Source of the DNA: Candidatus Yanofskybacteria bacterium
GTDB taxonomy: Bacteria > Patescibacteriota > Minisyncoccia > 2-02-FULL-40-12 > GWA2-44-9
Direction of reading: 5' to 3'
NCBI GenBank assembly: GCA_016185505.1
Contig: JACPNL010000011.1
Coordinates: 1-14,466, forward strand
Length of the DNA: 14,466 nt
Part shown: piece after piece, positions 1 to 14,466 of the stretch
Layout of the letters: each line of letters starts with the position of its first letter
Position numbering within the stretch: the stretch's first letter is position 1
The notes under the pieces: generated by a model
Told to the model about the DNA's origin: nothing
Seen by the model: the letters and a program-made list of their open reading frames with translations, nothing else
Databases searched by the model: none
Translations under genes and position numbers: made by a program

Positions 1-882
1 GGGAAGAATTATCTCTACATTCCCCACGGCCCGGTAGTAGATTTTTCAAATGCGCAAAGCGCAAAGCCGGAGGCAATTGAAAAATTCACTACCGGGCACG
101 GGCCGGAGATGTTGACTAAAAATTTTCAAGTTCAAGTTAAGAACGAGGTTGATAATTTTATGCGGTATCTTAAAAAGCTGGCAAGAGAAGAAAAATCAAT
201 TTTTGTGAAAATGGAACCTGCTTCCGATGTCGTTACGGAGACAATTTTCAGAAAAGGAATGAAGCGGTCAAAAAAAGAAATCCAGCCAGCAAAGTCAGTT
301 ATCCTTGATCTTTTCTTACCGGAAGATGAACTTTTGGCGCGGATGCACCACAAGACGAGGTATAATATCCGTCTCGCTGAGAAAAAAGGCCTGTGGCTGG
401 AAGAGTCAACCGACGTTGAAACATTCTGGAAGTTGCTCCAGAAGACCGCGAAGAAGGATAAGTTTTACACTCATGAAAAAAGTTATTACGAAAAACTTCT
501 GTCGTATTTTGCTCACGATCGTGAGAAAAATACGACAGAACTCTCAACACTACTGTTTTTTGTTTATTACAAAGACAAACCAATCGCCGGTGCAATAGTA
601 ATGTCGTATGGAGATACTGCATATTATCTGCACGGAGCGATGGACCGGAGTTACAAAGAACTAATGGCGCCGTATGCTTTGCACTGGGAGAATATAAAAT
701 TCTTGAAGCAAAAAGGATTCAAATACTACGATCTTTGGGGTATTGACGCGCAAAAGTGGCCCGGCGTTACCCGCTTCAAGCTCGGCTGGGGAGGCGATAC
801 AAAAGAATACCCCGGCTCGTTCGACATCCCTGTCTCAAAATTTTGGTATTTAATGTATAACCTTGCCAGAAAGGTATTTTAG
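1..882 (+). CDS. FemAB-family peptidyltransferase (peptidoglycan interpeptide bridge / aminoacyl-tRNA dependent); 5' partial, reading frame open to window start
   Basis: Frame 1 has no stop from position 1 to the annotated ATG at 109 (GKNYLYIPHGPVVDF...), so the gene continues upstream of the window. The C-terminal half carries FemAB-like segments (AYYLHGAMDRSYKELMAPYALHWENIKFLKQKGFKYYDLWGI). Stop TAG at 880-882. Confidence 0.55.
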   Translation, partial: GKNYLYIPHGPVVDFSNAQSAKPEAIEKFTTGHGPEMLTKNFQVQVKNEVDNFMRYLKKLAREEKSIFVKMEPASDVVTETIFRKGMKRSKKEIQPAKSVILDLFLPEDELLARMHHKTRYNIRLAEKKGLWLEESTDVETFWKLLQKTAKKDKFYTHEKSYYEKLLSYFAHDREKNTTELSTLLFFVYYKDKPIAGAIVMSYGDTAYYLHGAMDRSYKELMAPYALHWENIKFLKQKGFKYYDLWGIDAQKWPGVTRFKLGWGGDTKEYPGSFDIPVSKFWYLMYNLARKVF

Positions 883-920
883 GATAGAATGCTTTAAATA
901 GTTCTTTTTGGAGAAGTGCT

Positions 921-1337
921 TTGGCCCTTCTTAGATTAGCAGAAGAAAAAGACATTCCCCAGATCAAGAAAATTGCTGACGCGGATAAAAAATGTCTTGG
1001 TTTTATAAGTCGAGCGTGGCTCGGGGCTTCAATTGCAAAAGAGGAACTTCATATTGCCGTTCTTGATGGAGAAGTGGTTGGTTTTATCCGTTGGCACAAA
1101 CGTCGTGATGGAATGATTACCATTTACGATTTGTGTGTTGCCGAAAGATTCAGAAGAAAGAATATCGGCCAACAGCTCGTATCTGTTCTAGGTGATAGTT
1201 ATCTGCGATTAAAGTGCCATCAAGATAATCCGGCCCGCGATTTCTATAAACGTCTCGGCTTTGAAGTAGTGGGACTCGAGACCTCAAAAGGTGGAAGGAA
1301 GCTCAACATATTTGAAAGAAATAACGTCCCATTTTGA
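921..1337 (+). CDS. GNAT-family N-acetyltransferase
   Basis: 138-aa product with a GNAT acetyl-CoA binding pattern (VAERFRRKNIGQQLV ... FYKRLGFEVVG). TTG start at 921 preceded by GGAG at 910-913. The nearest in-frame upstream stop is at 885-887 and there is no ATG before 921. Confidence 0.7.
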   Translation: MALLRLAEEKDIPQIKKIADADKKCLGFISRAWLGASIAKEELHIAVLDGEVVGFIRWHKRRDGMITIYDLCVAERFRRKNIGQQLVSVLGDSYLRLKCHQDNPARDFYKRLGFEVVGLETSKGGRKLNIFERNNVPF

Positions 1338-1338
1338 A

Positions 1339-1364
1339 AAGACCGCAACCGGTCTTTATTTTAT
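1339..1364 (+). terminator. Rho-independent terminator after GNAT gene
   Basis: Stem AAGACCG (1339-1345) / CGGTCTT (1350-1356) with loop CAAC, followed by TATTTTAT. Confidence 0.6.
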
Positions 1365-1367
1365 AAA

Positions 1368-1396
1368 TATATGATATATCATAGTATCATATAATA
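1368..1396. promoter_or_regulatory. Palindromic operator-like motif (ATGATATATCAT + TATCATATAAT) overlapping a TATAAT -10 box, upstream of yerC-like gene
   Basis: TATGATATATCATA is a perfect palindrome at about 1370-1383. TCATATAAT follows at 1386-1394. The same motif recurs at 1881-1897. Confidence 0.45.
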
Positions 1397-1416
1397 GGTC
1401 TTAGTAATTTTACTAT

Positions 1417-1854
1417 ATGAAAGTTAGACCGAGAAAATTAGAAGGCAAGGATAGAATGAAGTATTTGGACACGCTTTATACGGCGATGTCCTCTTTAAAG
1501 TCCAGAGAAGAAATCAAGAGTTTTATGCGGGATTTACTGACAGAGAGCGAAAGAGTGATGCTAGGCCGCAGGATTCTAATAGCCAAGAAACTGTTGGAAG
1601 GCAAACTCTATACAGAGATTATTCAAGAAATGAAGGTGGGTATGGATACTATTATGAGAGTTCACAGGTGGCTTGAAGATGAAAATACCGGCTATGAAAA
1701 AGCCATTAAAGAATTAGACAAAACCCTGAAGGTTCGTGAAGAAAAGATAGAAAAATACAGGAACTATCCTACCACGGAATTCGGCAGGCTAAAAAGAAGA
1801 TACCCCCTACACTTCTTTTTGTTCAACTTATTCGACGAACTAAATAAAAAATAG
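1417..1854 (+). CDS. TrpR-like YerC/YecD family DNA-binding protein (alternative, better-supported start at 1456)
   Basis: LLTESERVMLGRRILIAKKLLEGKLYTEIIQEMKVGMDTIMRV matches the YerC/YecD Trp-repressor-like family. The ATG at 1456 is preceded by AAGGA (1446-1450), and B. subtilis YerC begins at the equivalent position. About 40-aa C-terminal extension. Confidence 0.6.
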   Translation: MKVRPRKLEGKDRMKYLDTLYTAMSSLKSREEIKSFMRDLLTESERVMLGRRILIAKKLLEGKLYTEIIQEMKVGMDTIMRVHRWLEDENTGYEKAIKELDKTLKVREEKIEKYRNYPTTEFGRLKRRYPLHFFLFNLFDELNKK

Positions 1855-1871
1855 TCAGTAGGTTATCATTT

Positions 1872-1897
1872 TATGATACTATGATATATCATATAAT
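1872..1897. promoter_or_regulatory. Second copy of palindromic ATGATA / TATCAT operator-like motif with TATAAT, upstream of Mur ligase gene
   Basis: TTATGATACTATGATATATCATATAAT shares ATGATATATCATATAAT with the site at 1371-1394. Confidence 0.45.
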
Positions 1898-1967
1898 TTA
1901 GTTTTTGTTTATTTTCTTTGTTTATTTTGGTTTTGTTATTCAAAAGTGTTATAAGTAAGTTATTCCT

Positions 1968-3455
1968 ATGTTCAAAGAAGGATTGTTGGACAAAATTTTA
2001 AGAAATATCAAAAAACTGATACCGAAGTCGGTATTTGATTTTTTTGCGCCGGTTTATCATGCTACTTTAGCTTATGTCGGGGCTTTTTTGTACGGATTTC
2101 CATCACGTTCAATGAAGGTCATCGGTGTGACGGGAACTAAAGGCAAGTCAACGACGGTTTTTTTGATAAGTAAGATTTTGGAGGCGGCAGAATTAACGAC
2201 ATCGGAAGGCCAAAGGACTTCCGATGTCAATGTGGAGGAGCGCCCTCCACAAGGCGGGGTGGCGGCAATCGGGTCTCTCGGATATAAAATAAAAGATAAA
2301 GAATGGCCGAATACTCTGAAAATGACAATGCCCGGCCGGTTCAAATTGCAGAAATTCCTGGCCGAAGCCAAAAGAGCCGGATGCAAGTATGTGGTTCTTG
2401 AAGTGACTTCGGAGGGCATCAAACAAAAGCGCCATATGGGAGTAAAATTTGATTGTGCCGTGTTTACTAATCTGCACGAAGAGCATATTGAAAGTCACGG
2501 TTCTTTTAAAAATTACTATAAAGCCAAGCAGGAATTATTCAAAAAGACCTCAAATATTCACGTAATTAATGCCGATGATCCCCGCGTAGATTTGTTTGGG
2601 AACTTTCCGGCAAAGCATAAGATATTTTATGGATTGGAAAAAGGGGATTTGGTTGCCGGCAAAATTCAGTCCACGGAAAAAGGAACATCATTTGAACTTT
2701 ATGGCACGCGCTTTGACACTCATTTGGCCGGAGAGTTTAATGTTATGAATTGTCTGGCGGCGCTGGCGGTGGGGGCGATGTATAAGATTGATTTGCCCGC
2801 GATGAAACCGGTTTTGGAGTCAATTAAATTTATTCCGGGAAGGATGGAGTTCATACAGCGGGAGCCGTTTGGAGTGGTGGTAGATTATGCGCACACGCCA
2901 GATTCTTTGCGAAGCGTTTATCAAACGCTTCGCAAGAATCTGGCGCAACCAACAACCAACCCCGCACCAAGCTTATCCGCTGACCGCCATTCAGAAAGGG
3001 GGCGGGCTTGGAGCGGGGCAGGCAACCGACAACCAACAACAGGAAAATTGATTTGTGTTCTTGGTGCGGCGGGCGGGGGTAGAGATAAATGGAAAAGGCC
3101 CGAATTCGGAAGAATCGCGTCGGAATACTGCGATGAGATTATTTTGACGAATGAAGACCCCTATGATGAAAATCCCCAAAGCATCATCAAAGATATTGAA
3201 AGGGGATTTTCATCGAAATTTTCAATTTTCAATTTTCAATTTTCAAATAAATCCCAATTACCAAATCACAAAATAATTCTTGACCGTCGTGAGGCAATTC
3301 AAACTGCCTTGACAGATGCCGGGGAAGGTGATACCGTTATTATCACAGGGAAGGGTTCGGAGACGTCAATGGCCGTCGCGGGGGGCAGGAAGCTCCCTTG
3401 GTCGGACAAGGATGTCGTCCGTGAAGCTCTTCGACAACAATCCTCCTGCGCATAA
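1968..3455 (+). CDS. Mur ligase family protein, MurE-like (UDP-N-acetylmuramoyl-tripeptide synthetase-like) lacking the canonical N-terminal domain; contains low-complexity in-frame insertions
   Basis: P-loop GVTGTKGKSTT, central domain VVLEVTSEGIKQKRH ... FTNLHEEHIESHG, MurE-type DYAHTPDSL motif, GAAGGGRDKWKRPEFG, C-terminal ITGKGSE. Only about 50 aa precede the P-loop, against about 110 in MurE. Confidence 0.8.
   Translation: MFKEGLLDKILRNIKKLIPKSVFDFFAPVYHATLAYVGAFLYGFPSRSMKVIGVTGTKGKSTTVFLISKILEAAELTTSEGQRTSDVNVEERPPQGGVAAIGSLGYKIKDKEWPNTLKMTMPGRFKLQKFLAEAKRAGCKYVVLEVTSEGIKQKRHMGVKFDCAVFTNLHEEHIESHGSFKNYYKAKQELFKKTSNIHVINADDPRVDLFGNFPAKHKIFYGLEKGDLVAGKIQSTEKGTSFELYGTRFDTHLAGEFNVMNCLAALAVGAMYKIDLPAMKPVLESIKFIPGRMEFIQREPFGVVVDYAHTPDSLRSVYQTLRKNLAQPTTNPAPSLSADRHSERGRAWSGAGNRQPTTGKLICVLGAAGGGRDKWKRPEFGRIASEYCDEIILTNEDPYDENPQSIIKDIERGFSSKFSIFNFQFSNKSQLPNHKIILDRREAIQTALTDAGEGDTVIITGKGSETSMAVAGGRKLPWSDKDVVREALRQQSSCA
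3217..3244 (+). repeat. 4 x AATTTTC heptamer tandem repeat inside Mur ligase CDS
   Basis: Direct reading: aattttc aattttc aattttc aattttc (encodes FSIFNFQFS). Confidence 0.9.
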
Positions 3456-3482
3456 AGCTACGGAGGACAAAGGAGAGAAGTG

Positions 3483-3866
3483 ATGTTTGAAGTGGTACTC
3501 TTTTTCGTCGTGGGAATTCTTGCGGTCGGTATTGGCGCCGCAATTGCGGTCGCCAATAACGAGGCGGTGTGGCTAGTGGCTAGCGTTATTGGAGCTGCTC
3601 TTCTTGGCATTACTACTTTCGACCTTGCTCCCCGAGCGTTGCCAACTGGAGCTCCGACTACTTCGATTGATGTCGGCGAGTATGCTCTTATGTACGTTGG
3701 TTCGTCCATGGTGGGTCATGTGGATGTGCTGACTATTAAGGATGCCGGAACACCTAGGACTTACTACCGATTTCCGACAGAAGCGTTTGATGGTGATATC
3801 AACATCAAAGCCACAAGACTAATTGTGGTGGAATCCGACGGATTCAAAAAACTGGTTCTGAAATAA
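3483..3866 (+). CDS. Hypothetical membrane protein (two N-terminal TM helices)
   Basis: Strong SD AGGAGAG (3471-3477) before the ATG at 3483 (GTG at 3480). Hydrophobic N-terminus VVLFFVVGILAVGIGAAIAVA ... LVASVIGAALLGI. GC content is higher than in neighbouring genes. Confidence 0.5.
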   Translation: MFEVVLFFVVGILAVGIGAAIAVANNEAVWLVASVIGAALLGITTFDLAPRALPTGAPTTSIDVGEYALMYVGSSMVGHVDVLTIKDAGTPRTYYRFPTEAFDGDINIKATRLIVVESDGFKKLVLK

Positions 3867-3867
3867 C

Positions 3868-3888
3868 GCGGGGTATCACCCCGTTTTA
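3868..3888 (+). terminator. Rho-independent terminator
   Basis: CGGGGT / ACCCCG stem (3869-3883) followed by TTTT. Confidence 0.55.
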
Positions 3889-4040
3889 TGTTGACGGAAA
3901 AGTTAAAAGGCCTATTGTATATTCAGTTGCCTTGACATCGACTGGAGACGGCCATTTCTTCCAACGCTACTTGCGAGGATTCTTCGCTAAAAACAAAGAA
4001 GAACAACCTGAAGAGATTTTATCGCGAAAACTTCCCCGGT

Positions 4041-4595
4041 TTGAAAATTCATCATCTTATACCTCGTAGCCGGGGCGGACAGACAGATTATTTTACTCTT
4101 TTCCCTTGGGATTTTATAAGTCACGATGCTTGGCATCAGCTTTTTTTAAATATGACCATTCAAGAGGTCTGGAATCGATTAGATGAAATTTATGCGGCTA
4201 TTTACTCGGAAGCAGAAATGGTTGTTCCATTTTGGGTGGGGGTCTGTACTCTTTACAAAGTCAGTCCCAAGAAACTCGCCAAATTTGAAGAACAAAAAAG
4301 AGATAAGCTCTCGTGGCCGGTAAGCGTCATTAAACTTCGGGATTTGTGGTTTAAGTGTTTTCGGAGTGATAATCTTGCGGATGCCAGGTCATTATTGTTG
4401 TATATGGCAATGTTTATGTTGTTTGGGTCCAAAATGATTGACCCTGAATCAATAAGCCAAGCTGACGCAGAATCACTGTTATCCCAAATACCTGATTTGC
4501 AGGATTATCAGCGTTGGGCGGTGAGCGTGTGCTTTAATCACGGCGTTAGTTCTATTTTTTCAAAAATCAACGAGTTTTATCTTGGCTCTCTTTAA
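4041..4595 (+). CDS. HNH-nuclease-motif protein (HHLIPRSRGG ... HDAWHQLF); start uncertain (TTG), possibly N-terminally degraded
   Basis: The HH-x-IP-x-S-x-GG plus H-x-AWH-x-LF pattern is typical of a small HNH (His-Me finger) family. The frame is open back to 3936 but has no ATG or GTG, so the TTG at 4041 was used. Confidence 0.4.
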   Translation: MKIHHLIPRSRGGQTDYFTLFPWDFISHDAWHQLFLNMTIQEVWNRLDEIYAAIYSEAEMVVPFWVGVCTLYKVSPKKLAKFEEQKRDKLSWPVSVIKLRDLWFKCFRSDNLADARSLLLYMAMFMLFGSKMIDPESISQADAESLLSQIPDLQDYQRWAVSVCFNHGVSSIFSKINEFYLGSL

Positions 4596-4611
4596 CGAGA
4601 GTTTTTTATTT
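4584..4611 (+). terminator. Rho-independent terminator (stop codon inside hairpin loop)
   Basis: CTCTC / GAGAG stem around the TAA, followed by TTTTTTATTTT. Confidence 0.5.
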
Positions 4612-4641
4612 TCAAGATTTATGTGGTAATATTCATATATT

Positions 4642-5142
4642 ATGGATATCGGGCGGCCACAACCAAATGACGAACCGAAACAGAGCGCAGAATTGTACCC
4701 TGCGGAATTTGCCGTTAGCAAAGTCGAAGCATCGCGGTTGCTTAAAAATTCAGGCCTGCCTTGGCTTTTGATAGTTCTGGTACTGGTACTTTTGGCTTTA
4801 TCTGTAAACATATTTAGACAGCCCGTTGCCTCGGATACGTCCGGTACTATCAGTTCATCTGTCGGGCCGACACCGGCGGTTCAGCCGAGGGTCTATACTG
4901 TTTCTTACAGGAACGGTGTTTTCAGTCCCACGAATCTAAGAATTCACGCCGGCGATACGGTGAGATTCAAGAATGAGAGTATATTTCCCATAAGAATAGT
5001 CGGAGACGATCTGGTCGGTTTCGATAGTATTGGTGACGTGCCCCAAGGAAGTTTTTTTGCTTTTACTTTTGCCGCTAGGGGAATATTCAGCTATCATAAT
5101 GAGAAGAGTCTCGACGAATCAGCTACGATAATAGTTCGATAA
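4642..5142 (+). CDS. Membrane-anchored cupredoxin-like (plastocyanin-fold-like) domain protein, no obvious Cu ligands
   Basis: TM helix LPWLLIVLVLVLLALSV, then a beta-rich domain YTVSYRNGVFSPTNLRIHAGDTVRFKNES...FSYH that resembles cupredoxin_1-like domains. The function call is weak. Confidence 0.35.
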   Translation: MDIGRPQPNDEPKQSAELYPAEFAVSKVEASRLLKNSGLPWLLIVLVLVLLALSVNIFRQPVASDTSGTISSSVGPTPAVQPRVYTVSYRNGVFSPTNLRIHAGDTVRFKNESIFPIRIVGDDLVGFDSIGDVPQGSFFAFTFAARGIFSYHNEKSLDESATIIVR

Positions 5143-5156
5143 TATGCGATACCAAT

Positions 5157-5218
5157 ATACTAATTCATACTAATGATACGAATAGTGTTTCGTTCTTCCA
5201 TTAGTATAATTAGTATGC
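5157..5218. repeat. Long imperfect inverted repeat (arms ATACTAATTCATACTAATG / CATTAGTATAATTAGTAT, 23-nt loop)
   Basis: The right arm (5199-5218) is the reverse complement of the left arm (5157-5175) apart from a one-nucleotide bulge. Each arm is itself a direct repeat of ATACTAAT. Confidence 0.7.
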
Positions 5219-5249
5219 ATTCGTATATTAGCATCGCGATAGTGTTAGC

Positions 5250-5417
5250 ATGAGAAATCTTTTAACCGTACAAATTGAGTCATATCTGGGCGCGGTATTT
5301 ATATCTCTTTTCGCGTTGTTTTTTATCGCGTTGATTTTCATTGTTATGAAAAACTTTGACTCGGAACTTAGCGTTATGCAATCTGAAAACCTCGAAGTTA
5401 AAATCTCTCCACGATGA
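5250..5417 (+). CDS. Putative 55-aa single-TM micro-protein, translationally coupled (ATGA overlap) to downstream gene
   Basis: MRNLLTVQIESYLGAVFISLFALFFIALIFIVMKNFDSELSVMQSENLEVKISPR. Its stop TGA (5415-5417) overlaps the ATG (5414-5416) of the next gene. No SD. Absent from the ORF track because it is short. Confidence 0.3.
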   Translation: MRNLLTVQIESYLGAVFISLFALFFIALIFIVMKNFDSELSVMQSENLEVKISPR

Positions 5418-6247
5418 TTCGATTAGGGCCCTTACTATTTATCAAGGAAGTAGTTCTTTTTGGCCTTACGCTGGCTCTTGGTCTCTATACCGCTTATTAT
5501 TACTCTTTTTACTTTACCGATCTGGTTCAGAATGGAATGGTGAATTTTACGCCGGCTGATCTGATTATTTTGGCTATTTTGTTCGTCGCTATTTTCTTTG
5601 TGGCGCGGCACAAGAGGGTTGCCCGCTTTTCCTTCAGGTTCTTTCTTATATTGATCGTCTTTTCCGGAACTCAAGTTGTGTTGGGCACTATTCTGCCTTC
5701 GCCTTGGGACTTGTTGTTTGCGGTTATCTTTACTTTAATATTCTCTATCGGTATTAATGTGTTGGTTCACAATCTAGGTATTATTCTTGGAATTGCCGGT
5801 ATTGCGGCTGTATTCGGTCTCTCTATTTCAATTGAGTTCGGGCTTGTCCTGTTGGTTGTTCTTTCTTTATATGACATAGTGGCCGTTTATGTGACAAAGC
5901 ACATGGTGACTATGGCCAGAAGTATGGTCGAAGGCGGTGCGGTGTTTGGATTTTTAATTCCGTTTGAGTTCAAAGGATTTTTTTATGGAAGAGATGAGGC
6001 AAAGGCCGGAATAGGGGAGAATTTCATGATACTTGGTTCGGGAGATATCGGATTGCCGCTTATTTTTGCGGTTTCTCTGGTTAGGGTTTCTCTGATATCC
6101 GCGATAATTACGGCCACATTCTCTTTGCTGGGATTATTTATTACTCACCTTCTTTTTATAAACCAAGGACAGCGAAGGGCAATGGCGGCTTTGCCACCGA
6201 TCGCGACACTTACAATAATTGGTTACCTTGTAACCCAATTATTGTAA
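5414..6247 (+). CDS. Polytopic membrane protein, presenilin / signal-peptide-peptidase-like (A22 family-like) intramembrane aspartyl protease candidate
   Basis: About 8 TM segments. Candidate catalytic motifs sit in TM helices: LSLYDIVAVY (YD), ILGSGDIGLPLIF (GxGD) and AALPPIA (PAL-like). Confidence 0.45.
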   Translation: MIRLGPLLFIKEVVLFGLTLALGLYTAYYYSFYFTDLVQNGMVNFTPADLIILAILFVAIFFVARHKRVARFSFRFFLILIVFSGTQVVLGTILPSPWDLLFAVIFTLIFSIGINVLVHNLGIILGIAGIAAVFGLSISIEFGLVLLVVLSLYDIVAVYVTKHMVTMARSMVEGGAVFGFLIPFEFKGFFYGRDEAKAGIGENFMILGSGDIGLPLIFAVSLVRVSLISAIITATFSLLGLFITHLLFINQGQRRAMAALPPIATLTIIGYLVTQLL

Positions 6248-6388
6248 ATTGACCTAATTATACTAATTAACCTAATTATTCTAAATAATGCCCAATACCT
6301 AATCACCAAATGCCTAAAACAGCTTGGTCATTCGGTCATTAGAATTTATTTAGGTCAATTAGATTAATTAGAACAATTAGAATAATTT
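6248..6388. repeat. About 140-bp AT-rich palindromic intergenic element (copy A) built from 9-bp TAATTNNNC units in inverted arms; MITE-like
   Basis: Left arm ttgacc taattatac taattaacc taattattc taaataat. Right arm atttattta ggtcaatta gattaatta gaacaatta gaataatt. Strongly similar to 13350-13495. It directly abuts the ATG at 6389. Confidence 0.7.
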
Positions 6389-7804
6389 ATGAAACTTACT
6401 TTCTATGGTGGTGCTCGCCAAGTGACCGGAGCCAACTACTTGTTGGAGTTGGGCCCCGACGCAAGGTCGGGGTCAACAACCAAGTTGTTGGTTGATTGCG
6501 GGATGTTTCAGGGTTCAAGGTATGCGGAAGACCTGAACTATGAAAAATTTCCATATGATCCGGCGGAGATTAATTTTATTTTTATCACTCATAGTCATAC
6601 CGACCACGCTGGACGCTTGCCCAAGTTGTATAAAGAAGGATTCAGGGGCAAGGTCGTTGCGACAAACGCGACCCTTGATCTTATCAGAAAAGCTCTGCCG
6701 GACAACTTAAGATTGATAGAACAAGAAGCAAAAGATACTGGACGAGAACCACTGTTCTCTCTTGAGAACTTGGAAGGTGTTCTTAATTTGGTTCAGGGAG
6801 TTGATTATGAGGAAAATATTGAATTAGGTGGTGGTCTTGAAGTTAAATTACATGATGCCGGACACATATTGGGTTCTTCCATCGTGGAAATACGATGGAA
6901 GAACAAATCCGAAATCCGAAATCCGAAATCCGAAAATAATTCGAAACATCTTTACTTTACCGGTGATCTGGGGAATCCCCCGACACCCTTATTGAAATCG
7001 CCTTATTACCCCAATGATGCTGATTATGTCGTTATAGAGTCCGCCTACGGTTCAAGAACTCACGAGGATAAGGCCGAAAGAAAGAATATTTTACAGAAGA
7101 TCATAATTGAAACCATCCAAAGAGGTGGTGTGCTGACGATACCTTCGTTCGCGATGGAAAGAACGCAGGAACTTCTCTATGAACTCAATGGTCTGTTCAA
7201 CGACAATAAAATTCCCAAAGTACCCGTTTTTGTCGATTCTCCTCTGGCTACCAATTTGACCGAGGTGTACAGAAAGCATTCGGATTATTTCAATAAAGAA
7301 ACTATGTATATAATTAATTCCGGTGACGATATATTTAATTTTCCCGGGCTAAAATTCACTCGTACCACCGAAGAATCAAAACAGATAAACGATGTTACTC
7401 CGCCGAAGATAATAATTGCCGGCTCGGGAATGTCTACCGGCGGCCGGATATTGCATCACGAAAGGCGTTATCTGCAGGATCCGAATTCCACTATTCTGTT
7501 CATCGGTTATCAAGTAAAAGGTTCTTTGGGCAGGAGAATTTTGGATGAGGAAAAAGAGGTCAAAATATTCGGCGAAAAAGTTACCGTGAACTGCAAAGTG
7601 GAGGCGATAGGAGGATACTCCGCTCACGCCGACAGCGAAGGGCTTTTGGAATGGGTCAAAACCGCGAACAGCGAAGGTAAATTAAAAAAGGTATTTGTGG
7701 TGCAAGGCGAAGAGGATTCCTCATTGGCTCTCGCAAGAAAAATAGAAAGAGCGCTGGAAATTGATGCGGTGGTGCCGAAGCAAGGGGAAGGGTTCGAGTT
7801 GTAG
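6389..7804 (+). CDS. MBL-fold metallo-hydrolase, beta-CASP RNA-metabolising family (RNase J / CPSF-like ribonuclease)
   Basis: HSHTDHAG (HxHxDH), LVDCGMFQG, a beta-CASP region and C-terminal GGYSAHAD. 471 aa. Confidence 0.8.
   Translation: MKLTFYGGARQVTGANYLLELGPDARSGSTTKLLVDCGMFQGSRYAEDLNYEKFPYDPAEINFIFITHSHTDHAGRLPKLYKEGFRGKVVATNATLDLIRKALPDNLRLIEQEAKDTGREPLFSLENLEGVLNLVQGVDYEENIELGGGLEVKLHDAGHILGSSIVEIRWKNKSEIRNPKSENNSKHLYFTGDLGNPPTPLLKSPYYPNDADYVVIESAYGSRTHEDKAERKNILQKIIIETIQRGGVLTIPSFAMERTQELLYELNGLFNDNKIPKVPVFVDSPLATNLTEVYRKHSDYFNKETMYIINSGDDIFNFPGLKFTRTTEESKQINDVTPPKIIIAGSGMSTGGRILHHERRYLQDPNSTILFIGYQVKGSLGRRILDEEKEVKIFGEKVTVNCKVEAIGGYSAHADSEGLLEWVKTANSEGKLKKVFVVQGEEDSSLALARKIERALEIDAVVPKQGEGFEL
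6905..6932 (+). repeat. 4 x AAATCCG heptamer tandem repeat inside MBL-fold ribonuclease CDS
   Basis: aaatccg x4 (encodes SEIRNPKSE). Confidence 0.9.
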
Positions 7805-8032
7805 AGCGAAACTATCAAATAATTTTTTACGCCTTACGCTCCATTAACAAATCTTGCAATAATTTATCATTGTTCAGACAAAAATTTAGCACCCGTTCCT
7901 CCCTTCGGGATTTTCCGGCTAAATTTTTGGAAGATTACCTGAACAATTTCTAAATTATCTTGGATTTGTGATAAAGGAGCGTAAACGCTAGAAAAATTAC
8001 TTAACAGTTTCGCTCTTTGGATGCTTTGATTT
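7803..8032. repeat. Long palindromic element C1: about 40-bp inverted arms (GAGCGAAACTNNCAAATAATTTTTTANGCCTTNCGCTCC) enclosing a palindromic cargo capped by a UUCG hairpin
   Basis: Left arm 7804-7842 and right arm 7976-8015 are near reverse complements. The inner pairs ATTAACAAATCTTGCAATAATTTATCATTGTTCAG / CTGAACAATTTCTAAATTATCTTGGATTTGTGAT and AAAAATTTAGC / GCTAAATTTTT flank TCCCTTCGGGA. The start overlaps the TAG stop of the MBL gene. A second copy lies at 9695-10109. Confidence 0.7.
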
Positions 8033-8083
8033 TTACTCTTTGCTATTTTGCCAACAAAGTTTAATCATACACAACACAGAGCT

Positions 8084-8668
8084 TTACTTCTCCCAATTTC
8101 CGAGGCGGGGTGGGTTGTTGTTGGGCCACGTAAAGTGGCGTGGCCACCATGTGGCTTTACGCCAGTCGGCCAACATTACGAGGATTTTTACCAGCAATGG
8201 CTTGTTGTCGCGAGCTATCATCGCTATTGCGCAGGCGCGGTGCATTCCTTCGGCTATGCAAATGTCGCCGTTAGGCAGACGAGTGGCGGTTAGAGTTGTT
8301 TCCGTTCCGTTAAAATTATTCGCGATATCTCGTATATACCAGTGATTATGAACTCCCGGATGGGTGAGCAGGTCTTTGAGTCGCGGCGGCTGTTCGGGAA
8401 AAGAATTGTAGAACCATTTGCTCCAACCGTGGAACATTCCGCCTCGCCATTCGGGGATAGTTGCAAGCGGTTTGGGAACTTCGTAGAGTCCCCATTTTAA
8501 TTCTCGAGAAAACAACGGCGCATGGGTTTTCTTTCTCCATTCCTCCCACGATTTGTGCCCCTTTGCTTCCCAAAACGGTTTCCAGTGCTCAACACCTTCT
8601 TCCATCTTCCGCCAACTCTCAAAAACTTCATTAGGGGTCAGTGGTTTTATGAATTTTAATTCGTCCAT
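8084..8668 (-). CDS. Hypothetical Trp-rich protein with possible ParB/Srx-like (DGxHR-type) motif
   Basis: The only convincing minus-strand ORF (194 aa). PNGDICIAEGMHRACAIAMIARD resembles the ParB/sulfiredoxin-fold DGHHR region. Unusually rich in Trp. The overlapping plus-strand ORFs 8040-8345 are judged spurious. Confidence 0.45.
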   Translation of the reverse strand: MDELKFIKPLTPNEVFESWRKMEEGVEHWKPFWEAKGHKSWEEWRKKTHAPLFSRELKWGLYEVPKPLATIPEWRGGMFHGWSKWFYNSFPEQPPRLKDLLTHPGVHNHWYIRDIANNFNGTETTLTATRLPNGDICIAEGMHRACAIAMIARDNKPLLVKILVMLADWRKATWWPRHFTWPNNNPPRLGNWEK

Positions 8669-8757
8669 GTTCTTAAGTTATCACTTCTGTTTAATGAAGT
8701 AAAATAAAATTTCGGATACTCGATGAATTGAAATTAGCAAGTTTCTTGAACCTTTAT

Positions 8758-8799
8758 TCTTGTCTCAATTTTCCTCGTACGAGGAAAATTGAGACAAGA
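8758..8799. promoter_or_regulatory. 42-bp perfect palindrome in divergent intergenic region (candidate operator / cruciform)
   Basis: TCTTGTCTCAATTTTCCTCGTA | CGAGGAAAATTGAGACAAGA is perfectly self-complementary. It lies between the minus-strand gene start (8668) and the plus-strand gene start (8909). Confidence 0.6.
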
Positions 8800-8908
8800 G
8801 TTATTCGTATCCTATTTTTAGGGGGATAATTTTGAGTGAAGCAAAGTAAAGAGTGTGCTCTGGTTATCCCTTTGAAGAATTTGTTATAAGTTGTAAGATG
8901 AAATCATT

Positions 8909-9631
8909 ATGACAAACGATAAAAAGGGGCAACTCAACTTGCCGGCGTCTAAATTACCGGCAGAAAAACCCAAAAAAGGGGAGGATTTTAGAAAGTCGCT
9001 TCACTGGCGGGTGTTCAGGATACTTTCCGAATTTGTGGAGGGCTGGCAGTTTTTGGCCGATTTCAAAAAGACTGTTTCGTTTTTCGGTTCTGCTAGAACT
9101 CCCGAAGGCGATAAATGGTACGAGGAAGCGCGCAAGCTTGGGAAACTGGCGGCCGAGGGAGGATTTGCGGCAGTAACCGGTGGAGGTCCCGGCATTATGG
9201 AAGCGGGCAACCGCGGCGCCGTTGAGGGCAACGGCAAGTCCATTGGCATAAACATACAACTAGAAACGGAGCAAAGAATTAACCCTTATGTGCAGGAGAG
9301 TACCGCTTTCCACTATTTTTTTGTCAGAAAAGTCATGCTGTCATTTGCCGCTCAGGCGTATGTGTTTTTTCCCGGCGGGTTGGGAACGTTAGATGAGGTG
9401 TTTGAATTGGTGACTCTCATCCAAACCAAAAAAATATCAGAAAAGATCCCCGTTGTTCTGCTTGGAAAGGACTTTTGGGAGCCGATAGACAAGCTTTTAA
9501 GAGAAAATTTTTACGAAAAATATCAGACCATTGATAAAGAAGATCTCAATATTTATAAAATAGTCGACTCCGCCGAAGAGGCATATGAACTCATCAAAAA
9601 CGCCCCACCTAGAGAGGACTGGTATTATTAG
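8909..9631 (+). CDS. LOG-family protein (cytokinin riboside 5'-monophosphate phosphoribohydrolase-like; TIGR00730 / YvdD-type)
   Basis: VTGGGPGIMEAGNRGA and FPGGLGTLDEVFE are the LOG / lysine-decarboxylase-like family motifs. About 240 aa. Confidence 0.8.
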   Translation: MTNDKKGQLNLPASKLPAEKPKKGEDFRKSLHWRVFRILSEFVEGWQFLADFKKTVSFFGSARTPEGDKWYEEARKLGKLAAEGGFAAVTGGGPGIMEAGNRGAVEGNGKSIGINIQLETEQRINPYVQESTAFHYFFVRKVMLSFAAQAYVFFPGGLGTLDEVFELVTLIQTKKISEKIPVVLLGKDFWEPIDKLLRENFYEKYQTIDKEDLNIYKIVDSAEEAYELIKNAPPREDWYY

Positions 9632-9694
9632 TTGGTCAAGCCAGCTGAGCTGGCTCAACCCCACTAAATTTTGAGAAAAGGCATACTCTTGCAG

Positions 9695-10109
9695 TAGAGC
9701 GAAACTGCCAAATAATTTTTTAGCCTTCCGCTCCAGGAGAGCAGGATTCAAACTCCCATCGTCTTGAGAGACCCAAAAATGAGATGATTTCTTTGGTGTG
9801 ACGACGAAGATGTAGTTTAACACTACTTCGAGGAGGCACAACAAAGAAAGCGTCCATTTTTGGGCTCCCCCTTGGGGCGGGGCGGACTTACTTATCTGCT
9901 TCGTTGTCCAGATTCCTTCGGAATCGAGGATCCTCGATTGCTTCGCAATCGGGACTCGTCGCTTACGTACCGTTAAGGTACGCATCACTCCTCGCGCCTC
10001 GCATATAAGCAAGTCCGCTCCCGCTCAATTGATGCGAGTTTGAATCCTGCTCTCCTACGTCAACGCTAAAAAATTATCTGACCAGTTTCACTCTCTGGAT
10101 GCTTTGATT
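9695..10109. repeat. Palindromic element C2: same outer arms as C1, carrying a different, nested cargo
   Basis: TAGAGCGAAACTGCCAAATAATTTTTTAGCCTTCCGCTCC (9695-9734) matches the C1 left arm. ACGCTAAAAAATTATCTGACCAGTTTCACTC TCTGGATGCTTTGATT (10062-10109) matches the C1 right arm and tail. Confidence 0.7.
9735..10056. mobile_element. Nested 322-bp element with perfect 21-bp terminal inverted repeats (AGGAGAGCAGGATTCAAACTC ... GAGTTTGAATCCTGCTCTCCT), highly structured interior; MITE-like or structured ncRNA
   Basis: Perfect TIR 9735-9755 / 10036-10056. The interior holds several perfect hairpins: ATTCC-TTCG-GGAAT, CGATTGC-TTCG-GCAATCG, GTACC-GTTAA-GGTAC and the CGAGGATCCTCG palindrome. No ORF. 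Confidence 0.55.
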
Positions 10110-10324
10110 CAATCGATGATGTTGGAAAGAAACAAACTATTCATTCTCAAAATTTAGAGGGGTCTCGCTCCTCAACGCTAATTTTTCCGTGTTTTCCGAT
10201 TTTTCAGCGCTTCTGTGGTTAAAATTACCCAACGGCCTCGCTCCTCGGACGTTTTTATTTAATCGACGCAACAAGGGGTCTCGCTCCTTTGTGTTGTTGT
10301 GCTTGGTATTTTTGATGGGGCAGG

Positions 10325-10354
10325 TTGACAAAGCATAGCCCAATATGCTACAAT
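10325..10354 (+). promoter_or_regulatory. Near-consensus sigma70 promoter for nfeD-flotillin operon (TTGACA - 18 bp - TGCTACAAT) with palindrome AGCATA-N6-TATGCT in spacer
   Basis: TTGACA at 10325-10330. TACAAT at 10349-10354, preceded by an extended -10 TG. Inverted repeat AGCATAGCCCAATATGCT in the spacer. Confidence 0.55.
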
Positions 10355-10440
10355 ATTTTGGAAATCTCGAGTTGCCAGAAGGGCTCTCGAGATGGCAGTT
10401 CGTTCACAACTGTGGAGAGCCACGGAGAGAGGAAGGGGAT

Positions 10441-10968
10441 ATGCCACTGTTTATCGTCGCCGGGCTCATGGGGTTCCTGTTCTTCGTTGGGGCACTGATT
10501 TTCGGTGACCACGACGTCGGGCACGACCATGACTTTGATGGCGACCATGACCATGGAGGGTCGAGCGTGTTTTCGGTCTTCAATGTGTCATGGTTTCTCA
10601 TCGGGTTCGGCGGAATGGGGGCGGTTATCAGGGCCAATGACGTGGGGATGCCCGGAAGCACGATGTCCGGTCTCGCGACCGGTATTGCTTGCTGGGGCCT
10701 CGCTTTCTGCGTCATGCACCTGCTTGCAAAACAGCAGGGTGATTCAACCGTGACAGTCGCACGCATCATGAATGCGACTGGTACGGTCGTGATGTCTATT
10801 CCCGCAAACGGGGTGGGCAAGGTCCAGTGCAGTGTGGCCGGAAGCTTGCAAGAGTTTCTGGCTCGCTCGACGACACCGGTTTCGTTGTCGGAAGGTTCTC
10901 AAGTGAGAATCGTCGGCGATGCCGGTGGTGTGTACTTGGTGGAAGCTCAAACACAAGGAGGCAGGTGA
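10441..10968 (+). CDS. NfeD-like membrane protein (short NfeD / YuaF-like, partner of SPFH-flotillin)
   Basis: Start at the ATG at 10441 behind GAGGAAGGGG. The ATG at 10345 lies inside the -10 box. Two TM helices, a His/Asp-rich loop (DHDVGHDHDFDGDHDHGG) and a C-terminal beta domain. The stop overlaps the SD of the downstream flotillin gene. Confidence 0.65.
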   Translation: MPLFIVAGLMGFLFFVGALIFGDHDVGHDHDFDGDHDHGGSSVFSVFNVSWFLIGFGGMGAVIRANDVGMPGSTMSGLATGIACWGLAFCVMHLLAKQQGDSTVTVARIMNATGTVVMSIPANGVGKVQCSVAGSLQEFLARSTTPVSLSEGSQVRIVGDAGGVYLVEAQTQGGR

Positions 10969-10969
10969 C

Positions 10970-11269
10970 ATGGAGTTTTGGAAACAGCTCTCGGCAAACC
11001 TCGGATGGGTTATCGGAACAGTCCTACTGTTCATAGCCATCCTTGGTTCTCTTCGTTACGCGGCAAGCCGGTACAAGAAAGTGCCGCCAAGCCGCGTCGG
11101 GATCATCTACGGCCGTAAGCAGATCTATGAGATCCCGCAACAGGATGGAACCGTAAAGCAGGAGAAGCTTGGATTCCGCCTGCTCACCGGCGGCGGCGCG
11201 CTTGTCCTCCCGTTCTTGGAAGACTATGCCGAGTTGGACCTAAGCGCTCGACGTGATGATCGACGCTAG
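10970..11269 (+). CDS. Flotillin (SPFH-domain, FloT/YuaG-like) N-terminal fragment - interrupted by +1 frameshift near 11243-11256
   Basis: Strong SD AAGGAGG (10954-10960). MEFWKQ...VLLFIAILG TM helix, then GRKQ...FRLLTGGGALVLPFLEDYAELDLS matching flotillin (RGGGTFVFPVFEEVEKLSLEVM). The frame then runs into RRDDRR-stop. Confidence 0.7.
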   Translation: MEFWKQLSANLGWVIGTVLLFIAILGSLRYAASRYKKVPPSRVGIIYGRKQIYEIPQQDGTVKQEKLGFRLLTGGGALVLPFLEDYAELDLSARRDDRR

Positions 11270-12701
11270 AGGCACAGCTACTGTCGTGATCGGAACCGAT
11301 ACGTCGAGTCTCATCACTGCCGCTCGCAACTTCGAAGGTAAGAAGGAACAGGATATCAACCAGATTGCCCGGGAAAACCTGGAAGGCCAACTGCGGTCGA
11401 TTCTCGGCACCTTGACGGTTGAAGACCTGATCGGTGAGCGCAAGAAGCTCAATGAGGCGGTCTTGGAAGGTGCGGAGAGTGAGCTTCTGAAGCTCGGTCT
11501 GCGCATTTCCATCCTGACCATTCAGGAGATCACTGACCAGGTTAAGTACATCGAATCGCTGGGCAAAAAGCGTACCGCCGAAGTTCAGCGGGATGCTACT
11601 ATCGGCGAAGCCGAGGCGCAAAGCAAAGCCAAGATCGCGGCAAGCAACGCCACGAAAGAAGCCGAGACTGTCGCCGCGCAGAACGAAGTCAAGATCGCCG
11701 AGGCCAAGAAGGAGCGTGACGTTCAAGTTGCGCAATTCAAGGCATTGACCGATCGCGAAAAGGCGATTGCCGAACAGGCAGGCGCCATCGCGGCGGCCGA
11801 AGCGGACAAGACAGTGCGTCAGAGGAAGGTTGAGGCCGAAGCGGCCGAGACCACTGCGCGTATCCAACTCGCCGATCAGGAGACTGCTCGTGTCGAGAAG
11901 GAACTGCAGTTCCAGGTCATCAAACCGGCCGAAGCGCAGAAGCAGGCCGCGGTTATCAGGGCCGAGGGAAACAAGCAGACAGGTATCCTCGACGCCGAAA
12001 CCAAGAAGAGGCAACAGGTCATTCAAGCTGAAGCGGCTTTCGAAGCAGCTGCCAAGCAGGCCGACGCGACTCGAACCAAGGCTGAGGCTGATGGTGATGC
12101 TGCGGCAGCAATCGGCAAGGGCGACGCCGAAGCCGTACGTCTAAAGCTCACAGCTGAAGCCGATGGCGAGAAGGCAAAGCGTCTTGCCGCCGCCACGGGT
12201 ACCGAAGCTGAACTGCGGGCGGCTGCATCCGGCAAGGAAGCAGAACTGCTTGCAGAGGCACGCGGTGCTGAAGCAAAGCTCCTCGCAGAGGCCAAGGGTA
12301 AGGAACAGCTGGCTCTCGCGCTTGCCAAACTGGATCAGACAGGCAAACTTCTACAGGTGCTCGACGCAGCCCCCAAGGTTGCAGAGGCCCTGGGCGAAGC
12401 TCTCGCCAAGGCGCTCGGGCCCGACGGCCTTGCCAACGTGTTCGGCCAGATGGCCGCTCCGCTCGGCAGTGTTGACTCGATCCGGATGTATGATTTCGGC
12501 GGGAATGGCCATAACGGTAATGGTGCCGGATCGTTGGCCAAGTATGCCAACATCACACCGGAGCTGTTCTTCAATTTCGTCTCGAAGGCGACGGCACTGG
12601 GTTTCGGGTCTTTGCTCGAGAAGGTCGGGCTGACCTCCGAGATTCTGGACGACATGACAACTTCGGTTTCAACAGGGGCCGATGCATCCGAATCGAAGTA
12701 G
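11253..12701 (+). CDS. Flotillin C-terminal portion (SPFH core, EA-rich flotillin coiled-coil repeats, C-terminal domain); continues the 10970 frame after +1 shift (frame open from 11244)
   Basis: LDVMIDARGTATVVIG...ITDQVKYIESLGKKRTAEVQRDATIGEAEAQSKAKIA aligns with B. subtilis FloT. Long AEA/EAKA repeats follow. Confidence 0.8.
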   Translation: MMIDARGTATVVIGTDTSSLITAARNFEGKKEQDINQIARENLEGQLRSILGTLTVEDLIGERKKLNEAVLEGAESELLKLGLRISILTIQEITDQVKYIESLGKKRTAEVQRDATIGEAEAQSKAKIAASNATKEAETVAAQNEVKIAEAKKERDVQVAQFKALTDREKAIAEQAGAIAAAEADKTVRQRKVEAEAAETTARIQLADQETARVEKELQFQVIKPAEAQKQAAVIRAEGNKQTGILDAETKKRQQVIQAEAAFEAAAKQADATRTKAEADGDAAAAIGKGDAEAVRLKLTAEADGEKAKRLAAATGTEAELRAAASGKEAELLAEARGAEAKLLAEAKGKEQLALALAKLDQTGKLLQVLDAAPKVAEALGEALAKALGPDGLANVFGQMAAPLGSVDSIRMYDFGGNGHNGNGAGSLAKYANITPELFFNFVSKATALGFGSLLEKVGLTSEILDDMTTSVSTGADASESK

Positions 12702-12714
12702 CTCGTTCATTCAT

Positions 12715-12748
12715 AGAGGTCGGGGTAACAACCCCGACCTCTATTCTT
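12715..12748 (+). terminator. Terminator-like 12-bp perfect hairpin after flotillin
   Basis: AGAGGTCGGGGT-AACA-ACCCCGACCTCT followed by ATTCTT (weak U-tract). Confidence 0.5.
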
Positions 12749-12764
12749 AGGAGAGGAGAAAACA

Positions 12765-13220
12765 GTGAAGTACCAACTCACAGAAGGTATTCCGGACGCT
12801 CTCGTGATTCACTGTGCCGATCCGCGTTTTCAGGAAGCCTTCAGAGCCTACCTGAAGAATGATCTCGGTATACGTATGCCGATGATCATAGCGTTGCCTG
12901 GCGTGACCAGCCACTTCGGGATGCAGATGATGTTTCCGAAGAACTGGTACACAGTAAGGTCACACCTCAAGACCATGACAGATCGTCACGATGTGGCACG
13001 AGTCGTCCTTATCAATCACGACGACTGCAAGGGCTACGCCAAGATTGCCGATAAGCTTGGTGGTCTGGTGAAAGTTCCAGAGTGGCAGCGCAAGCACCTC
13101 CATGGCCTGGCAGAGTTTATCAGAAAGGAATATCTGCCTCACGCCTCTTTTGAACTCTACCAAGCGCATATCGTTGAGAAAGGCAGTGTGCGTGAGGTCG
13201 AGTTCGAGAAAATCTTGTAG
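12765..13220 (+). CDS. Hypothetical protein with beta-carbonic-anhydrase-like CxDxR ... HxxC motif arrangement (HCADPRF ... NHDDCKGY)
   Basis: GTG start behind AGGAGAGGAG (12749-12758). 151 aa. The spacing of the Cys-Asp-Arg and His-x-x-Cys motifs resembles the zinc ligands of minimal beta-CAs. The function call is tentative. Confidence 0.5.
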   Translation: MKYQLTEGIPDALVIHCADPRFQEAFRAYLKNDLGIRMPMIIALPGVTSHFGMQMMFPKNWYTVRSHLKTMTDRHDVARVVLINHDDCKGYAKIADKLGGLVKVPEWQRKHLHGLAEFIRKEYLPHASFELYQAHIVEKGSVREVEFEKIL

Positions 13221-13263
13221 GTTCTACGCCGCCGGTCTGATACTTACAACGGCTAACGCCGAC

Positions 13264-13312
13264 GCCCCCTTCGGGGGCCAGAGGGGGACACGTGTCCCCC
13301 TTTTAATTTTTT
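13264..13312 (+). terminator. Tandem intrinsic terminators (CCCCC-UUCG-GGGGG hairpin, then GGGGGACAC/GTGTCCCCC perfect hairpin + TTTTAATTTTTT)
   Basis: 13264-13278 GCCCCCTTCGGGGGC. 13283-13300 is a perfect 18-bp palindrome followed by a T-run. Confidence 0.8.
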
Positions 13313-13349
13313 AAAAAGTGTGATAATATAAATACAAAATATAAACACC

Positions 13350-13495
13350 CCCAATTATTCTAATTATACTAATTATTCTAATTACTCTAAATAATGACTA
13401 ATCCCCAATCATTAAATGACCAAATCGATTTAGTCATTGAGTCGTTGGGATTTATTTAGGTCAATTAGGTTAATTAGAATAATTAGGTTAATTTA
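13350..13495. repeat. Copy B of the about 140-bp TAATTNNNC-unit palindromic element (see 6248-6388)
   Basis: ctaattatactaattattctaattactctaaataatg ... atttatttaggtcaattaggttaattagaataattaggttaatt. The central part contains the near-perfect palindrome AATGACCAAATCGATTTAGTCATT. Confidence 0.7.
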
Positions 13496-13537
13496 TTGCC
13501 CTGTTTGGTTCCTGTGCTTTGTGTTTTAGCTATGTAA

Positions 13538-14466
13538 GATTTTAAAATCAACAACATCCTTATCCCCGAAGAGCTTCCTCTTATCGCTCTGAAAAACACC
13601 GTCTTATTCCCAAAGGCGGTTATTCCGCTTATCGTTCAGCGGCCCAAATCGGTCAGCGCTTTGGAGTACGCTCATTTAACTGATCGGCTGGTGTTTTTTG
13701 CCACCCAGAGAAGCACCGAAGACGATGTGAACAAAAAAGATATTTTCACTGTGAACAAAAAAGATATTTTCACTACCGGCGTTATCGGCAGGATAATCTC
13801 CGTTCTCAAATTACCCGACGGTTCTTCCAAAGTTGATGTTGAGGGTTTGGTCAGAGCAAGGATAACGGAAATTACCAACGAAGAACCATTCTTCAGGATA
13901 AAGGCCGCTCCGTTCTCGTTGACGGTCAGGGATAGTTTAGAAGAAAAAGCGCTCCTTCGGAAAGCCATAGAGCAGTTTCGAATGATCTCGGAAGTAAGAG
14001 CATTTCCAACAATCCTTCCCGAAATTATATATATGATGTCGCAGATCAAAGACACCGAGCATATTATAAGTTTGATGGCGGTTAATTCCGGTTTAGAAAT
14101 AGAAGATCAGCAAAATGTCCTTGAAATGGAGAGCGCGATAGACGCCTTACGCCAACTAAACACGTATCTGGCCAGAGAGTCGGAATTATTGGAAGCCGAG
14201 AAAAAAGTCGCTAAGGAAACCAAAAAACAACTCGGCAAGATGCAGAAGGAATTGTTTTTGCGGGAGCAACTCAAAAGCATAGAGAAAGAATTGGGCGTTG
14301 ATGACGAGAAAGGCGAAATGGAAACGATAAAACACAAGATAGCCGCCGCGGGAATGCCCAAAGAAGTTGAAGAAAAGGCAAGCAAAGAACTTCATCGTCT
14401 AGGCAAAATGCCGCCATTCAATCCCGAGGTCTCATATCTTCGCACCTATCTTGACTTGATGGTTGA
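13538..14466 (+). CDS. lon: ATP-dependent Lon protease, N-terminal (LON substrate-binding) domain onward; 3' partial (runs off window); start codon unresolved
   Basis: LPLIALKNTVLFPKAVIPLIVQRPKSV ... LKLPDGSSKVDVEGLVRARI is the canonical Lon N-domain. The frame is open from 13538 to the window end. There is no in-frame ATG, GTG or TTG before the LPL motif. The ATG at 13532 is followed immediately by TAA. Confidence 0.8.
13727..13774 (+). repeat. Perfect 24-bp tandem duplication inside lon (VNKKDIFT x2)
   Basis: gtgaacaaaaaagatattttcact occurs twice in direct tandem. Confidence 0.9.

Follow-up and report, generated by a model that had tools for sequence, protein, structure and literature searches.

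Putative cognate operators bracket the gene of a TrpR/HisR-family regulator across Patescibacteria

The closest described relatives of the regulator considered here are HisR proteins of the TrpR family. In B. subtilis, YerC is the histidine repressor HisR, a member of this family, and DNA binding by the R. gnavus HisR orthologue has been validated in vitro (PMC9413887), so that the view in the original prediction of a YerC family whose function is largely unknown is outdated. HisR proteins are about 100 amino acids long or shorter, carry Ala at the position of TrpR A80 and recognize a palindromic operator of about 20 bp with the consensus cacTTTAn6TAAAgtg, a site for which is found upstream of the regulator's own gene in about half of genomes (PMC9413887). 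TrpR has six known DNA-contacting residues, R69, I79 and A80 among them (PMC9413887).

Patescibacteria (CPR) have tiny genomes with few recognizable regulators, and no regulon of the group was found described in the literature searched. A search for published descriptions of self-bracketing palindromes or of a CPR TrpR-like regulator likewise found nothing relevant. Genes set between sites for their own products are familiar from two other settings. The lambda cI gene lies between the operator clusters OR and OL, the distal cluster reinforcing autoregulation, and RAYT transposase genes are flanked by their cognate REPs, which are extragenic, biased towards gene 3′ ends and variable in type with the protein.

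We analysed a stretch of 14,466 nucleotides, a metagenome-assembled contig from a Candidatus Yanofskybacteria bacterium (hereafter the window), in which matching palindromic sites lie on both sides of a yerC-like gene (Table 1). Perfect matches to ATGATATATCAT occur exactly twice in this 14.5-kb window, at 1371–1382 and 1881–1892; one more match, at 7859, has two mismatches, with 0.66 matches at two or fewer mismatches expected by chance. The upstream copy is followed by AG and then by TATCATATAAT (1385–1395), which is found exactly in the window solely at 1385 and 1887, and the downstream copy extends as ...ATATAAT to 1897, with ATGATAC at 1873–1879. Direct reading of the window thus bore out all of the site sequences and coordinates in the original prediction. 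The two copies form the arms of a 31-nt inverted repeat bracketing the yerC-like open reading frame, with 29 of 31 positions matching, and 1371–1390 (ATGATATATCATAGTATCAT) is the exact reverse complement of 1873–1892. The extra half-site on the downstream side is mirrored by its partner on the upstream side, and both face yerC. Against the widespread 18-mer ACTATGATATATCATAGT, the upstream palindrome with its flanks and the downstream sequence ACTATGATATATCATATA each match at 16 of 18 positions, in both cases with the consensus half towards yerC. Counted from the end of the 14-bp palindrome, the upstream TATAAT lies 7 nt further on, sharing sequence with the extra half-site; the downstream TATAAT overlaps the final 2 nt of its palindrome. 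The yerC start codon is fixed by a conserved N terminus (MKVKPRKL) in the protein alignment, the end of the downstream site, which starts 14 nt past the yerC stop codon, is 70 nt away from the murE-like ATG, and the hairpin behind the GNAT gene separates yerC from upstream transcription.

Table 1 Features of the yerC-like locus in the window
Feature	Positions	Strand	Remarks
FemAB-like gene	109–882		
GNAT gene	921–1337		
Terminator-like hairpin, 8-pair stem followed by T-rich tail ATTTTATAAA	1338–1357	+	After GNAT gene
Upstream site, left arm of 31-nt inverted repeat	1365–1395		Arms 94% complementary
Upstream core, perfect 14-bp palindrome TATGATATATCATA	1370–1383		
Extra half-site TATCAT	1385–1390		8 bp in register with TATCAT at 1377–1382
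TATAAT, candidate −10 of yerC promoter	1390–1395	+	
YerC/HisR-like TrpR-family gene, 145 aa	1417–1854	+	PF01371, TIGR02531
Downstream site, right arm of inverted repeat	1868–1898		
Extra half-site ATGATA	1873–1878		8 bp in register with ATGATA at 1881–1886
Downstream core, perfect 14-bp palindrome TATGATATATCATA	1880–1893		
TATAAT, possible −10 for murE-like gene	1892–1897	+	Overlaps downstream palindrome edge
MurE-type Mur ligase gene	1968–3455	+	TIGR01085, 336 bits

By sequence the encoded protein belongs to the TrpR family, matching PF01371 with 60.2 bits (cutoff 27) and TIGR02531 (yecD_yerC, hypoth_equivalog) with 47.7 bits (cutoff 42.2). An AF2 model (pLDDT 78.5) predicts the all-helical TrpR fold, with helix–turn–helix (HTH) helices at 65–72 and 76–87 and with three extra C-terminal helices at 92–144, an extension of about 45 amino acids. 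Foldseek searches with this model returned HisR-type structures as best matches (3kor, 3frw and 3g1c, target-normalised TM 0.74–0.79) and a TM of about 0.6 for E. coli TrpR; these three HisR-type structures are the best matches by sequence as well. In the protein alignment T78 is invariant and R81 nearly so, and these residues are the equivalents of TrpR Thr81 and Arg84.

The likeness to HisR thus extends from the two family models and the nearest structures to the putative operator, a palindrome of about 20 bp that also has a copy upstream of the protein's own gene, and the half-site ACTT(G/T)A of the window family recalls the acTTTA of HisR. The differences are equally clear. The window protein has 145 residues, against about 100, owing to its helical extension, and presents Asp77 opposite the Ala of STATISRV; its sites read (AC)TATGATATATCATA(GT), with the consensus ACTATGATATATCATAGT, and their central spacer is 2 bp shorter than that of cacTTTAn6TAAAgtg. 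Moreover, the window family has a second site at the gene's 3′ end together with dispersed perfect palindromes, and such a bracket was absent at both Blautia hisR loci examined, two loci being too few to generalise. No his genes lie near the window locus, and none was found beside the window sites or among the recurring (clustered) neighbours of dispersed sites, a comparison that leaves out 107 singleton neighbours. The window protein represents a distinct, longer subfamily relative to HisR/YerC. That it belongs functionally with HisR (YerC) is doubtful, given its length, the Asp at the Ala80-equivalent position, the different motif with a shorter central spacer, the lack of his genes by the window sites and among recurring neighbours, and the two unbracketed Blautia loci.

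E. coli TrpR shares with the window protein the predicted fold, half-site centres about 6.5 bp from the dyad and, as we infer here, autoregulation of its own gene, and the residues that co-vary with the operator (66, 76 and 77, see below) are the equivalents of R69, I79 and A80. The 8-bp register of the repeated half-sites recalls tandem TrpR binding (PDB 1trr; PMC9413887), to which the two palindrome classes found among related loci, of 18 bp and 26 bp, also bear a resemblance, by analogy only. Sequence similarity to E. coli TrpR is nonetheless weak (E about 0.03–0.1), and the window family differs from it in operator sequence, in bracket architecture and in the C-terminal extension. By analogy, then, the system would resemble TrpR/HisR-type repressors in its mode of action, having a palindromic operator and regulating its own gene.

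When one genome per species was scanned, yerC orthologues were recovered at 80 loci, all of them in Patescibacteria-type metagenome-assembled genomes, for which open reading frame calls are crude. At nearly all 80 loci a palindrome centred on ATATAT lies about 0–90 nt upstream of the ATG, and the same locus-specific palindrome recurs 0–80 nt past the yerC stop codon (median about 13 nt). We measured this by taking the longest exact string common to the 120-nt upstream and downstream flanks in either orientation: at least 10 nt were common in 69 of 78 loci (median about 20 nt), versus 11 of 133 control comparisons, and the common strings were almost always perfect palindromes centred on ATATAT. 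Over 553 kb, 114 of the 315 perfect palindromes of at least 12 bp had an ATATAT centre, and 106 of these 114 were at yerC ends. In the closest relatives by protein identity (L201, 88%; L202, 85%; L001, 79%) the sites persist amid intergenic DNA that otherwise differs, as does their spacing from the ATG; L201 carries all four half-sites (ATGATAttATGATATATCATagTATCAT), and the downstream version with the extra half-site, ATGATACTATGATATATCAT, is conserved in all three. The motif is thus conserved upstream of yerC orthologues, one of the checks that the original prediction had proposed, and the window is a local instance of a phylum-wide self-bracketing architecture, which is unusual and conserved over large evolutionary distances.

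The sequence of the palindrome varies together with that of the protein. The core TGATATATCA is paired with Asp77 (in the context ...VGxDTIxRV...) in 54 of 54 intact cases, and the cores CCATATATGG and TCATATATGA are paired with Thr, Ala, Asn or Gly at position 77 in 9 of 10, L029 being the single exception to the Asp77 rule. Replacements of Asp77 fall in at least five separate places of a rough neighbour-joining tree. When every variable protein column was scanned for mutual information with DNA positions −10 to −4, the top pair was D77 with −4 (z = 20), followed by T66/−9, D77/−5, T66/−8, M76/−8 and I69/−6, with z-scores that ignore phylogeny. Residues 66, 69, 76 and 77 align in phmmer with R69, K72, I79 and A80 of E. 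coli TrpR. Even with phylogeny-blind scores, such a concentration of the signal on the presumptive HTH contact positions is hard to explain otherwise than by direct reading of the DNA. Syntenic orthologues with different cores (L043 and L047; L017 and L044) have all four half-sites changed in concert, genomes with two paralogues carry two palindrome types, a rare extra site in L028 has that genome's unusual CC-type core, and a distant TrpR-like paralogue (PF01371) is likewise bracketed by palindromes. Binding of the two sites by the protein encoded between them is the best-supported step of our account, and one that these patterns make highly probable. Because the bracket is conserved and the palindrome is both locus-specific and co-varying with the protein, the sites are very probably the cognate operators of this TrpR/HisR-family protein; the original prediction had proposed them as binding sites of a dimeric HTH protein encoded between them, and they behave as such in both their conservation and their covariation with the HTH. 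The family-wide cis element comes with a putative recognition code, in which Asp77 corresponds to G/C at ±4 and residues 66 and 76 to ±8 and ±9.

We propose that a dimer, or possibly two dimers in 8-bp register, reads the 18–20-bp palindrome centred on ATATAT through the first HTH helix (66, 69) and the start of the recognition helix (76, 77), in the manner of TrpR. At the upstream site, the window's TATAAT begins 13 nt away from the centre of the palindrome, with 21 nt between its end and the ATG. The site would therefore cover roughly −32 to −19, and together with the terminator-like hairpin this appears to leave no room for another promoter. Across loci, −10-like hexamers cluster 16–17 nt from the palindrome centre: 15 of 59 loci have one towards the gene, and 0 of 59 have one in the opposite direction. 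Often the hexamer ends 6–7 nt before the ATG, an apparent signature of leaderless or very short-leader mRNA. The upstream site would therefore sit over the −35 region and spacer of a promoter whose transcript has little or no leader, where occupancy would occlude the promoter and repress yerC, a negative autoregulation known from TrpR and from many HisR genes that we consider here somewhat more probable than its absence. The autoregulation claimed by the original prediction is accordingly plausible, in that it is only towards the gene that a −10-like hexamer lies 13–17 nt from the centre of the palindrome. Several loci in which the upstream palindrome directly adjoins the ATG count against this explanation. 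Taken as a whole, the account that we favour, with moderate confidence, is that both sites are operators, the upstream one autoregulatory and the downstream one part of yerC's own bracket.

The most likely role of the downstream site would then be that of an additional or auxiliary operator, or of a roadblock formed by the bound protein where yerC ends. In the window clade its occupancy could, as a side effect, gate transcription that runs into murE or begins there, an effect that we consider possible and less likely than not. The two sites lie 446–586 bp apart, centre to centre, across loci. DNA looping between them is possible and has no positive support, since the spacing shows no helical phasing (Rayleigh R at most 0.10). 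The arrangement resembles that of lambda cI, as a functional analogy only, in placing a repressor gene between operators for its own product; unlike lambda, the spacing is unphased with no sign of oligomerisation or looping, each site is a single palindrome or half-site triplet and not a three-operator array, and the system is chromosomal and phylum-wide.

The palindromes are not confined to yerC. When JGI metagenomes were scanned for exact matches to the 18-mer that occurs most often, ACTATGATATATCATAGT, at least 120 loci were recovered. Among the matches listed, a yerC homologue lies beside about 15 and the other roughly 105 are elsewhere, mostly intergenic, with 26 inside called open reading frames. 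In the same matches, the neighbours include ruvA/uvrB, holB, gatA, rbfA, ruvC, folA, lepA, rplK and polA, and the flanking genes are in tandem in 48 cases, convergent in 19 and divergent in 6, a 3′-end bias; no promoter-like hexamers were found at fixed offsets beside these sites. With convergent contexts outnumbering divergent ones and no such promoter signal, the dispersed copies do not fit a classical repressor regulon. Additional sites occur at about 1 per 40–50 kb, a density that suggests 10–20 copies of the palindrome per genome. Many sites are extended to perfect palindromes of 30–56 bp: across 256 sites the arms are perfect for 7–28 nt, and complementarity falls to 25–32%, the random level, right past the first mismatch. 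Within one locus the two copies have unlike outer arms, yet each is perfect (44 and 44 bp in L065, 42 and 48 bp in L044, 34 and 44 bp in L040). Such arms are unlike selected RNA stems or intrinsic terminators and exceed the footprint of an HTH dimer; we infer that they may have been extended at the DNA level, for example by template switching seeded by the core palindrome.

The tempting alternative to our account, and that of the original prediction, is a dedicated regulator that controls its own gene and, specifically, the Mur ligase gene, and hence peptidoglycan precursor synthesis. The downstream site does lie 17–85 nt before the murE-like start, both in the window and in its relatives, its edge is overlapped by TATAAT or, at the same offset in close relatives, by TAAAAT, and FemAB and GNAT genes adjoin the locus. 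Yet a Mur ligase gene follows yerC in just 9 of the 80 loci, all from relatives of the window organism, with another open reading frame intervening in two of them (L007 and L018), so that the peptidoglycan link rests on local synteny. The downstream palindrome is kept whatever gene follows, including genes that are unrelated or convergent (40 of 74 loci, by crude calls), in the window neither the FemAB gene nor the GNAT gene is preceded by a site, and dispersed sites adjoin unrelated housekeeping genes. We therefore regard this reading as unlikely: the notion of the downstream copy as an operator for a downstream target does not generalise, the downstream site appears to belong to yerC and not to the Mur ligase gene, and the inference that would tie this regulator to peptidoglycan synthesis is not supported as a general rule. 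Two other readings of the motif can be set aside almost entirely, that of a generic AT-rich promoter feature, which the original prediction had named as grounds for refutation, and that of a chance repeat. The core does contain −10-like strings, TGATATATC resembles an extended −10 and the intergenic DNA is AT-rich (GC 0.36), but the window holds just two copies, the motif is present between convergent genes too, its sequence changes along with the protein, and across the 80 loci it is almost exclusive to yerC ends; that 106 of 114 ATATAT-centred palindromes are found there contradicts a generic feature.

Two further explanations were considered. If the palindromes acted as hairpins or cruciforms, whether terminator-like, REP-like or protecting mRNA ends, their location at yerC would be incidental; perfect arms as long as 28 nt, the uniqueness of the outer arms in each copy, the mostly intergenic placement of dispersed copies with 19 convergent against 6 divergent contexts among the matches listed, and the start of the yerC 3′ copy a median of about 13 nt past the stop codon all speak for this. 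However, T-tracts are not systematic at the dispersed copies (4 of 24 co-directional cases among the matches listed), complementarity becomes random directly past the first mismatch, unlike that of RNA stems under selection, divergent promoter regions (L017, L044 and L065) have long arms too, and covariation with the HTH contact residues is left unexplained. The window hairpins themselves are weak, at −8.5 and −4.5 kcal/mol, with shuffled sequences doing as well as the second, and Rfam at its gathering threshold gave zero matches in the whole window, as did ARAGORN. A structural role of this kind is very unlikely, and canonical intrinsic terminators in particular were rejected, the window hairpins being AT-rich and weak without an adjoining T-run and the stems ending abruptly. 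The palindromes might instead be recombination sites or cassette boundaries, with the gene and one palindrome forming a mobile unit and the HTH protein an accessory or selfish passenger. A precise presence/absence case exists for the distant paralogue: L082 has a single palindrome between ruvA and uvrB, at exactly the place where two palindromes enclose the TrpR-like paralogue in L167 and L199, and the flanks are 82–88% identical as far as the sites. In L102 palindromes likewise bracket a GFA-family gene, the genomic context of yerC varies between lineages, and inverted arms around a 6-bp AT centre recall the core sites of tyrosine recombinases. Against this, the cassettes of the main family are syntenic among related genomes with no presence/absence polymorphism found among the loci compared, no recombinase gene lies beside the sites in the window, deletion between two 20–38-bp repeats requires no dedicated system, and the covariation indicates direct reading by the HTH protein, all of which leaves this explanation very unlikely.

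Both sites as operators of the protein encoded between them remains our preferred reading. The dispersed perfect palindromes, with their 3′-end bias and abruptly ending arms, are a poor fit to a textbook operator. A broader scheme would accommodate these features: a genome-wide system of about 10–20 protein-bound palindromes at gene boundaries, mostly 3′ ends, that act as transcriptional roadblocks or insulators in genomes that are very compact, or as boundaries of recombining cassettes, with the perfect arms extended in both versions by template switching at the bound palindrome. We offer it only tentatively, as rather improbable. If true, two of the bound palindromes would always fence the protein's own gene, and this boundary or cassette reading would be considerably more novel than the operator reading. 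The pattern also invites comparison with REP/RAYT systems, in which, as a functional analogy only, a gene is flanked by cognate palindromes whose dispersed copies are biased towards 3′ ends. It was not classed as one: the flanked protein is an HTH-only TrpR-like protein and not an HUH/Y1 nuclease, extra sites amount to about 1 per 40–50 kb (some 10–20 inferred copies per genome), whereas REPs number tens to hundreds of near-identical copies, and the copies here share the core only, their outer arms being unique.

The ATATAT-centred palindromes that serve as candidate operators on either side of yerC, the gene of a TrpR-family protein, also occur around genes other than the main-family yerC. 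Between ruvA and uvrB, comparison locus L082 carries a single palindrome (7197-7214), whereas L167 (1580-2076) and L199 carry a palindrome, a TrpR-like paralogue of 138 amino acids and a second palindrome. This presence/absence polymorphism is precise, with the flanks of L082 and those of L167 and L199 being 82-88% identical up to the palindromes. At another locus, L102 (7091-7614), two palindromes of the same family enclose a gene for a 117-amino-acid GFA-family protein (PF04828), indicating that the palindromes can fence non-regulator genes too; a third copy lies around 100 bp beyond this bracket. At L165, a repeat of around 60 bp that contains the palindrome is found at 1880-1960 and 3350-3430, on both sides of a 1.5-kb two-gene segment adjoining a type I restriction R-subunit-like gene. 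One possibility is that the repeat-flanked segment represents a small module, either mobile or belonging to a defence island.

Palindromes of a second type have the core CGATATATCG (as in CATACGATATATCGTATG); they sometimes lie 28-40 bp away from an ACTATGATATATCATAGT site and could be recognised by another paralogue. In several lineages (L022, L030, L043, L047 and L063), a tRNA-like sequence lies around 60-130 nt beyond the downstream palindrome of yerC.

Positions of second-type palindromes and of repeats and genes in the window
Feature	Location	Position	Context
CGATATATCG-core palindrome	L084	1329	
CGATATATCG-core palindrome	L090	2767	
CGATATATCG-core palindrome	L148	4083	
CGATATATCG-core palindrome	L045	782	
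CGATATATCG-core palindrome	L069	1379	
(ATTTTCA)n short tandem repeat	window	3207-3250	inside Mur ligase ORF
(GAAATCC)n short tandem repeat	window	6900-6935	inside beta-CASP RNase gene
144-nt element	window	6247-6390	precedes beta-CASP gene
144-nt element	window	13353-13496	precedes Lon-like region at window end
SPFH/Band_7 protein gene	window	11253-12701	within GC-rich block
Putative carbonic-anhydrase-like protein gene	window	12765-13220	within GC-rich block

The window itself contains two MITE-like elements (7801-8031 and 9694-10109) with common termini (GTAGAGCGAAACT..AAATAATTTTTT and the inverse; 88-93% match), neither of which had a match in Rfam or ARAGORN searches of the window. A long-range inverted repeat of 26 nt in the latter element (9735-9760/10031-10056, 96%) encloses a structured-looking interior. 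The two copies of an AT-rich 144-nt element, built from internal inverted repeats of the 'taattag' type, share 81% identity, and the element resembles a MITE or a repeat dispersed through intergenic DNA. Both kinds of repeat edge a GC-rich block (10001-13000; GC 0.52-0.57 versus 0.36-0.47 in the rest of the window), which could have been acquired as an island or could reflect a chimeric assembly. In the SPFH protein, the Band_7 match begins at profile position 60; the ORF at 10919-11269 possibly encodes the N-terminus of this protein, separated from the rest by a frameshift. In addition to its tandem repeat, the Mur ligase gene has a low-complexity insertion around 2940-3040.

Follow-up and report, generated by a model that had tools for sequence, protein, structure and literature searches.

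The MurE-type Mur ligase gene of a Candidatus Yanofskybacteria contig has, in a permissive loop, an in-frame insertion that is specific to the lineage and composed of two GC-rich hairpins, hp1 and hp2, and the same hp1/hp2 cassettes have been gained more than once among related genomes. In the explanation towards which we lean, the ancestral 5-codon surface loop of MurE would have given way to a 60-nt in-frame cassette with hp1 and hp2 as its DNA skeleton, and this cassette would be a selfish or neutral DNA-level feature, not a functional peptide or a regulatory RNA. Very short palindromic inserts in genes of Yanofskybacteria and related Paceibacteria would make up a class that spans the lineage and includes this cassette. 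Reverse-complement copying, that is, replication/repair template switching (snap-back synthesis), may create and enlarge such inserts and keep them perfect. Some insert sequences would also have moved into permissive loops of other genes and lineages, whether the same loop or a different one, with selection retaining only the copies that are in frame, free of stops, and located in tolerant loops. From the evidence set out below, we infer the mobility of hp1/hp2, the enzymology of the copying, and the neutrality of the encoded peptide.

The window, i.e., the whole stretch of 14,466 nt analyzed here, contains an ORF at positions 1968-3455 of the forward strand that encodes an intact MurE-type Mur ligase of 495 aa. 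Its conserved motifs are complete and its invariant residues are kept, the Pfam domains PF08245 (Mur_ligase_M) and PF02875 (Mur_ligase_C) were detected, and the protein is homologous to the solved MurE structures 4BUB and 1E8C. A preliminary description of this DNA had placed two in-frame hairpins within an AT-rich Mur ligase gene; both hairpins are indeed present there and in frame, but the coding sequence is only moderately AT-rich (~40-50% GC locally). They occupy the hotspot-B loop (2184-2258, forward strand), where 25 codons separate ILE from VAAIG, as against 5 in the ancestral state. The 20 extra codons correspond to a 60-nt GC-rich in-frame cassette comprising an hp1 unit and an hp2 unit, with the encoded peptide ...TTSEGQRTSDVNVEERPPQGG... 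The stems, previously given as 8 bp and 7 bp, are longer than that. The hp1 hairpin (2198-2228) has 14-nt arms (2198-2211/2215-2228) with one G/A mismatch around a 3-nt AAA loop, and its perfect core is 11 bp (2198-2208/2218-2228, GACATCGGAAG...CTTCCGATGTC). The hp2 hairpin (2231-2251) reads TGTGGAGG agcgc CCTCCACA, with an 8-bp stem (2231-2238/2244-2251) and the loop AGCGC. Each hp1 arm is in turn a near-palindrome (GACATC n GATGTC), making hp1 a palindrome of palindromes in which the centre base is complemented (G, then C); this structure suggests, only indirectly, that hp1 and hp2 may be template-switch products. The palindromic signal is above chance: the segment 2190-2260 has a folding energy of -33.8 kcal/mol as RNA (z = -5.5; 0 of 200 shuffles as good) and of -22.5 kcal/mol as DNA (z = -7.4), and the window as a whole contains seven perfect stems of at least 10 bp (loops of at most 12 nt) vs 0.18 expected and five stems of at least 12 bp vs 0 expected.

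The proposal that the segment is an insertion was borne out by alignment with orthologues. A minimal 5-codon loop is found in 72 of 103 MurE orthologues, the cassette aligns to a gap in all solved MurE structures, and the GTKGKS-to-EWPN spacing is 63 aa in the window MurE vs 43 aa in most relatives. The cassette lies just after the P-loop helix and was modelled by AlphaFold as a coil with a pLDDT of ~50, with well-modelled elements on either side, in agreement with a surface loop. In carriers, the ancestral loop is replaced, not just interrupted. Such a replacement is unusual for transposition and counts against the main explanation. The direct repeats reported to flank the hairpins were found in part: the first copy is at 2183-2193, whereas the second, GGCGGCAAT, is at 2261-2269 and not at 2271-2281. 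These GGCGGCA repeats encode the conserved Ala-Ala pairs within EAA and VAAIG, and they are not target-site duplications, because they are missing in two other carriers of the same cassette (L162 and L164).

We compared related loci amounting to 1.76 Mb in total (3-21 kb per genome; 14 kb of the host genome), with close relatives obtained from a metagenome scan and per-protein look-ups; the contig scan gave mostly distant relatives, and an exact look-up of the window MurE protein in the contig index gave no record. Among other MurE genes, hp1 is a perfect 14-bp hairpin in L162 and L164 and is decayed in L161 and L163. The hp2 family is present in L165-L171 and L083, with decayed arms in L168 and nested expansions in L165 and L169; in the nested palindrome of L165, the flanking AAGG was copied as CCTT. 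At least five unrelated cassettes fill this same MurE loop in different lineages and every one of them folds as a hairpin, so that hairpin structure, and not sequence, is their common denominator. Carriers of hp1 fall into at least three clades, as do carriers of hp2, and their nearest relatives have ancestral-type loops; this placement comes from an NJ tree without bootstrap support, with which the pairwise identities agree. The nearest non-carriers are 85-88% identical, and their loops are not derivable from the cassette by deletion. Cassettes are 70-93% identical between carriers vs 0.45-0.63 at third codon positions, where synonymous sites are saturated. Spread by homologous-recombination tracts was rejected because synonymous identity in the cassette flanks is not raised (0.56 vs 0.55). 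An alternative reading of the conservation of the cassette beyond the synonymous level is purifying selection on some function.

A search for further copies of the hairpins, which the preliminary description had suggested as a check, gave a mixed answer: other insert families are dispersed, but no copy of hp1 or hp2 was found outside this MurE site in the 1.76 Mb of related loci. As no copy was found at other loci, we infer the mobility of hp1/hp2 from recurrence at one site only. There were no matches to hp2 in viral contigs. A protein-database search with the hp1/hp2 peptides (three frames joined), as well as with the peptide of the second MurE site described below, returned no matches and also missed known positives; these empty results therefore reflect a word-index limit and are not evidence of absence. 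A local template for the left arm of hp1, the conserved EVTSEGIK codons 200 nt downstream, was considered and dropped as weak, since in the window's own gene only 11 of 13 positions match and other carriers encode TSDV.

The same gene carries a second hairpin site, reported at 2945-3040, where we found a 32-codon insert with a long hairpin at 2946-3041 (hotspot D, forward strand). This insert is composed, in order, of a heptamer array, (CAACCAA)x2.1 at 2946-2960, a dispersed palindromic element with its core at 2964-3022, and a CAACnnACAACCAACAAC repeat. It is without counterpart in solved MurE, and pLDDT is below 50 at residues 330-356. Copies of the 2964-3022 element were identified in frame and inverted in hotspot A of another MurE (L164:193-257, 92% over 65 nt), in frame in a RuvA linker (L169:6911-6980), and in an intergenic region (L081:15094-15124). 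Two other matches were set aside: a HMMER search with the 32-aa insert gave a single, spurious match (P0121) to a satellite-like repetitive sequence, and a 17-mer of the site had one chance match in viral contigs, inside a phage gene of 62% GC. Directly before the insert is a coding palindrome (2896-2945; arms of 24 nt on the left and 23 nt on the right, one bulged T, loop ATC), and the peptide encoded by it, TPDSLRSVYQTLRKNLA, makes up the final helix of the middle domain (modelled as H311-326). The conserved sequence is the left arm and its reverse complement is the right arm, and other lineages have different perfect stems at these same codons (DYAHTP helix).

Palindromes of both sorts, dispersed and locally copied, also occur in other genes of the window. 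At the third site previously reported, 6439-6492, hairpins are present at 6454-6472 and 6477-6494 in a beta-CASP (RNase J-like) gene, in a 7-codon insert, GPDARSG (6454-6494, forward strand), that is not in L163. The first hairpin is CCCCGAC gcaag GTCGGGG (arms 6454-6460/6466-6472), and a 21-nt copy of it is found on the opposite strand within the MurE gene of L128; the right arm of the second, 7-bp hairpin (6477-6483/6488-6494) is the conserved LLVD codons. Further along this gene, the palindrome at 6873-6904 (forward strand), GTTCTTCCATCGT ggaaat ACGATGGAAGAAC, has the conserved GSSIV codons as its left arm and yields the novel peptide RWKN from its right arm. It is directly followed by an (AAATCCG)x4.4 array at 6905-6935. 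L081 and L163 have their own perfect versions at this site (15 bp and 11 bp, respectively), each mirroring its own synonymous codons, and four of four synonymous differences are mirrored in the opposite arm. Two features were found in a FemAB-family gene. The palindrome at 497-540 (forward strand; 22-nt arms, 95% complementary) has the conserved LLSYF codons as its left arm; the remainder, from the centre to the end of the right arm, is an 8-codon insert (AHDREKNTT) found only in the window, L168, and L167. The in-frame insert at 29-97 (forward strand) is an inverted repeat whose 25-nt arms are 88% complementary. It shares 97% identity with L084:1925-1993, even though identity between the host proteins is only ~61% and the insert is missing from closer relatives. 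An imperfect palindrome at 9906-9955 (25-nt arms, 76% complementary; perfect 9-bp core at 9922-9939) has copies at non-orthologous places, namely L001:7217-7251 (MurE hotspot E), L088:671-688, and L093:5011-5027. A 24-nt CCGCC-TTCG..TTCG-GGCGG hairpin has nine occurrences, which between them use all three reading frames. Stems of at least 7 bp are found in 26% of minority inserts vs 6% of controls across 10 gene families, and intragenic stems of at least 11 bp number 14.9 per 100 kb of ORF in this clade vs 7.1 for other CPR bacteria and no more than 3.7 outside the CPR.

Like Rickettsia palindromic elements (RPEs), some insert families are thus dispersed and in frame, and they can be read in either direction or in more than one frame. 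Other coding palindromes were copied in situ, in inverted form, from conserved codons, and a 7-nt array often comes next. Several hairpins cannot be imported elements, because one arm is conserved sequence and the other its exact reverse complement; such arms indicate template switching over transposition. New sequence that is the exact reverse complement of its neighbor was found at 2896-2945, 6873-6904, 497-540, and 6477-6494 and in the nested palindrome of L165. Reverse-complement copying is active in this lineage: in the palindromes of beta-CASP, FemAB, and MurE, the synonymous codons of each lineage are mirrored in its novel arm.

Changes within the stems were used to weigh DNA, RNA, and peptide constraints. 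One two-sided change was found in hp1 (T-A to A-T, with the peptide changing from TSDVRG to TSEGQR) and two in hp2 (L171 encodes VKGAPSQ and L083 encodes VEDAPLQ), a small sample for which the shuffle controls are not significant (109/500 for hp1; 58/500 and 20/500 for hp2). Among single mismatches in intragenic stems, G.T and A.C are about equally frequent on the sense strand (13 vs 14), and therefore there is no G.U bias. An Rfam scan of the window gave no matches. A selected function, be it an mRNA hairpin (acting on stability, as an RNase site, or as a translational pause at domain boundaries or behind the P-loop helix), a DNA role, or a role of the loop peptide in MurE, would account for the pairing kept through two-sided changes, for hairpins that recur at hotspot B and the DYAHTP helix while differing in sequence, and for cassette conservation beyond synonymous sites. 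We consider it improbable, as the cassette is absent from 70% of close orthologues (the 72 of 103 above), arms have decayed in L161, L163, and L168, the stems are perfect Watson-Crick stems with no sense-strand G.U excess and no Rfam match, the peptide varies where stems covary, and intergenic DNA and numerous unrelated genes contain hairpins of the same kind. As part of the DNA-level explanation that we lean towards, the constraint would lie on the DNA and not on the peptide.

A stronger competitor, still unlikely in our view, is that hp1/hp2 arose in situ in this loop by iterative inverted duplication and slippage (template switching) and never moved, the patchiness being due to ancestral polymorphism, to gene conversion over very short tracts among co-existing lineages, or to tree error. 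The lack of other hp1/hp2 copies in the 1.76 Mb of related loci, the palindrome-of-palindromes structure with its complemented centre base, the nested growth in L165 and L169 that copied flanking bases, and the clear in-situ inverted duplications elsewhere in the window would all be expected from such an origin, as would stems that show decay as well as repair. However, the same 40-60-nt cassettes are present in at least three clades whose closest relatives have non-derivable ancestral-type loops, carrier cassettes are far more alike than synonymous sites without any elevation in the flanks, and dispersal between genes is demonstrable for sister insert families. Chimeric amplification or assembly-graph errors can also yield perfect palindromes in metagenome contigs, but an artefact of this kind is hardly credible here: diverged orthologous hairpins were recovered in independent assemblies (NCBI, JGI, ENA, and Logan), the reading frame is kept with the same codons occupied, and both compensatory and decayed variants exist.

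The resemblance to RPEs put forward in the preliminary description holds for palindromic, in-frame, recurrent sequences in dispersed families but not for length, host, or target-site duplication, and no second locus with hp1/hp2 was found in the 1.76 Mb of related loci; the cassette is RPE-like in behaviour and is not an RPE. RPEs (Ogata et al. 2000, as summarised in PMC10969869) are ~100-150 bp long, whereas hp1 is 31 nt, hp2 21 nt, the cassette 60 nt, the core of the hotspot-D element ~60 nt, and the dispersed families 19-65 nt. The features shared with RPEs are palindromic DNA in frame in unrelated housekeeping genes, several families, a peptide placed in tolerant surface-type segments, arms that decay over time, and a small, reduced host genome. 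The host here is a CPR bacterium (Candidatus Yanofskybacteria) and not Rickettsia, many of the palindromes are in-situ inverted copies of host codons and not insertions, and one loop has been struck repeatedly by different cassettes. REP/REPIN elements are likewise 20-40 nt, GC-rich imperfect palindromes in dispersed families with no obvious target-site duplication, but REPs are extragenic by definition, whereas hp1/hp2 are in frame inside the MurE ORF. REP/REPIN elements are mobilised by RAYT transposases. MITEs are marked by terminal inverted repeats and target-site duplications, neither of which was seen here.

Also comparable are the coding palindromes of Nematomorpha mitochondria (PMC6649704), which are perfect inverted repeats in conserved coding sequence with both arms translated, show dynamic gain and loss between species, and have an all-or-nothing arm identity that suggests active conversion; template switching was proposed as their mechanism. 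Those repeats reach 284 bp in organelle genomes, vs stems of 11-24 bp in a free bacterial genome here, where palindromes also coexist with dispersed mini-hairpins and heptamer arrays. Template switching is a documented source of perfect stems and multi-base compensatory changes (PMC8794818, PMC5453318), and quasi-palindrome mutations likewise produce exact reverse complements of adjacent sequence and one-step perfect stems (PMC5453318, PMC8794818, PMC3820800). Elsewhere this is a sporadic mutation class, whereas here it is apparently a major source of in-frame protein indels, with ~15 perfect intragenic stems of at least 11 bp per 100 kb; by itself, template switching does not explain identical cassettes in different genes and clades. 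In E. coli, the 3' exonucleases ExoI and ExoVII suppress quasi-palindrome template switching.

More tentatively, and with some doubt, we propose that Yanofskybacteria and related Paceibacteria may possess an unusually active copy mechanism, either a hyperactive template-switching/snap-back polymerase activity or a new class of mobile hairpin cassettes of ~20-65 nt that prefer particular loops in a homing-like way, that would write perfect coding palindromes, hairpin cassettes, and ~4.5-copy heptamer arrays into essential genes and would be one of the main sources of protein indel evolution in this radiation. In-frame selfish palindromes have hitherto been a Rickettsia curiosity, and coding palindromes were an oddity known from a few mitochondria; both kinds, together with the 7-nt-array signature, are now seen in essential genes of an uncultured CPR lineage. 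This suggests that a specific DNA replication/repair feature of reduced genomes shapes protein loop gain, and these genomes provide a natural setting in which to study both template-switch mutagenesis and how new peptide segments are born. The finding would also account for odd low-complexity CPR peptides such as LRQAQG, FGGQA, KASEG, PAFVKTSAG, and KSEIRNP, and it calls for caution from annotators and phylogeneticists, for whom such segments would be DNA-level passengers and not homologous protein characters. The window MurE itself contains a further pairing of palindrome and array: a 13-bp inverted repeat (3165-3177/3202-3214, forward strand), the left arm of which is the conserved DENP codons, is followed at hotspot E by a perfect (AATTTTC)x4.3 array (3217-3246, forward strand) encoding the peptide KFSIFNFQFS.

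The window spans a complete 14,466-bp contig of a Candidatus Yanofskybacteria MAG (CPR/Patescibacteria, Paceibacteria-type). Its MurE-type Mur ligase gene (ORF 1968-3455) hosts two adjacent GC-rich hairpins, hp1 and hp2, which are present where the preliminary description placed them and are stronger than it stated. The perfect stem of hp1 spans 11 bp (2198-2208/2218-2228), and its extended arms (2198-2211/2215-2228) are 14 nt each, with one G/A mismatch and a 3-nt loop; hp2 (2231-2251) is TGTGGAGG-agcgc-CCTCCACA. The folding energy of the 2190-2260 segment is -33.8 kcal/mol for RNA (z = -5.5) and -22.5 kcal/mol for DNA (z = -7.4), a stability reached by 0/200 dinucleotide shuffles. Across the window, seven perfect stems of at least 10 bp were observed versus 0.18 expected.

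Alignment to orthologous Mur ligases returned the hp1 + hp2 segment as an insertion, as had been proposed. A minimal five-residue loop (e.g., AAGYK, ANGDG, or SVGEP) is found in 72/103 orthologous proteins, and the spacing from GTKGKS (P-loop) to EWPN is 63 residues in the window versus 43 in most relatives. Solved MurE structures are gapped in the alignment opposite window residues about 77-97, 324-356, and 417-430, and in an AlphaFold model (pLDDT 74.8) the three insert segments are low-confidence coil between confidently modelled elements. The MurE catalytic motifs are all intact in the window protein. Alignment and model place this insertion in a tolerant loop.

This loop (hotspot B) is one of at least five hairpin hotspots in MurE (A to E). 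At the DNA level, every hotspot-B insert folds as a hairpin, while the sequences are unrelated. Among the related loci fetched for comparison (L handles), the hp1 family occurs in L161-L164, the hp2 family in L165-L171 and L083/L092, the LRDSQG/LRQAQG family in L084 and several proteins, a 13-bp stem in L001, and a 10-bp stem in the distant L106 and L114. Over ten syntenic gene families, perfect stems of at least 7 bp were found in 26% of minority insert blocks versus 6% of controls (length-matched coding segments), and stems of at least 9 bp in 12% versus 2%. At hotspot C, a 9-10-codon insert, PAFV(K/R)TSAGE (CCCGCCTTCGTTAAAACTTCGGCGGG), occupies one shared point in L161, L169/L093, L001, L171, and the proteins P0050, P0057, and P0062; these lineages are far apart (62-82% protein identity), and neither the intervening lineages nor the window have such an insert.

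Carriers of hp1 fall in at least three clades, as do carriers of hp2, and their closest relatives (85-90% identical) have either the other cassette or ancestral-type minimal loops that are not derivable from the cassette via deletion. Between carriers, the cassette is 70-93% identical versus 0.45-0.63 for third codon positions in the host genes, and synonymous identity over the 30 flanking codons per side (0.56) is like that elsewhere (0.55). The cassette alone is alike and its flanks are not; it is therefore young or constrained. The same cassettes were thus gained repeatedly in separate clades; vertical descent and long recombination tracts fit these patterns less well than site-directed spread does. 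As to the nature of a constraint, the hp1 stem shows a T-A to A-T swap between the window and L162/L164 (peptide TSDVRG to TSEGQR), and in hp2 a G-C to A-T swap occurred twice independently, in L171 (TGTGAAGGG/CCCTTCACA, peptide VKGAPSQ) and L083 (TGTAGAGG/CCTCTACA, peptide VEDAPLQ). Arms are decayed in L161, L163, and L168. Among single-mismatch intragenic stems, sense-strand G.T (13) and A.C (14) are equally frequent, which argues against selection on mRNA structure, and an Rfam search gave no matches. The swaps, the mismatch counts, and the Rfam result would argue for constraint on DNA pairing rather than on peptide or mRNA, although the numbers of two-sided stem changes in hp1 and hp2 are small and shuffle controls not significant.

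Searching 1.76 Mb of fetched loci, which cover only 3-21 kb of each genome, turned up no further copy of hp1 or hp2, and we infer their mobility solely from repeated gain at one site. Other palindromic inserts do have dispersed copies. For the core of the second window site (2964-3022, site D), L164 has a copy at 92% identity in its MurE hotspot A, in frame and in the opposite orientation; further copies lie in L169 (RuvA linker) and L081 (intergenic DNA). The beta-CASP hairpin has a copy inside MurE of L128, the 9906-9955 palindrome has one in MurE hotspot E of L001, and LRQAQG (CCCTTCGGCAGGCTCAGGG) occurs at four different genes or sites. Nine copies of the 24-nt hairpin CCGCC-TTCG..TTCG-GGCGG were found (MurE hotspots A, C, and D; beta-CASP; intergenic DNA), with translation in all three frames (PAFVKTSAG, RLRRGFGG, and PPSHKASAD); reading in every frame is a hallmark of a DNA-level element. 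The FemAB-family gene has an inverted-repeat insert, in frame (29-97), that is 97% identical to L084:1925-1993; the host proteins of both genomes are only about 61% identical, and closer relatives have no insert. An intergenic inverted repeat at 5146-5237 (38-nt arms, 84% complementary) has a 92%-similar copy in a distant Paceibacteria locus (L115:183-265) and is thus another dispersed palindromic element.

Many palindromes are inverted duplications formed in place. At one shared spot in beta-CASP, perfect palindromes of 13 bp (window), 15 bp (L081), and 11 bp (L163) have a left arm made of the conserved GSSIV/GSAII codons and a right arm that is the exact reverse complement of each lineage's own synonymous codons (peptides RWKN, QLTS, and QWQN). 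The same logic is seen in the FemAB insert (497-540), the 23-bp palindrome at 2896-2945 that encodes the final helix of the MurE middle domain, the codon-aligned palindrome ESLIQVYQTL of relatives, and the hairpin at 6477-6494. In L165, a nested 24-bp palindrome has its right flank AAGG copied as CCTT, and hp1 is a palindrome built from smaller palindromes, with a complemented central base (G, then C); inverted, but not tandem, duplication would give this pattern. The conserved-arm, nested, and hp1 patterns read as footprints of template switching, a known source of such footprints (PMC5453318, PMC8794818). Among described systems, the coding palindromes in mitochondria of Nematomorpha (PMC6649704) come closest to these in-situ palindromes.

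Yanofskybacteria-clade loci have 14.9 intragenic perfect stems of at least 11 bp per 100 kb of ORF versus 7.1 in other CPR and at most 3.7 in non-CPR (about 0.5 by chance), an excess that appears to be a trait of the Yanofskybacteria lineage. Tandem arrays in the clade are mostly of period 7; period-7 arrays number 12.7 per 100 kb versus 5.9 in other CPR and 0.8 in non-CPR. They typically have 4.3-4.9 copies, and 27/77 have a perfect hairpin within 6 nt versus 4.4 expected. In the window, a perfect intragenic array lies directly 3' of each conserved-arm palindrome (2946-2960, 3217-3246, and 6905-6935).

The resemblance to Rickettsia palindromic elements (RPEs) proposed in the preliminary description was retained in part. 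Being in frame, palindromic, apparently selfish or neutral, and located in tolerant loops, the inserts are RPE-like in behaviour. They differ from RPEs in size, host, and sequence, and the direct repeats claimed as target-site duplications are Ala-Ala codons (the second is at 2261-2269, not 2271-2281); they are therefore not RPEs. The best-supported mechanism is template switching combined with spread of some cassettes: reverse-complement copying would create, enlarge, and repair hairpins, and some cassettes would additionally move between sites and lineages. No account of in-frame palindromic inserts of this kind in CPR bacteria was found in the searchable literature.

Other features of the window were also recorded. 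For a 42-nt perfect, loopless palindrome with 21-nt arms (8758-8799), intergenic upstream of the LOG-family gene, L167 has a diverged copy (88%) at the orthologous position. Two 82%-identical intergenic copies (6245-6389 and 13353-13493) represent an AT-rich palindromic element of about 145 bp with arms of 9-nt units (CTAATTATA/AATTATTCT); the other loci showed none. A perfect 24-nt tandem duplication (13726-13774) doubles eight residues (VNKKDIFT) of the Lon N-terminal domain; orthologues do not have it. Between the LOG-family gene and lon lies a block of about 3 kb (10300-13220; 55-63% GC versus about 40% elsewhere in the contig) with an SPFH/Band-7 gene (11253-12701) and a putative carbonic-anhydrase-like ORF (12765-13220). 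The syntenic relatives L163 and L166-L168 go from LOG to lon directly, so the block looks like an acquired island. A 14-bp-stem hairpin just after the Band-7 gene (12713-12744) is terminator-like with no clear T-run; a perfect 20-nt palindrome (13282-13301; AGGGGGACAC|GTGTCCCCCT) lies at the end of the island, and the second AT-rich copy is at its right edge.

Follow-up and report, generated by a model that had tools for sequence, protein, structure and literature searches.

The MurE gene and its insertion site

The window, the whole 14,466-nt stretch analyzed here, contains a gene for a MurE-type Mur ligase on the forward strand (positions 1968–3455), assigned by its Pfam Mur_ligase_M and Mur_ligase_C domains and by alignment A1. 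The encoded protein of 495 amino acids (420–509 in relatives) is identical to a Candidatus Yanofskybacteria MAG protein at NCBI and has three hypervariable in-frame sites in alignment A1. Among MurE homologues, the distance between the DYAHTP and AGGGRD motifs is hypervariable, ranging from 22 to 56 residues. A preliminary description of this DNA reported extra residues between DYAHTPDSL...RK and GKLICVLGAAGGGRD. These residues are present, but only 21 of the approximately 33 correspond to inserted DNA. Comparison with a syntenic relative (locus L001), which has the CAA-rich linker without the hairpin, showed that the window is longer by exactly 63 nt, with no further indel. This exact difference places the inserted element at positions 2961–3023 of the forward strand (2960–3022 is equally good), where it encodes amino acids 332–352, PAPSLSADRHSERGRAWSGAG.

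The element lies between two CAA/ACC-rich linkers on the forward strand, one at 2946–2960 (QPTTN) and the other at 3024–3041 (NRQPTT). The preliminary description had taken them for direct repeats bounding the insertion. The left repeat, CAACCAACAACCAAC, exists, but one base away from where it had been placed, at 2946–2960; the right repeat, CAACCGACAACCAACAAC, is found at 3023–3040 as described. However, the empty site of L001 reads CAACCAACAACCAAC followed directly by AACCAACAATTAACAACA, which occupies the place of the right linker. As L001 has the CAA repeats without the hairpin, the repeats represent low-complexity linker sequence that predates the insertion and are ruled out as element termini; the CAACCAAC repeats beside the element are bystander linker sequence. 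Nor do CAACAACCAA, hairpin and CAACAACCAA form one unit as had been proposed, since the repeats are already in the empty site and, as a rule, are not carried by the other ~50 copies described below. In the window, CAACAACCAA occurs six times with ≤1 mismatch (1.07 expected; 0 of 200 shuffles reached six). The CAA motif does occur at 6474–6483, just after the hairpin in the RNase J gene (6454–6472) to which attention had been drawn, but other copies of the RNase J hairpin have no CAA motif beside them, and this hairpin belongs to a different, shorter family than the 63-nt element. A 23-bp coding hairpin immediately upstream (TPDSLRSVYQTLRKNLA; 2896–2945, forward strand) is likewise not part of the element; it is common to L001, with two compensated pairs.

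MurE residues 324–356 align to a single residue of T. maritima MurE (4BUB), which places the insertion at a single-residue turn, that is, at a permissive site. An AlphaFold2 model of MurE showed pLDDT values <50 at residues 330–356. Read-through of the 63-nt element adds 21 residues to MurE, in a loop predicted to be disordered, with helix 311–326 and strand 361–365 on either side. The peptides predicted from read-through are NLAQPTTNPAPSLSADR, AWSGAGNR, and TPHQADPLTA.... The proposal of a lineage-specific in-frame hairpin insertion was supported: the insertion was found at this site only in the window protein (one of 120 homologues) and is not conserved across distant homologues. Its absence from the other 119 is counted as a sign of recent arrival in MurE. 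Another MurE site is occupied by a copy of the element in P0022 (locus L174).

Fold and ends of the element

The element folds into two stems, an outer one of 13 bp and an inner one of 5 bp, which are separated by an internal loop of 4 nt and capped by a variable apical loop; a 3' tail of 5–6 nt follows. The outer stem agrees with the preliminary description: CCCCGCACCAAGC and GCTTGGAGCGGGG are complementary at 12 of 13 positions. Its 5' arm (C followed by CCCGCACCAAGC) spans 2960–2972 and its 3' arm (GCTTGGAGCGGG followed by G) 3006–3018, both given, like all positions in this section, on the forward strand. The window has an A/A mismatch at 2966/3012, where most copies have T. In the inner stem, CCGCT (2977–2981) pairs with GGCGG (3001–3005), and the apical region between them (2982–3000) is made up of GACCGCC and the variable loop, which in the PriA, S1, and Wzy copies contains an extra nested hairpin (alignment A2). 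The two arms of the outer stem reach, or nearly reach, the ends of the element, which read (A)C-CCCGC... and ...GCGGG-GYARGC in alignment A2, with the extra tail on the 3' side only. In the window, this tail is GCAGGC (3018–3023; family consensus GYARGC). It is inserted DNA, being absent from L001, and is kept across class (a) copies.

The minimum free energy of positions 2940–3045 was −35.8 kcal/mol, with a z-score of −1.81 against dinucleotide shuffles; this score is modest alone, and the significance of the hairpin therefore rests on its recurrence elsewhere. Covariance model R1 matched the window at 2957–3025 with 90.9 bits. In the element alignment, built from 36 distinct copies, pairing was kept in 97.1% of cells (96.4% for the outer helix), and two pairs covaried. 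The closing pair of the outer stem was C-G in 24 copies and U-A in nine, and the inner-stem pair at columns 23/59 was G-C in 32 and A-U in four. Two more compensated pairs were found in the L174 copy at the second MurE site, and the TrpRS copies L175 and L176 differ by a compensated change from G-C to A-T. The nested loop hairpins are compensated too (alignment A2). No Rfam family matched the window at the gathering threshold, and positions 2900–3080 gave only chance-level miRNA matches (E up to 10); the element-bearing 5S paralogue had no Rfam match.

Dispersal in protein genes and rRNA operons

Pattern scans revealed ~50 copies, occupying ~23 different sites in Candidatus Yanofskybacteria and in groundwater MAGs of related bacteria. 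The scans yielded eight genome loci and 44 metagenome loci, two of the latter being false matches and one being truncated at a contig end. The DNA search patterns demanded exact matches, and the apparent conservation of the 5' half of the element is consequently inflated. Among viral contigs, the specific pattern gave no match, and the chance matches to a shorter pattern numbered at least 120; none among the matches listed had both arms. Model R1 found no second copy at any locus or in the window (~366 kb around the copies), indicating low copy density. The window is a short MAG contig (14.5 kb), for which a chimeric or misassembled hairpin might be suspected. However, near-identical copies were present in independent NCBI, ENA, JGI, and Logan assemblies from different sites, including Rifle and Hainich, always with host open reading frames (ORFs) intact. 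This recurrence refutes an assembly or sequencing artefact, to which we assign a negligible probability.

The recurrence also bears on an origin in place, in which replication slippage of CAA/ACC codon repeats, together with local inverted duplication by template switching, would have produced a private feature of MurE with the repeats as a by-product. The low-complexity linker and the over-representation of CAACAACCAA in the window fit such a process, as do the other coding hairpins of the window, which resemble perfected quasi-palindromes, and the number of strong hairpins in MurE (seven, against 2.1 in synonymous-codon shuffles). It does not account for the same 57-nt core, internal loop and apical sequence included, at ~23 unrelated sites in many genomes. 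Moreover, no part of the element is an inverted copy of adjacent MurE sequence, and L001 lacks the 63 nt as one clean block. We regard an origin in place as very improbable and as refuted for the hairpin; it could still apply to the CAA linker and to the hairpin at 2896–2945. A genome-wide 'hairpinisation' of coding DNA was also considered and rejected, as the excess was only modest (18 against 10.7 in synonymous-codon shuffles) and concentrated in MurE.

In-frame copies were found in 12 protein families, and the hosts identified by Pfam were PriA, TrpRS, Dus, GyrB, S1, AspRS, SpoU methylase, Wzy_C, and PAP2. A query with the frame-B peptide of the window retrieved one real additional host, membrane protein P0241, besides two unrelated repeat proteins; a concatenated three-frame peptide query for host proteins gave 12 candidates and no scored match. 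The element is read in three combinations of frame and orientation. In protein genes, 11 copies are in sense and two in antisense orientation, although the antisense strand has more open frames. The rRNA-operon copies, located in a 5S paralogue, in the 23S-5S spacer, and downstream of 5S, are oriented opposite to the mRNA copies.

Candidate Phyla Radiation rRNAs carry insertions, and the copies in the 5S paralogue and the rRNA spacer raise the question of an intervening sequence, similar to an intron or an rRNA IVS, that would be cut from the transcript to leave a MurE protein without the 21 residues. The long perfect stem would be a plausible RNase III substrate. However, the copies in long ORFs are all in frame and stop-free, with cores of 54, 57, 66, or 69 nt followed by the 6-nt tail. 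Loop-length variants and remnants differ by multiples of three, a pattern expected only if they are translated, and we know of no bacterial pathway that cuts out such hairpins from mRNA and rejoins the ends. Removal from the transcript is thus highly unlikely in our estimation.

Sites that are otherwise colinear occur both with and without the 63-nt element. Besides the MurE pair, deleting CATGT, the 57-nt core, and A (63 nt in total) from the 5S rRNA paralogue restored gap-free colinearity with the adjacent 5S gene (L050, L012). In TrpRS, empty, full, and internally deleted states were all seen: the site is empty in ~73 of 120 orthologues, where KMSKT is directly followed by GDEG, and about one quarter carry internally deleted remnants, which are still in frame. 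Copies of the element thus decay through internal deletions that preserve the frame. No target-site duplication was observed in the MurE or 5S empty/filled pairs. Such duplication was rejected as a general feature, since significant flanking direct repeats were found in only four of 34 loci (the window included) and at inconsistent spacing; these four loci may reflect some local duplication. The left flank reads ..AC in nearly all class (a) copies, the two junctions being shiftable by one base, and the left linker of the window ends in ..AAC, which precedes nearly all copies.

These comparisons also weigh on the idea that the hairpin is a nucleic-acid module serving the host, an RNA or DNA structure that a cellular factor would recognize, for example a site bound by a protein or one processed by a double-strand-specific, RNase III-type enzyme. 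Selection would maintain it in mRNAs and rRNA operons, and it would either have dispersed secondarily or be a domesticated former mobile element. Several observations agree with it: orthologous copies are 85–99% identical while the flanking essential-gene DNA is 64–82% identical, compensated changes preserve the stems at fixed loci, the copies recur in rRNA operons, sense orientation prevails in protein genes, and copy number is low. On the other hand, the mostly empty sites and deleted remnants of TrpRS indicate that the element is dispensable at that locus, 119 of 120 MurE relatives do without it, it matches no Rfam family, and its conservation is partly a product of the exact-match ascertainment. 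The opposite orientation of the rRNA-operon copies argues against a sequence-specific RNA-binding factor. Overall, we consider a host-serving module rather unlikely.

Origin of the element and its relation to known repeats

Taken together, nt 2961–3023 are likely one member of a family of small, non-autonomous repeats that fold into a hairpin and are dispersed in Candidatus Yanofskybacteria and related Parcubacteria, similar to the Rickettsia palindromic elements. The element would have inserted as DNA into a CAA-rich linker that was already there, splitting A from C (..CAA^C..) and duplicating no target bases. In essential genes, only those copies would survive that lie in permissive loops, keep the frame open, and add a multiple of three nucleotides. 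Conservation of both sequence and fold, the missing duplication, the asymmetry of the tail, and the ..AC to the left of the element suggest that the folded single strand may be recognized in trans, by an enzyme whose chemistry would be akin to that of IS200/IS605 or REP-RAYT systems. Neither tnpA or tnpB nor a parent IS with matching ends was found near the element in the examined loci, and no locus had two copies flanking a gene. A tblastn search of the 366 kb with IS608 TnpA and E. coli RAYT queries, which is a weak test, gave nothing below E = 0.7.

The higher conservation of orthologous copies relative to their flanks is not predicted for a purely selfish, decaying insert and counts against this dispersed-repeat explanation. 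The low copy density and the 11:2 sense bias were also counted against a mobile element. We tentatively suggest that the hairpin might be a module constrained in sequence and structure, with a dedicated recognizing factor: either a new single-strand-hairpin mobile element, with an ..A^C.. target and no duplication, that colonizes loops of essential and rRNA genes, or an RNA or DNA signal, now domesticated, that the rRNA operon shares with genes for translation, replication, and the cell wall. Both versions are compatible with the compensated stem changes seen in place and with a conservation that exceeds that of the flanking synonymous sites.

Rickettsia palindromic elements (RPEs; Ogata et al., 2000, as summarized in PMC10969869 and PMC3184786) are repeats of ~105–150 bp that are located in frame in Rickettsia genes. 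By description, the element resembles RPEs: it is a dispersed palindromic repeat of a reduced-genome bacterium, lies in frame in many unrelated housekeeping genes, is translated as extra peptide segments at fold-compatible positions, and also occurs outside protein-coding sequence. In contrast to RPEs, it measures 63 nt, belongs to the Candidate Phyla Radiation (Parcubacteria), is GC-rich within an AT-rich genome, has a much lower copy density in the DNA examined, is used in three different frame/orientation combinations, and is also found in a 5S rRNA paralogue.

With REP/REPIN sequences the element shares the form of short, GC-rich, imperfect palindromes conserved in sequence and structure, long persistence, and the lack of a signature of terminal inverted repeats plus duplication; for REPs, a Y1 HUH enzyme is believed to act in trans on the folded single strand. 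However, REPs are extragenic, 20–40 nt long, and usually present in hundreds of copies per genome, whereas the element is largely intragenic, with one copy per locus in 366 kb. One end of REPs is also marked by the tetranucleotide GTAG or CGTC (PMC3733652); the element carries neither (alignment A2). The missing target-site duplication, the asymmetric ends around a hairpin, and the short conserved flank (..AC before the element) are reminiscent of the ends of IS200/IS605-family elements and of miniatures derived from them, but the element is a single hairpin rather than separate left-end and right-end hairpins, its target is only 2–3 nt, and any common chemistry is presumptive. MITEs (Correia, ERIC, Nezha, and others) are likewise non-autonomous, form long stem-loops, sometimes create in-frame ORF fusions, and are revealed by empty/filled comparison; unlike them, the element has no consistent target-site duplication or identified similarity to IS ends, and it is smaller than most. 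An integron attC site was rejected, because the ends misfit the RYYYAAC ... GTTRRRY core sites and the copies lie in housekeeping genes and rRNA operons. Finally, the hairpin inserted in the apical part of a 5S rRNA helix and that in the 23S-5S spacer recall the intervening or expansion insertions of Candidate Phyla Radiation rRNAs, but the same sequence also occurs in protein genes, where it is translatable. The searchable full-text literature contained no account of such elements from Candidate Phyla Radiation bacteria.

Palindromic repeats remodelling essential proteins in frame have so far been a Rickettsia curiosity. That the Candidate Phyla Radiation has a functionally similar, apparently unrelated element of much smaller size would suggest convergence; in tiny genomes with scarce intergenic space, selfish hairpins may be forced to settle in rRNA helices and in protein loops that permit insertion. 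For annotators and structure predictors, the element calls for caution, as such loops originate from a repeat element rather than from the evolution of the protein itself. It also offers a clean, short, and conserved substrate for seeking its mobilizing enzyme. In Yanofskybacteria, the element accounts for part of the hypervariability in protein length, and it connects insertions in proteins with those long noted in the rRNAs of Candidate Phyla Radiation bacteria.

A 63-nt hairpin element in a variable loop of MurE

The ORF at 1968–3455 of this complete 14,466-nt contig, from a Candidatus Yanofskybacteria MAG (Candidate Phyla Radiation/Parcubacteria), encodes a MurE-type Mur ligase (Pfam Mur_ligase_M and Mur_ligase_C), and its 495-aa product matches, residue for residue, an NCBI protein of a Candidatus Yanofskybacteria MAG. 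In an alignment of MurE homologues (A1), relatives of this protein were 420–509 aa long, and the length variation was confined to three hypervariable in-frame sites, the hairpin insertion lying at the second. A comparison with T. maritima MurE (4BUB) bore out the extra in-frame segment proposed in the preliminary description: residues 324–356 correspond to a single residue of the T. maritima protein, located in the turn that joins a helix to the strand leading into the GxGGxxD motif. An AlphaFold2 model on A1 placed residues 330–356, with pLDDT below 50 and without secondary structure, between helix 311–326 and strand 361–365. The element was present here in 1 of 120 homologues and is therefore recent at this site. 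Many other Yanofskybacteria carry a peptide of the type SEIxNPKSETNSKF.IQNSK at site 2, which marks it as a hot spot for several unrelated insert families.

The 12/13-bp stem claimed for the insertion was confirmed: the 5′ arm CCCCGCACCAAGC (2960–2972) and the 3′ arm GCTTGGAGCGGGG (3006–3018) are complementary at 12 of 13 positions, and the fold of 2940–3045 gave −35.8 kcal/mol (z = −1.81). Both reported CAA-rich repeats exist, CAACCAACAACCAAC on the left and CAACCGACAACCAACAAC on the right (3023–3040), with the left one at 2946–2960, one base from the position first given; CAACAACCAA, allowing at most one mismatch, occurs six times in the window against 1.07 expected. The proposal that these repeats bound the insertion did not hold. 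The ENA contig L001 is syntenic with the window (Trp repressor, MurE, ..., SPP, RNase J) and encodes a MurE homologue, P0013, with RKNLVQPTTNNQQLTTS at the insertion position. Its DNA reads ...CAACCAACAACCAAC|AACCAACAATTAACAACA..., whereas in the window these 15 nt are followed by CCCGC...GCGGGGCAGGC (63 nt, 2961–3023) and then by AACCGACAACCAACAACA. The two show no other length difference at this site, and the element boundary is ambiguous by one C (2960–3022 is equally possible). Since the linker is present in L001 without the hairpin, the CAA/ACC-rich direct repeats represent a pre-existing low-complexity linker, and they were rejected both as element termini and as a target duplication.

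A dispersed family in protein and rRNA genes

A one-genome-per-species scan with the stem pattern identified eight loci, four on Yanofskybacteria MAG contigs and four from MAGs deposited as 'Saccharibacteria', in both orientations and with a near-identical interior that the pattern had left free. A metagenome scan with a 5′-half pattern returned 44 loci, including two false matches and one cut by a contig end; the 3′ half (GGGGCGGGCTTGGTGCGGG), left free by this pattern, was conserved in the remainder. A covariance model (R1) built from the alignment of 36 distinct copies (A2) recovered every known copy at 65–96 bits and found no additional copy in 366 kb of collected loci and no second copy in the window, indicating a low density.

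Copies within long ORFs were in frame and stop-free. Pfam identified as hosts PriA, TrpRS (directly after KMSK), Dus, GyrB (N-terminus), ribosomal protein S1, AspRS (OB domain), SpoU methylase, Wzy_C ligase and PAP2 phosphatase; one more membrane protein had no Pfam match, and P0241 is an additional membrane-protein host. A second MurE (P0022, locus L174) carries a divergent copy in the opposite orientation at another site, after GFPS, where P0017 has a shortened remnant. The element is read in two sense frames (frame 0, PAPSLSADRHSE.GRAWSG; frame +1, TPHQADPLTAIKKGGGLGAGQA) and in antisense (APHQARP..WRSAEKLGAG), with 11 sense and 2 antisense copies in protein genes. Core lengths within long ORFs were 54, 57, 66 or 69 nt, followed by a 6-nt tail. 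As every core plus tail is a multiple of three, translation is favored over excision at the RNA level, which, together with in-place origin and an assembly artefact, we regard as rejected or unlikely.

In several populations, a second class of copies, with a T-A instead of a C-G closing pair and the tail ACWTSC, lies about 100–170 nt downstream of the 5S rRNA gene that Rfam detects. By sequence reading, the site is a tandem 5S paralogue split between CAGAAG and TGAAAT; deleting CATGT, the 57-nt core and A (exactly 63 nt) made the paralogue colinear with the first 5S copy again, without gaps (L050, L012), and Rfam did not call the paralogue carrying the element. Tandem second 5S genes with the element were seen at L050 12055–12260, L012 1–215 and L045 1080–1300, the last with further hairpins. 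Other copies lie in the 23S–5S spacer (L018, L043), in a 5S 3′ fragment (L020) and 1.3–1.9 kb upstream of a 16S gene (L009 type). At L020, an AT-rich hairpin is also inserted in a 5S gene.

Other hairpins and repeats in the window

The whole MurE gene contains seven strong hairpins, compared with 2.1 in synonymous-codon shuffles. Two small in-frame hairpins at site 1 (2190–2262), ACATCGGAAG..CTTCCGATGT and GTGGAGG..CCTCCAC, have variants in relatives (TSDV...TSDV; VEGxPPQGG) and are thus insertions of greater age that the relatives share; the other collected loci held no copies. Adjoining the element upstream, and wholly in conserved coding sequence, is a 23-bp near-perfect hairpin (2896–2945, TPDSLRSVYQTLRKNLA; fold z about −8.5), which is present in L001 with two compensated G-C to A-T differences (z about −9.9) and absent from L174. 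A 13-bp stem, GATGAAAATCCCC / GGGGATTTTCATC (3164–3215), covers the conserved codons for DENP...RGFSS immediately ahead of site 3, and AT-rich in-frame inserts occur at site 3 (3205–3285, FSIFNFQFSNKSQLPNH) and in the RNase J gene (6895–6950, KSEIRNPKSENNSK). A mini-hairpin in the latter gene, CCCCGAC-N5/6-GTCGGGG (6454–6472), recurs in the 5S paralogue of three other loci (L037 791, L045 1130, L046 3920) and appears to represent another dispersed family, with shorter hairpins; in L001, a different GC hairpin occupies this loop of RNase J.

Elsewhere, the window has two copies (6247–6390 and 13353–13496, 81% identity) of an intergenic repeat that is 144 nt long, AT-rich and internally palindromic, with related 30-nt pieces in other Yanofskybacteria loci. 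At 9735–10056 lies an imperfect palindrome about 320 nt long, with outer arms of 26 nt (96% complementary), which look like tRNA T-arm/acceptor ends, and inner arms of 28 nt; ARAGORN and Rfam gave no match there. A 48-nt near-perfect palindrome, ACTTCTGTCGTATTTT...AAAATACGACAGAACT, lies within a FemAB-family gene (495–542), and 13726–13773 is an exact 24-nt tandem duplication (TGTGAACAAAAAAGATATTTTCAC twice). The block at 10345–13220, with a GC content of 55–63% against about 40% elsewhere, contains a Pro_CA_2 gene and an SPFH/Band_7 gene (11253–12701) that carries GGCCGAAGCGG-type repeats, and may be foreign DNA.

Conservation, turnover and mode of insertion

In A2, 97.1% of cells formed standard pairs, compared with 31–51% when partners were slid. 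Two pairs covary: the closing pair is C-G in 24 copies and U-A in 9, and one pair of the inner stem is G-C in 32 and A-U in 4. The outer stem of the L174 copy has two further compensated pairs, and compensated changes also occur in the nested hairpins within the loops of the PriA and S1 copies. Orthologous copies were 88–100% identical and their 240-nt flanks 61–94% (69–82% for the protein-gene pairs in PriA, TrpRS and GyrB), figures in which exact-match DNA patterns inflate conservation of the 5′ half and leave the 3′ half and protein-found copies unaffected. For TrpRS copies retrieved by protein search, identity was 85–93% in the element versus 64–81% in the flanks, and two of them share a compensated G-C to A-T pair. 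This conservation beyond that of the flanks, the compensation seen at fixed loci, the bias toward sense orientation and the association with rRNA operons are compatible with a host-level or factor-binding role of the hairpin, a reading to which we assign a minor probability.

Among TrpRS orthologues, about 73 of 120 had the empty site KMSKT|GDEG, about 9 a full-length copy and about 25 in-frame, internally deleted remnants (e.g., TPHQSKLSAGQA or TPSAGSGQA) that retain both ends of the element; at the DNA level, the L177 remnant kept the outer 8 bp and the tail. Both empty-versus-filled comparisons (MurE, 5S) gave 63 nt and no duplication. The left flanks of copies closed by C-G end in ..AC almost without exception, and both element junctions can be written as R^C. 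Flanking direct repeats at p ≤ 0.02 were found at only 4 of 34 loci (window, L007, L014, L036), with inconsistent spacing. In viral contigs the specific pattern had no match, and a shorter pattern gave at least 120 chance matches, of which none of those examined had both arms. In a weak test, the collected loci contained no Y1 transposase-like ORF.

By the defining features of those families, the element falls outside the Rickettsia palindromic elements (RPEs), REP/REPIN, MITE and attC. The missing duplication, asymmetric tail and short conserved left flank recall the single-strand chemistry of IS200/IS605 or REP-type elements, and only from this likeness do we infer that the element might use it. 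Reviews (PMC10969869, PMC3184786) bear out RPEs as the chief earlier example of palindromic elements that often insert in frame. The full-text literature searched, with its limited coverage of subscription journals, held no description of such elements in Candidate Phyla Radiation bacteria, and an earlier one may exist. On the best-supported reading, the element is mobile, small, palindromic and non-autonomous, and works in the manner of an RPE. Insertion would occur as DNA, and insertions would survive only where loop, frame and a length divisible by three permit; the inserted element would then be translated as a disordered surface segment, and older copies would erode through internal deletion.

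Follow-up and report, generated by a model that had tools for sequence, protein, structure and literature searches.

A presenilin-type intramembrane protease of a Yanofskybacteria bacterium and the truncated small membrane protein gene that overlaps its start

The window analysed here is a stretch of 14 466 nucleotides from a Candidatus Yanofskybacteria genome (GenBank assembly GCA_016185505.1, contig JACPNL010000011.1). The reading that best accounts for the data, to which a probability of about 0.6 was assigned, is that it encodes a stand-alone presenilin/PSH-type protease and, directly upstream in a collinear string of genes, a genuine, truncated gene for a small membrane protein that is neither an obligate subunit nor a dedicated substrate of the protease. 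Across related genomes the small gene tracks the gene for a cupredoxin-like protein, and it is probably not a dedicated partner of the protease, as a first-pass annotation had proposed from the overlap of the two genes.

The protease gene (HYX22_01730) lies at 5414..6247 on the forward strand and encodes 277 aa with nine predicted transmembrane (TM) helices. The presenilin/signal peptide peptidase (SPP)-like identity suggested in the first-pass annotation was borne out, with a match to Pfam PF06550 over residues 74-276 (65 bits, the cut-off being 23.9; E 1.1e-17) and to the PDB entry 4hyc of PSH (E 4.9e-12), in which the YD, GxGD and PPL motifs were aligned. Both aspartate motifs named previously were found, LYD at residues 152-154 (5867-5875) and GSGD at G208-S-G-D211 in TM7 (6035..6046, forward strand). 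Within the former, the first catalytic Asp motif Y153-D154 in TM6 (5870..5875, forward strand) aligns with the YD of PSH, while the second aligns with its GMGD. The PAL-equivalent, A259-L-P-P-I263 in TM9 (6188..6202, forward strand), lies in an invariant MAALPPIAT and aligns with GLPPL of PSH; it represents the PSH-type variant P-P-(L/I) in place of a literal PAL. Across 24 homologues Y153, D154, G208-D211 and L260-I263 were invariant, and catalysis would be expected to depend on Asp154 and Asp211.

The AlphaFold2 (AF2) model of the protease (pLDDT 84.3, pTM 0.83) contained nine TM helices, at residues 4-33, 47-65, 67-90, 98-112, 116-137, 140-161, 209-221, 227-250 and 260-276. In a Foldseek search of the PDB with this model the top 25 matches were all PSH, SPPL2a or presenilin-1, with TM-scores of up to 0.72. 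Sequence and predicted fold together identify the 277-aa protein as a GxGD protease of the A22 presenilin/SPP superfamily. The charges flanking its helices suggest that the N terminus is inside and that the loop joining TM2 to TM3, RHKRVARFSFR, faces the cytoplasm, which would give the protein a presenilin-like orientation. At least 466 clusters of homologues were found, some of which are named at NCBI as 'presenilin family intramembrane aspartyl protease [Patescibacteria group bacterium]' and some of which also match PF04258. The protease is genuine and occurs widely in one lineage of the candidate phyla radiation (CPR), and the description of A22 proteases as rare in bacteria was overstated for this lineage. 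A literature search on presenilin or intramembrane aspartyl proteases in Patescibacteria, the candidate phyla radiation or Parcubacteria returned nothing relevant.

The micro-ORF upstream (HYX22_01725, 5250..5417, forward strand; hypothetical protein in the NCBI annotation) encodes 55 aa, MRNLLTVQIESYLGAVFISLFALFFIALIFIVMKNFDSELSVMQSENLEVKISPR, consisting of an N-terminal motif (M-R-N-x-L-T-x-Q-I-E-S-x-L-G), one TM helix and a short tail. The hydrophobic stretch reported earlier is present and corresponds to the TM helix at residues 13-33 (5286-5348). By alignment the ORF belongs, as a form truncated at the C terminus, to a family of single-pass membrane proteins of ~92 aa, whose consensus is M-x-N-P-L-T-x-Q-V-E-S-x-L-G, a TM helix, and then ...E-R-x-L-I-x-x-W...Y-P-x-K-P-W. 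Residues 1-50 of the window ORF, which take in its N-terminal motif and TM helix, align with other members, among which L5, T6, Q8, E10, S11, L13, G14, F24, F25, L28, F30, I31 and N35 are invariant; the C-terminal two-helix domain ending Y-P-x-(K/R)-P-W is deleted, and the ORF stops at residue 55. In the full-length member P0121 AF2 predicted these C-terminal helices at residues 55-68 and 77-84.

The family, which is uncharacterised, is confined to Yanofskybacteria and close relatives; 107 close clusters were found, as were ~50 clusters at 50% identity among 1.84e9 representatives, and variants of 114-118 aa occur at loci L042, L044 and L045. No Pfam family was matched by the small protein or its full-length homologues at E<=10, where DUF1146, OST_P1 and TarH appeared as sub-threshold noise, and Foldseek found no match to the small-protein model in the PDB below E 7.8. 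Flanking charges point to an N-in/C-out topology. The TM helix was also considered as an unusually conserved element; this was rejected because its mean column identity (~0.45) was that of the plain anchor of the cupredoxin-like protein, and with it went an argument for specific docking within the membrane.

Several lines of evidence place the micro-ORF beyond a chance reading frame. Its conservation, which the first-pass annotation had named as a check, was found at 28 of 40 related genome loci, where homologues occupy the equivalent position; substitutions at codon positions 1, 2 and 3 numbered 6118, 3235 and 10139, an excess at the third position; and dN/dS against the nearest relatives was 0.10-0.16 over codons 2-45, with dS saturated. 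These sequence comparisons show a genuine gene under purifying selection. The selection on the retained N-terminal motif and TM helix indicates that this part of the truncated protein has a membrane-embedded function, possibly one that involves the protease.

The stop codon of the micro-ORF and the start codon of the protease gene share an ATGA at 5414..5417 on the forward strand (junction CACGATGATTC; ATG 5414-5416, TGA 5415-5417), which confirms the 4-nt overlap described in the first-pass annotation, and the two genes also overlap by 4 nt at L001, L014, L022 and L050. The overlap is not special to this pair: in relatives 4-nt overlaps are also found at the protease/beta-CASP and the cupredoxin/small-gene junctions, with both the small-gene/protease and protease/beta-CASP junctions overlapping by 4 nt at L050, and the cupredoxin and small genes overlapping at L011 and L026. 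The protease start does lack a Shine-Dalgarno (SD) sequence, as was stated, with no AGGAGG-like motif within 25 nt upstream of 5414 (best match 3/6). The translational coupling proposed there does not follow from this, since 15 of the 17 ORF starts in the window are without an SD-like motif and the absence of one is therefore no sign of coupling. Overlaps of 4 nt and starts without SD are the norm in the gene string and coupling is generic. A consensus scan for promoters and terminators gave 6 promoter-like sites against 4.9 expected.

The gene string runs in the order FemAB, Mur ligase, further genes, cupredoxin-like anchored protein, small protein, protease and beta-CASP RNase; a region of ~8 kb is collinear in 41 loci, and the genes of the string are presumably co-transcribed. 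The cupredoxin-like protein (HYX22_01720, 4642..5142, forward strand) has 166 aa and an N-terminal TM helix at residues 39-58 (4756-4815). It matches Pfam PF13473 weakly (E 0.011), and its homologues reach PF13473 and carry the JGI label 'plastocyanin'. A role as a copper protein was rejected, as the second His is unconserved and the lack of any Cys leaves no type-1 copper site. The next gene after the protease, which in relatives often overlaps it, encodes a beta-CASP metallo-beta-lactamase ribonuclease of 471 aa (6389..7804, forward strand). No nicastrin or APH-1 homologues were found among the neighbouring genes, and the window contains no tRNA gene and no Rfam family.

Two of the spacers in the string are occupied by repeat elements. 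An AT-rich hairpin element at 5146..5237, an inverted repeat with 38-nt arms that are 84% complementary, takes up the 107 nt that separate the micro-ORF from the cupredoxin gene; RNA folding of 5143-5249 gave -29.8 kcal/mol (z=-4.15), and 6 ATACTAAT units were observed against 0.33 expected. A palindromic element of 144 nt with 44-nt arms (6247..6390; fold z=-5.69) fills the spacer between the protease and beta-CASP genes and has a second copy at 13353-13496, the two being 81% identical. Palindromic intergenic repeat elements of this kind form a family.

The distribution of the genes among relatives bears on the relationship of the small protein to its neighbours. Among the 40 protease loci, 12 have the cupredoxin and protease genes but no small gene; they are spread over about 8-10 separate branches. 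Conversely, the small gene is kept at full length without an adjacent protease in at least three lineages: with the order cupredoxin, small gene, beta-CASP at L051/L052 and L054; with HtrA, cupredoxin, small gene, beta-propeller at L046/L047; and beside Kelch and PPIase genes at L042 and L045. Since each of these loci is a short contig or a single region, the same genomes could carry a protease elsewhere. The small and protease genes have thus been lost independently, which argues against the small protein being an obligate subunit or dedicated substrate. The cupredoxin gene lies upstream of the protease in all loci with enough sequence, and it also precedes the small gene at loci that have no protease. 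In partial Mantel tests controlling for beta-CASP distance, which covered only 16 loci and use a method known to be liberal, the small protein co-varied with the cupredoxin-like protein (r=0.37, p=0.006); with the protease no residual co-variation was left (r=-0.13, p=0.76). On these comparisons no neighbour of the small gene is as constant as the cupredoxin-like protein, which is also the only one to co-evolve with it.

It is possible, though we would not bet on it, that the small protein and the cupredoxin-like anchored protein form an extracytoplasmic or membrane pair in the envelope, to which the protease is a mere neighbour in the string. In addition to the co-variation, this would agree with the position of the cupredoxin gene directly upstream of the small gene in Yanofskybacteria loci, with the same order at L046/L047, L048, L049, L050, L051/L052, L053 and L054 (loci chosen by their small protein, in which the protease is absent or the context different), with the overlap of the two genes noted above, and with the slower evolution of the small protein relative to the protease in full-length lineages (lower dN). 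Against it, nearly every locus has the cupredoxin gene regardless of the small gene, the 12 loci above having cupredoxin and protease only, and the 114-118-aa variants have no cupredoxin neighbour. In the window itself the hairpin spacer divides the two genes, and the clade to which it belongs has lost the presumed extracytoplasmic C-terminal domain while its cupredoxin protein is intact.

More doubtful is the proposal that the small protein is a dedicated partner of the protease, either a native substrate, one end of which would be set free by regulated intramembrane proteolysis, or a small regulatory or accessory subunit, made in stoichiometric amounts through translational coupling. In its favour is adjacency: the small gene was directly upstream of the protease in 28 of the 28 genome loci with a small gene and, with the window included, 15 of 29 cases had the two genes overlapping or <=6 nt apart. 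This arrangement survives at 32-39% protease identity (L043, L049, L050) and where a GIY-YIG gene has been inserted between the cupredoxin and small genes (L010, L021), and such persistence is compatible with a functional link. Purifying selection on the N-terminal motif and TM helix after loss of the C-terminal domain would also fit, and a substrate encoded next door is plausible given that both the natural substrates and the partners of PSH-type proteases from prokaryotes figure as unknown in PMC9263693. The proposal is a poor fit to the independent losses, to the lack of residual co-variation and to the generic nature of overlaps and SD-less starts in this genome. Moreover, the small protein resembles neither PEN-2 nor any Pfam family, the conservation of its TM helix does not exceed that of the plain anchor of the cupredoxin protein, and an N-in/C-out protein facing a protease of presenilin-like orientation would, judging by flanking charges, be in a non-canonical orientation for a presenilin substrate. 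A link between the two proteins is possible, and they may interact physically.

Very improbably, the 55-codon ORF is a functionless, decaying pseudogene of the 92-aa gene that overlaps the protease start by accident: in the protease tree the truncated clade of the window, L001 and L002 does lie between L005, with a full-length small gene, and the sister pair L003/L004, which has lost it, its small-protein dN is above that of the protease (0.18-0.19 against 0.12-0.14, the reverse of the full-length lineages) and the tail beyond codon 45 is unconserved, but the truncated frame is intact in these three diverged genomes and in the metagenomic forms P0252 and P0276, the motif and helix are kept, and dN/dS over codons 2-45 is low despite saturated dS.

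The preferred reading, a stand-alone protease beside a truncated small gene, may be outlined as follows. By homology, the protease would work within the membrane, where Asp154 and Asp211 would serve to cut signal-peptide remnants or the TM helices of proteins that span it once. Deletion of the C-terminal domain of the small protein would have moved its stop codon onto the protease start and so produced the ATGA overlap, and its steadier association is with the cupredoxin-like membrane protein encoded upstream. A broader proposal, which we consider rather improbable, is that the cupredoxin-like protein, the small protein and the protease make up a single module of the envelope in Yanofskybacteria and the Patescibacteria related to them, with one or both of the single-pass proteins as native substrates or regulators of the protease. 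If it were true, candidate natural substrates of a presenilin-type protease from a prokaryote would be at hand for the first time, and the truncated micro-protein of the window would be a 'pre-shed' stub under constitutive processing.

Proteases of the presenilin type matter to medicine, and PSH, their homologues in prokaryotes, are used as structural models. A single-pass protein encoded beside a bacterial PSH homologue, and presumably co-transcribed with it, would be a cheap and testable candidate substrate. The comparative evidence does not single out a protease partner in the micro-protein, and the outcome is mostly a refinement of annotation. Its by-products are an uncharacterised family of small membrane proteins tied to a cupredoxin-like envelope protein and a family of palindromic intergenic repeat elements.

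In known bacterial regulated intramembrane proteolysis, RseA acts with DegS and RseP, and BofA and SpoIVFA with SpoIVFB; RseP- and SpoIVFB-type systems use site-2 metalloproteases and no aspartyl proteases. In such modules, too, the gene for a small single-pass membrane protein is close to that for an intramembrane protease, and at L046/L047 the cupredoxin and small-gene pair adjoins an HtrA/DegS-like protease (Trypsin and PDZ), which recalls the RseA-DegS modules. The window locus differs from them in having no sequence similarity, sigma factor or anti-sigma domain. The eukaryotic enzymes signal peptide peptidase and SPPL2a (PF04258, PDB 9k92) belong to the same superfamily as the window protease, SPPL2a with a TM-score of 0.72; SPP is inverted, whereas flanking charges give the window protease a presenilin-like orientation, and the latter has no luminal or PA domains. 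By analogy with these enzymes, the window protease could plausibly serve a housekeeping function, clearing away what remains of signal peptides or anchors. In gamma-secretase (presenilin with PEN-2, APH-1 and nicastrin) the presenilin-1 chains resemble the fold of the window protease (TM-score 0.65-0.72), and the partnership with PEN-2 (~100 aa) was the analogy behind the earlier proposal of a small partner. The small protein of the window differs from PEN-2 in its sequence, its absence from many protease loci and its lack of co-variation with the protease.

The best match in both sequence and structure was PSH/MCMJR1 of Methanoculleus marisnigri (4hyc, 4hyg, 4y6k; NF041679), which is a single polypeptide active without cofactors in vitro (PMC2947513). 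The window protease is bacterial (Patescibacteria) and PSH archaeal, their identity is 22-25%, GSGD replaces GMGD, and against the archaeal PSH equivalog NCBIfam NF041679 the window protease is homologous but scores 74.4 bits, below the cut-off of 125. The two proteins share the GxGD di-aspartyl type, a length of ~280-300 aa and nine TM helices, with YD in TM6, GxGD in TM7 and P-P-(L/I) in TM9.

The window is one contig (14,466 bp) from a Candidatus Yanofskybacteria MAG. Its ORF at 5414–6247 (+), encoding 277 aa and identical to HYX22_01730, scored 65 bits on the Pfam model for SPP and presenilin aspartyl proteases (PF06550; cut-off 23.9). Its sole PDB sequence match was the archaeal presenilin homologue PSH (4hyc, E 4.9e-12), and the YD, GxGD and P-P-(L/I) motifs of the two proteins coincide in the alignment. 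The motifs named by the first-pass annotation were located at aa 152–154 (LYD) and aa 208–211 (GSGD); Y153, D154, G208-S-G-D211 and M257–T265 (MAALPPIAT) were invariant in 24 homologues (51–83% identity). An AlphaFold2 model built from this alignment (pLDDT 84.3, pTM 0.83) contained nine long helices, and its best 25 Foldseek matches in the PDB were all PSH, SPPL2a or presenilin-1 (TM-score ≤0.72), unrelated ABC transporters ranking below them with probabilities <0.12. Membership of the presenilin/SPP family, as originally proposed, is therefore solid. The supposed rarity of such proteases in bacteria does not apply to this lineage, as at least 466 homologue clusters were found, some already named 'presenilin family intramembrane aspartyl protease [Patescibacteria group bacterium]' by NCBI. 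The 277-aa protein adds a new bacterial (CPR) member to the known A22 PSH-like proteases.

The 55-aa micro-ORF (5250–5417, +), which carries the hydrophobic stretch reported initially, is annotated by NCBI as hypothetical protein HYX22_01725. At the junction, CACGATGATTC, its TGA stop (5415–5417) overlaps the ATG start of the protease (5414–5416), and no SD-like motif was present upstream of 5414; the first-pass description of the ORF pair was accurate. Forty-one genome loci were retrieved via the protease, 40 of them informative upstream (L041 starts inside the protease gene), and a homologue of the micro-ORF lay directly upstream of the protease in 28 of the 40. These homologues are usually 91–98 aa long, with the consensus M-K-N-P-L-T-x-Q-V-E-S-x-L-G, TM helix, K-N-F-N-S-D and a linker, followed by T-E-R-x-L-I-x-x-W-x-x-x-N-x-I-x-x-P-x-G-x-G-Y-R-Y-x-I-x-x-Y-P-x-K-P-W. 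Versions of 52–55 aa, ending just past the linker, occur in one clade (the window, L001 and L002) and separately in L038, and truncated forms were also found among metagenomic representatives (P0252, P0276). Differences at codon positions 1/2/3 of the small gene (6118/3235/10139) were dominated by the third position. The dN/dS of the window's micro-ORF against L001, L002 and L005 (Nei–Gojobori, codons 2–45) was 0.10–0.16, similar to that of the protease (0.09–0.14); small-protein dN somewhat exceeded protease dN in the truncated clade and fell below it in lineages with the full-length form. The micro-ORF is a genuine, if truncated, gene. AlphaFold2 predicted one long helix (4–47) and two short helices (55–68 and 77–84) for a full-length member of the family, a model with no structural match in the PDB. 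The family had no Pfam or NCBIfam match, and since only ∼50 members were recovered when its profile was run against 1.84 billion cluster representatives, it is lineage-restricted.

The surrounding region was collinear in all 41 loci, the shared order being FemAB-like, (GNAT, TrpR-like), Mur ligase, (HNH-like), cupredoxin-like anchored protein, the small gene where present, protease, beta-CASP RNase and, further on, LOG-like. Adjacency of the small gene and the protease is consequently less informative. Four-nucleotide overlaps are generic within this gene string: L050 has them at both the small gene/protease and the protease/beta-CASP junctions, and in L011 and L026 the small gene overlaps the cupredoxin gene. 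An SD-like motif was absent at 15 of the 17 ORF starts in the window, which further reduces what adjacency can tell. The beta-CASP start often overlaps the protease stop in relatives; the window's beta-CASP ribonuclease (6389–7804) scored 273 bits on the aCPSF1 model and 404 bits on the NCBIfam type VII CRISPR-associated Cas14 model, far under the cut-off of 800, and identity as a CRISPR protein was rejected in favour of generic beta-CASP similarity. A 184-aa ORF between the Mur ligase and cupredoxin genes (4041–4595, predicted TTG start, marginal HNH motif, E 0.1) varies in presence among related loci and diverges fast (31–65% identity). Inverted repeats of 31 nt (1365–1395 and 1868–1898, 94% complementary) lie on either side of a Trp-repressor-like ORF (1417–1854; PF01371, E 2e-16), whose patchy presence among related loci (L002, L017, L028, L029) suggests that it is a mobile or variable cassette.

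AT-rich palindromic elements lie on both sides of the micro-ORF/protease pair. A 144-nt element with 44-nt arms at 6247–6390 forms a long hairpin (RNA fold z-score −5.69) and has a second, 81% identical hairpin copy at 13353–13496; a shorter relative with 38-nt arms lies at 5146–5237 (z-score −4.15). Their building blocks are CTAATTA units recurring with a 9-nt period (10 found, 2.2 expected), an arm fragment occupies the same protease/beta-CASP spacer in L022 (4965–4996), and none matched an Rfam family. Possible identities are MITE/REP-like elements or structures that mark transcript boundaries. Elsewhere in the window, a 52-nt direct repeat has three intergenic copies (7980–8031, 10058–10109 and 10208–10259; 62–83% identity) and related 25–29-nt repeats (7801–7829, 9694–9722); these stretches contained neither a tRNA gene nor an Rfam family.

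Of the small gene's neighbours, the cupredoxin-like gene (4642–5142 in the window) is the most constant. The domain of its membrane-anchored product, GVFSPTNLRIHAGDTVRFKNE...GFDS.GD.PQGS.F.FTF, is highly conserved. With neither a Cys nor a conserved second His, the protein is a cupredoxin fold that lacks a type-1 copper site. In partial Mantel tests over 16 loci, with beta-CASP distance controlled for as a proxy for phylogeny, the small protein co-varied with the cupredoxin domain (r = 0.37, p = 0.006) and not with the protease (r = −0.13, p = 0.76), and protease against cupredoxin gave r = −0.04; this is suggestive only. A partnership between the small and cupredoxin-like proteins, which is compatible with our main reading, is a tentative possibility.

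The first-pass annotation had regarded the micro-ORF product as a dedicated partner of the protease. The protease family and the conservation of the micro-ORF stood; dedication did not fare as well, and a dedicated substrate or regulator now seems rather unlikely. The adjacency does hold at deep divergence: among loci sampled through divergent small-protein members instead of the protease, L043, L049 and L050 still have a protease downstream (32–39% identity to that of the window). It also outlasts insertion of a GIY-YIG nuclease-like ORF between the cupredoxin and small genes in two separate relatives (L010, 1339–1863; L021, 1907–2425), where the small gene remains 1–2 nt from the protease start, and the N-terminal motif and TM helix are still under selection after loss of the C-terminal domain. 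However, that helix shows no greater conservation than the cupredoxin anchor, overlaps and missing SD-like motifs are generic here, and the small gene is absent from 12 of the 40 protease loci, spread over ∼8–10 separate branches of a neighbour-joining protease tree. In most of these 12 the cupredoxin gene directly abuts the protease, longer spacers being kept in L004 (which has an assembly gap there), L032 and L033. Around the window the tree reads as a decay series, from the full gene in L005 through the truncated window, L001 and L002 to loss in L003 and L004.

Conversely, the small gene occurs without an adjacent protease. L051/L052 and L054 run from Mur ligase to cupredoxin, small gene and beta-CASP with no protease gene in between, and the non-collinear L046/L047 have FtsEX, GNAT, TPR, HtrA-like protease, cupredoxin, small gene and beta-propeller protein. 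In the latter (3320–6347) the HtrA-like Trypsin+PDZ gene and the cupredoxin gene share a 4-nt overlap and the beta-propeller protein (349 aa) is membrane-anchored, an envelope-proteolysis context without a presenilin-type gene. Variants of 114–118 aa have surface-protein or Wzy_C genes on one side and Kelch or PPIase genes on the other, and in L048 and L053 the contig ends after cupredoxin and small gene. It is unlikely that the single-pass proteins encoded alongside the protease are its clients; the idea is retained because a literature search found no paper linking presenilin-type proteases with CPR or Patescibacteria and because prokaryotic homologues are listed as having unknown natural substrates (PMC9263693). 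It is very improbable that the truncated micro-ORF, with its protease-like dN/dS, is a dead remnant of the 92-aa gene.

We favour, with a probability of roughly 0.6, a protease that would act alone as a PSH-type enzyme, beside a micro-ORF encoding a reduced, still-functional membrane micro-protein. The overlap with the protease start would have arisen when a deletion removed the 3′ part of the small gene, in a genome that is compact and poor in SD motifs, and the small protein would be neither an obligate subunit nor an exclusive substrate. Flanking charges suggest an N-in/C-out topology for the small protein and a cytoplasmic basic loop (RHKRVARFSFR, TM2–TM3) in the protease, consistent with a presenilin-like orientation. 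An analogy with gamma-secretase, whose small subunit is PEN-2, was rejected: the small protein has no homology to PEN-2, is encoded by a dispensable gene and shows no co-variation with the protease. Archaeal PSH is a stand-alone enzyme in vitro (PMC2947513); the 277-aa protein scored 74 bits on the NCBIfam PSH model, under the equivalog cut-off of 125, and by that threshold is a relative of archaeal PSH rather than its equivalog.

Follow-up and report, generated by a model that had tools for sequence, protein, structure and literature searches.

Our analysis of the window, by which we mean the whole 14,466-nucleotide stretch of DNA, points with moderate confidence to the following reading: its two copies of a short foldback element are gene-less members of a foldback cassette family of CPR bacteria, and they would be selfish insertions resembling the intervening sequences (IVSs) of rRNA genes, tolerated by their host through the formation of a hairpin. 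The window contig is part of a Candidatus Yanofskybacteria MAG, to which it was assigned by a homology search; an exact look-up of its beta-CASP protein gave no record.

Two copies of the element in the window

A repeat search matched 6247-6390 with 13353-13496 at 81% identity over 144 nt, and the mean column identity in a MAFFT alignment of both copies is 85%. The initial annotation had claimed two homologous copies of about 140 bp, and this is confirmed, with four units per arm in both of them. Tandem Repeats Finder reported period-9 arrays in all four arms (6254-6284, 6346-6387, 13353-13390 and 13452-13493). The pattern TAATTNNNCTAATTNNNCTAAATAA matches all four window arms exactly, with 0 matches expected based on 200 shuffles. 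Each copy has two inverted arms with four CTAATT-RNY units apiece; it also contains a TAAATAAT junction and a core of degenerate heptamers. The features are located as follows.

6245..6247, plus strand: stop codon of the SPP-like gene, overlapping the terminal AAATT of the element
6246..6388, no strand: copy 1, whole element, with termini AAATT...AATTT
6247..6281, plus strand: copy 1, left outer array of four CTAATT-RNY units, AATTGACC TAATTATAC TAATTAACC TAATTATTC
6282..6302, plus strand: copy 1, junction motif TAAATAATG, with an ATG at 6288-6290
6291..6344, no strand: copy 1, inner core of degenerate 7-8-bp units (GCCCAAT, ACCTAAT, CACCAAAT and so on) with an imperfect mirror
6345..6388, minus strand: copy 1, right junction TTTATTTAG and right outer array GTCAATTAG ATTAATTAG AACAATTAG AATAATT T
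6389..6391, plus strand: start codon of the beta-CASP/MBL gene, 1 nt past the terminal AATT
13353..13494, no strand: copy 2, whole element
13353..13387, plus strand: copy 2, left outer array AATTATTC TAATTATAC TAATTATTC TAATTACTC
13388..13459, plus strand: copy 2, junction TAAATAATG and remnant frame (ATG at 13394; MTNPQSLNDQIDLVIESLGFI*)
13451..13494, minus strand: copy 2, right junction TTTATTTAG and right outer array GTCAATTAG GTTAATTAG AATAATTAG GTTAATT T
13511..13529, plus strand: remnant arm of a different foldback type, CCTGTGCTTTGTGTTTTAG

In the long forms described below, the equivalent of the copy 1 junction ATG (6288-6290) is where the four-helix-bundle gene starts, and the core at 6291..6344 occupies the place of the missing gene body. 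The reading frame left in copy 1 is ATG CCC AAT ACC TAA, i.e. MPNT*, and the MTN of the remnant frame in copy 2 matches the N-termini of the long-form proteins. With remnants of 4 and 21 codons, respectively, neither copy encodes the four-helix-bundle protein expected of the cassette family, and no match to a PF05635 gene was found anywhere in the window. A tRNA/tmRNA scan of the window found none.

The arms had been described as four units each, with one arm being the reverse complement of the other. This holds at the level of the consensus, but the variable triplets are not mirrored, being GAC/ATA/AAC/ATT on the left and ATT/GTT/AAT/GAC on the right in copy 1. Each copy had also been placed immediately upstream of a gene. 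Copy 1 does abut the ATG of the beta-CASP/MBL gene, but it borders a gene end just as closely, since it takes up all of the space from the stop codon of the SPP-like gene (TAA 6245-6247) to this ATG (6389). Copy 2 does lie upstream of lon, but about 45 nt separate its end from the lon frame, in which a canonical start is missing and an in-frame ATG-TAA is found at 13532-13537.

An intrinsic terminator is found at 13280-13303, and copy 2 starts 50 nt after it; this is the nearest one, and the terminator scan detected none inside either window copy. The remnant at 13511..13529 resembles the right arm of a CACAAAA-unit foldback at the SPP/beta-CASP junction of a relative (L118). A related foldback occurs at 5146-5237, hence at least three junctions of this 14.5-kb contig carry a foldback. 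Heptamer runs are also found in frame inside genes of the window.

Gene-bearing long forms

The family includes longer members with an arm - ORF - arm structure, as seen in L055, L059, L065, L101 and L117. Their ORF encodes about 120 aa and matches PF05635 (E 2e-12), TIGR02436 (E 2e-19) and PDB 2RLD (E 4e-18), and the ATG of this gene is the ATG of TAAATAATG. The full-length layout starts with an outer inverted array of about four CTAATT-RNY units (9 bp, sometimes 7 bp), followed inward by the CTAAATAAT(G) junction, a few degenerate heptamers, the PF05635/TIGR02436 gene and the mirror-image arm. The CTAAATAAT(G) junction and the ATTGGGATTTATTTAG-like mirror junction are common to the window copies and the gene-bearing members. 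The four-helix-bundle protein matched none of the PADLOC defence models.

We collected 72 metagenome loci using the PF05635 protein alone, without regard to arms. The flanks of the gene in these loci are inverted repeats, with a median local score of 26 versus 12 for the direct control and 11 for shuffled flanks, and a score of at least 25 is reached in 46 of the 72 loci versus 1 (direct control) and 0 (shuffled). CTAATT arrays of period 9 are present in 39 of the loci, and the other 33 are of a different type, mostly with period-7 arms.

Aligned half by half, the window copies match the opposite ends of such long forms (L223, L171, L205, L184 and L159). In each copy, the left half corresponds to what precedes the ORF together with the first ~25 nt of the ORF itself, and the right half aligns from shortly past the end of the ORF match through the right arm. 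Because both long-form ends are matched, the alignments show the window copies as gene-less derivatives of the long forms by internal deletion, with both ends kept. Long and short forms occur together in three assemblies. The ORF-bearing copies are co-directional with their neighbours in 78% of the cases, which equals the background of 76% for any neighbouring genes and hence gives no evidence for a dependence on read-through transcription.

Distribution of the family and turnover at one gene junction

The foldback cassette family is widespread in Patescibacteria/CPR, as judged by the CPR-labelled genomes that carry it. The genome-wide search proposed in the initial annotation was carried out as an arm-pattern scan of 185,579 species genomes, one per species, and gave more than 117 loci. 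True arrays, i.e. those with at least 3 units, make up 105 loci, 81 of which are CPR-labelled, 12 in unspecified MAGs and 12 in other MAGs. None of the 105 is in a cultured organism, and we regard the pattern hits in cultured organisms as chance matches in coding sequence. Viral contigs gave 35 pattern hits, none with the foldback architecture. Most of these hits are recurring, apparently coding sequence, and two hits in giant-virus bins are plain TAATTATTC tandem runs. A phage origin was dropped. Probing all the fetched loci for rRNA found no element inside or adjoining a probe-detectable rRNA gene. We did not find the family described in the literature on CPR MITEs and palindromic elements or on links between STRRs and four-helix-bundle proteins. 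Copies within an assembly are more alike than those between assemblies (0.62 versus 0.54, p=3e-5), and the within-assembly subfamilies have non-repetitive core sequence in common.

Comparison of relatives shows, at the sequence level, presence and absence of the element at an orthologous site. In L122/L123 the SPP/beta-CASP junction is empty and the two genes overlap by an ATGA stop/start; with 81% beta-CASP identity, the empty and filled sites are too diverged to fix the exact insertion junction. Other foldbacks occupy this junction in six of seven relatives, and their unit vocabularies all differ, so that a foldback is present in 7 of the 8 compared lineages when the window is included. The own-arm complementarity is 19-30 for six of the seven junction inserts and 8 for the unreliably delimited one in L242, with a cross-lineage mean of 10. 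The inverted-repeat finder missed low-complementarity foldbacks in the syntenic loci, and these were read by eye and by folding. The occurrence of foldbacks at one junction in six of seven relatives could mean that one old, functional structure evolved in situ, as opposed to selfish insertions having occurred repeatedly.

Arm units as putative protein-recognition sites

The units in the protein-chosen loci have the logo C.97, T.96, A 1, A 1, T 1, T 1, followed by R, N and Y. Mirrored spacers are identical in 17 of 187 cases, versus 23.7 +/- 4.5 for shuffled partners, and we found no compensatory pairing between the arms, an arm being equally complementary to its own and to a foreign partner. 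With a near-invariant CTAATT and variable, unmirrored spacers, an array of protein-recognition sites is a viable reading of these arms. The number of units varies, including runs of identical units (L087, L088 and L114), and the arms combine a small set of units into modular arrays instead of having a fixed inverted-repeat sequence. The units follow each other in steps of 9 bp (120) or 7 bp (60) in the protein-chosen loci. The idea that the element is a phased array with about one helical turn per unit is not supported by these counts: one third of the steps are 7 bp, 9 bp is itself out of phase with 10.5, and a mixture of 9- and 7-bp units means that helical phasing is not conserved.

Placement relative to genes

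A regulatory DNA module, in which the host keeps CTAATT operators, nucleoid-protein sites or outward promoters for the control of adjacent genes, is an unlikely alternative. The near-invariant hexamers with variable and unmirrored spacers would suit it, and the placement of start codons would too: about two thirds of the start-facing arms have a start codon 0-15 nt from the element end (mode 7). The initial annotation had proposed to test whether copies always sit about 0-50 bp upstream of start codons. The proximity holds for most of the start-facing arms, but gene starts (96) and gene ends (92) are faced equally often, which speaks against such a module. In most of the stop-facing arms a stop codon overlaps or abuts the element end. 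The elements take up whole gene junctions, and the median residual spacer in tandem gene pairs with an element is 15 nt. The orthologous junction also works element-free, as overlapping genes.

The promoter evidence is similarly divided. Outward-reading matches to TTTAGR-N17-NATAAT are found in both window copies, but the best promoter match of copy 1 points antisense, into the upstream gene. In two divergent pairs (L068 and L069) each start codon is separated from the element by 1-20 nt, which leaves no space outside the arms, and the promoters must therefore be in the arms there. Furthermore, 8-10 nt separate the lon promoters of relatives from the ATG, so a short leader is nothing unusual in the clade. 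Against this, promoter-likeness, judged by sigma-70 -35 and -10 hexamers spaced 16-18 nt apart, is about equal in the two arm classes and near that of shuffled sequence (7.62 start-facing and 7.27 stop-facing, p=0.12; shuffled 6.99), divergent genes are not enriched (7 of 65 divergent pairs versus 76 of 421 tandem pairs), and the orientation of ORF-less copies with respect to the flanking genes is random (19:20). The mixed 7- and 9-bp steps, without fixed helical phasing, also speak against such a module. An argument from Shine-Dalgarno sequences was dropped, as their background use is only ~13% in these loci by crude gene calls, which makes their absence beside the elements uninformative.

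Predicted RNA hairpins

Both window copies are predicted to fold into strong hairpins, with -35.1 kcal/mol (z -5.3) for copy 1 and -41.3 kcal/mol (z -6.5) for copy 2. In the fold of copy 1, 6242-6251 pairs with 6383-6392 and the UAA lies opposite the AUG; the ATG of the beta-CASP gene pairs with 6243-6245 at the predicted hairpin base. Of the six other foldbacks at the SPP/beta-CASP junction, five have a predicted hairpin whose base stops 5-11 nt short of the ATG.

The host could have selected the RNA structure itself, as an RNase III site that separates cistrons and leaves short leaders, as a coupling device or as a bidirectional terminator, with the sequence family being secondary. We judge this to be as improbable as the regulatory module. 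The hairpin strengths are in its favour, and so are the 53 of 62 paired elements with classifiable flanks that lie between co-directional genes, the three convergent gene pairs parted by the element alone, and the random orientation, which suits a symmetric structure. The SPP/beta-CASP junction fits as well, where foldbacks of different sequence recur across the lineages and own-arm complementarity mostly exceeds the cross-lineage mean. IVS stems are known RNase III substrates (PMC4990558). However, the AU-rich stems contain 3x3 internal loops at regular intervals and lack a GC-rich stem with a U-tract, the element-free junction with overlapping genes exists, and the hairpin shows no compensatory evolution within the CTAATT family, where a foreign partner fits equally well; this last observation weighs weakly against a selected structure. 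A search of Rfam 15 gave 0 matches at gathering, and at E<=1 it gave only sub-threshold look-alikes of plant miRNA precursor hairpins.

Possible transposase-driven or in-place origin

The element had been called MITE-like, and part of this description stands. It is less than 300 bp long, multi-copy and gene-less, has terminal inverted repeats, shares its inverted ends with a longer element and is polymorphic in presence. Two hallmarks of MITEs do not hold: target-site duplications, which the initial annotation had named among the marks of a plain MITE, are not above the level of shuffled flanks, the direct-repeat lengths of 67 elements being distributed as in shuffled flank pairs, and the gene-bearing relatives found all carry PF05635, none being a transposase-encoding partner with the same ends. 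An ordinary MITE, mobilised in trans by the DDE transposase of an insertion sequence with the same terminal inverted repeats, would explain the size, the inverted ends, the multi-copy intergenic spread and the within-genome similarity. This reading is already weakened by the above, as well as by arms that are modular arrays rather than a fixed inverted repeat, and we consider it very unlikely.

Least likely of all is that the element is non-mobile, its short-tandem-repeat palindromes arising and being remodelled in place at gene junctions by slippage and hairpin-templated repair with the four-helix-bundle gene as an occasional passenger. This would fit the variable unit numbers and identical-unit runs, the lineage-specific vocabularies at the SPP/beta-CASP junction and the heptamer runs inside genes, but not the recurrence of the 9-bp unit, junction motif and core across many CPR lineages and unrelated junctions, the alignment of the window copies to long-form ends beyond the repeats, or the non-repetitive core shared within assemblies.

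A proposed selfish insertion tolerated through its hairpin

Under the reading that we prefer, the element would be a selfish insertion broadly akin to the 23S rRNA IVS. We infer this kinship because IVSs also combine terminal inverted repeats, variable tandem heptamers and a PF05635 gene. The element would be co-transcribed with its neighbours, and the folding of its arms may bring the upstream stop codon beside the downstream start codon, which would make the insertion tolerable. The modelled hairpin would in this way preserve the translational coupling provided by the gene overlap at the empty site. Some trans-acting protein, responsible for spreading or maintaining the element, probably recognises the CTAATT boxes by their DNA sequence, and the family's own four-helix-bundle protein is the obvious candidate for this reader. 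Several observations count against this explanation. No enzyme is associated with the element here, and to our knowledge neither PF05635 proteins nor IVSs have a known mechanism of transposition or other spread. The link to IVSs consists of the architecture and the shared gene family, no element in the fetched loci being at a probe-detectable rRNA gene. The divergence between the empty and filled sites, the missing compensatory changes in the hairpin and the possible in-situ evolution at the SPP/beta-CASP junction, all noted above, count here as well.

We speculate, much more tentatively, that PF05635 (Avd/S23p-like) genes and inverted arrays of 7-9-bp units together form one unrecognised class of self-propagating cassettes that lack a transposase, integrase or reverse transcriptase. 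The units, which are CTAATT-RNY in CPR and heptamers of the GAATGAC type elsewhere, would be recognised by the oligomeric protein, and the ORF-less copies would be satellites that depend on it in trans. Such a class might unite the rRNA IVSs, the CPR junction foldbacks and possibly the cyanobacterial STRR repeats, and, if true, it would explain the repeated colonisation of CPR gene junctions.

CPR/Patescibacteria genomes are tiny and tightly packed, yet the element and related foldbacks take a noticeable share of their gene junctions. We know of no role established for PF05635 proteins outside diversity-generating retroelements since rRNA intervening sequences were described. If our reading is true, these proteins gain a genomic context and a testable partner DNA, with the invariant CTAATT box as a ready probe for binding studies, and IVS-like insertions are not restricted to rRNA. 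It would also provide a simple tolerance rule for compact operons, namely a foldback that reunites stop and start codons. The element could moreover lead to assembly errors and wrongly called start codons in CPR MAGs.

Comparison with known systems

Eukaryotic Foldback (FB) transposons have long inverted arms of variable-number short sub-repeats, with or without a coding region. They belong to another domain of life and differ in size and coding content, and we do not imply homology. The omega heptads of pSM19035 and the parC/ParR system of R1 contain 7-11-bp units that are repeated in direct and inverted orientation and recognised by proteins through sequence instead of structure. The arms share the short unit runs in both orientations with such iteron- or centromere-like arrays, the protein reading being putative here. 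Those arrays occur once per replicon beside par or regulatory genes, whereas the element apparently has dozens of dispersed copies and no partition genes.

The core heptamers CCCCAAT (13404-13410) and TTGGTCA (6325-6331) are presumably the same as cyanobacterial STRR heptamers. STRRs are found in intergenic regions and also inside an RNA gene helix, and we know of no description that links them to PF05635 cassettes or to a foldback architecture.

Bacterial MITEs such as Correia/NEMIS, RUP, ERIC and BOX are palindromic, intergenic and multi-copy elements of 100-200 bp that are often co-transcribed. BOX is modular with a variable number of internal units, and Correia elements can supply promoters and are substrates of RNase III. 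The element resembles them in its 100-200 bp size, intergenic location, copy number and palindromic form. It differs in having no target-site duplication and no transposase-bearing parent, and in having arms that are arrays of an invariant 6-bp box with free spacers.

The element also resembles the 23S rRNA IVSs with an S23p/PF05635 gene, although the elements here lie between protein-coding genes and not in 23S/16S rRNA helices, their arms have an extra outer layer of 9-bp CTAATT-RNY units, and they are apparently present in many copies per genome. The IVS of Coxiella has a 28-bp terminal stem and 2-4 tandem heptamers before the S23p ORF, and is excised by RNase III (PMC4990558). CPR rRNA genes contain PF05635 ORFs and short ORF-less insertions (PMC11270868). 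Like the IVSs of Coxiella, Leptospira and others (PMC4990558), the element forms a long stem from terminal inverted repeats, has a variable number of short tandem repeats before the ORF start, encodes the same protein family in the loop and occurs in short ORF-less versions. Both are distributed sporadically.

Two copies of one foldback element

We found two homologous copies of a foldback element in the window, which belong to a family built around genes of the PF05635 type. The window is an entire contig (14,466 bp) from a MAG of Candidatus Yanofskybacteria (Parcubacteria, CPR).

6246-6388, copy 1, between the SPP-like membrane protease gene and the beta-CASP/MBL ribonuclease gene
13353-13494, copy 2, between an intrinsic terminator and the lon reading frame

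The kinship of the copies, recognized in the initial annotation, holds: they are 81% identical over 144 nt in a repeat search (85% column identity with MAFFT) and share one layout of units, junction and core. Each begins with a terminal AAATT and four 9-bp (C)TAATT-NNN units, followed inward by the junction TAAATAATG, a core of ~55 nt of degenerate 7-8-bp units (e.g. GCCCAAT, ACCTAAT, GACTAAT, CCCCAAT), and a right half that mirrors the left, i.e. TTTATTTAG, then NNN-AATTAG units and a closing AATTT. Tandem Repeats Finder gave period 9 in all four arms, and the degenerate pattern TAATTNNNCTAATTNNNCTAAATAA matches all four, with no match in 200 shuffles of the window. The four 9-bp units per arm were thus correctly described, while the arms are mutual reverse complements only through the common consensus, as the variable triplets differ in order between the arms of one element. 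The predicted RNA folds are long imperfect hairpins of -35.1 kcal/mol (z -5.3) for copy 1 and -41.3 kcal/mol (z -6.5) for copy 2; folded as DNA, copy 1 gives -18.5 kcal/mol (z -4.6).

Copy 1 occupies the whole gap between the SPP-like stop codon TAA (6245-6247) and the beta-CASP/MBL ATG (6389). Copy 2 begins 50 nt past the terminator (13280-13303) and ends about 45 nt before the lon frame. A tRNA scan and an Rfam search of the window found no tRNA and no Rfam family. The lon frame has lost the MPQS start of its relatives, whose N-terminus reads MPQS(D/E)FKINN, and opens with an in-frame ATG-TAA (13532-13549, ATG TAA GAT TTT AAA ATC, i.e. M, stop, D, F, K, I); it also has a perfect 24-bp tandem duplication (13726-13773, VNKKDIFT twice). 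This lon may be a pseudogene, use a non-canonical start or reflect an assembly error. Relatives at L118 (12580-12620), L120 (12830-12860) and L122 (8690-8720), where L numbers denote loci from other genomes or metagenomes, have promoter-like boxes TTGATT-N16/17-TATTAT/TAAACT/TAAAAT 8-10 nt before the lon ATG, suggesting that the clade's mRNAs have very short leaders or none.

Relation to PF05635 genes

Seemingly 'unpaired' arms in L055, L059, L065, L101 and L117 enclose an ORF of ~120 aa whose start codon is the ATG of TAAATAATG. The ORF of these long forms matches PF05635 ('23S rRNA-intervening sequence protein', E 2e-12), TIGR02436 ('four helix bundle protein', E 2e-19) and PDB 2RLD (E 4e-18), and had no match in a PADLOC search. 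We searched metagenomes by alignment of the long-form protein, to avoid ascertainment through the DNA pattern, and obtained at least 588 relatives, 72 of which had enough flanking DNA for analysis. The flanks are mutually inverted repeats, with a median local score of 26 (direct control 12, shuffled flanks 11); scores of at least 25 were reached at 46 of the 72 loci, versus one and none in the two controls, respectively. CTAATT arrays of period 9 flank 39 loci (median GC 0.40), and 28 of the other 33 (median GC 0.54) have period-7 arms, e.g. GAATGAC, AAATCCA or GAAATTC. Hence PF05635-type genes are generally embedded between inverted short-tandem-repeat arrays. The 9-bp CTAATT layer is the low-GC version, with a GC level matching the CPR genome loci.

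Both window copies are ORF-less deletion derivatives of long forms. Their left half aligns to the long forms from upstream of the ORF into its first ~25 nt and their right half from shortly past the end of the ORF match through the right arm, the remnant frames MPNT (then a stop) and MTNPQ... echo the long-form N-termini MTN, MPN and MSN, and a protein search found no PF05635 protein encoded in the window. Long and short forms occur together in three assemblies (JBAZQX, CAYJSA and CAZLVB).

A 19-base pattern scan of one genome per species in 185,579 species gave at least 117 loci, and 105 of the 117 listed have arrays of at least three units. Among the matches listed, 81 of the 105 array loci carry CPR lineage labels (Doudna-, Staskawicz-, Yanofsky-, Zambryski-, Harrison-, Vogel-, Falkow-, Magasanikii-, Moranii-, Roizman-, Curtiss-, Woese-, Shapiro-, Peregrinibacteria and 'Saccharibacteria'), and the rest are MAGs, 12 of them unspecified ('bacterium') and 12 with other labels. 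Paired elements in the genome loci listed number 78 and measure 59-254 bp; their arms most often have four units. Matches in cultured organisms (Haemophilus, Acinetobacter, Bacillus, Aquimarina) were, among those listed, all chance coding matches without arrays. None of 35 matches on viral contigs has the foldback architecture, most lying in recurring, apparently coding sequence. A contig binned as Woesearchaeota, a DPANN archaeon (L038), carries a complete element, and its core shares 86% identity with one in a Patescibacteria bin that came from the same study (L050 was noted alongside); this reflects either mis-binning or CPR/DPANN transfer.

Constraint on sequence and pairing

The unit logo in the protein-chosen loci is C 0.97, T 0.96, A 1.0, A 1.0, T 1.0, T 1.0, R, N, Y, and unit steps of 9 bp (n=120) are mixed with steps of 7 bp (n=60). 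The spacers form a small vocabulary (ATT, T, AAC, GAC, GCT, ATA, GTT, GAT, ACT, AAT), and those at mirrored positions are identical in 17 of 187 cases versus 23.7 +/- 4.5 with shuffled partners. Arms showed no excess complementarity (alignment score) to their own partner over a foreign arm, in the core (9.2 versus 8.6, p=0.095) or the arrays (16.8 versus 17.8). The hexamer box is therefore constrained as sequence, pairing at the variable positions is not kept, and helical phasing is not conserved; the phasing first proposed for a binding array is not supported.

A protein that would read the sequence is suggested by the invariant CTAATT boxes, the lack of mirroring among the spacers and the modal count of 4+1 units per arm. 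The obvious candidate for this putative reader is the four-helix-bundle protein, as PDB 2RLD has five chains with the matched sequence and a Xanthomonas S23p homologue is a reported homopentamer (PMC4990558).

GC-rich mini-hairpins, e.g. CCTGCCTGCCGGCAGGCAGG and CCGCCTGCC...GGCAGGCGG, are nested in the CTAATT arms or cores of L012, L020, L031, L042, L051, L054, L058, L069 and L076. They look like a second, smaller palindromic insertion with the elements as landing sites.

Turnover at one junction and within genomes

We compared the SPP-like/beta-CASP junction, the site of copy 1, across related Yanofskybacteria with syntenic contigs. L122/L123, with 81% identity in beta-CASP, have an empty junction at which the two genes overlap as ATGA. 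Six other lineages each have a different foldback at the same stop/start junction, with its own units mirrored in both arms:

L118, 9828-10000, units CACAAAA
L120, 9886-10009, units TTTCCAT/AATTGGT
L239, 1335-1500, units CCAAAT/CACGAAT
L240, 1391-1500, units AATTTTA
L241, 1297-1467, units CTAAACY/CTAATCT
L242, 1416-1500, units AAAATGA

Own-arm complementarity is 19-30 in six of the seven junction inserts, whereas arms from different lineages average 10 and reach at most 18; L242, the seventh, with unreliably set limits, scored 8. With a score of 30, the L241 insert is similar to the window element. The six-lineage foldbacks may reflect either a hot spot with replacement or concerted evolution in place. 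Core similarity averages 0.62 between copies of the same assembly versus 0.54 between assemblies (p=3e-5), and 29% versus 4.6% of the pairs reach 0.7. The junction states, this likeness and the co-occurrence of long and short forms show gain, loss or replacement together with within-genome proliferation.

Of the eight lineages compared, seven have a foldback at this junction, and such persistence favours a rival reading, an RNA hairpin selected by the host as a processing site, coupler or terminator. Two points weaken this reading: the stem is AU-rich and interrupted by loops, and the family shows no compensatory change.

Placement, orientation and ends

Arms with at least three units (n=190) face a gene start in 96 cases and a gene end in 92, so the copies do not always lie upstream of start codons, a placement that was to be checked. 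About two thirds of the start-facing arms have the start codon 0-15 nt past the terminal AATT (mode 7), and most stop-facing arms have a stop codon overlapping or abutting their end (-6 to +8), often as TAA-ATT or AAT-TGA. Paired elements lie at 53 tandem (median non-element spacer 15 nt), 5 divergent and 3 convergent junctions; with 18%, 11% and 17% of such gene pairs occupied, no type is strongly preferred. Relative to their flanking genes, ORF-less copies run in either direction at random (19 co-directional, 20 opposite), whereas 94 of 120 ORF-bearing copies are co-directional with their neighbours, equal to the 76% background for any adjacent genes. From this contrast, insertion itself seems indifferent to orientation, and the gene, in copies that have it, seems to be selected as any ordinary gene would be.

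Such symmetry between start- and end-facing arms weakens the reading as a host promoter or operator module, as do the random orientation, the functional empty site and an equal promoter-likeness of start-facing and stop-facing arms (7.62 versus 7.27, shuffled 6.99), although the divergent pairs L068 and L069, with start codons 1-20 nt from both ends, indicate that, in some contexts, promoters can lie within the arms.

Beyond AATT the first base is T at 67% of the ends, which makes AAATT...AATTT the true termini; no target-site duplication was found at the elements. The MITE-like character first assigned is retained in that the copies are ORF-less derivatives of a longer element, and a classical MITE fails for want of target-site duplications and, among the gene-bearing relatives found, of a transposase-encoding partner element. 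Slippage in place would, by itself, leave unexplained why the same unit, junction and core recur across many lineages at numerous unrelated junctions.

Other repeats of the window

A further foldback at 5146-5237 (38-nt arms, 84% complementarity, ~9-bp TACTAAT-containing units) starts 4 nt past the stop of ORF 4642-5142 and probably belongs to the same broad class of repeat-built foldbacks. The beta-CASP stop codon begins a 214-nt near-perfect hairpin (7803-8016, RNA -74.1 kcal/mol, z -8.3), whose 29-nt end GTAGAGCGAAACT..CAAATAATTTTTTA recurs at 9694-9722. Nested inverted repeats (9658-10163), holding two inverted copies of a tRNA-3'-end-like fragment (9735-9760 and 10031-10056), lie at the left edge of a block of ~3.3 kb (10000-13300), GC-rich at 55-61%, that encodes Band7/SPFH and other proteins. 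The block is probably an acquired island, since it is absent between LOG and lon in the syntenic relatives L118, L120 and L122.

In-frame short-repeat inserts lie within the Mur ligase gene (3217-3279, AATTTTC four times, then AAATCCCAATTACCAAATCAC) and the beta-CASP gene (6905-6942, AAATCCG four times, in a loop of 2 to about 40 residues among homologues); in their units they are similar to the element's inner core and to the sequence ahead of some four-helix-bundle ORFs. The palindrome ATATGATATATCATA flanks the Trp-repressor-like (PF01371) gene on both sides (1351-1395 and 1861-1898), is conserved upstream of its orthologue in L118 (5551-5590), and is a candidate operator for autoregulation.

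Probable likeness to intervening sequences of rRNA genes

We infer that the element most likely behaves like the intervening sequences (IVSs) of rRNA genes. A self-folding insertion would leave both flanks adjacent. In copy 1, positions 6242-6251 are predicted to pair with 6383-6392, which would set the upstream UAA opposite the downstream AUG at the base of the hairpin; of the six further foldbacks at the same junction, five have a predicted stem that stops 5-11 nt ahead of the ATG. On terminating at the end of the upstream gene, a ribosome would then open the stem base and expose the start codon, retaining the coupling given by the ATGA overlap at the empty site. Such coupling would explain why a compact genome tolerates the element exactly at its stop/start junctions and in either orientation, and why a Shine-Dalgarno sequence or promoter is unneeded.

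Our literature search found no description of a CTAATT foldback family, of PF05635 cassettes outside rRNA genes with flanking repeat arrays, or of a link between the family and the cyanobacterial STRR heptamers. The parts are already known, i.e. IVSs, PF05635 proteins and palindromic intergenic repeats. Of interest are the reach over many CPR lineages, the conserved 9-bp box and the precise fit to gene junctions, and the element offers a handle on what PF05635 proteins do. The IVS of Coxiella combines a 28-bp terminal stem with two to four tandem heptamers directly before the start codon of S23p (PF05635), and RNase III excises it (PMC4990558). The rRNA genes of CPR bacteria have PF05635 ORFs and many short ORF-less insertions at the classical IVS sites (PMC11270868).

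Follow-up and report, generated by a model that had tools for sequence, protein, structure and literature searches.

Two long hairpins in a Candidatus Yanofskybacteria contig belong to a modular family of nested palindromic repeats

Two long hairpins in a contig of a Candidatus Yanofskybacteria MAG share their inverted arms and enclose different sequences, which raises the question whether these are structured RNAs, parts of transcripts or copies of a repeat. The window is a whole contig of 14.5 kb (14,466 nt), the only part of the source MAG covered here; further copies come from a metagenome scan and from syntenic contigs, and labels of the form L0xx denote related metagenome contigs. The two hairpins are genuine members of a family not described before, with copies in Candidatus Yanofskybacteria and in close relatives. 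We assign a rough probability of 0.55 to the reading that the two loci represent a lineage-specific, non-coding, non-autonomous palindromic repeat family of the REP/BIME-, ERIC- or MITE-like kind that builds up at the hairpin tips.

The same inverted arms are indeed present at both loci, as noticed earlier from the window: the identity is 93% over 29 nt between the 5' arms (7803-7842 and 9696-9734) and 83% over 52 nt between the 3' arms with the tail (7980-8031 and 10058-10109), and the arm consensus has three matches in the window compared to 0.00 expected (200 shuffles). The common tail GGATGCTTTGATT occurs exactly twice in the window (8019-8031 and 10097-10109), which by itself is within chance, yet both occurrences align with the arms in the same register. 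The first base of copy 1 (Table 1) falls within the TAG (7802-7804) that ends the beta-CASP gene (6389-7804), and the copy is located at the 3' end of a gene on the minus strand (8084-8668); its enclosed palindrome, also recognized earlier, is tipped by TCCCTTCGGGA (7900-7910). The family terminal motif in its 3' extension has 13 matches in 110 kb of family loci compared to 2 in 364 kb of chance loci. In copy 2, the 3' arm previously placed at 10062-10093 is corrected as listed in Table 1, and the perfect 21-nt terminal inverted repeats described for the 322-nt element are the outer part of a 26-nt inverted repeat (9735-9760/10031-10056) that is 96% complementary. This 26-bp closing stem encloses two long hairpins, A (about 9763-9876) and B (about 9877-10033). 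A third, outer inverted repeat of 20 nt (9658-9677/10144-10163, 95%) surrounds the arms, and the whole element therefore spans approximately 9658-10171. The conserved tail, the consensus of which at other loci is TTAATCGAYGAAG, contains a small hairpin that covaries. Elsewhere in the window, a palindrome is located inside FemAB.

Table 1. Coordinates of the repeat components in the window.
Feature	Position	Description
Copy 1, 5' arm	7803..7842	alpha type, AGAGCGAAACT..AATAATTTTTTACGCCTTACGCTCC
Copy 1, inner type-1 module	7843..7975	133-nt imperfect hairpin
Copy 1, 3' arm	7976..8016	
Copy 1, 3' extension	8017..8031	TTGGATGCTTTGATT; instance of family terminal motif CGCTC(C/T)-N1-3-GGATG
Copy 2, outer inverted repeat, left arm	9658..9677	ACCCCACTAAATTTTGAGAA
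Copy 2, conserved spacer	9678-9695	AAAGGCATACTCTTGCAGT
Copy 2, 5' arm	9696..9734	alpha type
Copy 2, apex insert ("cargo")	9735..10056	322 nt
Copy 2, 3' arm	10057..10094	
Copy 2, 3' extension and conserved tail	10095..10143	CTGGATGCTTTGATT, then (T)CAATCGATGATGTTGG..CAAACT
Copy 2, outer inverted repeat, right arm and terminal	10144..10171	TTCTCAAAATTTAGAGGGGT + terminal CTCGCTCC
Further unit, 5'-truncated	10208..10288	orphan beta-type 3' arm AAAATTACCCAACGGCCTCGCTCC, TCGGACG, tail TTTAATCGACG, terminal GGGGTCTCGCTCC

A search for further copies of the arms, as proposed in the earlier note, yielded approximately 15 more beyond the window; the exact arm pattern identifies true copies on 13 metagenome contigs, with additional copies in syntenic contigs, and has 0 matches among 185,579 GTDB species-representative genomes. 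Five "empty" copies (L034, L052/L076, L058, L079 and L072) have arms that close on a loop of 5-9 nt, located at the exact site occupied by the 322-nt insert in copy 2 and by the 133-nt module in copy 1. In L079, the halves matching window positions 9653-9731 (95%) and 10058-10173 (86%) are 5 nt apart, compared to 326 nt in the window. The arms together with the type-1 module of copy 1 are found in L040, L045, L054, L078, L086, L091, L035b and L092b. This module is itself a repeated unit with a variable tip, where the copies differ by unrelated perfect or near-perfect palindromes, and the outer scaffold with yet another inner hairpin is located 3' of LOG in L092 (8384-8660). Arms of non-matching types characterize the hybrid copies L054 and L035a, and truncated copies include L078 and the further unit in the window.

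The family architecture consists of nested hairpin units: an outermost ACCCC...GGGGT scaffold and, within it, an arm unit with a GAGCG.../...CGCTC base, the AATAATTTTTT tract and the 3' extension CTCC-YGGATG, the apex of which holds a short loop, the type-1 module or another insert. The family evolves as palindromic sequence is gained, lost or exchanged at the hairpin tips, and recombination between copies gives rise to hybrids and truncations. The previously suggested modular family with a reused insertion site is thus borne out by the empty, type-1-filled and 322-nt-filled apices, along with the discrete unit ends at non-homologous loci.

Copies are located 3' of at least nine different housekeeping genes, including those for FtsZ, RF1, EF-P, RecA, an HtrA-like protease, YraN, beta-CASP and LOG, and usually start 0-30 nt past the stop codon. 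At nine independent loci, the 5' side adjoins the stop codon of a gene in the same orientation, versus two exceptions in orientation or position (L092b and L035b). The RF1 ORFs continue for six codons into the arm, the expected outcome of insertion at a gene end, and relatives with an 86-93% identical LOG protein have unrelated hairpins, or none, 3' of LOG. The unit at L091 8809-9083 and its counterpart at L035 (about 1056-1345) match at approximately 97% of positions over 275 nt, a stretch that contains a perfect apex palindrome of 54 nt; the similarity ends sharply, at TCACGAGACC... on one side and ...CTCCCTGGATG on the other, with unrelated sequence beyond. Across genomes, element copies are 90-95% identical, compared to about 80% for the neighboring coding DNA of the relatives. 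These units are discrete blocks that are copied to new places, mostly the first bases past a stop codon. The sister family D1 (6245-6390), which fills the space between two genes whose counterparts in relatives overlap, shows the same behavior, and we count it as support. No transposase or other mobilizing enzyme is encoded beside any copy in the approximately 150 kb of related genome inspected. Target-site duplications, which the earlier note proposed to look for in other copies, are absent at the unit ends, including those of the L091/L035 unit, and likewise at the 322-nt insert, so that the ends do not point to classical cut-and-paste transposition.

An assembly artefact, that is, a collapsed or chimeric repeat or a fold-back chimera, is an extremely improbable source of these structures. 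The 322-nt insert is present in one assembly only, and related contigs are in fact broken at these palindromes (the apex palindrome forms the start of L102; L072, L076 and L084 end in the element), but independent assemblies, made from different samples with different pipelines, contain the same arms, outer repeat and type-1 module and even the 54-nt apex palindrome, and the insert is an imperfect branched palindrome exactly at the apex, unlike a perfect fold-back.

The 322-nt insert is single-copy in all data searched: there is no second copy in about 540 kb of related DNA, viral contigs, phage records and called ORFs. With neither a second copy nor a target-site duplication, its earlier interpretation as a nested TIR transposon or MITE is not supported. 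The alternative that the insert encodes a new structured non-coding RNA, released by the arms as a processing stem similar to those of rRNA, appears very unlikely. The very stable branched fold, the long enclosing stems, the GC content (0.51 compared to 0.40 for the arms, as for RNA genes in AT-rich genomes) and a non-palindromic, purine-rich internal loop motif shared with L091 speak for such a gene. However, no homologue was detected in any data searched, and there is no Rfam, tRNA or tmRNA match; the insert is missing 3' of LOG in all relatives, including those with a 93% identical LOG protein, and the neighboring operon occurs elsewhere without it. In addition, the fold energies of the insert alone are alike on both strands (-158.5 vs -163.5), and it contains zero-loop palindromes, such as AATCGAGGATCCTCGATT. 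The insert may instead be one more layer of the same nesting; given that there is no second copy, this assignment rests on its design, the GAGAGC/GCTCTC stem base and a marginal match to L091 5713-5833 (E = 0.012).

The copies have folding Z-scores of -9 to -14 on either strand, and the check for covariation revealed compensatory changes in 8 of the 27 arm pairs, with 0 of 500 shuffles reaching the observed values. Folding is better on the minus strand for copy 1 (-92.9 vs -75.7 kcal/mol), for copy 2 (-209.6 vs -190.2 kcal/mol) and for the consensus of the five empty copies (-69.3 vs -64.6). Among the arm mismatches of non-hybrid copies, 21 are G·U-compatible on the minus strand compared to one on the plus strand (21 A·C, 1 G·U), spread over at least nine different pair positions, and the favored strand is antisense to the upstream gene. 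A stem-enclosed structured RNA family, the other reading raised in the earlier note, is a candidate explanation of these features. This bias, the compensatory changes in the arms and in the small tail hairpin, and the location of copy 1 at the 3' end of a minus-strand gene could indicate that the arm hairpin is a functional minus-strand RNA that is part of a family of antisense small RNAs or else forms the 3' end of convergent transcripts, with the conserved tail as a 5' leader and the apex as a tolerated site for extra RNA modules. We regard this possibility as unlikely: the bias is limited to the arms, the G·U-compatible mismatches being balanced between the strands outside them, and selection that merely weakens the sense-strand duplex would yield the same bias. 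Furthermore, promoter prediction yields no candidate site on the minus strand for copy 2, both neighbors lie on the opposite strand at most loci, hybrid copies with non-pairing arms occur, there is no Rfam family match, and the perfect zero-loop tip palindromes are not RNA-like.

The near-constant position and orientation would also fit a function at the transcript level. In that case, the elements would serve as terminators, or as 3' hairpins that shield the mRNA, within the sense transcript from the upstream gene, and the likeness between loci would reflect a shared recognition signal for a protein or RNase; REP-type repeats, too, are reported mostly 3' of ORFs and are plausibly transcribed (PMC3733652). 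Such a role nevertheless seems quite unlikely, given that the sense strand carries A·C where the antisense strand carries G·U, the opposite of the expectation for an mRNA-selected hairpin. There is no U-tract directly 3' of the stems, canonical terminators with a GC stem and T-run adjoin the elements (L092 at about 16850-16900; window 13290-13330), L092b and L035b deviate as indicated above, and the 97% identical, sharp-ended units at unrelated loci are left unexplained.

Under the favored reading as a palindromic repeat family, several known systems offer comparisons. The REP/BIME elements are GTAG-tagged repetitive extragenic palindromes thought to be mobilized by RAYT tyrosine transposases. 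The REPs are non-coding imperfect palindromes located mainly 3' of ORFs, between co-directional or convergent genes, and sometimes inside genes; similarly to the present family, they are spread genome-wide without target duplication and form mosaic combinations (PMC3733652). Both window copies start with GTAG-AGCG, although only about 5 of 11 copies have such a head; at 80-300 nt and more, the present units exceed the 20-40 nt of REPs, are nested in a hierarchy and carry the conserved 3' extension and tail, and no RAYT gene was seen. The resemblance to ERIC/IRU, the Neisseria Correia elements and other bacterial MITE-like repeats lies in the size of 100-300 bp, the long inverted arms and the intergenic, probably transcribed positions. 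Larger ERIC variants arise through internal insertions at fixed sites, as in the present family, which differs in the absence of TA or other target duplications and in its several nested layers; to our knowledge, no insertion sequence has the same ends. Elements of the IS1397/ISKpn1 type insert into the loop of REP palindromes and thus reuse an apex as well, whereas the inserts of the present family are non-coding palindromes that lack both transposase genes and target duplications. Integron attC sites are imperfect palindromes at gene 3' ends in fixed orientation, as here, and are functional when folded on one DNA strand. In contrast, the genes flanking the present family are core housekeeping genes in conserved synteny, and no R/L boxes (GTTRRRY), integrase or cassette array were found at its loci. 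Finally, Rickettsia palindromic elements and organelle hairpin repeats are selfish hairpins, with several families per genome, that invade gene junctions and even coding sequence in small AT-rich genomes, which is paralleled in the window by D1 splitting two overlapping genes and by the palindrome within FemAB. Reports on sponge mitochondrial RHEs and Volvox palindromic repeats describe repeated invasions (PMC2800124, PMC2670323). The present family belongs to another host lineage, has no sequence relation to these repeats and shows a stronger preference for the first bases past stop codons.

The elements might spread via recognition of the single-stranded arm hairpin on the minus strand of the window by a putative enzyme encoded elsewhere in the genome. 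If positive GC skew of the plus strand marks the leading strand, the best-pairing strand is not the one that replication forks should leave exposed, which disagrees with a simple single-strand model of the IS200/IS605 type. The family is best read as selfish, modular, nested repeats directly 3' of genes, and any effects on the termination or stability of adjacent transcripts would be secondary.

The two loci in the window belong to a repeated, modular family of nested palindromes, whose discrete units are lineage-specific. The shared inverted arms proposed in the earlier note are borne out by a reading of 7500-10500 and by a repeat scan, in which the 5' arms of copy 1 (after the beta-CASP RNase gene) and copy 2 (after the LOG gene) have GTAGAGCGAAACTnnCAAATAATTTTTTA in common and are 93% identical, the 3' arms with their tails are 83% identical, and every 5' arm is complementary to every 3' arm across both copies; 3 hits to the arm consensus occur in the window, vs 0.00 expected. 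The common tail, GGATGCTTTGATT, is indeed present 3' of both 3' arms. The enclosed elements are also as described: a palindrome of 133 nt tipped by TCCCTTCGGGA in copy 1 (hereafter the type-1 module) and, in copy 2, an apex insert of 322 nt closed by terminal inverted repeats of 26 nt (96% complementary, the outer 21 nt perfect). The note lacked an outer inverted repeat around copy 2 and a further, 5'-truncated unit. The arm, outer-repeat and enclosed elements have folding z-scores of -9 to -14 relative to shuffles. The gene content of the window (FemAB, GNAT, TrpR-like, Mur ligase, presenilin-type peptidase, beta-CASP RNase, LOG/TIGR00730) is typical of Patescibacteria.

Positions of genes and repeat features in the window
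Feature	Position	Remark
Hairpin of third family	29-97	
FemAB gene	109-882	
Palindrome in FemAB gene	497-540	44 bp, near-perfect, zero-loop
Repeats flanking TrpR-like gene	1351-1395, 1861-1898	30-nt repeats
TrpR-like gene	1417-1854	
D1 hairpins	6245-6390, 13341-13496	AT-rich, long, 81% identical
beta-CASP RNase gene	6389-7804	copy 1 begins inside its TAG stop
Copy 1, 5' arm	7803-7842	
Copy 1, tip of type-1 module	7900-7910	
Copy 1, 3' arm and tail	7980-8031	
194-aa gene	8084-8668	convergent to beta-CASP gene; copy 1 between the two
Palindrome	8758-8799	21+21 bp, perfect, zero-loop; divergent promoter region of 194-aa gene/LOG
LOG/TIGR00730 protein gene	8909-9631	copy 2 follows
LOG-Lon insertion	9632-13535	~3.9 kb
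Copy 2, outer inverted repeat	9658-9677/10144-10163	
Copy 2, 5' arm	9696-9734	
Copy 2, insert	9735-10056	322 nt
Terminal inverted repeats of insert	9735-9760/10031-10056	
Copy 2, 3' arm and tail	10058-10109	
Truncated unit	10208-10288	5'-truncated
Promoter-like site	10325-10354 (+)	nearest to copy 2, just downstream, serving next gene
NfeD-like gene	from ~10440-10441	in LOG-Lon insertion; start probably this ATG
Small ORF		in LOG-Lon insertion
Flotillin/SPFH gene	11253-12701	in LOG-Lon insertion
Pro_CA_2 gene	12765-13220	in LOG-Lon insertion
Lon gene	from ~13535	runs off contig end
Tandem duplication in Lon	13726-13773	24 bp, perfect

A full element, read in the sense of the plus strand, starts at the upstream stop codon with (G)TCGCTCA, ACCCCACTAAATTTTGAGAA and the spacer AAGGCACACTCTTGCAGT, continues through the 5' arm (AGAGCGAAACTG..AATAATTTTTTAGCCTTCCGC), the apex, the 3' arm (CGTCAACGCTAAAAAATTAT..CAGTTTCGCTCT) and CTGGATGCTTTG, and ends with the tail ATTTAATCGATGAAGTTGG-loop-CCAAACT, TTCTCAAAATTTAGnGGGGT and CTCGCTCC. 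The layers are independent of each other: the outer one is missing in copy 1 and in the related loci L045, L054, L091 and L035b (L numbers denote related loci or contigs, a and b separate elements in one contig), and after the LOG gene of L092 it encloses a quite different, GC-rich inner hairpin. The arm base occurs in at least three co-varying versions (GAGCGAAACTG/CAGTTTCGCTC; GAGACCGTC/GACGGCCTC; GCGCGACCG/CGGTCGCGC), and L054 and L035a are hybrid copies, the arms of which are of unlike types and remain unpaired at the base. Truncated units comprise L078 and the one downstream of copy 2; L078 was considered as an autonomous element and rejected, its interrupted module being a truncation. 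For the conserved tail, a small ORF was dismissed because its frame is not conserved, as was a promoter, none being predicted.

Scanning 185,579 GTDB species-representative genomes with the arm pattern revealed no paired arms and 21 single matches, two of which come from Patescibacteria genomes (L007, L008) and lie within coding sequence; in viral contigs and phage records, the arm and insert patterns gave chance matches or none. Among JGI/ENA metagenome contigs, 13 of the 69 arm-pattern matches are true relatives. These include empty copies (L034, L052, which equals L076, L058, L079 and L072), in which the arms are 5-9 nt apart, e.g., AGCCTTCCGCC-AAGC-CGTCAATGCT. In particular, the two halves of L079 match window positions 9653-9731 (95%) and 10058-10173 (86%) with a gap of 5 nt, vs 326 nt in the window. 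The type-1 module, CCATTAACAAATC...GATTTGT, is also found in L040, L045, L054, L078 and L086. Syntenic contigs reached through LOG homologues add L091 8790-9115, which is orthologous to copy 1, L035b, and L092 7057-7300, 8384-8660 and 16914-17175. The terminal motif CGCTC(C/T)-N1-3-GGATG, shared across the family, was counted 13 times in 110 kb of family loci vs twice in 364 kb of chance-match loci.

At 9 independent loci, the 5' side of the element lies against the stop codon of a gene in the same orientation, namely those for beta-CASP, LOG (window), LOG (L092), FtsZ, RF1, EF-P, an HtrA-like protease, YraN and RecA. Two copies depart from this rule, L092b, which has the opposite orientation and comes after a canonical terminator, and L035b, which lies in a divergent promoter region; L035a, L084 and L086 are uninformative for position and orientation. 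The scaffold copies after FtsZ, EF-P, the HtrA-like protease, YraN and RecA are 90-95% identical to the scaffold of copy 2, and RF1 is followed by a copy-1-type unit; identity to the window falls to ~80% in the coding DNA of syntenic relatives. The RF1 ORFs of L045 and L078 run on for six codons within the arm (..SETAK*).

It is the apex that varies, both in the arm unit and in the type-1 module. The arm unit holds a short loop, a type-1 module or the 322-nt insert. The tip of the type-1 module, between ..CCGTTCC and TTTTCCGGC.., is TCCCTTCGGGA in L086 as in the window, a hairpin of 35 nt in L045, a perfect 18-nt palindrome in L092b, a perfect zero-loop palindrome of 54 nt in L091, L035b and L102, and a palindrome with 33-bp arms in L040 and L054; these palindromes bear no relation to one another. 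The family includes filled and empty apices as well as recombinant and truncated copies, and it turns over at orthologous sites. Whole units also recur at unrelated sites: L091 8809-9083 and L035 ~1056-1345 are ~97% identical across 275 nt that include the tip palindrome, the former after beta-CASP and the latter beside the start of a YraN-family gene. The borders of this unit are sharp, at TCACGAGACC... and ...CTCCCTGGATG, the flanks are unrelated, and neither a direct repeat nor any other target-site duplication marks the ends. No transposase was found adjoining any copy, and the annotation of ~150 kb of related contigs includes no RAYT/Y1 transposase gene.

Insertions recur at the LOG-Lon junction. 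Lon comes immediately after LOG in L054, L091, L092, L098 and L103, and the 3' end of LOG in relatives (86-93% identical protein) is followed by unrelated hairpins, an IS256-type insertion or nothing. The IS256-type element lies downstream of LOG at L105 1222-2265; it has inverted repeats of 36 nt, and its transposase belongs to the Zn-binding variant of the IS256 family (NF048019, E = 2.9e-87). The insertion in the window has a GC content of 0.54-0.57 vs 0.39-0.45 elsewhere; copy 2 forms its left border and the D1b hairpin its right one. Its NfeD-like/flotillin operon is also found in L106 and L107, where it adjoins tRNA genes. The tandem duplication affects the N-terminal part of Lon, where NKKDIFTV is doubled in frame.

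Several other palindromes are present in the window and its relatives. The first copy of D1, the second hairpin family of the window, occupies precisely the stretch from the SPP stop to the beta-CASP ATG. The two genes overlap (ATATGA) in L091 and L092, and an unrelated hairpin takes this place in L098. A third family, built around CAGGTAGTGAATTT, is found in the window, at L035 131-203, L091 4967-5032 and L105 230-430, and in L105 is nested in other inverted repeats. The FemAB palindrome is kept at L091 1681-1716 as a 36-bp, zero-loop, 94% complementary palindrome with arms changed in parallel, and a similar in-gene palindrome lies within the Mur ligase gene (L091 4285-4330). The palindrome between the 194-aa gene and LOG is likewise kept, with changes, at L091 9826-9865. 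A 29-nt self-complementary sequence, CCTGTGGATAACCGACATTCAATGTCGGT, occurs twice in inverted orientation, 360 nt apart, inside a called Wzy_C gene (L091 16217-16256/16606-16634). Finally, the repeats flanking the TrpR-like gene contain the palindrome TATGATATATCATA beside a TATAAT box and have counterparts in L091 (2549-2578 and 3099-3128, with a third copy elsewhere, 16039-16076); they are probably promoter-operator sites for the TrpR-like repressor.

The insert of copy 2 consists of a 26-bp stem around two long hairpins and includes several zero-loop palindromes, e.g., AATCGAGGATCCTCGATT; its GC content is 0.51 vs 0.40 in the arms. The proposal that it is a nested element of the MITE type holds for the terminal inverted repeats and fails for target-site duplication and for multiple copies, so that the insert is without two of the testable defining features of MITEs. 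The flanks, ...CGCTCC on one side and ACGTCAACG on the other, contain no direct repeat, and the empty copies carry CAAGC or similar at this position. No second copy was detected in ~540 kb of related loci, viral contigs, phage records or called ORFs, and translation of the spurious 92-codon ORF across the insert yielded no homologous mis-called ORFs. The insert is absent after LOG in every relative examined. The only insertion sequences seen in relatives are of the IS256 type (L105) and the IS3 type (L106), with ends that are unrelated to the insert or not comparable. A search of Rfam 15 at permissive thresholds with the whole window and 9640-10180 returned chance-level miRNA and snoRNA matches far below gathering scores, and ARAGORN found no tRNA or tmRNA. 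By eye, the ends (GGATTCAAAC/GTTTGAATCC) resemble tmRNA or T-arm sequence; this assignment was rejected because they are perfectly complementary and form a 26-bp helix, and there is no tag frame with the usual final residues and no CCA end. RNase P was rejected as well, the conserved regions GGAAAGUCC..ACAGAA..CGGCUUA being absent. Nor is the insert part of the NfeD-like/flotillin operon, the homology of which in L106-L108 begins exactly at the ATG (~10440); upstream of it, the DNA of these loci is unrelated to the window and contains tRNA genes. PADLOC identified no defence genes in this operon. The insert is loosely tied to the family by three features. Its stem base, GGAGAGC...GCTCTCC, resembles the family base GAGCG...CGCTC; its plan of a stem around two hairpins is common to a stand-alone element located right after a stop codon (L091 5584-5865); and its hairpin A has a marginal match in that same element (E = 0.012; shared ACGACGAAGnTGTAG..CTACnnCGAGGAG).

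The stems of the family are kept by compensatory change, and arm mismatches are biased to one strand. When 13 arm pairs are aligned, both partners have changed at 8 of 27 pairs, and none of 500 shuffles attains such values; this is not decisive for RNA because DNA palindromes would show the same pattern. The minus strand of the window gives the more stable fold for both copies and for most relatives. On the plus strand, the transition mismatches in the arms of all copies are 27 A·C vs 5 G·U; without the two hybrid copies they are 21 A·C vs 1 G·U, at no fewer than nine pair positions in different copies. With the hybrids left out, G·U-compatible mismatches favour the minus strand, which is antisense to the upstream gene, by 21:1, and therefore the helix is complete, with G·U pairs, only on that strand. 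The bias is limited to the arms and mismatches elsewhere are balanced; whole elements give 33 vs 55. The GC skew of the plus strand is positive throughout. Mutational bias was rejected as the cause of the asymmetry, given that deamination (C-to-T) of the exposed strand predicts the opposite. The same strand tendency is seen in unrelated hairpins (D1a, window 5146-5237, L092a and L035 463-660), with a few reversed; the first D1 copy folds at -49.7 kcal/mol on the minus strand vs -32.5. The arm hairpin may be used single-stranded on the minus strand, as ssDNA or antisense RNA; alternatively, selection that weakens the sense-RNA duplex may have caused the bias. As for signals of transcription, a consensus scan of both strands yielded no promoter-like site within or adjacent to the copy 2 element. 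No U-run, as expected of an intrinsic terminator, directly follows the arms (CTGGATGCTTTGATT..) or the outer stem (CTCGCTCC..), and no terminator-like site was called by scan at the 3' end of either stem.

The closest known kinds of repeats are REP and BIME; ERIC-, Correia-type, Rickettsia and organelle hairpin repeats are also close. REPs and BIMEs are described as located downstream of ORFs, building larger structures, and occurring also inside genes (PMC3733652). The arm and scaffold units resemble them in their many copies with discrete ends at non-homologous sites, after at least 9 different genes, and in lying 3' of ORFs whose neighbours are co-directional or convergent (9 loci; exceptions L092b and L035b). 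GTAG precedes AGCG in copies 1 and 2, L052, L079 and L072 (~5 of 11 copies), the others having TGAG, AGAG, ATAG or TAAG. GTAG-REPs bear an unpaired GTAG (or CGTC) tag at one end of their 20-40 bp palindrome, whereas the units here are far longer than 40 bp, and membership in that family is not established. Integron attC sites belong to cassette arrays with an integrase and have R''/R' boxes; by contrast, the present units have core gene neighbours in conserved synteny, no integrase and, by eye, no GTTRRRY box at their ends. TIGR arrays were rejected, there being neither a tandem array nor a Nop-domain protein here. In the literature searched, we found no description of such repeats in Patescibacteria.

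Taken together, these units would be selfish, non-autonomous repeats, spread by an enzyme that is encoded elsewhere and recognises the arm hairpin on one of the strands; the insert would be another nested layer, and any effects on transcripts would be secondary. A more far-reaching possibility is that the arm hairpin, on the strand antisense to the upstream gene, forms a single-stranded recognition scaffold for a dedicated enzyme that copies or inserts hairpin modules specifically at hairpin apices, or else that the minus strand yields a modular RNA scaffold with variable cargo RNAs, the 322-nt insert being functional; we consider this unlikely, with roughly one chance in eight. If true, the enzyme version would represent a new class of hairpin-in-hairpin mobile element.

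The series of filled and empty apices, together with the strong one-strand bias, provides a concrete handle toward a hairpin-recognising enzyme and makes it possible to test whether the elements act at the DNA or the RNA level. The repeats are also a practical source of contig breaks in metagenome assemblies of Patescibacteria (CPR) and could be used as strain-typing markers in this uncultured lineage. CPR genomes are regarded as extremely streamlined. The presence of several nested palindromic repeat families at nearly every longer gene junction indicates that even such genomes retain selfish or structural repeat DNA.

Follow-up and report, generated by a model that had tools for sequence, protein, structure and literature searches.

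A GC-rich hairpin inserted in frame in a beta-CASP ribonuclease gene of Candidatus Yanofskybacteria, a probable copy of a hairpin repeat dispersed through CPR genomes

A beta-CASP ribonuclease gene of a Candidatus Yanofskybacteria (CPR/Patescibacteria) MAG carries a short GC-rich hairpin, here called H1, within its reading frame. Our analysis of the complete contig of 14466 bp that contains this gene (the window) leads us to regard H1 as probably a solo copy of a hairpin repeat family dispersed through CPR genomes, which is tolerated and translated in a permissive loop of the protein. The main evidence comes from the alignment of the gene with its orthologues and from the recurrence of the same 19-mer in unrelated genes and genomes.

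The host gene (6389-7804, + strand) encodes a 471-aa beta-CASP / metallo-beta-lactamase / RMMBL ribonuclease of the TTHA0252 type. Pfam assigned Beta-Casp (1.4e-38), RMMBL (1.2e-16) and Lactamase_B domains to the open reading frame, and the HxHxDH motif is present together with the MBL, beta-CASP and RMMBL domains, all of which are TTHA0252-type features. The closest solved relative is the Thermus thermophilus RNase TTHA0252 (PDB 2DKF, E = 1.3e-83). The gene order of the window, namely FemAB, GNAT, TrpR-like, Mur ligase, two hypothetical genes, signal-peptide peptidase, beta-CASP RNase and LOG, is shared with two relatives (L001 and L003). The RNase protein of the window forms a cluster with a single member, and this allele is known from one contig.

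An earlier note on this DNA had proposed a GC-rich hairpin inserted in frame in the beta-CASP ribonuclease, and such a hairpin is indeed found at 6454-6472 within the ORF 6389-7804. A codon alignment with L001 and L003 showed a single clean gap of 21 nt (7 codons), placing an in-frame insertion at 6455-6475 (+ strand), codons P23-S29, with the peptide PDARSGS (7 aa). The ends of the insertion are ambiguous by 1-2 nt; 6454-6474 is equally good and corresponds to the 19-mer plus TC inside the turn Gly codon. H1 coincides exactly with this lineage-specific insertion, whose GC content is 71% compared with ~40% in the surrounding region. The note had counted PDARSGSTT as extra residues; PDARSGS is the inserted part, and the trailing TT is native by codon and orthologue alignment. 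The beta2-beta3 turn carries no insertion in 42/49 aligned orthologues, including all those at 76-85% identity, and their turn consensus reads YLLE-xG-xxK-ILVDCG. TTHA0252 also lacks the insertion, with a 7-residue gap at the same point in the alignment, in line with the suggestion that this region is normally compact. The orthologue alignment that had been put forward as a check therefore gave a clean 21-nt gap and close orthologues without the insertion. In the AlphaFold model (mean pLDDT 80.7), residues 24-29 lie in the turn between strands 16-23 and 30-37, and pLDDT at the insertion is ~64. No direct repeat, as expected of a target-site duplication, was found flanking 6454-6474. Judging from the frame and the integrity of the ORF, PDARSGS is presumably translated as part of the RNase.

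The core of H1 (6454-6472, + strand) reads CCCCGAC-GCAAG-GTCGGGG, a perfect 7-bp stem with a 5-nt loop just as the note had described it; its orientation was set by the GCAAG loop on the + strand. In RNA, the stem comprises 9 bp (GGCCCCGAC/GUCGGGGUC) with one G-U pair. The 60 nt of 6436-6495 gave an RNA fold of -28.3 kcal/mol (z = -4.3; 0/200 shuffles as good) and a DNA fold of -15.3 (z = -4.1; no shuffle as good). The hairpin is a short GC-rich palindrome forming a stem-loop, as REP-type elements are. The notion that the flanks extend the stem found little support: the 18-nt arms are 72% complementary, the minimum-energy fold forms separate small hairpins there, and only two extra pairs are gained in RNA. 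Directly beside H1, an adjacent hairpin (6474-6490, + strand; CAACAAC-CAA-GTTGTTG, perfect 7-bp) is formed by the native codons T30-L34 and is missing from the orthologues, whose codons differ. As an intrinsic terminator H1 found no support, with no T-run after the hairpin, TCAACAACC following it and a site 66 nt into the ORF.

Perfect hairpins are frequent in the window as a whole. We counted 20 perfect hairpins of at least 7 bp compared with 6.2 +/- 2.5 in composition-matched shuffles; the corresponding numbers are 3 versus 0.28 for GC-rich perfect hairpins of at least 7 bp and 4 versus 0.04 for those of at least 11 bp. The only exact copy of H1 in the window is that at 6454-6472. Besides it, one terminator-like hairpin at 12713-12744 uses the same heptamers in swapped order; this scarcity within the window counts against a mobile family.

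The genome-wide scan proposed earlier gave a clear result. In one genome per species (596 Gb), at least 120 stretches contain the exact H1 19-mer, in coding as well as non-coding DNA, compared with ~4 expected (1.2e12 positions / 4^19, assuming uniform composition; orders of magnitude fewer at 35-45% GC). Among the 120 matches listed, at least 67 loci are CPR-labelled and represent ~20 candidate phyla; the names among these matches include Saccharibacteria, Paceibacterota, Yanofsky-, Giovannoni-, Magasanik-, Kaiser-, Adler-, Wolfe-, Uhr-, Doudna-, Moran- and Nomurabacteria, Microgenomates and others. One Planctomycetaceae MAG, which has at least 22 copies of a dispersed ~100-nt repeat built around the 19-mer, gives 22 of the matches listed. 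Sampled CPR genomes contain 1-4 exact copies each; such a low number per genome, unlike that of REP/REPIN or MITE families, counts against a mobile family. IMG/VR contained a single 19-mer match, and a phage vector for H1 was rejected on this basis.

The 19-mer lies in frame in several Pfam-confirmed genes, namely those for DnaG, RF1/2, PolX, LysRS (opposite strand), RluD, KsgA, ValRS and a beta-CASP RNase; by inspection, copies are also located inside SecA, TsaD, glutamate dehydrogenase and the sigma-70 N-terminus. It is read in all three frames and on both strands, giving peptides such as PRRKVG, PDARSG, PTQGRG and PTLRRG. This use of all frames indicates a DNA element and not a protein module. 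In a Giovannonibacteria orthologue of the beta-CASP RNase (L080, 49% identical protein), the 19-mer and a second hairpin (39 nt in total) occupy the same turn in a different frame, which is an independent hit on the same permissive turn. Besides that, copies are found in RNA genes, where the 19-mer forms the P3 hairpin of RNase P RNA (L104) or lies within 23S rRNA (L029), and terminator-like hairpins with A- and T-runs are built on it; the copies in L018, L040, L063 and L069 fit an intrinsic terminator. Judged by ORF context and Pfam or inspection, roughly a fifth of the CPR copies are in coding sequence, while ~90% of these genomes is coding. The comparison of frequencies inside and outside genes that the note had called for has two sides: the hairpin recurs in both, but it is much rarer per base inside genes. 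We estimate that the 19-mer is depleted in genes and commoner per base between them, being tolerated in coding sequences and not targeted to them. Such a depletion is expected if selection filters insertions.

The family also has a recognizable organization. A second hairpin of the form NNCCGAC-loop-GTCGGNN is located directly downstream of the 19-mer in 22/73 copies from low-GC loci and upstream in none (0/73), so that the resulting doublet is polar. Most often it is 39 nt long (19 + 20), i.e. 13 codons, and the doublet of L080 can also fold as a single long REPIN-like hairpin. Common loop variants are GTAAA, TTAAA and TGAAA; variants of the family are ~4-fold enriched in H1 loci, and family hairpins occur roughly once per 10-17 kb. 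The idea that copies generally sit in the loops of pre-existing hairpins was rejected, as this arrangement was seen in only 11/51 solo copies (terminator-like) and does not apply to doublets. Across the 19-mer copies, neither a consistent target-site duplication nor a target motif was found, and an all-against-all comparison of 2735 ORFs in 120 8-kb loci revealed no recurrent transposase-like cluster and no RAYT. The lack of a transposase, a target-site duplication and a consistent target motif at the examined loci counts against a mobile family. Rfam searches at gathering and permissive E-values with the hairpins of the window, 62-nt and 75-nt elements described below and 16 H1 loci gave no matching family; the output consisted of the expected tRNA, RNase P and LSU hits and of miRNA-like long-hairpin noise far below threshold.

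Clustering of the ORFs in the H1 flanks did reveal an association with small GIY-YIG genes. All five small GIY-YIG (PF01541) ORFs in low-GC H1 loci are located within 450 nt of the 19-mer (5/5; ~2e-5 by chance). Three loci (L034, L094 and L076) share the same layout, in which a 5' fragment of a tRNA, carrying the doublet where the D-loop would be, is followed by the GIY-YIG ORF and then by an intact tRNA. A reverse search starting from GIY-YIG homologues recovered this layout with variant doublets in 3/4 loci (L180, L182 and L183), and versions without the GIY-YIG ORF are found in L112, L127, L093 and L042. The doublet is the 5' module of these small GIY-YIG cassettes at tRNA genes, which by position are a candidate autonomous partner; the doublet may be the end of the cassette, its target or a scar of repair. 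Functional tRNAs with hairpin "introns" in the D-loop were considered and rejected, since ARAGORN finds no tRNA after in-silico excision; the tRNA-like pieces carrying the doublet are orphan 5' fragments, with an intact tRNA 50-300 nt further downstream. A broader proposal is that the doublet is the non-autonomous 39-nt (13-codon) miniature of an undescribed CPR mobile system of GIY-YIG cassettes in duplicated tRNA 5' ends, and that its spread, perhaps together with active template switching that makes or maintains palindromes, accounts for a large part of the lineage-specific loop insertions in CPR proteins and of the expansions in rRNA and RNase P RNA. We consider this proposal possible but rather doubtful.

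The turn of the RNase has taken up other inserts as well. The remaining 7/49 orthologues carry different insertions at the same turn, with 25 residues in P0057, P0079 and P0088, 14 in P0029, 10-14 in P0022 and P0028, and one extra residue in P0056. All three turn insertions that were examined as DNA form hairpins: that of L005 is an element of 75 nt whose 12-bp outer stem encloses two hairpins, L006 carries a long GC hairpin, and L007 a 7-bp inverted repeat. Folding of the 123 nt of L005 that include the turn gave -58.5 kcal/mol. P0035 and P0036 carry a relative of the L005 element in another loop of the same protein, and a further copy of the 75-nt element is located elsewhere in L155. With so short a turn (two or three codons), tolerance by the protein structure is enough to account for the coinciding insertions.

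H1 had been described as the third instance of the same insertion style in the window, and two further lineage-specific hairpin insertions agree with this count. In the FemAB gene, an 18-nt lineage-specific insertion (511-528, AHDREK) lies within a palindrome at 497-540 with 22-nt arms that are 95% complementary (z = -5.4). The Mur ligase gene contains a 60-nt in-frame, lineage-specific insertion (2190-2249, + strand; MFE -34.8, z = -4.7), which consists of two adjacent hairpins at 2198-2228 and 2231-2251. Neither of the two gave convincing copies as a dispersed repeat in ~1.5 Mb of examined DNA. The same Mur ligase gene also carries a copy of a dispersed hairpin element of ~62 nt in frame (2960-3023, + strand), with the sequence CCCCGCACCAAG...CTTGGAGCGGGG and the peptide PAPSLSADRHSERGRAWSGAG. 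Over 46 nt, this copy is 96% identical to intergenic sequence in L001 and L003, where the match lies on the opposite strand. The 19-mer core of the 62-nt element has 51 exact matches in metagenome contigs, ~47 of which are copies of the element; these are intergenic or in frame with the peptide signature PAPSLSADRHSEKGRAWSGAG.

A perfect 13-bp hairpin further downstream in the RNase gene (6873-6904) is of another type. Its left arm is formed by the conserved codons GSSIV and its right arm by the variable loop RWKN. In L003, this position is occupied by a 17-bp perfect hairpin (10470-10507, QLTSQ) whose two arms both differ in sequence, and L001 contains a decayed version there. Similarly, the variable arm of a palindrome in the Mur ligase gene of L001 (7125-7165) is the exact inverse of the conserved coding arm. 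Perfect palindromes of at least 10 bp amount to 4-8 per locus of about 7-21 kb compared with ~0.1 expected, and several of them are intragenic. The co-variation of the arms at the 6873-6904 position points to selection on structure or to repeated intrastrand template switching; a variable arm that inverts an existing coding arm, as seen at 6873-6904, is a feature of template switching. These local palindromes are a second phenomenon, distinct from H1.

The abundance of such palindromes raises the question of whether H1 itself arose on the spot and without a mobile element, through template switching during replication (snap-back or quasi-palindrome correction). Several perfect palindromes here do look locally made (6873-6904, 10470-10507 of L003 and 7125-7165 of L001), and even the native codons beside H1 form a perfect 7-bp hairpin. 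However, both arms of H1 are missing from the orthologues, which means that neither copies local sequence, and at least 67 CPR loci of unrelated context share the 19-mer down to its loop. With both arms new and the sequence recurring elsewhere, independent local events cannot explain H1, and we regard a local origin as unlikely. We think it just as improbable that H1 is a selected cis-regulatory RNA structure in the RNase mRNA, where it could, for instance, make ribosomes pause 66 nt downstream of the start codon or mark a site of cleavage or protection for autoregulation. Its stability and its place close to the mRNA 5' end of an RNase would suit such a role, and the same hairpin is used in structured RNAs, in terminators and as a 5' leader of GIY-YIG ORFs. 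On the other side, the closest orthologues do without it, no T-run follows it, and many unrelated housekeeping genes contain the 19-mer at arbitrary internal sites, irrespective of frame and strand; the unrelated hairpins in the same protein turn in other lineages argue for structural tolerance.

A GC-rich hairpin within an AT-rich genome recalls the bypass and GC-cluster elements of mitochondria, and CPR genomes are rich in introns (PMC13011429, PMC11270868). Both observations would fit a removal or skipping of H1 at the RNA level, by a mini-intron or by translational bypass as in the mitochondrial 'byp' elements, yielding a protein without PDARSGS. Yet every Pfam-confirmed coding copy lies inside one uninterrupted ORF, from which it follows that the inserted length is frame-preserving and stop-free, and the canonical doublet measures 39 nt. 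In-silico excision of the copies whose length is not a multiple of three restored long ORFs in only 3/66 cases, which look like chance fusions of neighbouring genes, and the apparent 'tRNA D-loop' copies are orphan 5' fragments and not interrupted functional tRNAs. Skipping at the RNA level is therefore very unlikely in our judgement, and we give equally little credit to an ordinary loop indel with a coincidental hairpin or to an assembly or chimera artefact. It is true that the turn is a hot spot for indels and that the allele is found on one contig only; still, a perfect 7-bp stem in a 21-nt insert has a chance of ~1e-3, the ORF is intact, and the insert matches a 19-mer that recurs in independent assemblies from many studies.

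The preferred reading, a solo copy of a dispersed repeat, would imply the following course of events. A family of short, GC-rich, stop-free repeats with the core NNCCGAC-loop-GTCGGNN would be dispersed through CPR/Patescibacteria genomes, presumably spreading by copying and insertion. One 21-nt copy (the 19-mer plus 2 nt) would have entered the DNA of the beta2-beta3 turn in the lineage of this organism. Its persistence would be explained by a frame-preserving length that is a multiple of three, the absence of a stop in any frame and the position in a turn that is exposed to solvent and apart from the HxHxDH metal site, and the insertion was presumably close to selectively neutral. The stable hairpin in mRNA and DNA would then be a by-product and not a selected signal. 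Apparently, H1 behaves like a small selfish repeat that remodels protein loops.

Despite the tiny size of CPR genomes, lineage-specific insertions of unexplained origin are numerous in their conserved proteins and rRNAs. If our reading is right, some of these insertions would derive from families of short, stop-free hairpin repeats, translated after insertion into permissive loops, and the family would provide a CPR-wide counterpart to the Rickettsia case discussed below. The sequence signature could be used for flagging insertions when CPR proteins are annotated or modelled. In addition, the link to GIY-YIG genes and tRNAs and the co-variation of palindrome arms bear on the origin, movement and persistence of palindromes in hosts with reduced repair repertoires.

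In-frame palindromic selfish DNA, to which H1 apparently belongs, is a known kind of element. The Rickettsia palindromic elements (RPEs) were reportedly described by Ogata and colleagues in 2000 as palindromic selfish repeats in a reduced-genome bacterium. RPEs lie in frame in housekeeping ORFs at surface positions as well as in RNA genes and intergenic DNA, and they are translated while function is kept. H1 likewise shows insertion at tolerated surface sites of ORFs together with copies in RNA genes. The difference lies in length and taxon, by which the two were compared: RPEs measure ~100-150 bp, are no GC-rich mini-hairpins and are found in Rickettsia only, whereas the H1 unit has 19-39 nt and occurs in many CPR phyla. 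REP/REPIN elements are similar in form, being GC-rich imperfect palindromes of 20-40 nt, with a doublet that gives one long hairpin (as in L080) and frequent terminator-like positions; the Planctomycetaceae repeat built around the 19-mer is a further resemblance. REPs, however, are extragenic, reach tens to hundreds of copies per genome and lie beside a cognate RAYT (Y1 HUH) gene, in contrast to the position of H1 inside coding sequence, its 1-4 exact copies per CPR genome and the absence of a RAYT in the 8-kb flanks. MITEs derived from insertion sequences differ by the target-site duplication around their terminal inverted repeats, of which no consistent counterpart was seen at H1 copies. Quasi-palindrome mutagenesis by template switching is known from E. 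coli; it accounts for the palindromes at 6873-6904 and 497-540, but leaves unexplained why one and the same 19-mer recurs at unrelated sites and in unrelated genomes.

Mitochondrial GC clusters and double-hairpin elements of yeast and Allomyces are GC-rich hairpins in AT-rich compact genomes (see also PMC4478555). They are comparable to H1 as single or double hairpins inserted in protein-coding and rRNA genes, but they are organellar, have other sequences and show no link to tRNA-associated GIY-YIG cassettes. Among CPR genomes, Tsurumaki et al. 2024 reported uncharacterised ORF-less insertions (<200 bp) at rRNA stem-loops, either at the top or at the base, and GIY-YIG genes are located in non-intron insertions of CPR rRNA genes (PMC11270868). 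One H1 copy in 23S rRNA is similar to these, which concern rRNA only and involve neither a hairpin family nor protein-coding insertions. Literature searches by subject, by sequence string and by peptide brought up no account of the H1 family; the two nearest papers on CPR genomes deal with introns and with rRNA insertions, and a CPR-wide hairpin family of this kind is apparently undescribed. H1 lacks defining features of RPEs, REPs and MITEs alike; it is nearest to RPEs in behaviour and nearest to REP/REPIN elements and mitochondrial GC clusters in form.

Within the gene for the TTHA0252-type beta-CASP ribonuclease (window 6389-7804, forward strand), a 13-bp perfect hairpin was found at 6873-6904, and the orthologue of L003, a relative with shared gene order, carries a 17-bp perfect hairpin at the matching position (L003 10470-10507). 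The arms vary in sequence by species, with perfect complementarity within each: changes in the conserved arm are synonymous, and the arm in the variable loop tracks them (RWKN vs QLTSQ). In the second such relative, L001, the corresponding hairpin is reduced to 7+3 bp (about 10470-10500).

Further structures lie in the Mur ligase gene. A 13-bp perfect palindrome at 2907-2935, TTGCGAAGCGTTT-ATC-AAACGCTTCGCAA, lies within the conserved segment SLxxVYxTLK, where four residues are altered; orthologues differ in both arms. At 2960-3023, a dispersed hairpin element of ~62 nt (CCCCGCACCAAG...CTTGGTGCGGGG) is inserted in-frame. This element is intergenic in relatives, 5' of Lon (L001 12518-12563), and occurs in-frame in other genes, e.g. 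a GatB-like gene, in groundwater metagenomes (L129-L179), where it encodes the peptide PAPSLSADRHSEKGRAWSGAG.

Between the LOG and Lon genes, a 3.9-kb block with a GC content of 55-63% (9634-13537) is inserted relative to L001 and L003; it contains an ORF of the SPFH/Band7 type along with a putative carbonic-anhydrase-like one. This block is probably a horizontally acquired island (or a mis-join). In its hairpin (12713-12744) the arms stand in swapped order, GTCGGGG/CCCCGAC. Outside CPR genomes, the identical 19-mer CCCCGAC-GCAAG-GTCGGGG forms the core of a dispersed ~100-nt repeat, present in at least 22 copies, in the GC-rich, non-CPR Planctomycetaceae MAG CAZNMS01 (L009, L013, L028 and others).

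A recurrent cassette was observed at tRNA genes, in which a tRNA 5' fragment is followed by a small GIY-YIG ORF and an intact tRNA for Phe, Arg, Val or His (L034, L094, L076, L057, L180, L182, L183); versions lacking the ORF occur as well (L112, L127, L093, L042). The D-loop position of the tRNA 5' fragment is taken up by a CCGAC double hairpin. The cassette looks like a mobile unit tied to tRNA genes. In L094, a degenerate tRNA-like sequence 3' of tRNA-Phe (about 560-660 of the extract) displays hairpins of the NNCCGAC-loop-GTCGGNN type in its D-loop as well as in its anticodon loop.

Besides these elements, a 42-nt perfect palindrome with a GTAC center occupies the intergenic region 5' of the LOG gene (8758-8799), and relatives also have intergenic perfect palindromes, whose stems measure 20-33 bp and whose total length is 44-74 nt. 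The AT-rich repeat AAATCC(G/C)AAATCC... occurs at 6912-6942, 3249-3279 and 6286-6316; in-frame, it reads as KSEIRNPKSENN in the ribonuclease gene, while the Mur ligase has it in the opposite sense, read as FSIFNFQFSN, and this motif family is present within loop insertions of many orthologues. Directly 5' of the ribonuclease gene and of Lon lie the two copies (81% identical) of a 144-nt AT-rich direct repeat (6247-6390 and 13353-13496), which forms a long hairpin by itself and is a MITE-like element or a common 5' leader.

Follow-up and report, generated by a model that had tools for sequence, protein, structure and literature searches.

Genes and candidate promoters around the palindrome

The stretch of DNA analysed in this study (the window; a complete contig of 14,466 nucleotides from a metagenome-assembled genome of Candidatus Yanofskybacteria, Patescibacteria/CPR) contains a 42-bp palindrome within a divergent intergenic region of 240 nt, since the flanking reading frames start at 8668 on the minus strand and at 8909 on the plus strand (Table 1). 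The palindrome is separated by 90 nt from the start codon of a gene for a hypothetical protein and by 110 nt from that of a LOG gene. An earlier note on this DNA had placed the palindrome between two divergent gene starts, and this is borne out by homologue alignments and by the starts of orthologues, with which the start of the LOG gene agrees (the orthologue in the related locus L001 is 93% identical).

The hypothetical protein of 194 amino acids has no family match in Pfam, NCBIfam or PADLOC, and its own family is restricted to Patescibacteria. The family alignment (A2) contains invariant Trp residues and an E-G-x-H-R motif, invariant as EGMHR, which presumably resembles the DGxHR motif of the ParB/sulfiredoxin type.

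Candidate promoter elements can be read from the sequence in front of both genes. The extended −10 element TGtTATAAG of the LOG gene is conserved in L001, and the −10 element GATAAC of the 194-aa gene appears there as GATAAT. Based on these elements the center of the palindrome would lie approximately 118 nt upstream of the predicted transcription start of the LOG gene and approximately 108 nt upstream of that predicted for the 194-aa gene. The palindrome overlaps neither likely core promoter in the window.

Table 1. Positions of the features in the window, and location or core of the related palindromes at other loci.
Feature	Position	Strand	Remarks
FemAB insertion 1	73-97, mirrors 29-53		24 aa, unique to the window
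FemAB insertion 2	519-540, mirrors 497-518		6 aa, common to close relatives
194-aa hypothetical protein gene	8084..8668	-	transcribed away from the palindrome; start set by alignment with 24 homologues
Candidate −10 of the 194-aa gene promoter, GATAAC	8677..8682	-	sequence reading
DUF218 promoter-block relic	8716..8744	-	by-eye reading of L006 versus the window; gene lost in the window
42-bp perfect palindrome, no spacer	8758..8799	.	orphan member of the TTGTCTCA-W-TTT-N4-CGTACG palindrome family
Left outer motif TTGTCTCA	8760..8767	+	most conserved half-site portion in the subtype of this palindrome
Central hexamer CGTACG	8776..8781	.	on the dyad axis
Right outer motif TGAGACAA	8790..8797	-	mirror image of 8760-8767
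Candidate extended −10 of the LOG promoter, TGtTATAAG	8882..8890	+	sequence reading and blocks conserved in L001
LOG / TIGR00730 (Lysine_decarbox) gene, 240 aa	8909..9631	+	transcribed away from the palindrome
Copy in L037	between dnaE and thrS		
Copy in L066/L056	38 nt after the 5S rRNA gene		before the promoter of a membrane-protein/FtsW operon
Two copies in L040	bracket the PaaX_M gene		L040a between gene starts
Core in L093			CCCTGTCTCAACTTTGACCGTACGGTCAAAGTTGAGACAGGG
Core in L098			CTTGCTCAACTTTTAGCGTACGCTAAAAGTTGAGCAAG
Core in L095			TTCTTAAAT..AGCGTACGCT..ATTTAAGAA
Core in L100			TGTCTTAAACTTTAGCGTACGCTAAAGTTTAAGACA
Core in L106			TTGTCTCATTTTTTATCGTACG...
L102 (distant)			imperfect repeat, center CGATCG
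L104 (distant)			imperfect repeat, center CGATCG

Sequence, symmetry and folding

The palindrome reads TCTTGTCTCAATTTTCCTCGT followed by ACGAGGAAAATTGAGACAAGA, i.e. two arms of 21 nt which are 100% complementary and joined without a spacer. Re-reading of the sequence confirms the zero mismatches over 21+21 bp that had been claimed earlier; only the printed split into 22 and 20 letters was one base off, and positions 8778 and 8779 stand on either side of the dyad axis. When half-sites are searched for in all 14,466 nt, the two arms are the sole matches at up to three mismatches, and dinucleotide shuffles of the window give no match at all (0/200). This corresponds to one copy per 14.5 kb.

As RNA or as DNA, a strongly stable hairpin of 21 pairs (7 GC) can be formed from either strand, with the tails GTTATTCG and ATAAAGG. 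The window has no match in Rfam at the gathering score; at relaxed thresholds the palindrome region matches generic hairpin models (miRNA precursors) only, and ARAGORN reports nothing that accounts for it.

The outer motif is identical in L040, L037, L066, L001 and L106, and in the alignment of palindromes (A5) its columns C7, T8 and A10 are invariant. The center CGTACG is invariant across all close types of the family and becomes CGATCG in the distant types. A −10-like hexamer beside the palindrome was considered as a part of the element and rejected: it is a perfect TATAAT in L040 and L037, and weak in the window, L001 and L066.

The orthologous locus and the loss of a neighboring gene

A relative represented by L001-L004 possesses the same pair of LOG and 194-aa genes (93% and 77-83% protein identity) with the palindrome at the same place, and L083 holds the orthologous copy as well. 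Between the palindrome and its orthologue 36 of 42 positions are identical (86%), compared to flanks with 65% and 56% identity and four-fold degenerate sites with 56-60%; one of the differences is a mirrored change of A-T to T-A. Judging from these identities, the orphan palindrome is under constraint in two lineages.

In a third relative (L005-L007) the palindrome is absent, and a DUF218 gene sits between the LOG and the 194-aa gene. The window has kept a relic of the promoter block of this gene, in which the −35 element TTGCTA is retained and the −10 element has decayed to TATCCG. Common to L006 and the relic is AAACTTGCTAATTT[C/T]AATT[C/T]ATCG, a correspondence found by eye, as the MAFFT alignment (A3) left both stretches unpaired. 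L001 in turn retains a stretch beyond the DUF218 terminator, and its deletion edge lies exactly at the edge of the palindrome. The relic in the window together with the post-terminator stretch in L001 indicates that the intergenic region is the scar of a gene loss in which the palindrome alone was kept: the neighboring relic DNA was lost differentially between the lineage of the window and L001 while the palindrome was retained in both. The LOG locus of L006, a relative sampled together with L093, lacks a cognate site, so that membership in a potential regulon is not conserved.

L006 further contains a 33-nt insertion (1675-1707; also L005 209-241) with a different perfect palindrome, ACCCTTACACCAAAA-A-TTTTGGTGTAAGGGT, accompanied by a 5-bp duplication of TTTAC. 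It is located in the promoter region of the orthologue of the 194-aa gene, and the site is empty in the window and in L001.

A dispersed family of palindromes

The pattern CTTGTCTCANTTTTYCTCG was scanned against 241 million metagenome records. Palindromic copies occur at the non-orthologous loci L037, L040 (two copies) and L066/L056, in addition to the orthologous L001/L083. Half-site copies elsewhere, which the earlier note had considered, thus exist at other loci of related genomes, while the remaining matches are single half-sites, most of them chance occurrences in unrelated organisms; the one match in a viral scan was also judged to be due to chance. The note had also allowed for a larger repeat family with no regulatory pattern. 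The family is real, and its copies follow a clear layout pattern.

The contigs which carry the copies resemble the window in GC content (42-43%) and tetranucleotide composition (r = 0.95-0.97). The exact pattern is found at four loci in the Ga0210057 sample and at one (L056) in a sister sample, once per 67-kb contig. Among the family copies half-sites never occur singly, 19-21 nt per arm are shared with the palindrome of the window, and the differences between copies of the same subtype are few and mirrored in both arms. Around six copies no direct repeats that could represent target-site duplications were found, and an internal segment is absent. A PaaX_M gene as in L040 was found neither in the window nor at the other orphan loci. 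A tblastn match to PaaX_M in L014 turned out to be spurious, being weak and antisense inside ligA, and a tRNA guessed beside L040a was not confirmed.

Palindromes on both sides of PaaX_M genes

In L040 the two copies flank a gene for a protein of 176 amino acids. Around each of seven further homologues of this protein (76% to ~30% identity) there is likewise one palindrome or inverted repeat on either side, with one core per locus, so that paired flanking palindromes are present in 8/8 homologous loci examined, and the core differs between loci (Table 1). Ten of 13 long palindromes in these loci lie within 160 nt of the gene ends, in an area which covers 4% of the sequence (P = 3.5e-12); the background density in other CPR loci is 0.1 palindromes per kb.

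In an alignment of 13 palindromes 96% of the mirrored cells are paired, and changes on both sides are observed at 16 of 21 positions, which is reached by none of the shuffles (0/500). G-U intermediates are nearly absent among the 273 pair cells, which argues against selection at the RNA level. The last residues of the predicted recognition helix, which precedes the wing, partition according to the outer motif: NLKRSG goes along with GTCTCA, NLKQRG with GCTCAA and NL(E/K)QQ with TCTTAA.

L040 and L093 contain the module in the same gatCA - gene - ligA context with 64% protein identity, therefore the module was inherited vertically; between them both flanking copies changed together with the protein. 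The paralogous modules are found in unrelated contexts (gatCA/ligA, TatD/LeuRS, PriA, PGK, ArgRS/IleRS, DnaE/L32). The upstream copy in L100 overlaps the promoter TTGACA-17-TAAACT of the regulator gene, and the upstream copy in L040 begins 5 nt after TGCTATAAT. As far as promoters can be predicted from sequence, these are classical repressor positions.

The downstream copies in L040, L093, L098 and L106 lie between convergent genes and have longer arms of 27-30 nt. At gene 3' ends the arms run into copy-specific sequence (30+30 in L040, 29+29 in L095, 27+27 in L098). The downstream copy in L098 is followed by a T-tract. That of L106 is imperfect only in the four nucleotides which vary between loci, with outer motif and center intact.

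Translation genes are frequent neighbors of the palindromes or the PaaX_M genes (L037, L093, L095, L098, L102, L040), including gatCA, a MetRS-type synthetase, LeuRS, ArgRS, IleRS, GluRS, ThrRS, fmt/def, 5S rRNA and L32. This neighborhood may be a hint towards the regulon, or simply a consequence of which genes tiny genomes contain. We also observed that public assemblies are disturbed at these sites: L096 is a fold-back chimera of approximately 10 kb centered on the downstream palindrome of the PaaX_M gene, and the contig of L106 (1-31) breaks inside the upstream palindrome.

The PaaX_M protein

The protein encoded in L040 matches Pfam PaaX_M ("PaaX central Cas2-like domain") with 3e-25. A sequence profile search of the PDB retrieved E. 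coli PaaX (8a39), PadR and Cas2. Its AlphaFold model (pLDDT 80) consists of a helix-wing-helix part followed by a ferredoxin-like domain, and Foldseek returned 8a39 as the best match for this model, then Cas2 and IdeR/DtxR. The Cas2-like domain retains the Cas2 motif Asp (FDIPE) and QKS.

An assignment as true PaaX was rejected, as the equivalog TIGR02277 scores 25-28 bits compared to a cut-off of 264 and only PaaX_M is present, without the PaaX_C effector domain. It is no true Cas2 either: that model covers residues 97-149 only (27 bits, cut-off 24.5), and the protein carries a further winged helix-turn-helix (wHTH) at its N-terminus. Neither cas1 nor a CRISPR array, beside which a stand-alone Cas2 of ~90 aa is encoded, was found at the PaaX_M loci examined. 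NCBI names small CPR proteins with wHTH and PaaX_M "CRISPR-associated endonuclease Cas2" or [quoted passage not shown]; the records so named (P0342, P0341, P0061, P0068) correspond to neither definition, and a CRISPR or paa context is absent.

The family comprises at least 4,780 clusters at 50% identity with scores below 1e-10; among the best 150, every length falls within 128-241 aa. One member from Ca. Yanofskybacteria, MBI2674744.1, is 88% identical to the L040 protein. Its accession number is 317 away from that of the FemAB protein of the window (MBI2674427.1), and because the numbers are this near the gene is probably located in the same metagenome-assembled genome as the window, on another contig. 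The genome of the window thus probably carries a gene for the cognate protein.

Fold-back mutation in the same contig

The FemAB-family coding sequence at the beginning of the window (1-882) contains two in-frame insertions, each of which repeats the native coding sequence next to it in inverted form (Table 1). Their form is the signature of fold-back or template-switch mutation, as read from the sequence. This type of mutation is known from quasipalindromes in E. coli, where imperfect inverted repeats are converted into perfect ones. The likeness to quasipalindrome mutagenesis comprises both the inverted copies in FemAB and the copy-specific arm extensions of the palindromes; it concerns a mutational process and not a function. 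To our knowledge such a high visibility of fold-back mutation in this lineage, coding sequence included, has not been described.

The palindrome of 22+22 nt at 497-540, with the center CGATCG, was considered as a second family member and rejected, since the protein alignment identifies it as a fold-back insertion of local coding sequence. The FemAB insertions are reminiscent of Rickettsia palindromic elements, but they were generated locally by fold-back. The coding sequence of the Mur ligase (1968-3455) contains palindromes at 2198-2228 and 2904-2938 with 13-14 matching pairs per arm, which adjoin unusual low-complexity segments of the protein (TSEGQRTSDVNVEERPPQGG; AQPTTNPAPSLSADRHSERGRAWSGAGNRQPTTG) and may be further fold-back insertions.

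Other repeats and features of the window

The window contains a number of further repeats. An element of approximately 510 nt (9650-10170) is closed by nested inverted repeats, has a folding energy of −246 kcal/mol (z = −16.5) with many small hairpins of UUCG/GNRA type, and gives no match to Rfam families, tRNA or tmRNA. At 7801-8031 there is a shorter relative which shares its ends (GTAGAGCGAAACTnnCAAATAATTTTTTA), and at 10208-10259 a partial third copy, so that the pair of 194-aa and LOG genes is bracketed by two copies. The element could be MITE-like or a large novel structured RNA. It is directly followed by a block (10345-12700) with 57-61% GC compared to ~42% elsewhere, in which genes for an NfeD-like membrane protein and for an SPFH/flotillin protein are located and at which the synteny with L001 stops. 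This block may represent horizontally acquired DNA.

A 14-bp palindrome, TATGATATATCATA, occurs twice (1370-1383, 1880-1893) around a Trp-repressor-like gene (1417-1854). The distance is 34 nt to the start of this small regulator gene and 26 nt from its stop, and the Mur ligase gene follows after 75 nt. The layout of site, gene and site is the same as in the PaaX_M genes. Additional repeats are an intergenic AT-rich repeat of 144 nt (6247-6390 and 13353-13496, 81% identical) with TAATTA-like units and internal dyad symmetry, an inverted repeat at 5146-5237 with 38-nt arms (84% complementary) after a gene ending at 5142, a hairpin of 14-16 pairs at 12713-12744 after the flotillin-like gene, and an exact tandem 24-mer at 13726-13773 (TGTGAACAAAAAAGATATTTTCAC, two times).

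A proposed orphan recognition site of a PaaX-like protein

With moderate confidence, we regard the palindrome as an orphan recognition site, an operator or an insulator, of the PaaX-like protein family. That the protein recognizes the palindrome is suggested by association, namely by the site flanking the gene at all eight homologous loci. The suggestion of the earlier note that the palindrome is an operator for a dimeric regulator thereby receives substantial, if indirect, support, as the same palindrome brackets the gene of a winged-helix, PaaX-like protein and co-varies with it across the eight loci; binding itself is deduced from these patterns. The other two options of the note, a cruciform-forming site and a site of recombination or integration, are less likely readings.

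The authors propose the following mechanism. A PaaX-like protein of approximately 176 aa, with a winged helix-turn-helix and a Cas2-like dimerization domain, would be encoded elsewhere in the genome by a gene that is itself bracketed by the same palindrome; for the gene of MBI2674744.1 we expect two palindromes of the form TTGTCTCA(A/T)TTTnnnnCGTACG. The symmetric dimer would contact the mirrored outer motifs TTGTCTCA and TGAGACAA and the CGTACG at the center. From a position halfway between the LOG and the 194-aa promoters, it could act as a shared operator or as a roadblock or insulator for both units. At a distance of about 108-118 nt, modulation or insulation of the divergent units would be more plausible than occlusion of RNA polymerase. 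The argument is weakest where it presumes an effect of the palindrome on the transcription of the LOG and the 194-aa gene.

Recognition by a protein is insufficient to explain the perfection of the palindrome, given the mirrored variation within one subtype and the copy-specific extension of the arms. Fold-back (template-switch) mutation, by which an imperfect inverted repeat becomes a perfect one, would account for the symmetry over the full 42 bp and is probably what keeps it perfect. A requirement for extrusion of the site as a hairpin may contribute as well.

Several observations stand against the operator reading. The palindrome overlaps neither likely core promoter of the window, its outer motifs are spaced differently from those of the E. 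coli PaaX site, and variation within a subtype is mirrored in both arms, which recognition by a protein does not by itself call for. The protein has no PaaX effector domain and scores far below the PaaX equivalog cut-off, and the LOG locus of L006 is without a cognate site. Between convergent genes an operator controls nothing, and the long arms of the copies found there resemble terminator hairpins. One orphan copy lies 38 nt after a 5S rRNA gene. The opinion of the earlier note that the position argues against a terminator holds for the copy of the window, beside which both genes start, and cannot be extended to the family: because of the sister copies after the 5S rRNA gene and between convergent genes, a use as hairpin or terminator is conceivable for other members.

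Alternative explanations

The palindrome could instead be a structural repeat similar to REP sequences, which works as an RNA or single-stranded DNA hairpin on either strand and has spread to several intergenic sites. It might then serve as a bidirectional terminator or insulator independent of a U-tract, as a stabilizer of RNA ends or as an RNase III site; the PaaX_M gene might use the palindromes as its own 5' and 3' hairpins, or the protein might bind the hairpin form. We regard this as unlikely, although several features agree with it: the perfect complementarity of both strands with mirrored changes even within one subtype, the strong stability of the fold, the extension of the arms at gene 3' ends (L040, L095, L098), the copies after the 5S rRNA gene and between convergent genes, the T-tract behind the downstream copy of L098, and the presence of unrelated long perfect palindromes at gene ends in the same genomes. 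The copy of the window and L040a, however, are located between gene starts and not at gene ends, most copies lack a T-tract, and the copy number is low (the four loci in Ga0210057 and L056, one per 67-kb contig). The near absence of G-U intermediates points in the same direction, the imperfection of the L106 copy is confined to the variable four nucleotides in a pattern that fits protein contacts, and the type-specific core tracks the protein sequence.

Rather improbable, in our opinion, is a scar of recombination or integration. Palindrome, gene and palindrome would form an excisable cassette, and the orphan would be a solo site left behind or a target; the flanking palindromes are direct and inverted repeats at once, and a protein with a winged helix and a Cas2-like domain could take part. 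Paralogous modules in unrelated housekeeping contexts would be in agreement with such mobility, as would the retained Cas2 motif Asp (FDIPE) and QKS, the loss from the window of the DUF218 gene present in L006, the L001 deletion which stops exactly at the palindrome edge, and the different 33-nt palindrome inserted with a TTTAC duplication upstream of the L006 orthologue. Against it speak the missing target-site duplications around the copies, the lack of a recombinase or transposase adjoining any copy, the vertical inheritance of the module (L040/L093) and the constraint on the orphan in two lineages. In a related version, to which we attribute the same low probability, the hairpin or cruciform of the repeat is the substrate of the protein, which nicks it, recombines it or excises the cassette between flanking copies, and the orphans are solo or target sites. 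If true, the wHTH and Cas2-like proteins of CPR bacteria with their cognate perfect palindromes of 36-60 bp would represent a system of protein and repeat that has not been described before, a mobile module of REPtron or integron type on a Cas2-fold protein, with a bearing on the association of Cas2 with palindromic repeats.

It is more doubtful still that the palindrome is a neutral by-product, made and perfected by fold-back errors of replication and functionless at this place. The two fold-back insertions in the FemAB gene of the same contig and the many unrelated perfect palindromes in relatives demonstrate a potential source. A fold-back event de novo copies local sequence, whereas the palindrome shares 19-21 nt per arm with other loci, and its conservation of 86% compared to ~58% at neutral sites, with differential loss of the relic DNA nearby, does not fit a neutral sequence.

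An ordinary intrinsic terminator of a flanking gene, with one of the gene calls misoriented, can practically be dismissed: a consensus scan of the plus strand lists the palindrome among terminator-like sequences (20 stem pairs with TTATTCGTAT behind them), but the orientations and starts of both genes are confirmed by homologue alignments and synteny, the tail does not amount to a T-tract, the AT-rich stem exceeds those of intrinsic terminators by far, and a canonical example from this lineage looks different (GCCCGC-TTCCCC-GCGGGC plus TTTTTT in L006).

Comparison with known systems

The closest parallel to a recognition site of a PaaX-like protein is PaaX itself. E. coli PaaX binds TGATTC(N27)GAATCA, an inverted repeat of 39 bp, and represses its own promoter by overlap (PMC9493321). 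PaaX of E. coli and Pseudomonas and the CPR protein have an N-terminal winged helix and a central Cas2-like dimerization domain in common, and both the PaaX operator and the palindromes of the family are inverted repeats of similar span (39 bp compared to 40-42 bp; PMC9493321). The outer motifs are 30 bp apart from center to center in the palindrome, compared to 33 bp in the E. coli PaaX site. A promoter overlap as known from PaaX is predicted for the regulator's own gene in L100, and in L040 the upstream copy begins 5 nt behind TGCTATAAT, whereas the likely promoters in the window are ~108 and ~118 nt away from the palindrome. The CPR protein is smaller (176 aa compared to 316 aa) and lacks the C-terminal effector domain. 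The palindrome of the window is palindromic over its full length with a conserved CGTACG, the PaaX operator only in its two 6-bp ends, and unlike PaaX the CPR site is found on both sides of the regulator gene and outside a phenylacetate pathway context.

REP sequences and REPtrons provide a second parallel: a dispersed extragenic palindrome, two copies of which bracket the gene of a plausible recognizing protein, with repeats specific to each paralogue. REPs, however, are imperfect, carry a GTAG head and number tens to hundreds of copies, whereas the present family has few copies with perfect arms of 19-30 nt and no GTAG. A REPtron brackets a RAYT transposase of HUH Y1 type; the bracketed CPR gene encodes a wHTH and a Cas2-like domain without HUH/Y1 motifs, and its module is syntenic across species, unlike REPtrons.

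The parS sites of ParB are likewise few and near-identical palindromes in a genome, some beside the gene of the binding protein and others scattered; a parS is 16 bp long, the ParB family is unrelated to the PaaX_M protein, and clustering near the origin is not apparent for the present palindromes. The attC sites of integron cassettes are comparable as palindromic sites which bound single genes, could recombine and possibly adopt hairpin forms, but attC sites pair imperfectly, with extrahelical bases, and depend on a neighboring integrase and on attI; none of these is seen at loci of the present type. A MITE or another insertion element would have a target-site duplication and, around an internal segment, terminal inverted repeats, whereas the six copies have neither flanking direct repeats nor an internal segment.

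Implications for Patescibacteria

The module of site, gene and site in a large CPR protein family is undescribed, and our search of the literature yielded no relevant work on palindromes or PaaX-like proteins of CPR bacteria. Gene regulation is almost entirely unexplored in Patescibacteria/CPR, which are not growable alone. Here a single palindrome points to a large unstudied protein family, the members of which are routinely mislabelled as Cas2 or PaaX, and every PaaX_M member examined has its own readable and co-evolving DNA site flanking the gene on both sides. Fold-back mutation is moreover exposed as a visible force in these genomes, including coding sequence. If the protein binds these sites, the family would offer a ready-made code of protein-DNA recognition, regulons would be predictable straight from metagenomes, and the sites would account for the long perfect palindromes at which CPR assemblies break or fold back.

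Follow-up and report, generated by a model that had tools for sequence, protein, structure and literature searches.

The window, by which we mean the whole stretch of DNA analysed, is a complete contig of 14,466 bp from a fragmentary MAG of Candidatus Yanofskybacteria (CPR/Patescibacteria). Its genes are ordinary chromosomal ones, encoding FemAB, a Mur ligase, a signal-peptide peptidase, a beta-CASP nuclease, LOG and Lon. In related loci Lon follows LOG at a spacing of 94-720 nt (L001, L002-5, L006-8, L026). The LOG-Lon interval of the window holds about 3.9 kb of extra DNA (9640-13537) that is absent in all relatives examined. The core of this insert (~10400-12800) has a GC content of 55-61%, as against ~42% elsewhere, and the insert codes for a 207-aa protein that matches nothing in Pfam, an SPFH/Band_7 protein of 482 aa and a Pro_CA_2 protein of 151 aa. 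At 10325-10354 there is a promoter-like site close to consensus. The insert has the look of DNA acquired horizontally, with repeat elements at its bounds. Other repeats are scattered over the contig: a 21+21 palindrome without mismatches in the spacer that precedes LOG (8758-8799), a 22+22 palindrome (95%) within the FemAB ORF (497-540), an in-frame exact 24-nt tandem duplication in the Lon coding region (13726-13773), and a 31-nt inverted repeat (94%; 1365-1395 with 1868-1898) that brackets a Trp-repressor-like ORF (1417-1854).

The element studied here lies between LOG and the core of the insert. An earlier note, made from the letters alone, had described a 322-bp region (9735-10056) bounded by perfect 21-bp terminal inverted repeats, and the repeats were confirmed (21/21 exact). 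The repeat, AGGAGAGCAGGATTCAAACTC, occurs at 9735-9755 (+) and 10036-10056 (-) and at no other window site, even when 3 mismatches are allowed, and two such matches appeared in 0/200 shuffles (randomised-sequence control). The inverted repeat stretches to 26 nt at 96%. The nesting proposed by the same note was also found: further inverted repeats (9709-9727/10062-10080, 9696-9707/10083-10094 and 9658-9677/10144-10163) surround the element. The features of the region are as follows.

8909-9631: LOG gene (TIGR00730); its protein is 100% identical to NCBI MBI2674438.1.
7801-8031, plus strand: second window copy of the inner enclosing hairpin; its 134-nt interior is unrelated, and it holds no MITE.
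9653-9734, plus strand: left arms of the older enclosing palindromic repeats (outer 9653-9693, inner 9694-9734).
9734-9735, no strand: left junction dinucleotide CA, taken as a degenerate TA target duplication; the other three known junctions of the family are TA.
9736-9755, plus strand: left terminal inverted repeat GGAGAGCAGGATTCAAACTC, with an imperfect extension to 9760; exact reverse complement of 10036-10055.
9764-9868, plus strand: end-module hairpin 1, ~100 nt, from the fold; kept in the second copy with compensatory double changes.
9800-9809 opposite 9829-9836: apex of hairpin 1, purine-rich GAN repeats, GACGACGAAG opposite CGAGGAGG.
9868-9876, plus strand: central mini-hairpin CCC-CUU-GGG between the end modules, in both copies; a counterpart, CCCUUCGGG, is central in the L001 relative.
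9877-10024, minus strand: end-module hairpin 2, inverted counterpart of hairpin 1; the hairpin-1 model matches on the opposite strand.
9907-9954, no strand: 48-nt block of three overlapping palindromes centred on GGATCC, containing both supposed UUCG loops; window copy only.
10036-10055, minus strand: right terminal inverted repeat, an exact match to the left one.
10056-10057, no strand: right junction TA (target duplication), from the sequence and from comparison with the L017+L011 junctions.
10058-10172, plus strand: right arms of the enclosing repeats (inner 10058-10109, outer 10110-10172).

The interior of the element is organised around its two ends. A covariance model built from hairpin 1 was run on the window and on the related loci. 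On the opposite strand it matched the second arm of the other known copy (L017 5368-5469, 31.5 bits, E 9e-6), gave a weak match to window 9955-9993(-), and matched L001 722-821(-) with 45.8 bits (E 1.4e-9). The opposite-strand match to the second arm shows the element to be two inverted copies of one end module. Such two-fold symmetry, here with a terminal repeat and a ~100-nt hairpin on either side, is what one expects of transposon ends. Because the two ends are inverted copies joined by a mini-hairpin, the element folds very strongly on either strand; the 322 nt reach -158.5 (+) and -163.5 (-) kcal/mol (z = -15.0 and -11.1), and the enclosing 541-nt region gives z = -13 and -15.

A second copy of the element exists at an unrelated locus in another Yanofskybacteria genome. 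The exact 20-mer of the terminal repeat gave 0 matches in 185,579 representative genomes, 0 in viral contigs, and two in the JGI metagenomes (L009 and L010), one of them true. We considered L010 as a further copy and take its match as chance: it is a high-GC contig with no partner repeat and an unrelated interior, and by a rough estimate about one chance 20-mer match is expected at that collection size. In L009, homology opens exactly at AGGAGAGC after an unrelated upstream flank, and the contig stops 167 nt in. The other half of this copy was found via the neighbouring genes, L011 being the same locus and L017 to L020 being reached through the far-side gene; P0148 led to the right half, and the loci reached via P0146 and P0142 were without the element. 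Rebuilt from L017 and L011, which share an exact 141-nt overlap, with the join bridged by L019 from another sample, the second copy is 270 nt long and has a mean column identity of 84% to the window copy (82% over aligned positions). Homology runs exactly from GGAGAG to CTCTCC (right end ...CCTGCTCTCC), opening at the left terminal repeat, and the flanks are unrelated: the ends of the element are fixed at its terminal repeats in two unrelated contexts. One terminal repeat of the second copy carries 3 mismatches. Both copies have the terminal stem, the ~100-nt hairpin, a CCC-NNN-GGG mini-hairpin and a second long hairpin, and the 48-nt block of the window copy (alignment columns 173-220) is represented by gaps in the second.

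These are the two known loci, in two genomes. No further copies were seen in about 210 kb of related Yanofskybacteria DNA, nor through P0147 or, with wider flanks, P0004, and a scan of genomes for the outer-arm pattern gave 0 matches. The nearest relatives of the window (L001 and L026, with LOG proteins 90-93% identical) have nothing resembling the element downstream of LOG. As the LOG-to-Lon gap of relatives is so short and the LOG-Lon insert is extra in the window, the element is not a conserved syntenic gene. The contigs L009 and L011, from two assemblies, end inside the second copy at the same base; the L017/L011 overlap is exactly k = 141, and L019 has a strain SNP (A/G) just before the break, which probably causes the branch in the assembly graph. 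Elements like this one fragment CPR assemblies.

The second copy also preserves its insertion footprint. It stands directly after the stop codon of a 397-aa gene and before the intrinsic terminator of that gene. The empty orthologous site, in L012, reads '...tatccc TAA ccgcgcgccaacgcggtttttt' (in short form cccTAAccgcgcg), and the filled site, in L017+L011, reads '...agtcct TA[GGAGAGTAGG...CCTGCTCTCC]TA accgcgcgtttgacgcggtttttt' (in short form cctTA[element]TAaccgcgcg), with the orthologous terminator present after it. Three more species (L015, L016, L021-23) lack the element at the site orthologous to that of L017. The TA that stands on both sides of the element is part of the ancestral TAA stop, and the new junction restores the stop, turning TAA into TAG. 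An insertion between stop codon and terminator that regenerates the stop is a neat case of a tolerated insertion site. Insertion at TA with duplication of the TA is the established behaviour of IS630-family and Tc1/mariner elements in bacteria (PMC2170065).

The junctions of the window copy, CA on the left and TA on the right, are half intact. Some products of ISY100, of the IS630 family, have TA on one side and A only on the other (PMC2170065). The host hairpin at the window site is without its apex and its 3' GGAGCG, both of which are present in the sister copy at 7801-8031, so a deletion beside the left end is as possible as a one-sided 'A only' insertion.

We conclude that window 9736-10055 is, with good confidence, a MITE whose transposase is encoded elsewhere and most likely belongs to the IS630/Tc1-mariner type. 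The suggestion in the earlier note that it is a non-autonomous mobile element is borne out by a second copy with identical boundaries at an unrelated locus, and by the filled and empty sites that reveal the TA duplication. At 322 and 270 nt, with no transposase or conserved ORF, the two copies lie within the size of under ~600 bp that marks MITEs; terminal repeats define the ends, and the target duplication is seen by comparing filled with empty sites. In the proposed mechanism, this enzyme would cut and paste the element at TA, duplicating the TA. Each end of the element has a 20-26-bp terminal repeat followed by a ~100-nt hairpin-forming module. We infer the family of this transposase from the 2-bp TA duplication alone. 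The window copy would have arrived by the same route, though its left TA is now CA and the apex of the host hairpin is missing. Relative to the upstream gene, the element is in opposite orientation at its two sites. Co-transcribed in a 3' UTR, it might act as a stable RNA hairpin, by analogy with other bacterial MITEs.

The literature already describes, as a class, bacterial MITEs that have terminal repeats, end in TA and give transcripts with long stem-loops (PMC2170065, PMC2229807). At 270-322 bp and with a branched fold, the element exceeds the 100-200-bp bacterial MITEs reviewed in PMC2229807. Pfam showed no transposase in the window, and none turned up in the related loci (about 210 kb) or their gene tables; scans of genomes, metagenomes and viral contigs gave no longer, autonomous element with the same repeat, and BLAST against phages and plasmids gave no match. 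A search of a library of papers returned no description of MITEs, IS630-type elements or structured RNAs of this sort in CPR or Yanofskybacteria. The element represents a new family of MITEs, a known kind of element, and is nested in palindromic repeats that are older and specific to the lineage.

The element is noncoding. The earlier note had reported no ORF in the region, which is right in substance and not to the letter: a minus-strand ORF of 171 aa (9497-10012) runs across the element. This ORF extends into the LOG gene, and in the second copy a TAA and an indel interrupt it; on both counts we regard the element as noncoding. The argument for function at the RNA level that the note drew from UUCG tetraloops fails. 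The TTCG strings lie in palindromes with 3-nt centres, GATTCC-TTC-GGAATC and CGATTGC-TTC-GCAATCG, which the minimum-energy fold renders as triloops closed by C-G. A cUUCGg tetraloop, in which a C-G pair surrounds a 4-nt UUCG with the stem in register, would put these stems out of register, and we rejected such hairpins. Both triloops, moreover, lie in the 48-nt block that is missing from the other copy.

Pairing in the element is nevertheless maintained between the two copies. In the two-sequence alignment, 96.4% of cells pair; 8 pairs are changed on both sides (helices 2, 3, 5 and 9), as against 0-1 in slid controls, and 1/500 shuffles reaches the observed values. Substitutions affect 31/204 paired columns (15%) and 17/66 unpaired columns (26%). 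Compensated pairing of this kind, with 8 double substitutions in local hairpins, is not predicted by the simple decay of a dead transposon. As judged from just two sequences, the pairing may be maintained by selection on RNA, by selection on folded DNA, or by arm-to-arm conversion.

Selection on RNA would fit a MITE that has also been exapted, its 3'-UTR hairpins stabilising or terminating mRNA or serving as a site for RNase III or protein binding; a selected RNA role would keep the structure. Such exaptation would be an addition to the MITE reading and not an exclusive alternative, and we consider it possible but rather doubtful. The L017 copy, lying between a stop codon and an intrinsic terminator, must be transcribed with its gene, and the two-sided pair changes, the near-complete pairing and the lower substitution rate in paired columns all point the same way. 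The GAN-repeat motif of the apex is kept even in a relative with different termini, and RNA-level roles are documented for the Correia/NEMIS and ERIC elements (PMC2229807). Against this, the transcribed strand differs between the two sites, and the fold energies have no consistent strand preference (-119.5 vs -115.0 kcal/mol in the second copy, -158.5 vs -163.5 in the window). The structure was defined on the window copy. In the other copy, 6 pairs are G-U when read on the window plus strand and 1 is A-C; two of those six are G-U in the window copy as well, leaving an independent count of 4 to 1, which is not significant. Finally, the comparison involves two sequences only, and arm-to-arm gene conversion in palindromes can mimic compensatory change.

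The element might instead be mobile through an enzyme outside the IS630 group, either of the IS5 group (2-3-bp duplications) or one that reads folded single-stranded end hairpins, which we judge unlikely. No cognate transposase was found, and what the element has in common with its L001 relative is the hairpin core and not the termini (GGAGAGCAGG... vs GACCCCTAAATT...), which would be unusual if only terminal repeats were read. Hairpin-dependent elements of the IS200/IS605 type, as the ISfinder family is defined, have subterminal hairpins, no terminal inverted repeats and no target duplication. The exact terminal repeats and the TA duplication led us to reject an IS200/IS605-type palindrome-associated element or REP. 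The signature of IS630/Tc1-mariner is, besides, a 2-bp TA duplication at a TA target (PMC2170065).

An equally improbable proposal from sequence comparison places the functional unit in the ~100-nt hairpin core, not in the terminal repeat; some enzyme of these reduced CPR genomes would read the core in folded single-stranded form, or the core would serve as an RNA module, making the element one of a structure-specified mobile class. The core has a stem that co-varies, it is common to the window MITE and to L001 585-850 with unrelated termini, and it occurs twice per element, inverted. At its apex, where GACGACGAAG stands opposite CGAGGAGG, C-G pairs might alternate with a series of tandem G-A mismatches. 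Window 9800-9836 and L001 740-800 (minus strand), in hairpins of elements whose termini are unrelated, have the apex motif ACGACGAAG-NTGTAG...CTAC-NNCGAGGAG in common, and it is when read antiparallel that this motif could give such C-G pairs and G-A mismatches. If the hairpin core were the unit, then together with the nested palindromes it would represent a CPR-specific repeat system and not a standard IS630-type MITE.

A free-standing structured ncRNA gene, inherited vertically or occasionally transferred, with the 21-bp repeat as its closing helix, is very improbable, and the earlier note's leaning towards a structured ncRNA as the primary identity is not upheld. The extreme fold z-scores, the compensatory changes and the lack of coding potential would suit such a gene. 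The TA duplication at the filled site, the non-syntenic occurrence and the absence from the closest relatives would not, nor would opposite orientations to the host genes and a two-fold symmetric, transposon-like design that is not strand-specific. No consensus promoter match was reported for the two ends, and inspection of the flanks by eye showed none. Rfam, whose families considered included tmRNA, RNase P, 6S, HEARO, GOLLD, ROOL, OLE and group I/II introns, gave 0 matches at gathering thresholds in the window and 5 related loci; matches at E<=10 were noise (12-18 bits, against thresholds of 39-69). A tRNA/tmRNA-like reading of GGATTCAAAC was also discarded: ARAGORN found 0 tRNA/tmRNA in the window, and no T-arm could be drawn by eye. 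The dismissal of a retron in the earlier note stands, as no RT domain was found in the window ORFs scanned or in the genes beside the second copy, and the gene tables of the related loci list no reverse transcriptase.

The MITE sits within older repeats that are themselves dispersed. On the left, 9694-9735 is 91% identical to window 7801-7843, and 9653-9705 matches L006 3538-3485 (89% identity), which lies inverted at another locus. On the right, 10058-10109 is 87% identical to window 7980-8031, and 10086-10171 is 80% identical to L006 3093-3009. The outermost arms recur at L006 3009-3538 (minus strand) around a wholly different interior of ~390 nt, so the scaffold around the element is dispersed in its own right, as a repeat whose interior is hypervariable. 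At L006 5726-5775, after LOG, stands a short form that lacks the big hairpin. A candidate 2-bp duplication of the enclosing hairpin repeat (TT..TT at 7799/8032; CA..CA at 9692/10110) was dropped, because the right-hand homology with L001 runs beyond that boundary. To the immediate right of the nested hairpins there are three same-strand copies of GGGGTCTCGCTCCT (10159-10172, 10232-10245 in degenerate form, and 10275-10288), and the third copy forms a terminator-like hairpin (10271-10292). As 10221-10266 shows 89% identity to L001 4044-4089, where the right arm of the hairpin repeat lies, this region looks like decayed half-elements.

Orthologues of the enclosing hairpin (7801-8031, L001 3783-4100, L026 1-230) bear differing extra perfect palindromes, one of 56 nt at L001 ~3893-3950 and others at ~1-40 and ~75-125 in L026. 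The arm at L026 ~75-125 re-uses the flanking host AGATTA, which argues for inverted duplication or template switching rather than insertion, and the 48-nt block 9907-9954 of the MITE may have arisen in the same way. That the whole palindrome grew in place by such events, with no transposition, is the least credible of the readings and is refuted by the second copy, since the same ~270-nt sequence with the same ends lies at two unrelated loci in two genomes with the TA duplicated, which in-place growth cannot account for; it is viable only for the 48-nt block.

Two further repeats deserve mention. A second palindromic family, AT-rich and ~142 nt long, is present at window 6247-6390 and 13353-13496 (81-85% identical). 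The 6247 copy, with TA on both sides, occupies the space from the stop codon of the signal-peptide peptidase (SPP) gene to the start of the beta-CASP gene; in L001 these two genes overlap (ATGA). The repeat may be a further MITE that inserts at TA; the rebuilt empty site did not cleanly restore the frame. The L001 relative at 585-850 is a 265-nt two-hairpin element with the terminal repeat GACCCCTAAATTAATATAAA, absent from the orthologous 47-nt spacer of the window (4595-4642). Its apparent insertion point is a terminator-like hairpin, within the loop (aaggccTA|...|Accggccttttt); the flanks are TA and A.

The MITE reading settles the element as mobile DNA and not a new RNA gene, and documents recent TA-type transposition in a Candidatus Yanofskybacteria genome. 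In this lineage, nested hairpin repeats form a mosaic in the intergenic DNA; they break assemblies, and a genome scan can take them for structured RNAs.

Among named systems, RUP (repeat unit of pneumococcus) is a MITE of 107 bp and about 108 copies, thought to be mobilised by IS630-Spn1 (PMC2229807). Like RUP, the element is non-autonomous and intergenic, with terminal inverted repeats, TA insertion and a stem-loop (PMC2229807); unlike RUP, it is 270-322 bp long with a branched two-hairpin interior, has 2 known loci and no partner IS found, and lacks any sequence similarity. With the Correia/NEMIS elements of Neisseria it shares terminal repeats of ~24-26 bp, a terminal TA with TA duplication, and no known transposase (PMC2229807). 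Correia/NEMIS elements are often co-transcribed with neighbouring genes as a long hairpin, and their processing by RNase III has been shown (PMC2229807). They differ in being simple hairpins of 100-155 bp, with an IHF site and hundreds of copies. IS630/Tc1-mariner elements such as ISY100 share the TA target, the 2-bp duplication and one-sided products as at the window copy (PMC2170065). Unlike the present element, they are autonomous, over 900 bp long, and encode a DDE transposase. Stowaway elements, plant MITEs derived from Tc1/mariner, have TA duplications, terminal repeats and strong hairpin potential, and are often nested in repeats. They are eukaryotic, number in the thousands of copies and have no homology to the element. 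Within the same lineage, L001 585-850 resembles the element in its terminal stem, its ~100-nt hairpin with a ACGACGAAG...CGAGGAG apex, its CCCUUCGGG mini-hairpin and its second hairpin, and differs in an unrelated terminal repeat (GACCCCTAAATTAATATAAA) and in the sequence of the lower stems. By analogy, then, the closest counterparts of the element would be RUP, Correia/NEMIS and Stowaway.

Follow-up and report, generated by a model that had tools for sequence, protein, structure and literature searches.

A probable horizontally inserted NfeD-flotillin cassette with a beta-carbonic-anhydrase-like gene in a Candidatus Yanofskybacteria contig

The stretch from ~10320 to 13312 is very probably a self-contained operon cassette, inserted horizontally into the LOG-Lon spacer of a member of the Yanofskybacteria (Parcubacteria, CPR). 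The window, i.e. the whole stretch of DNA analyzed (14,466 nt), is a whole contig of a metagenome-assembled 'Candidatus Yanofskybacteria' genome. The initial annotation had left the choice between horizontal transfer and a chimeric assembly. Our analysis argues for transfer, based on the empty LOG-Lon site, the presence of the cassette in many CPR contexts and assemblies, its native composition in Acidobacteriota and its low synonymous divergence at 4-fold sites, while a chimera is very unlikely. We thus regard the case as a well documented yet ordinary gene transfer and not as an assembly error. The features discussed below are the following:

9658-10163, no strand assigned: MITE-A, an imperfect palindrome of ~500 nt with nested arms, immediately left of the island
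10203-10288, + strand: solo right-end copy of MITE-A with the second and third copies of the direct repeat AGGGGTCTCGCTCCT
10325-10354, + strand: promoter of the cassette, reading TTGACA-18-TACAAT, with a TG upstream
10355-10440, + strand: 5' leader with a hairpin, the box GTTCGTTCACAA and a Shine-Dalgarno (SD) site (sequence reading, alignment)
10441-10968, + strand: NfeD-like membrane protein, 175 aa, upstream partner of the flotillin
10970-11269, + strand: flotillin 5' fragment, membrane anchor and start of the SPFH domain
11184-12026, - strand: long open reading frame (ORF), wholly antisense to the flotillin
11253-12701, + strand, other frame: flotillin 3' fragment, remainder of SPFH, Ala/Glu-rich coiled coil and C-terminal domain
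12713-12744, + strand: conserved hairpin with a perfect 14-bp stem, between the flotillin and the third gene
12765-13220, + strand: beta-carbonic-anhydrase (beta-CA)-like protein, 151 aa, Pfam Pro_CA_2
13262-13312, + strand: pair of GC-rich hairpins with a downstream T-run, serving as operon terminator and closing the island on the right
13341-13496, no strand assigned: MITE-B, an AT-rich palindromic host-type repeat with 9-nt periodicity, right flank

Organization of the cassette

As read from the sequence, the unit would consist of a sigma-70-type promoter, a leader, the NfeD-like gene, a FloT-like flotillin gene, a hairpin, the beta-CA-like gene and a terminator. The TTGACA/TACAAT promoter claimed in the initial annotation is indeed present, with an 18-nt spacer; it agrees with the consensus at 11 of 12 positions and is the sole such site within 9400-13700. 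Promoters of the type TTGAC[AT]...TA..AT also precede the cassette in loci L003 (TTGACA...CTACAAT), L096, L095 and L001. In the leader, TCTCGAG (10365-10371) pairs with CTCGAGA (10386-10392), and the semi-conserved box at 10398-10409 aligns in 6/6 cassettes. Strong SD sites had been ascribed to all three genes and described as mostly missing elsewhere, and the anti-SD duplex energies agree, being -11.4 (NfeD-like), -12.7 and -11.6 kcal/mol for the island genes vs. +0.2 to -6.8 kcal/mol for host genes, with a single host gene at -9.5. The GC-rich terminator hairpins were likewise recovered, namely GCCCCCTTCGGGGGC at 13262-13277, read from the sequence, and a second one at 13280-13303, followed by the T-run TAATTTTTTA. 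The perfect hairpin at 12713-12744 is found at that position in six cassettes, with changes on both sides kept at 4 of 11 pairs, and appears terminator-like or attenuator-like.

The start of the NfeD-like gene was set by alignment with six homologues. Pfam PF01957 (NfeD) was matched by four of the seven family members (best E 1.9e-6), and the family profile weakly matched the C-terminal domain of Bacillus subtilis YuaF (PDB 2k14, E 0.31). The protein is 37% identical to its Bryobacteraceae counterpart. In contrast to known NfeD-SPFH operons, the window copy searched singly gave no match to PF01957, and a 41-nt deletion breaks the flotillin gene. The identities proposed for the nfeD-flotillin operon and the beta-CA-like gene hold, but the operon is not intact: the flotillin reads in two separate frames (10970-11269 and 11253-12701), a break that had been overlooked. 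The missing 41 nt encode LIPLEVKQIPTQGG in the reference loci L001, L003, L004, L093, L095, L096, and L097. The 5' fragment, whose SD is AAGGAGG at 10955-10961, runs into a premature stop beyond the deletion junction at 11251/11253. The 3' fragment is annotated by NCBI as a hypothetical protein of 471 aa, is 100% identical to protein P0006 and matches Pfam Band_7 (PF01145) from profile position 60 on. Because the deletion takes out a conserved strand of the SPFH domain and puts the remainder out of frame, the flotillin as assembled reads as a pseudogene and the island as decaying; alternatively, the assembled consensus may have caught a deletion variant. The antisense ORF at 11184-12026 does exist, and in agreement with its first description we judge it spurious as a gene, its translation being of low complexity and matching no NCBIfam family.

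The third gene product matches PF20393 (E 5.9e-8, 33.4 bits, cutoff 30), while a sequence-level PDB search with it returned nothing. Across 37 homologues, its residues C17, D19, R21, H85, and C88 do not vary, and it is 33-34% identical to the product of the same-position gene of L006 and L008, both Acidobacteriota-type loci. The AlphaFold model has a pLDDT of 94.3, and its top PDB fold matches are the beta-carbonic anhydrases 6y04 (E 3.5e-4, TMq 0.51) and 1g5c (E 4.6e-4, TMq 0.44). The protein therefore shares with the beta class (Pro_CA, PF00484; Cab, 1g5c) the C-x-D-x-R and H-x-x-C pattern and its best fold matches. However, at 151 aa it falls well short of that class in length and belongs to the separate family Pro_CA_2; the fold similarity is low (TM 0.44-0.55, 11-16% identity), and the activity of the protein is putative.

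The arrangement recalls yuaF-floT(yuaG)-yuaI of B. subtilis, in which a small NfeD-like membrane protein is likewise encoded directly 5' of a FloT-like flotillin. As in FloT-type flotillins, a long Ala/Glu-rich coiled coil comes after the SPFH/Band_7 domain of the window family, and the NfeD-like family profile points, weakly, to YuaF. However, the third gene in B. subtilis encodes a GNAT acetyltransferase (YuaI) instead of a beta-CA-like protein, and the intact cassette flotillin P0001 lies far under the equivalog cutoff of NCBIfam FloT NF058507 (208.8 vs. 700 bits). Based on these similarities, the NfeD partner and the flotillin may form a membrane-microdomain scaffold, with the beta-CA-like protein as an accessory bearing a putative Zn site.

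Composition, flanking repeats and insertion site

GC content at 10341-13320 is 56.3%, in line with the jump above 55% initially noted, and reaches 0.60-0.61 in 400-nt windows. Flanking coding DNA has 42.5% GC, and the surroundings as a whole, previously put at 35-40%, measure ~42% (range 0.31-0.51). GC3 of the island genes is 0.625-0.67, i.e. 3.4-4 sd away from the mean of 12 host genes (0.35-0.54, mean ~0.456, sd ~0.05). The island deviates in tetranucleotides as well, with r between -0.04 and 0.02 against 3-kb host segments, vs. 0.81-0.91 among the host segments themselves. Recoding the island proteins with host codon usage gave an expected GC of 0.45-0.515 and an expected GC3 of 0.46-0.49; amino-acid composition (Ala-rich flotillin) and synonymous codon choice thus each contribute roughly half of the GC excess. 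The left edge, formerly set at 10113, lies at ~10320 (promoter) to 10441 by composition and homology; 10113-10300 consists of AT-rich, host-type repeats. Apart from the promoter type and the leader box, DNA homology to the cassettes of relatives is confined to 10434/10441-13213/13223.

Host-lineage palindromic repeats adjoin both edges of the island. They resemble miniature inverted-repeat elements (MITEs). MITE-A has nested arms at 9658-9677/10144-10163, 9709-9727/10062-10080, 9735-9760/10031-10056, and 9906-9930/9931-9955, and its folding z-score is -12.3 on the + strand and -15.2 on the - strand. A smaller element at 7801-8031 shares its ends with MITE-A, the identity being 93% at 9694-9722 and 83% at 10058-10109. 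Copies of MITE-A occur in the relatives L090 (8966-9089) and L091 (16938-17166), and no match was found among Rfam, plasmid or phage sequences. MITE-A is thus best read as a host-lineage MITE-like repeat and not as foreign DNA. The three copies of the AGGGGTCTCGCTCCT direct repeat lie at 10158, 10231, and 10274, the first just left of the solo right-end copy, which is the final host-type sequence before the island; within this solo copy, 10221-10266 is 89% identical to L090 9044-9089. MITE-B is a second copy of the element at 6247-6390 (144 nt at 81% identity, plus the inverted pairs I1, I2, and I3). In common with MITE/REP-like repeats, the elements on either flank end in inverted repeats, have a strong tendency to form hairpins and recur as several diverged copies between genes, both in this genome and in its relatives. 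Unlike them, they showed no target-site duplication or parent transposase, and the left one is a nested structure of unusual length (~500 nt). Since the left and right elements belong to different families, they do not constitute a composite transposon.

Window positions 139-9630 align to L090 1319-10692 at ~80% and positions 13538-14466 to L090 10799-11703 at 85%; between these blocks L090 has 106 nt vs. 3.9 kb in the window. In L091 and L092, LOG is directly followed by Lon. The island is therefore not a fixture of this locus in all relatives, as the LOG-Lon site is empty in L090 and L091/L092. The more distant syntenic relative L096/L100 has the order bCASP-[cassette]-LOG-Lon, i.e. the cassette sits before LOG instead of between LOG and Lon. 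When the window is compared with L096, 4-fold-site identity is 0.55-0.67 for the three cassette genes vs. 0.28-0.43 for eight backbone genes. Similar to classical genomic islands, the cassette is deviant in GC, GC3, codon usage and tetranucleotides, absent from syntenic relatives and phylogenetically incongruent. In contrast to them, it is just 3 kb long, a single operon in the form of a bare promoter-to-terminator unit, and no integrase, transposase or other mobility gene, tRNA, target duplication or flanking direct repeat is present at the insertion. Insertion would thus have taken place by illegitimate recombination into the repeat-rich spacer. In addition, the second codon of Lon in this contig is a stop codon, and a 24-nt segment is duplicated.

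Distribution, donor and alternative explanations

The cassette was also found in L001, L003, L004, L010 (Zambryskibacteria), L094, and JGI 3300071358, and the promoter-to-stop unit occurs in at least six to eight further gene neighbourhoods on related CPR-type contigs. With ~80-81% DNA identity to the nearest sampled cassette, the acquisition, initially called recent, is so in a relative sense only. Flotillin homology searches placed CPR-type sequences closest, followed by Terriglobia/Acidobacteriota; among GTDB species genomes the best matches were Zambryskibacteria (69%) and then Terriglobia (52%). Outside the CPR, the closest relatives belong to the Acidobacteriota (Terriglobia/Bryobacterales); their cassettes keep the same order of the three genes, and the composition is native there. 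In a simple neighbour-joining flotillin tree (100 bootstraps), the window and 14 CPR-type sequences form a clade (99%), which joins a Terriglobia/Bryobacteraceae clade at 85%, with just 33-62% support for an immediate sister relation to Terriglobia, while other CPR flotillins (Buchananbacteria, P0103, P0114) are placed elsewhere. A high rate of horizontal transfer has been described for SPFH genes with NfeD partners (Hinderhofer et al., 2009; PMC2636767).

Cassette GC3 exceeds host GC3 by 0.19 in the window, 0.13 in L001, 0.08 in L003, 0.09 in L010, and 0.03 in L004, and the difference is ~0 or negative in the Acidobacteriota-type L006 and L008. This may reflect entry into Parcubacteria from an Acidobacteriota-like, higher-GC lineage and later spread among Parcubacteria, with partial drift toward host composition each time; the excess in every CPR copy could also stem from selection on the cassette instead of incomplete drift. 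All close homologues with examined context (65-87% identity) are on CPR-type contigs and none is from a high-GC organism. Since these close relatives sit in low-GC CPR-type genomes, the window copy was probably delivered by another CPR bacterium, and the high-GC donor postulated at first would apply at most to the deep origin (Acidobacteriota-type flotillins, 51-53% identity to the window), not to the immediate source.

A chimera, i.e. a GC-rich block of another organism wrongly joined into a CPR contig, would account for the abrupt composition change and the tetranucleotide r of ~0, and assemblers can mis-join at repeats such as those with further copies in the contig that adjoin both edges; the 41-nt deletion, the Lon stop and the 24-nt duplication also fit a faulty contig. 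It would, however, require two mis-joins returning exactly to one locus, LOG then Lon, and the repeat copies are too diverged for k-mer confusion (81-93% identity over 29-144 nt). Moreover, the cassette is embedded in CPR-type backbones in many assemblies of independent origin (ENA, JGI, Logan, NCBI), including a 39-kb contig syntenic with the window and a 149-kb Zambryskibacteria scaffold, and the context of its close homologues speaks against a foreign block. The same divergence of the repeats makes it highly improbable that a cassette belonging to this genome was threaded between LOG and Lon through MITE-A/MITE-B copies, although both families have several copies in 14 kb and L096 carries the cassette across LOG; the upstream side of LOG (8669-8908, hyp194 gene) is collinear with L090 and scar-free. 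Even so misplaced, the cassette would still be foreign to the lineage.

Since both known insertions in this backbone adjoin LOG, a single ancestral insertion nearby, followed by rearrangement, loss and allele replacement, stays a formal alternative. The same adjacency would favour vertical inheritance, with the cassette ancestral near LOG, missing from L090 and L091 through loss in both lineages and moved to the opposite side of LOG in one lineage, its GC and GC3 being kept by protein composition and selection on expression. This is also in line with the contribution of amino-acid composition to the GC excess, the GC3 above host in all CPR copies and the Acidobacteriota-type loci, where the flotillin, too, has a somewhat higher GC than the DNA around it. 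We consider it unlikely, however, as it demands two losses and one relocation, and simple co-divergence is incompatible with the 4-fold-site identities. Furthermore, the cassette occurs in unrelated neighbourhoods elsewhere, its flotillin groups with Acidobacteriota and not with other CPR flotillins, and the strong SD sites of its genes are atypical for the host.

Organization of the island

The high-GC island of this Yanofskybacteria contig is one copy, now decaying, of a circulating cassette of NfeD-like, flotillin and beta-CA-like genes, and the evidence supports its horizontal acquisition. The features concerned are the following.

9658-10163: MITE-A, a nested palindrome of about 500 nt left of the promoter (folding z -12 to -15)
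10325-10354: promoter, TTGACA-18-TACAAT
10441-10968: NfeD-like gene
10970-11269 and 11253-12701: flotillin fragments
12713-12744: perfect 14-bp hairpin
12765-13220: Pro_CA_2 gene (third gene)
13280-13312: terminator hairpin with a T-run
13341-13496: MITE-B, an AT-rich palindromic element right of the terminator

The sharp compositional island described in the initial annotation was confirmed. Sliding GC revealed a plateau of 0.54-0.61 at about 10400-12800, followed by about 0.51-0.52 up to 13200, against 0.31-0.51 in the remaining window; on average, 10341-13320 has 56.3% GC versus 42.5% in the flanking coding DNA. The host is thus at about 42% and not at the 35-40% first estimated, and the left edge, formerly placed at 10113, lies at about 10320, since 10113-10300 is AT-rich repeat DNA of host type. 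GC3 is 0.653 in the NfeD-like gene, 0.65 in both flotillin fragments and 0.625 in the third gene (overall about 0.63-0.67), compared to 0.35-0.54 (about 0.456 +/- 0.05) in 12 host genes of the window. When the island proteins were recoded with host codons, the predicted GC was still 0.45-0.515 (predicted GC3 0.46-0.49), so that about half of the GC excess is attributable to protein composition and about half to synonymous codon choice. The tetranucleotide correlation of the island with 3-kb host segments was about 0, while host segments correlated at 0.81-0.91 among themselves and with a related genome. The proposed checks of composition (sliding GC, codon usage and tetranucleotides) set the island apart, its base composition and codon usage deviating from the host as in genomic islands.

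The expression signals of the initial annotation were also found. The promoter is present, as are the terminator hairpin with its T-run and the perfect 14-bp hairpin, and the three island genes have SD duplex energies of -11.4 to -12.7 kcal/mol, compared to mostly 0 to -6.8 kcal/mol in host genes. The hairpin between the flotillin and third genes is conserved across cassettes with compensatory changes.

Concerning the encoded proteins, the proposed NfeD-flotillin operon with a beta-CA-like gene is supported as to gene identities, the first gene through its family only, but the flotillin frame is broken. The window NfeD-like protein had no Pfam match at E <= 1, while four of seven orthologues match PF01957 (best E 1.9e-6) and the family profile matches YuaF (2k14) weakly (E 0.31). 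The gene is NfeD-like at the family level, and its position and architecture would suit an NfeD partner upstream of flotillin. The third gene matches Pro_CA_2 (PF20393; 33.4 bits vs a cutoff of 30, E 5.9e-8). Its C-x-D-x-R ... H-x-x-C pattern of predicted Zn ligands (C17, D19, R21, H85, C88) shows no variation across 37 sequences and is kept in the Acidobacteriota-type homologues as well. The structural model has a pLDDT of 94.3, and its best Foldseek PDB folds are beta-CAs, matched weakly (E 3.5e-4, TM 0.44-0.55); when the Pro_CA_2 profile was searched against PDB sequences, nothing but chance TroA matches (E about 0.9) appeared. None of the cassette proteins matched a defence system in PADLOC.

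The long flotillin ORF matches Band_7/SPFH (PF01145, E 2.3e-15) only from profile position 60 onward. Alignment with full-length homologues revealed that 10970-11251 encodes the membrane anchor together with the beginning of the SPFH domain, the rest following from 11253 in another frame. Anchor, SPFH domain and coiled-coil character are recognizable in the translation, which shows a hydrophobic N-terminus and Ala/Glu-rich repeats, and an intact relative matches FloT (NF058507) at E 1.6e-61, far under the equivalog cutoff. Compared to seven relatives, the window gene lacks 41 nt that encode the conserved LIPLEVKQIPTQGG, and the frame shifts at 11251/11253, leaving no intact flotillin reading frame in the window. 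Programmed frameshifting was rejected, because 14 conserved codons (41 nt), kept in all relatives, are gone at the point where the frame changes. Judging from the alignment, the split is a deletion that leaves the central gene broken in this assembly. The deletion endpoints (11237-11260) may share short CGGC-type microhomology in some relatives.

Insertion site and flanking repeats

The flotillin fragment and the LOG protein are 100% identical to NCBI proteins annotated as 'Candidatus Yanofskybacteria bacterium', and the window represents an entire contig of a metagenome-assembled genome. Yanofskybacteria are placed by NCBI in the Parcubacteria group of the Patescibacteria, i.e., the CPR. The closest LOG homologues were found on contigs with the gene order of the window (FemAB, TrpR-like, Mur ligase, SPP, beta-CASP, LOG, Lon). 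In the syntenic relative L090, 1319-10692 aligns with window 139-9630 at about 80%, and 10799-11703 with window 13538-14466 at 85%. LOG and Lon are separated by 106 nt in L090, 333 nt in L091 and 3.9 kb in the window, of which only about 3 kb is foreign. The island is not shared by all relatives at this locus: it is missing at the orthologous site in L090, L091 and L092, all three of which share the synteny and have Lon immediately after LOG.

The initial annotation had left the choice between horizontal acquisition and a chimeric metagenomic assembly. For the former speak the empty sites, the contrast at 4-fold sites described below and the copies in other CPR genomes. Chimerism, in which the island would have been joined to this contig by the assembler, is very improbable, because it would take two mis-joins leading back to one locus through repeats only 81-93% identical, and because many independent assemblies have the cassette within a CPR backbone. 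An exact promoter search in JGI metagenomes gave 0 matches and no independent assembly of the window junction. We regard the block as genuine genomic DNA of the CPR organism rather than contamination. It is best treated as recently acquired accessory DNA, unsuitable for taxonomic or compositional inference.

The island is embedded in repeat DNA of the host lineage. A smaller hairpin element (7801-8031) has ends that match those of MITE-A, and a solo end lies at 10203-10265. MITE-B is a second copy of 6247-6390 (81% over 144 nt). The flanking elements have terminal inverted repeats and several intergenic copies, as MITE-like elements do; no target-site duplication was evident by eye in the 14 kb of genome. 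A composite transposon bounded by these repeats was rejected, since the left and right flanks belong to different repeat families. The MITE-A family consists of hairpin-forming intergenic repeats with the common termini AGAGCGAAACT..CAAATAATTTTT, also found at L090 8966-9089 and L091 16938-17166, and the copy adjoining the island has tetraloop-capped inner hairpins. MITE-B (13353-13496 and 6247-6390) contains 9-nt periodic AATTA..CT units resembling an iteron or protein-binding array. In Rfam (E <= 1) the hairpins had only chance matches of microRNA/sRNA type and the 500-nt palindrome had none, and the palindrome with its upstream region had no match in plasmid or phage collections.

In contrast to classical genomic islands, the mobility hallmarks were not found: ARAGORN predicted no tRNA, no window ORF contains an integrase or transposase domain, and no direct repeats mark the boundaries. 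A tRNA-like integration site was considered, on account of the T-loop-like GGATTCAAACTC in the arms of the palindrome, and was rejected because no tRNA is predicted and the stems fail to pair as a T-arm. Viral contigs contained no related cassette; their best flotillin-like genes are only 28-29% identical, so no phage vector is indicated.

Distribution and origin of the cassette

Every contig examined that carries a close flotillin homologue (65-87% identity) is CPR-type, with an NfeD-like gene upstream. Pro_CA_2 genes lie downstream of flotillin in all these loci except L004/L005, and strong SD sites are kept in every copy. The neighbouring genes are listed below.

Genes neighbouring the cassette in other CPR-type contigs
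L001: pilins, ligase, GatCA
L003: SecDF, sigma factor, DUF87/TraG-like
L004: thymidylate synthase, DHFR, DCD; third gene absent
JGI contig 3300071358: T4SS pilin arrays
L010 (149-kb Zambryskibacteria scaffold): LeuRS, YchF
L094: TK, ThiF

DNA homology of these cassettes to the window is limited to 10434/10441-13213/13223, with a slight upstream extension in the form of a conserved promoter type and leader box. In L003 (2980-5876) and the JGI 3300071358 contig (313-3217) the cassette lies a few genes from type-IV-secretion-like genes (DUF87/TrwB/TraG-like; T4SS pilin arrays), a possible hint of conjugative carriage. A second GC-rich block of L010 (14500-16200; 0.50-0.57 vs about 0.38) codes for a 379-aa Pro/Ala-rich protein.

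The 39-kb JGI contigs L096/L100 and the fragment L093 share the backbone synteny of the window and carry the cassette at another site, between beta-CASP and LOG. Identity at 4-fold sites between the window and L096 is 0.28-0.43 (saturated) for eight backbone genes and 0.55-0.67 for the three cassette genes, implying that the common ancestor of the cassettes is much more recent than that of the genomes. Taken together with the empty sites, this contrast means that the cassette must have moved horizontally among Parcubacteria. The cassette offers a clean example of operon-sized gene flow into and among CPR genomes without recognizable mobile-element machinery, controlled by the empty site, by the second insertion site of a syntenic relative and by the contrast at synonymous sites.

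The suggested search for a donor clade pointed, beyond the CPR, to Terriglobia and Bryobacterales. Searched against GTDB species genomes, the flotillin matched Zambryskibacteria best (69%), followed by Terriglobia (52%) and Bryobacterales (42%); flotillins from elsewhere in the CPR reached 36-38%. In a neighbour-joining (NJ) tree, the one phylogeny computed for flotillin, the window groups with 14 CPR-type sequences (99%), and this clade joins a Terriglobia/Bryobacteraceae clade at 85% bootstrap, while the Buchananbacteria flotillin and two other CPR flotillins (P0103, P0114) fall elsewhere. Both this tree and the 4-fold-site divergence are incongruent with the host. Acidobacteriota-type loci have the identical three-gene order (NfeD-like protein 37% and third gene 33-34% identical) and a cassette composition matching their own genomes. 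In the CPR, the cassette lies 0.03 to 0.19 above its host in GC3, most in the window, a pattern that fits a higher-GC origin with partial drift toward host composition. Transfer would accordingly have run from an Acidobacteriota-like donor to the CPR. The full reading, namely a promoter-to-terminator cassette of NfeD-like, FloT-like and Zn-site beta-CA-like genes without mobility genes, captured from Terriglobia/Bryobacterales-like Acidobacteriota and now circulating among Parcubacteria, appears unlikely as a whole. If it were true, the third gene would encode a conserved flotillin partner not described before, and, should CPR bacteria acquire their genes chiefly from the cells that carry them, Acidobacteriota would be indicated as hosts of these episymbionts; in the literature searched, nothing relevant was found on episymbiont gene transfer linking Patescibacteria and Acidobacteria. 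In a Buchananbacteria contig, an NfeD-flotillin pair of separate phylogenetic position (L021, 8304-10709) also forms a GC3-rich island (0.55-0.67 vs 0.30-0.42), which suggests recurrent import of flotillin operons into CPR genomes.

The three-gene module and observations on host genes

It is established that NfeD-SPFH operons are often transferred horizontally (Hinderhofer et al., 2009; PMC2636767), and the island is ordinary in kind, another case of such transfer. It differs from the known operons in being a bare promoter-to-terminator unit without mobility genes, in linking two phyla, Acidobacteriota and CPR, and in its beta-CA-like third gene. A profile search of all fetched loci found a Pro_CA_2-like gene directly after flotillin in 36 of them, including 21 of 80 loci from species-representative genomes (Fraserbacteria, Bipolaricaulota/Acetothermia, Thermotogae and several Acidobacteriota classes). 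The arrangement was observed in many non-CPR phyla (L013-L017, L019, L023-L031, L035, L041, L044, L086, L089). NfeD-flotillin-CA-like thus appears to be a widespread three-gene module; in different phyla, a beta-CA-like protein recurs as the third member of NfeD-flotillin operons. The module seems to be undescribed; no paper in the literature searched mentions PF20393.

Lon (13532-13540) opens with ATG TAA GAT, a stop at codon 2 (TAA 13535-13537), compared to ATG TCG CAA CCC GAT in L090, ATG GCA GAT in L091 and ATG GCT GAT in L096. No other in-frame ATG, GTG or TTG start was found nearby, and the stop reflects a lesion, the use of a non-canonical start or an error in the consensus. Further into Lon, 13726-13773 is a perfect 24-nt tandem duplication (VNKKDIFT twice) absent from L090, where the alignment is 24 nt shorter. 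The Mur ligase gene (1968-3455) encodes 495 aa versus 455 and 436 aa in relatives, and contains a low-complexity Pro/Thr/Ser/Arg-rich insert (2916-3051) in a stretch unaligned to L090. The beta-CASP ribonuclease-like gene is intact in the window (471 aa) and split in L090 (7397-8784) into two ORFs of 192 and 270 aa, indicating that frame disruptions are common in these assemblies. Finally, a 31-nt AT-rich inverted repeat (94% complementary; 1365-1395/1868-1898) brackets the TrpR/YerC-like gene and recurs in L090 at 3099-3129 and 16039-16077; it may be an operator for this regulator.
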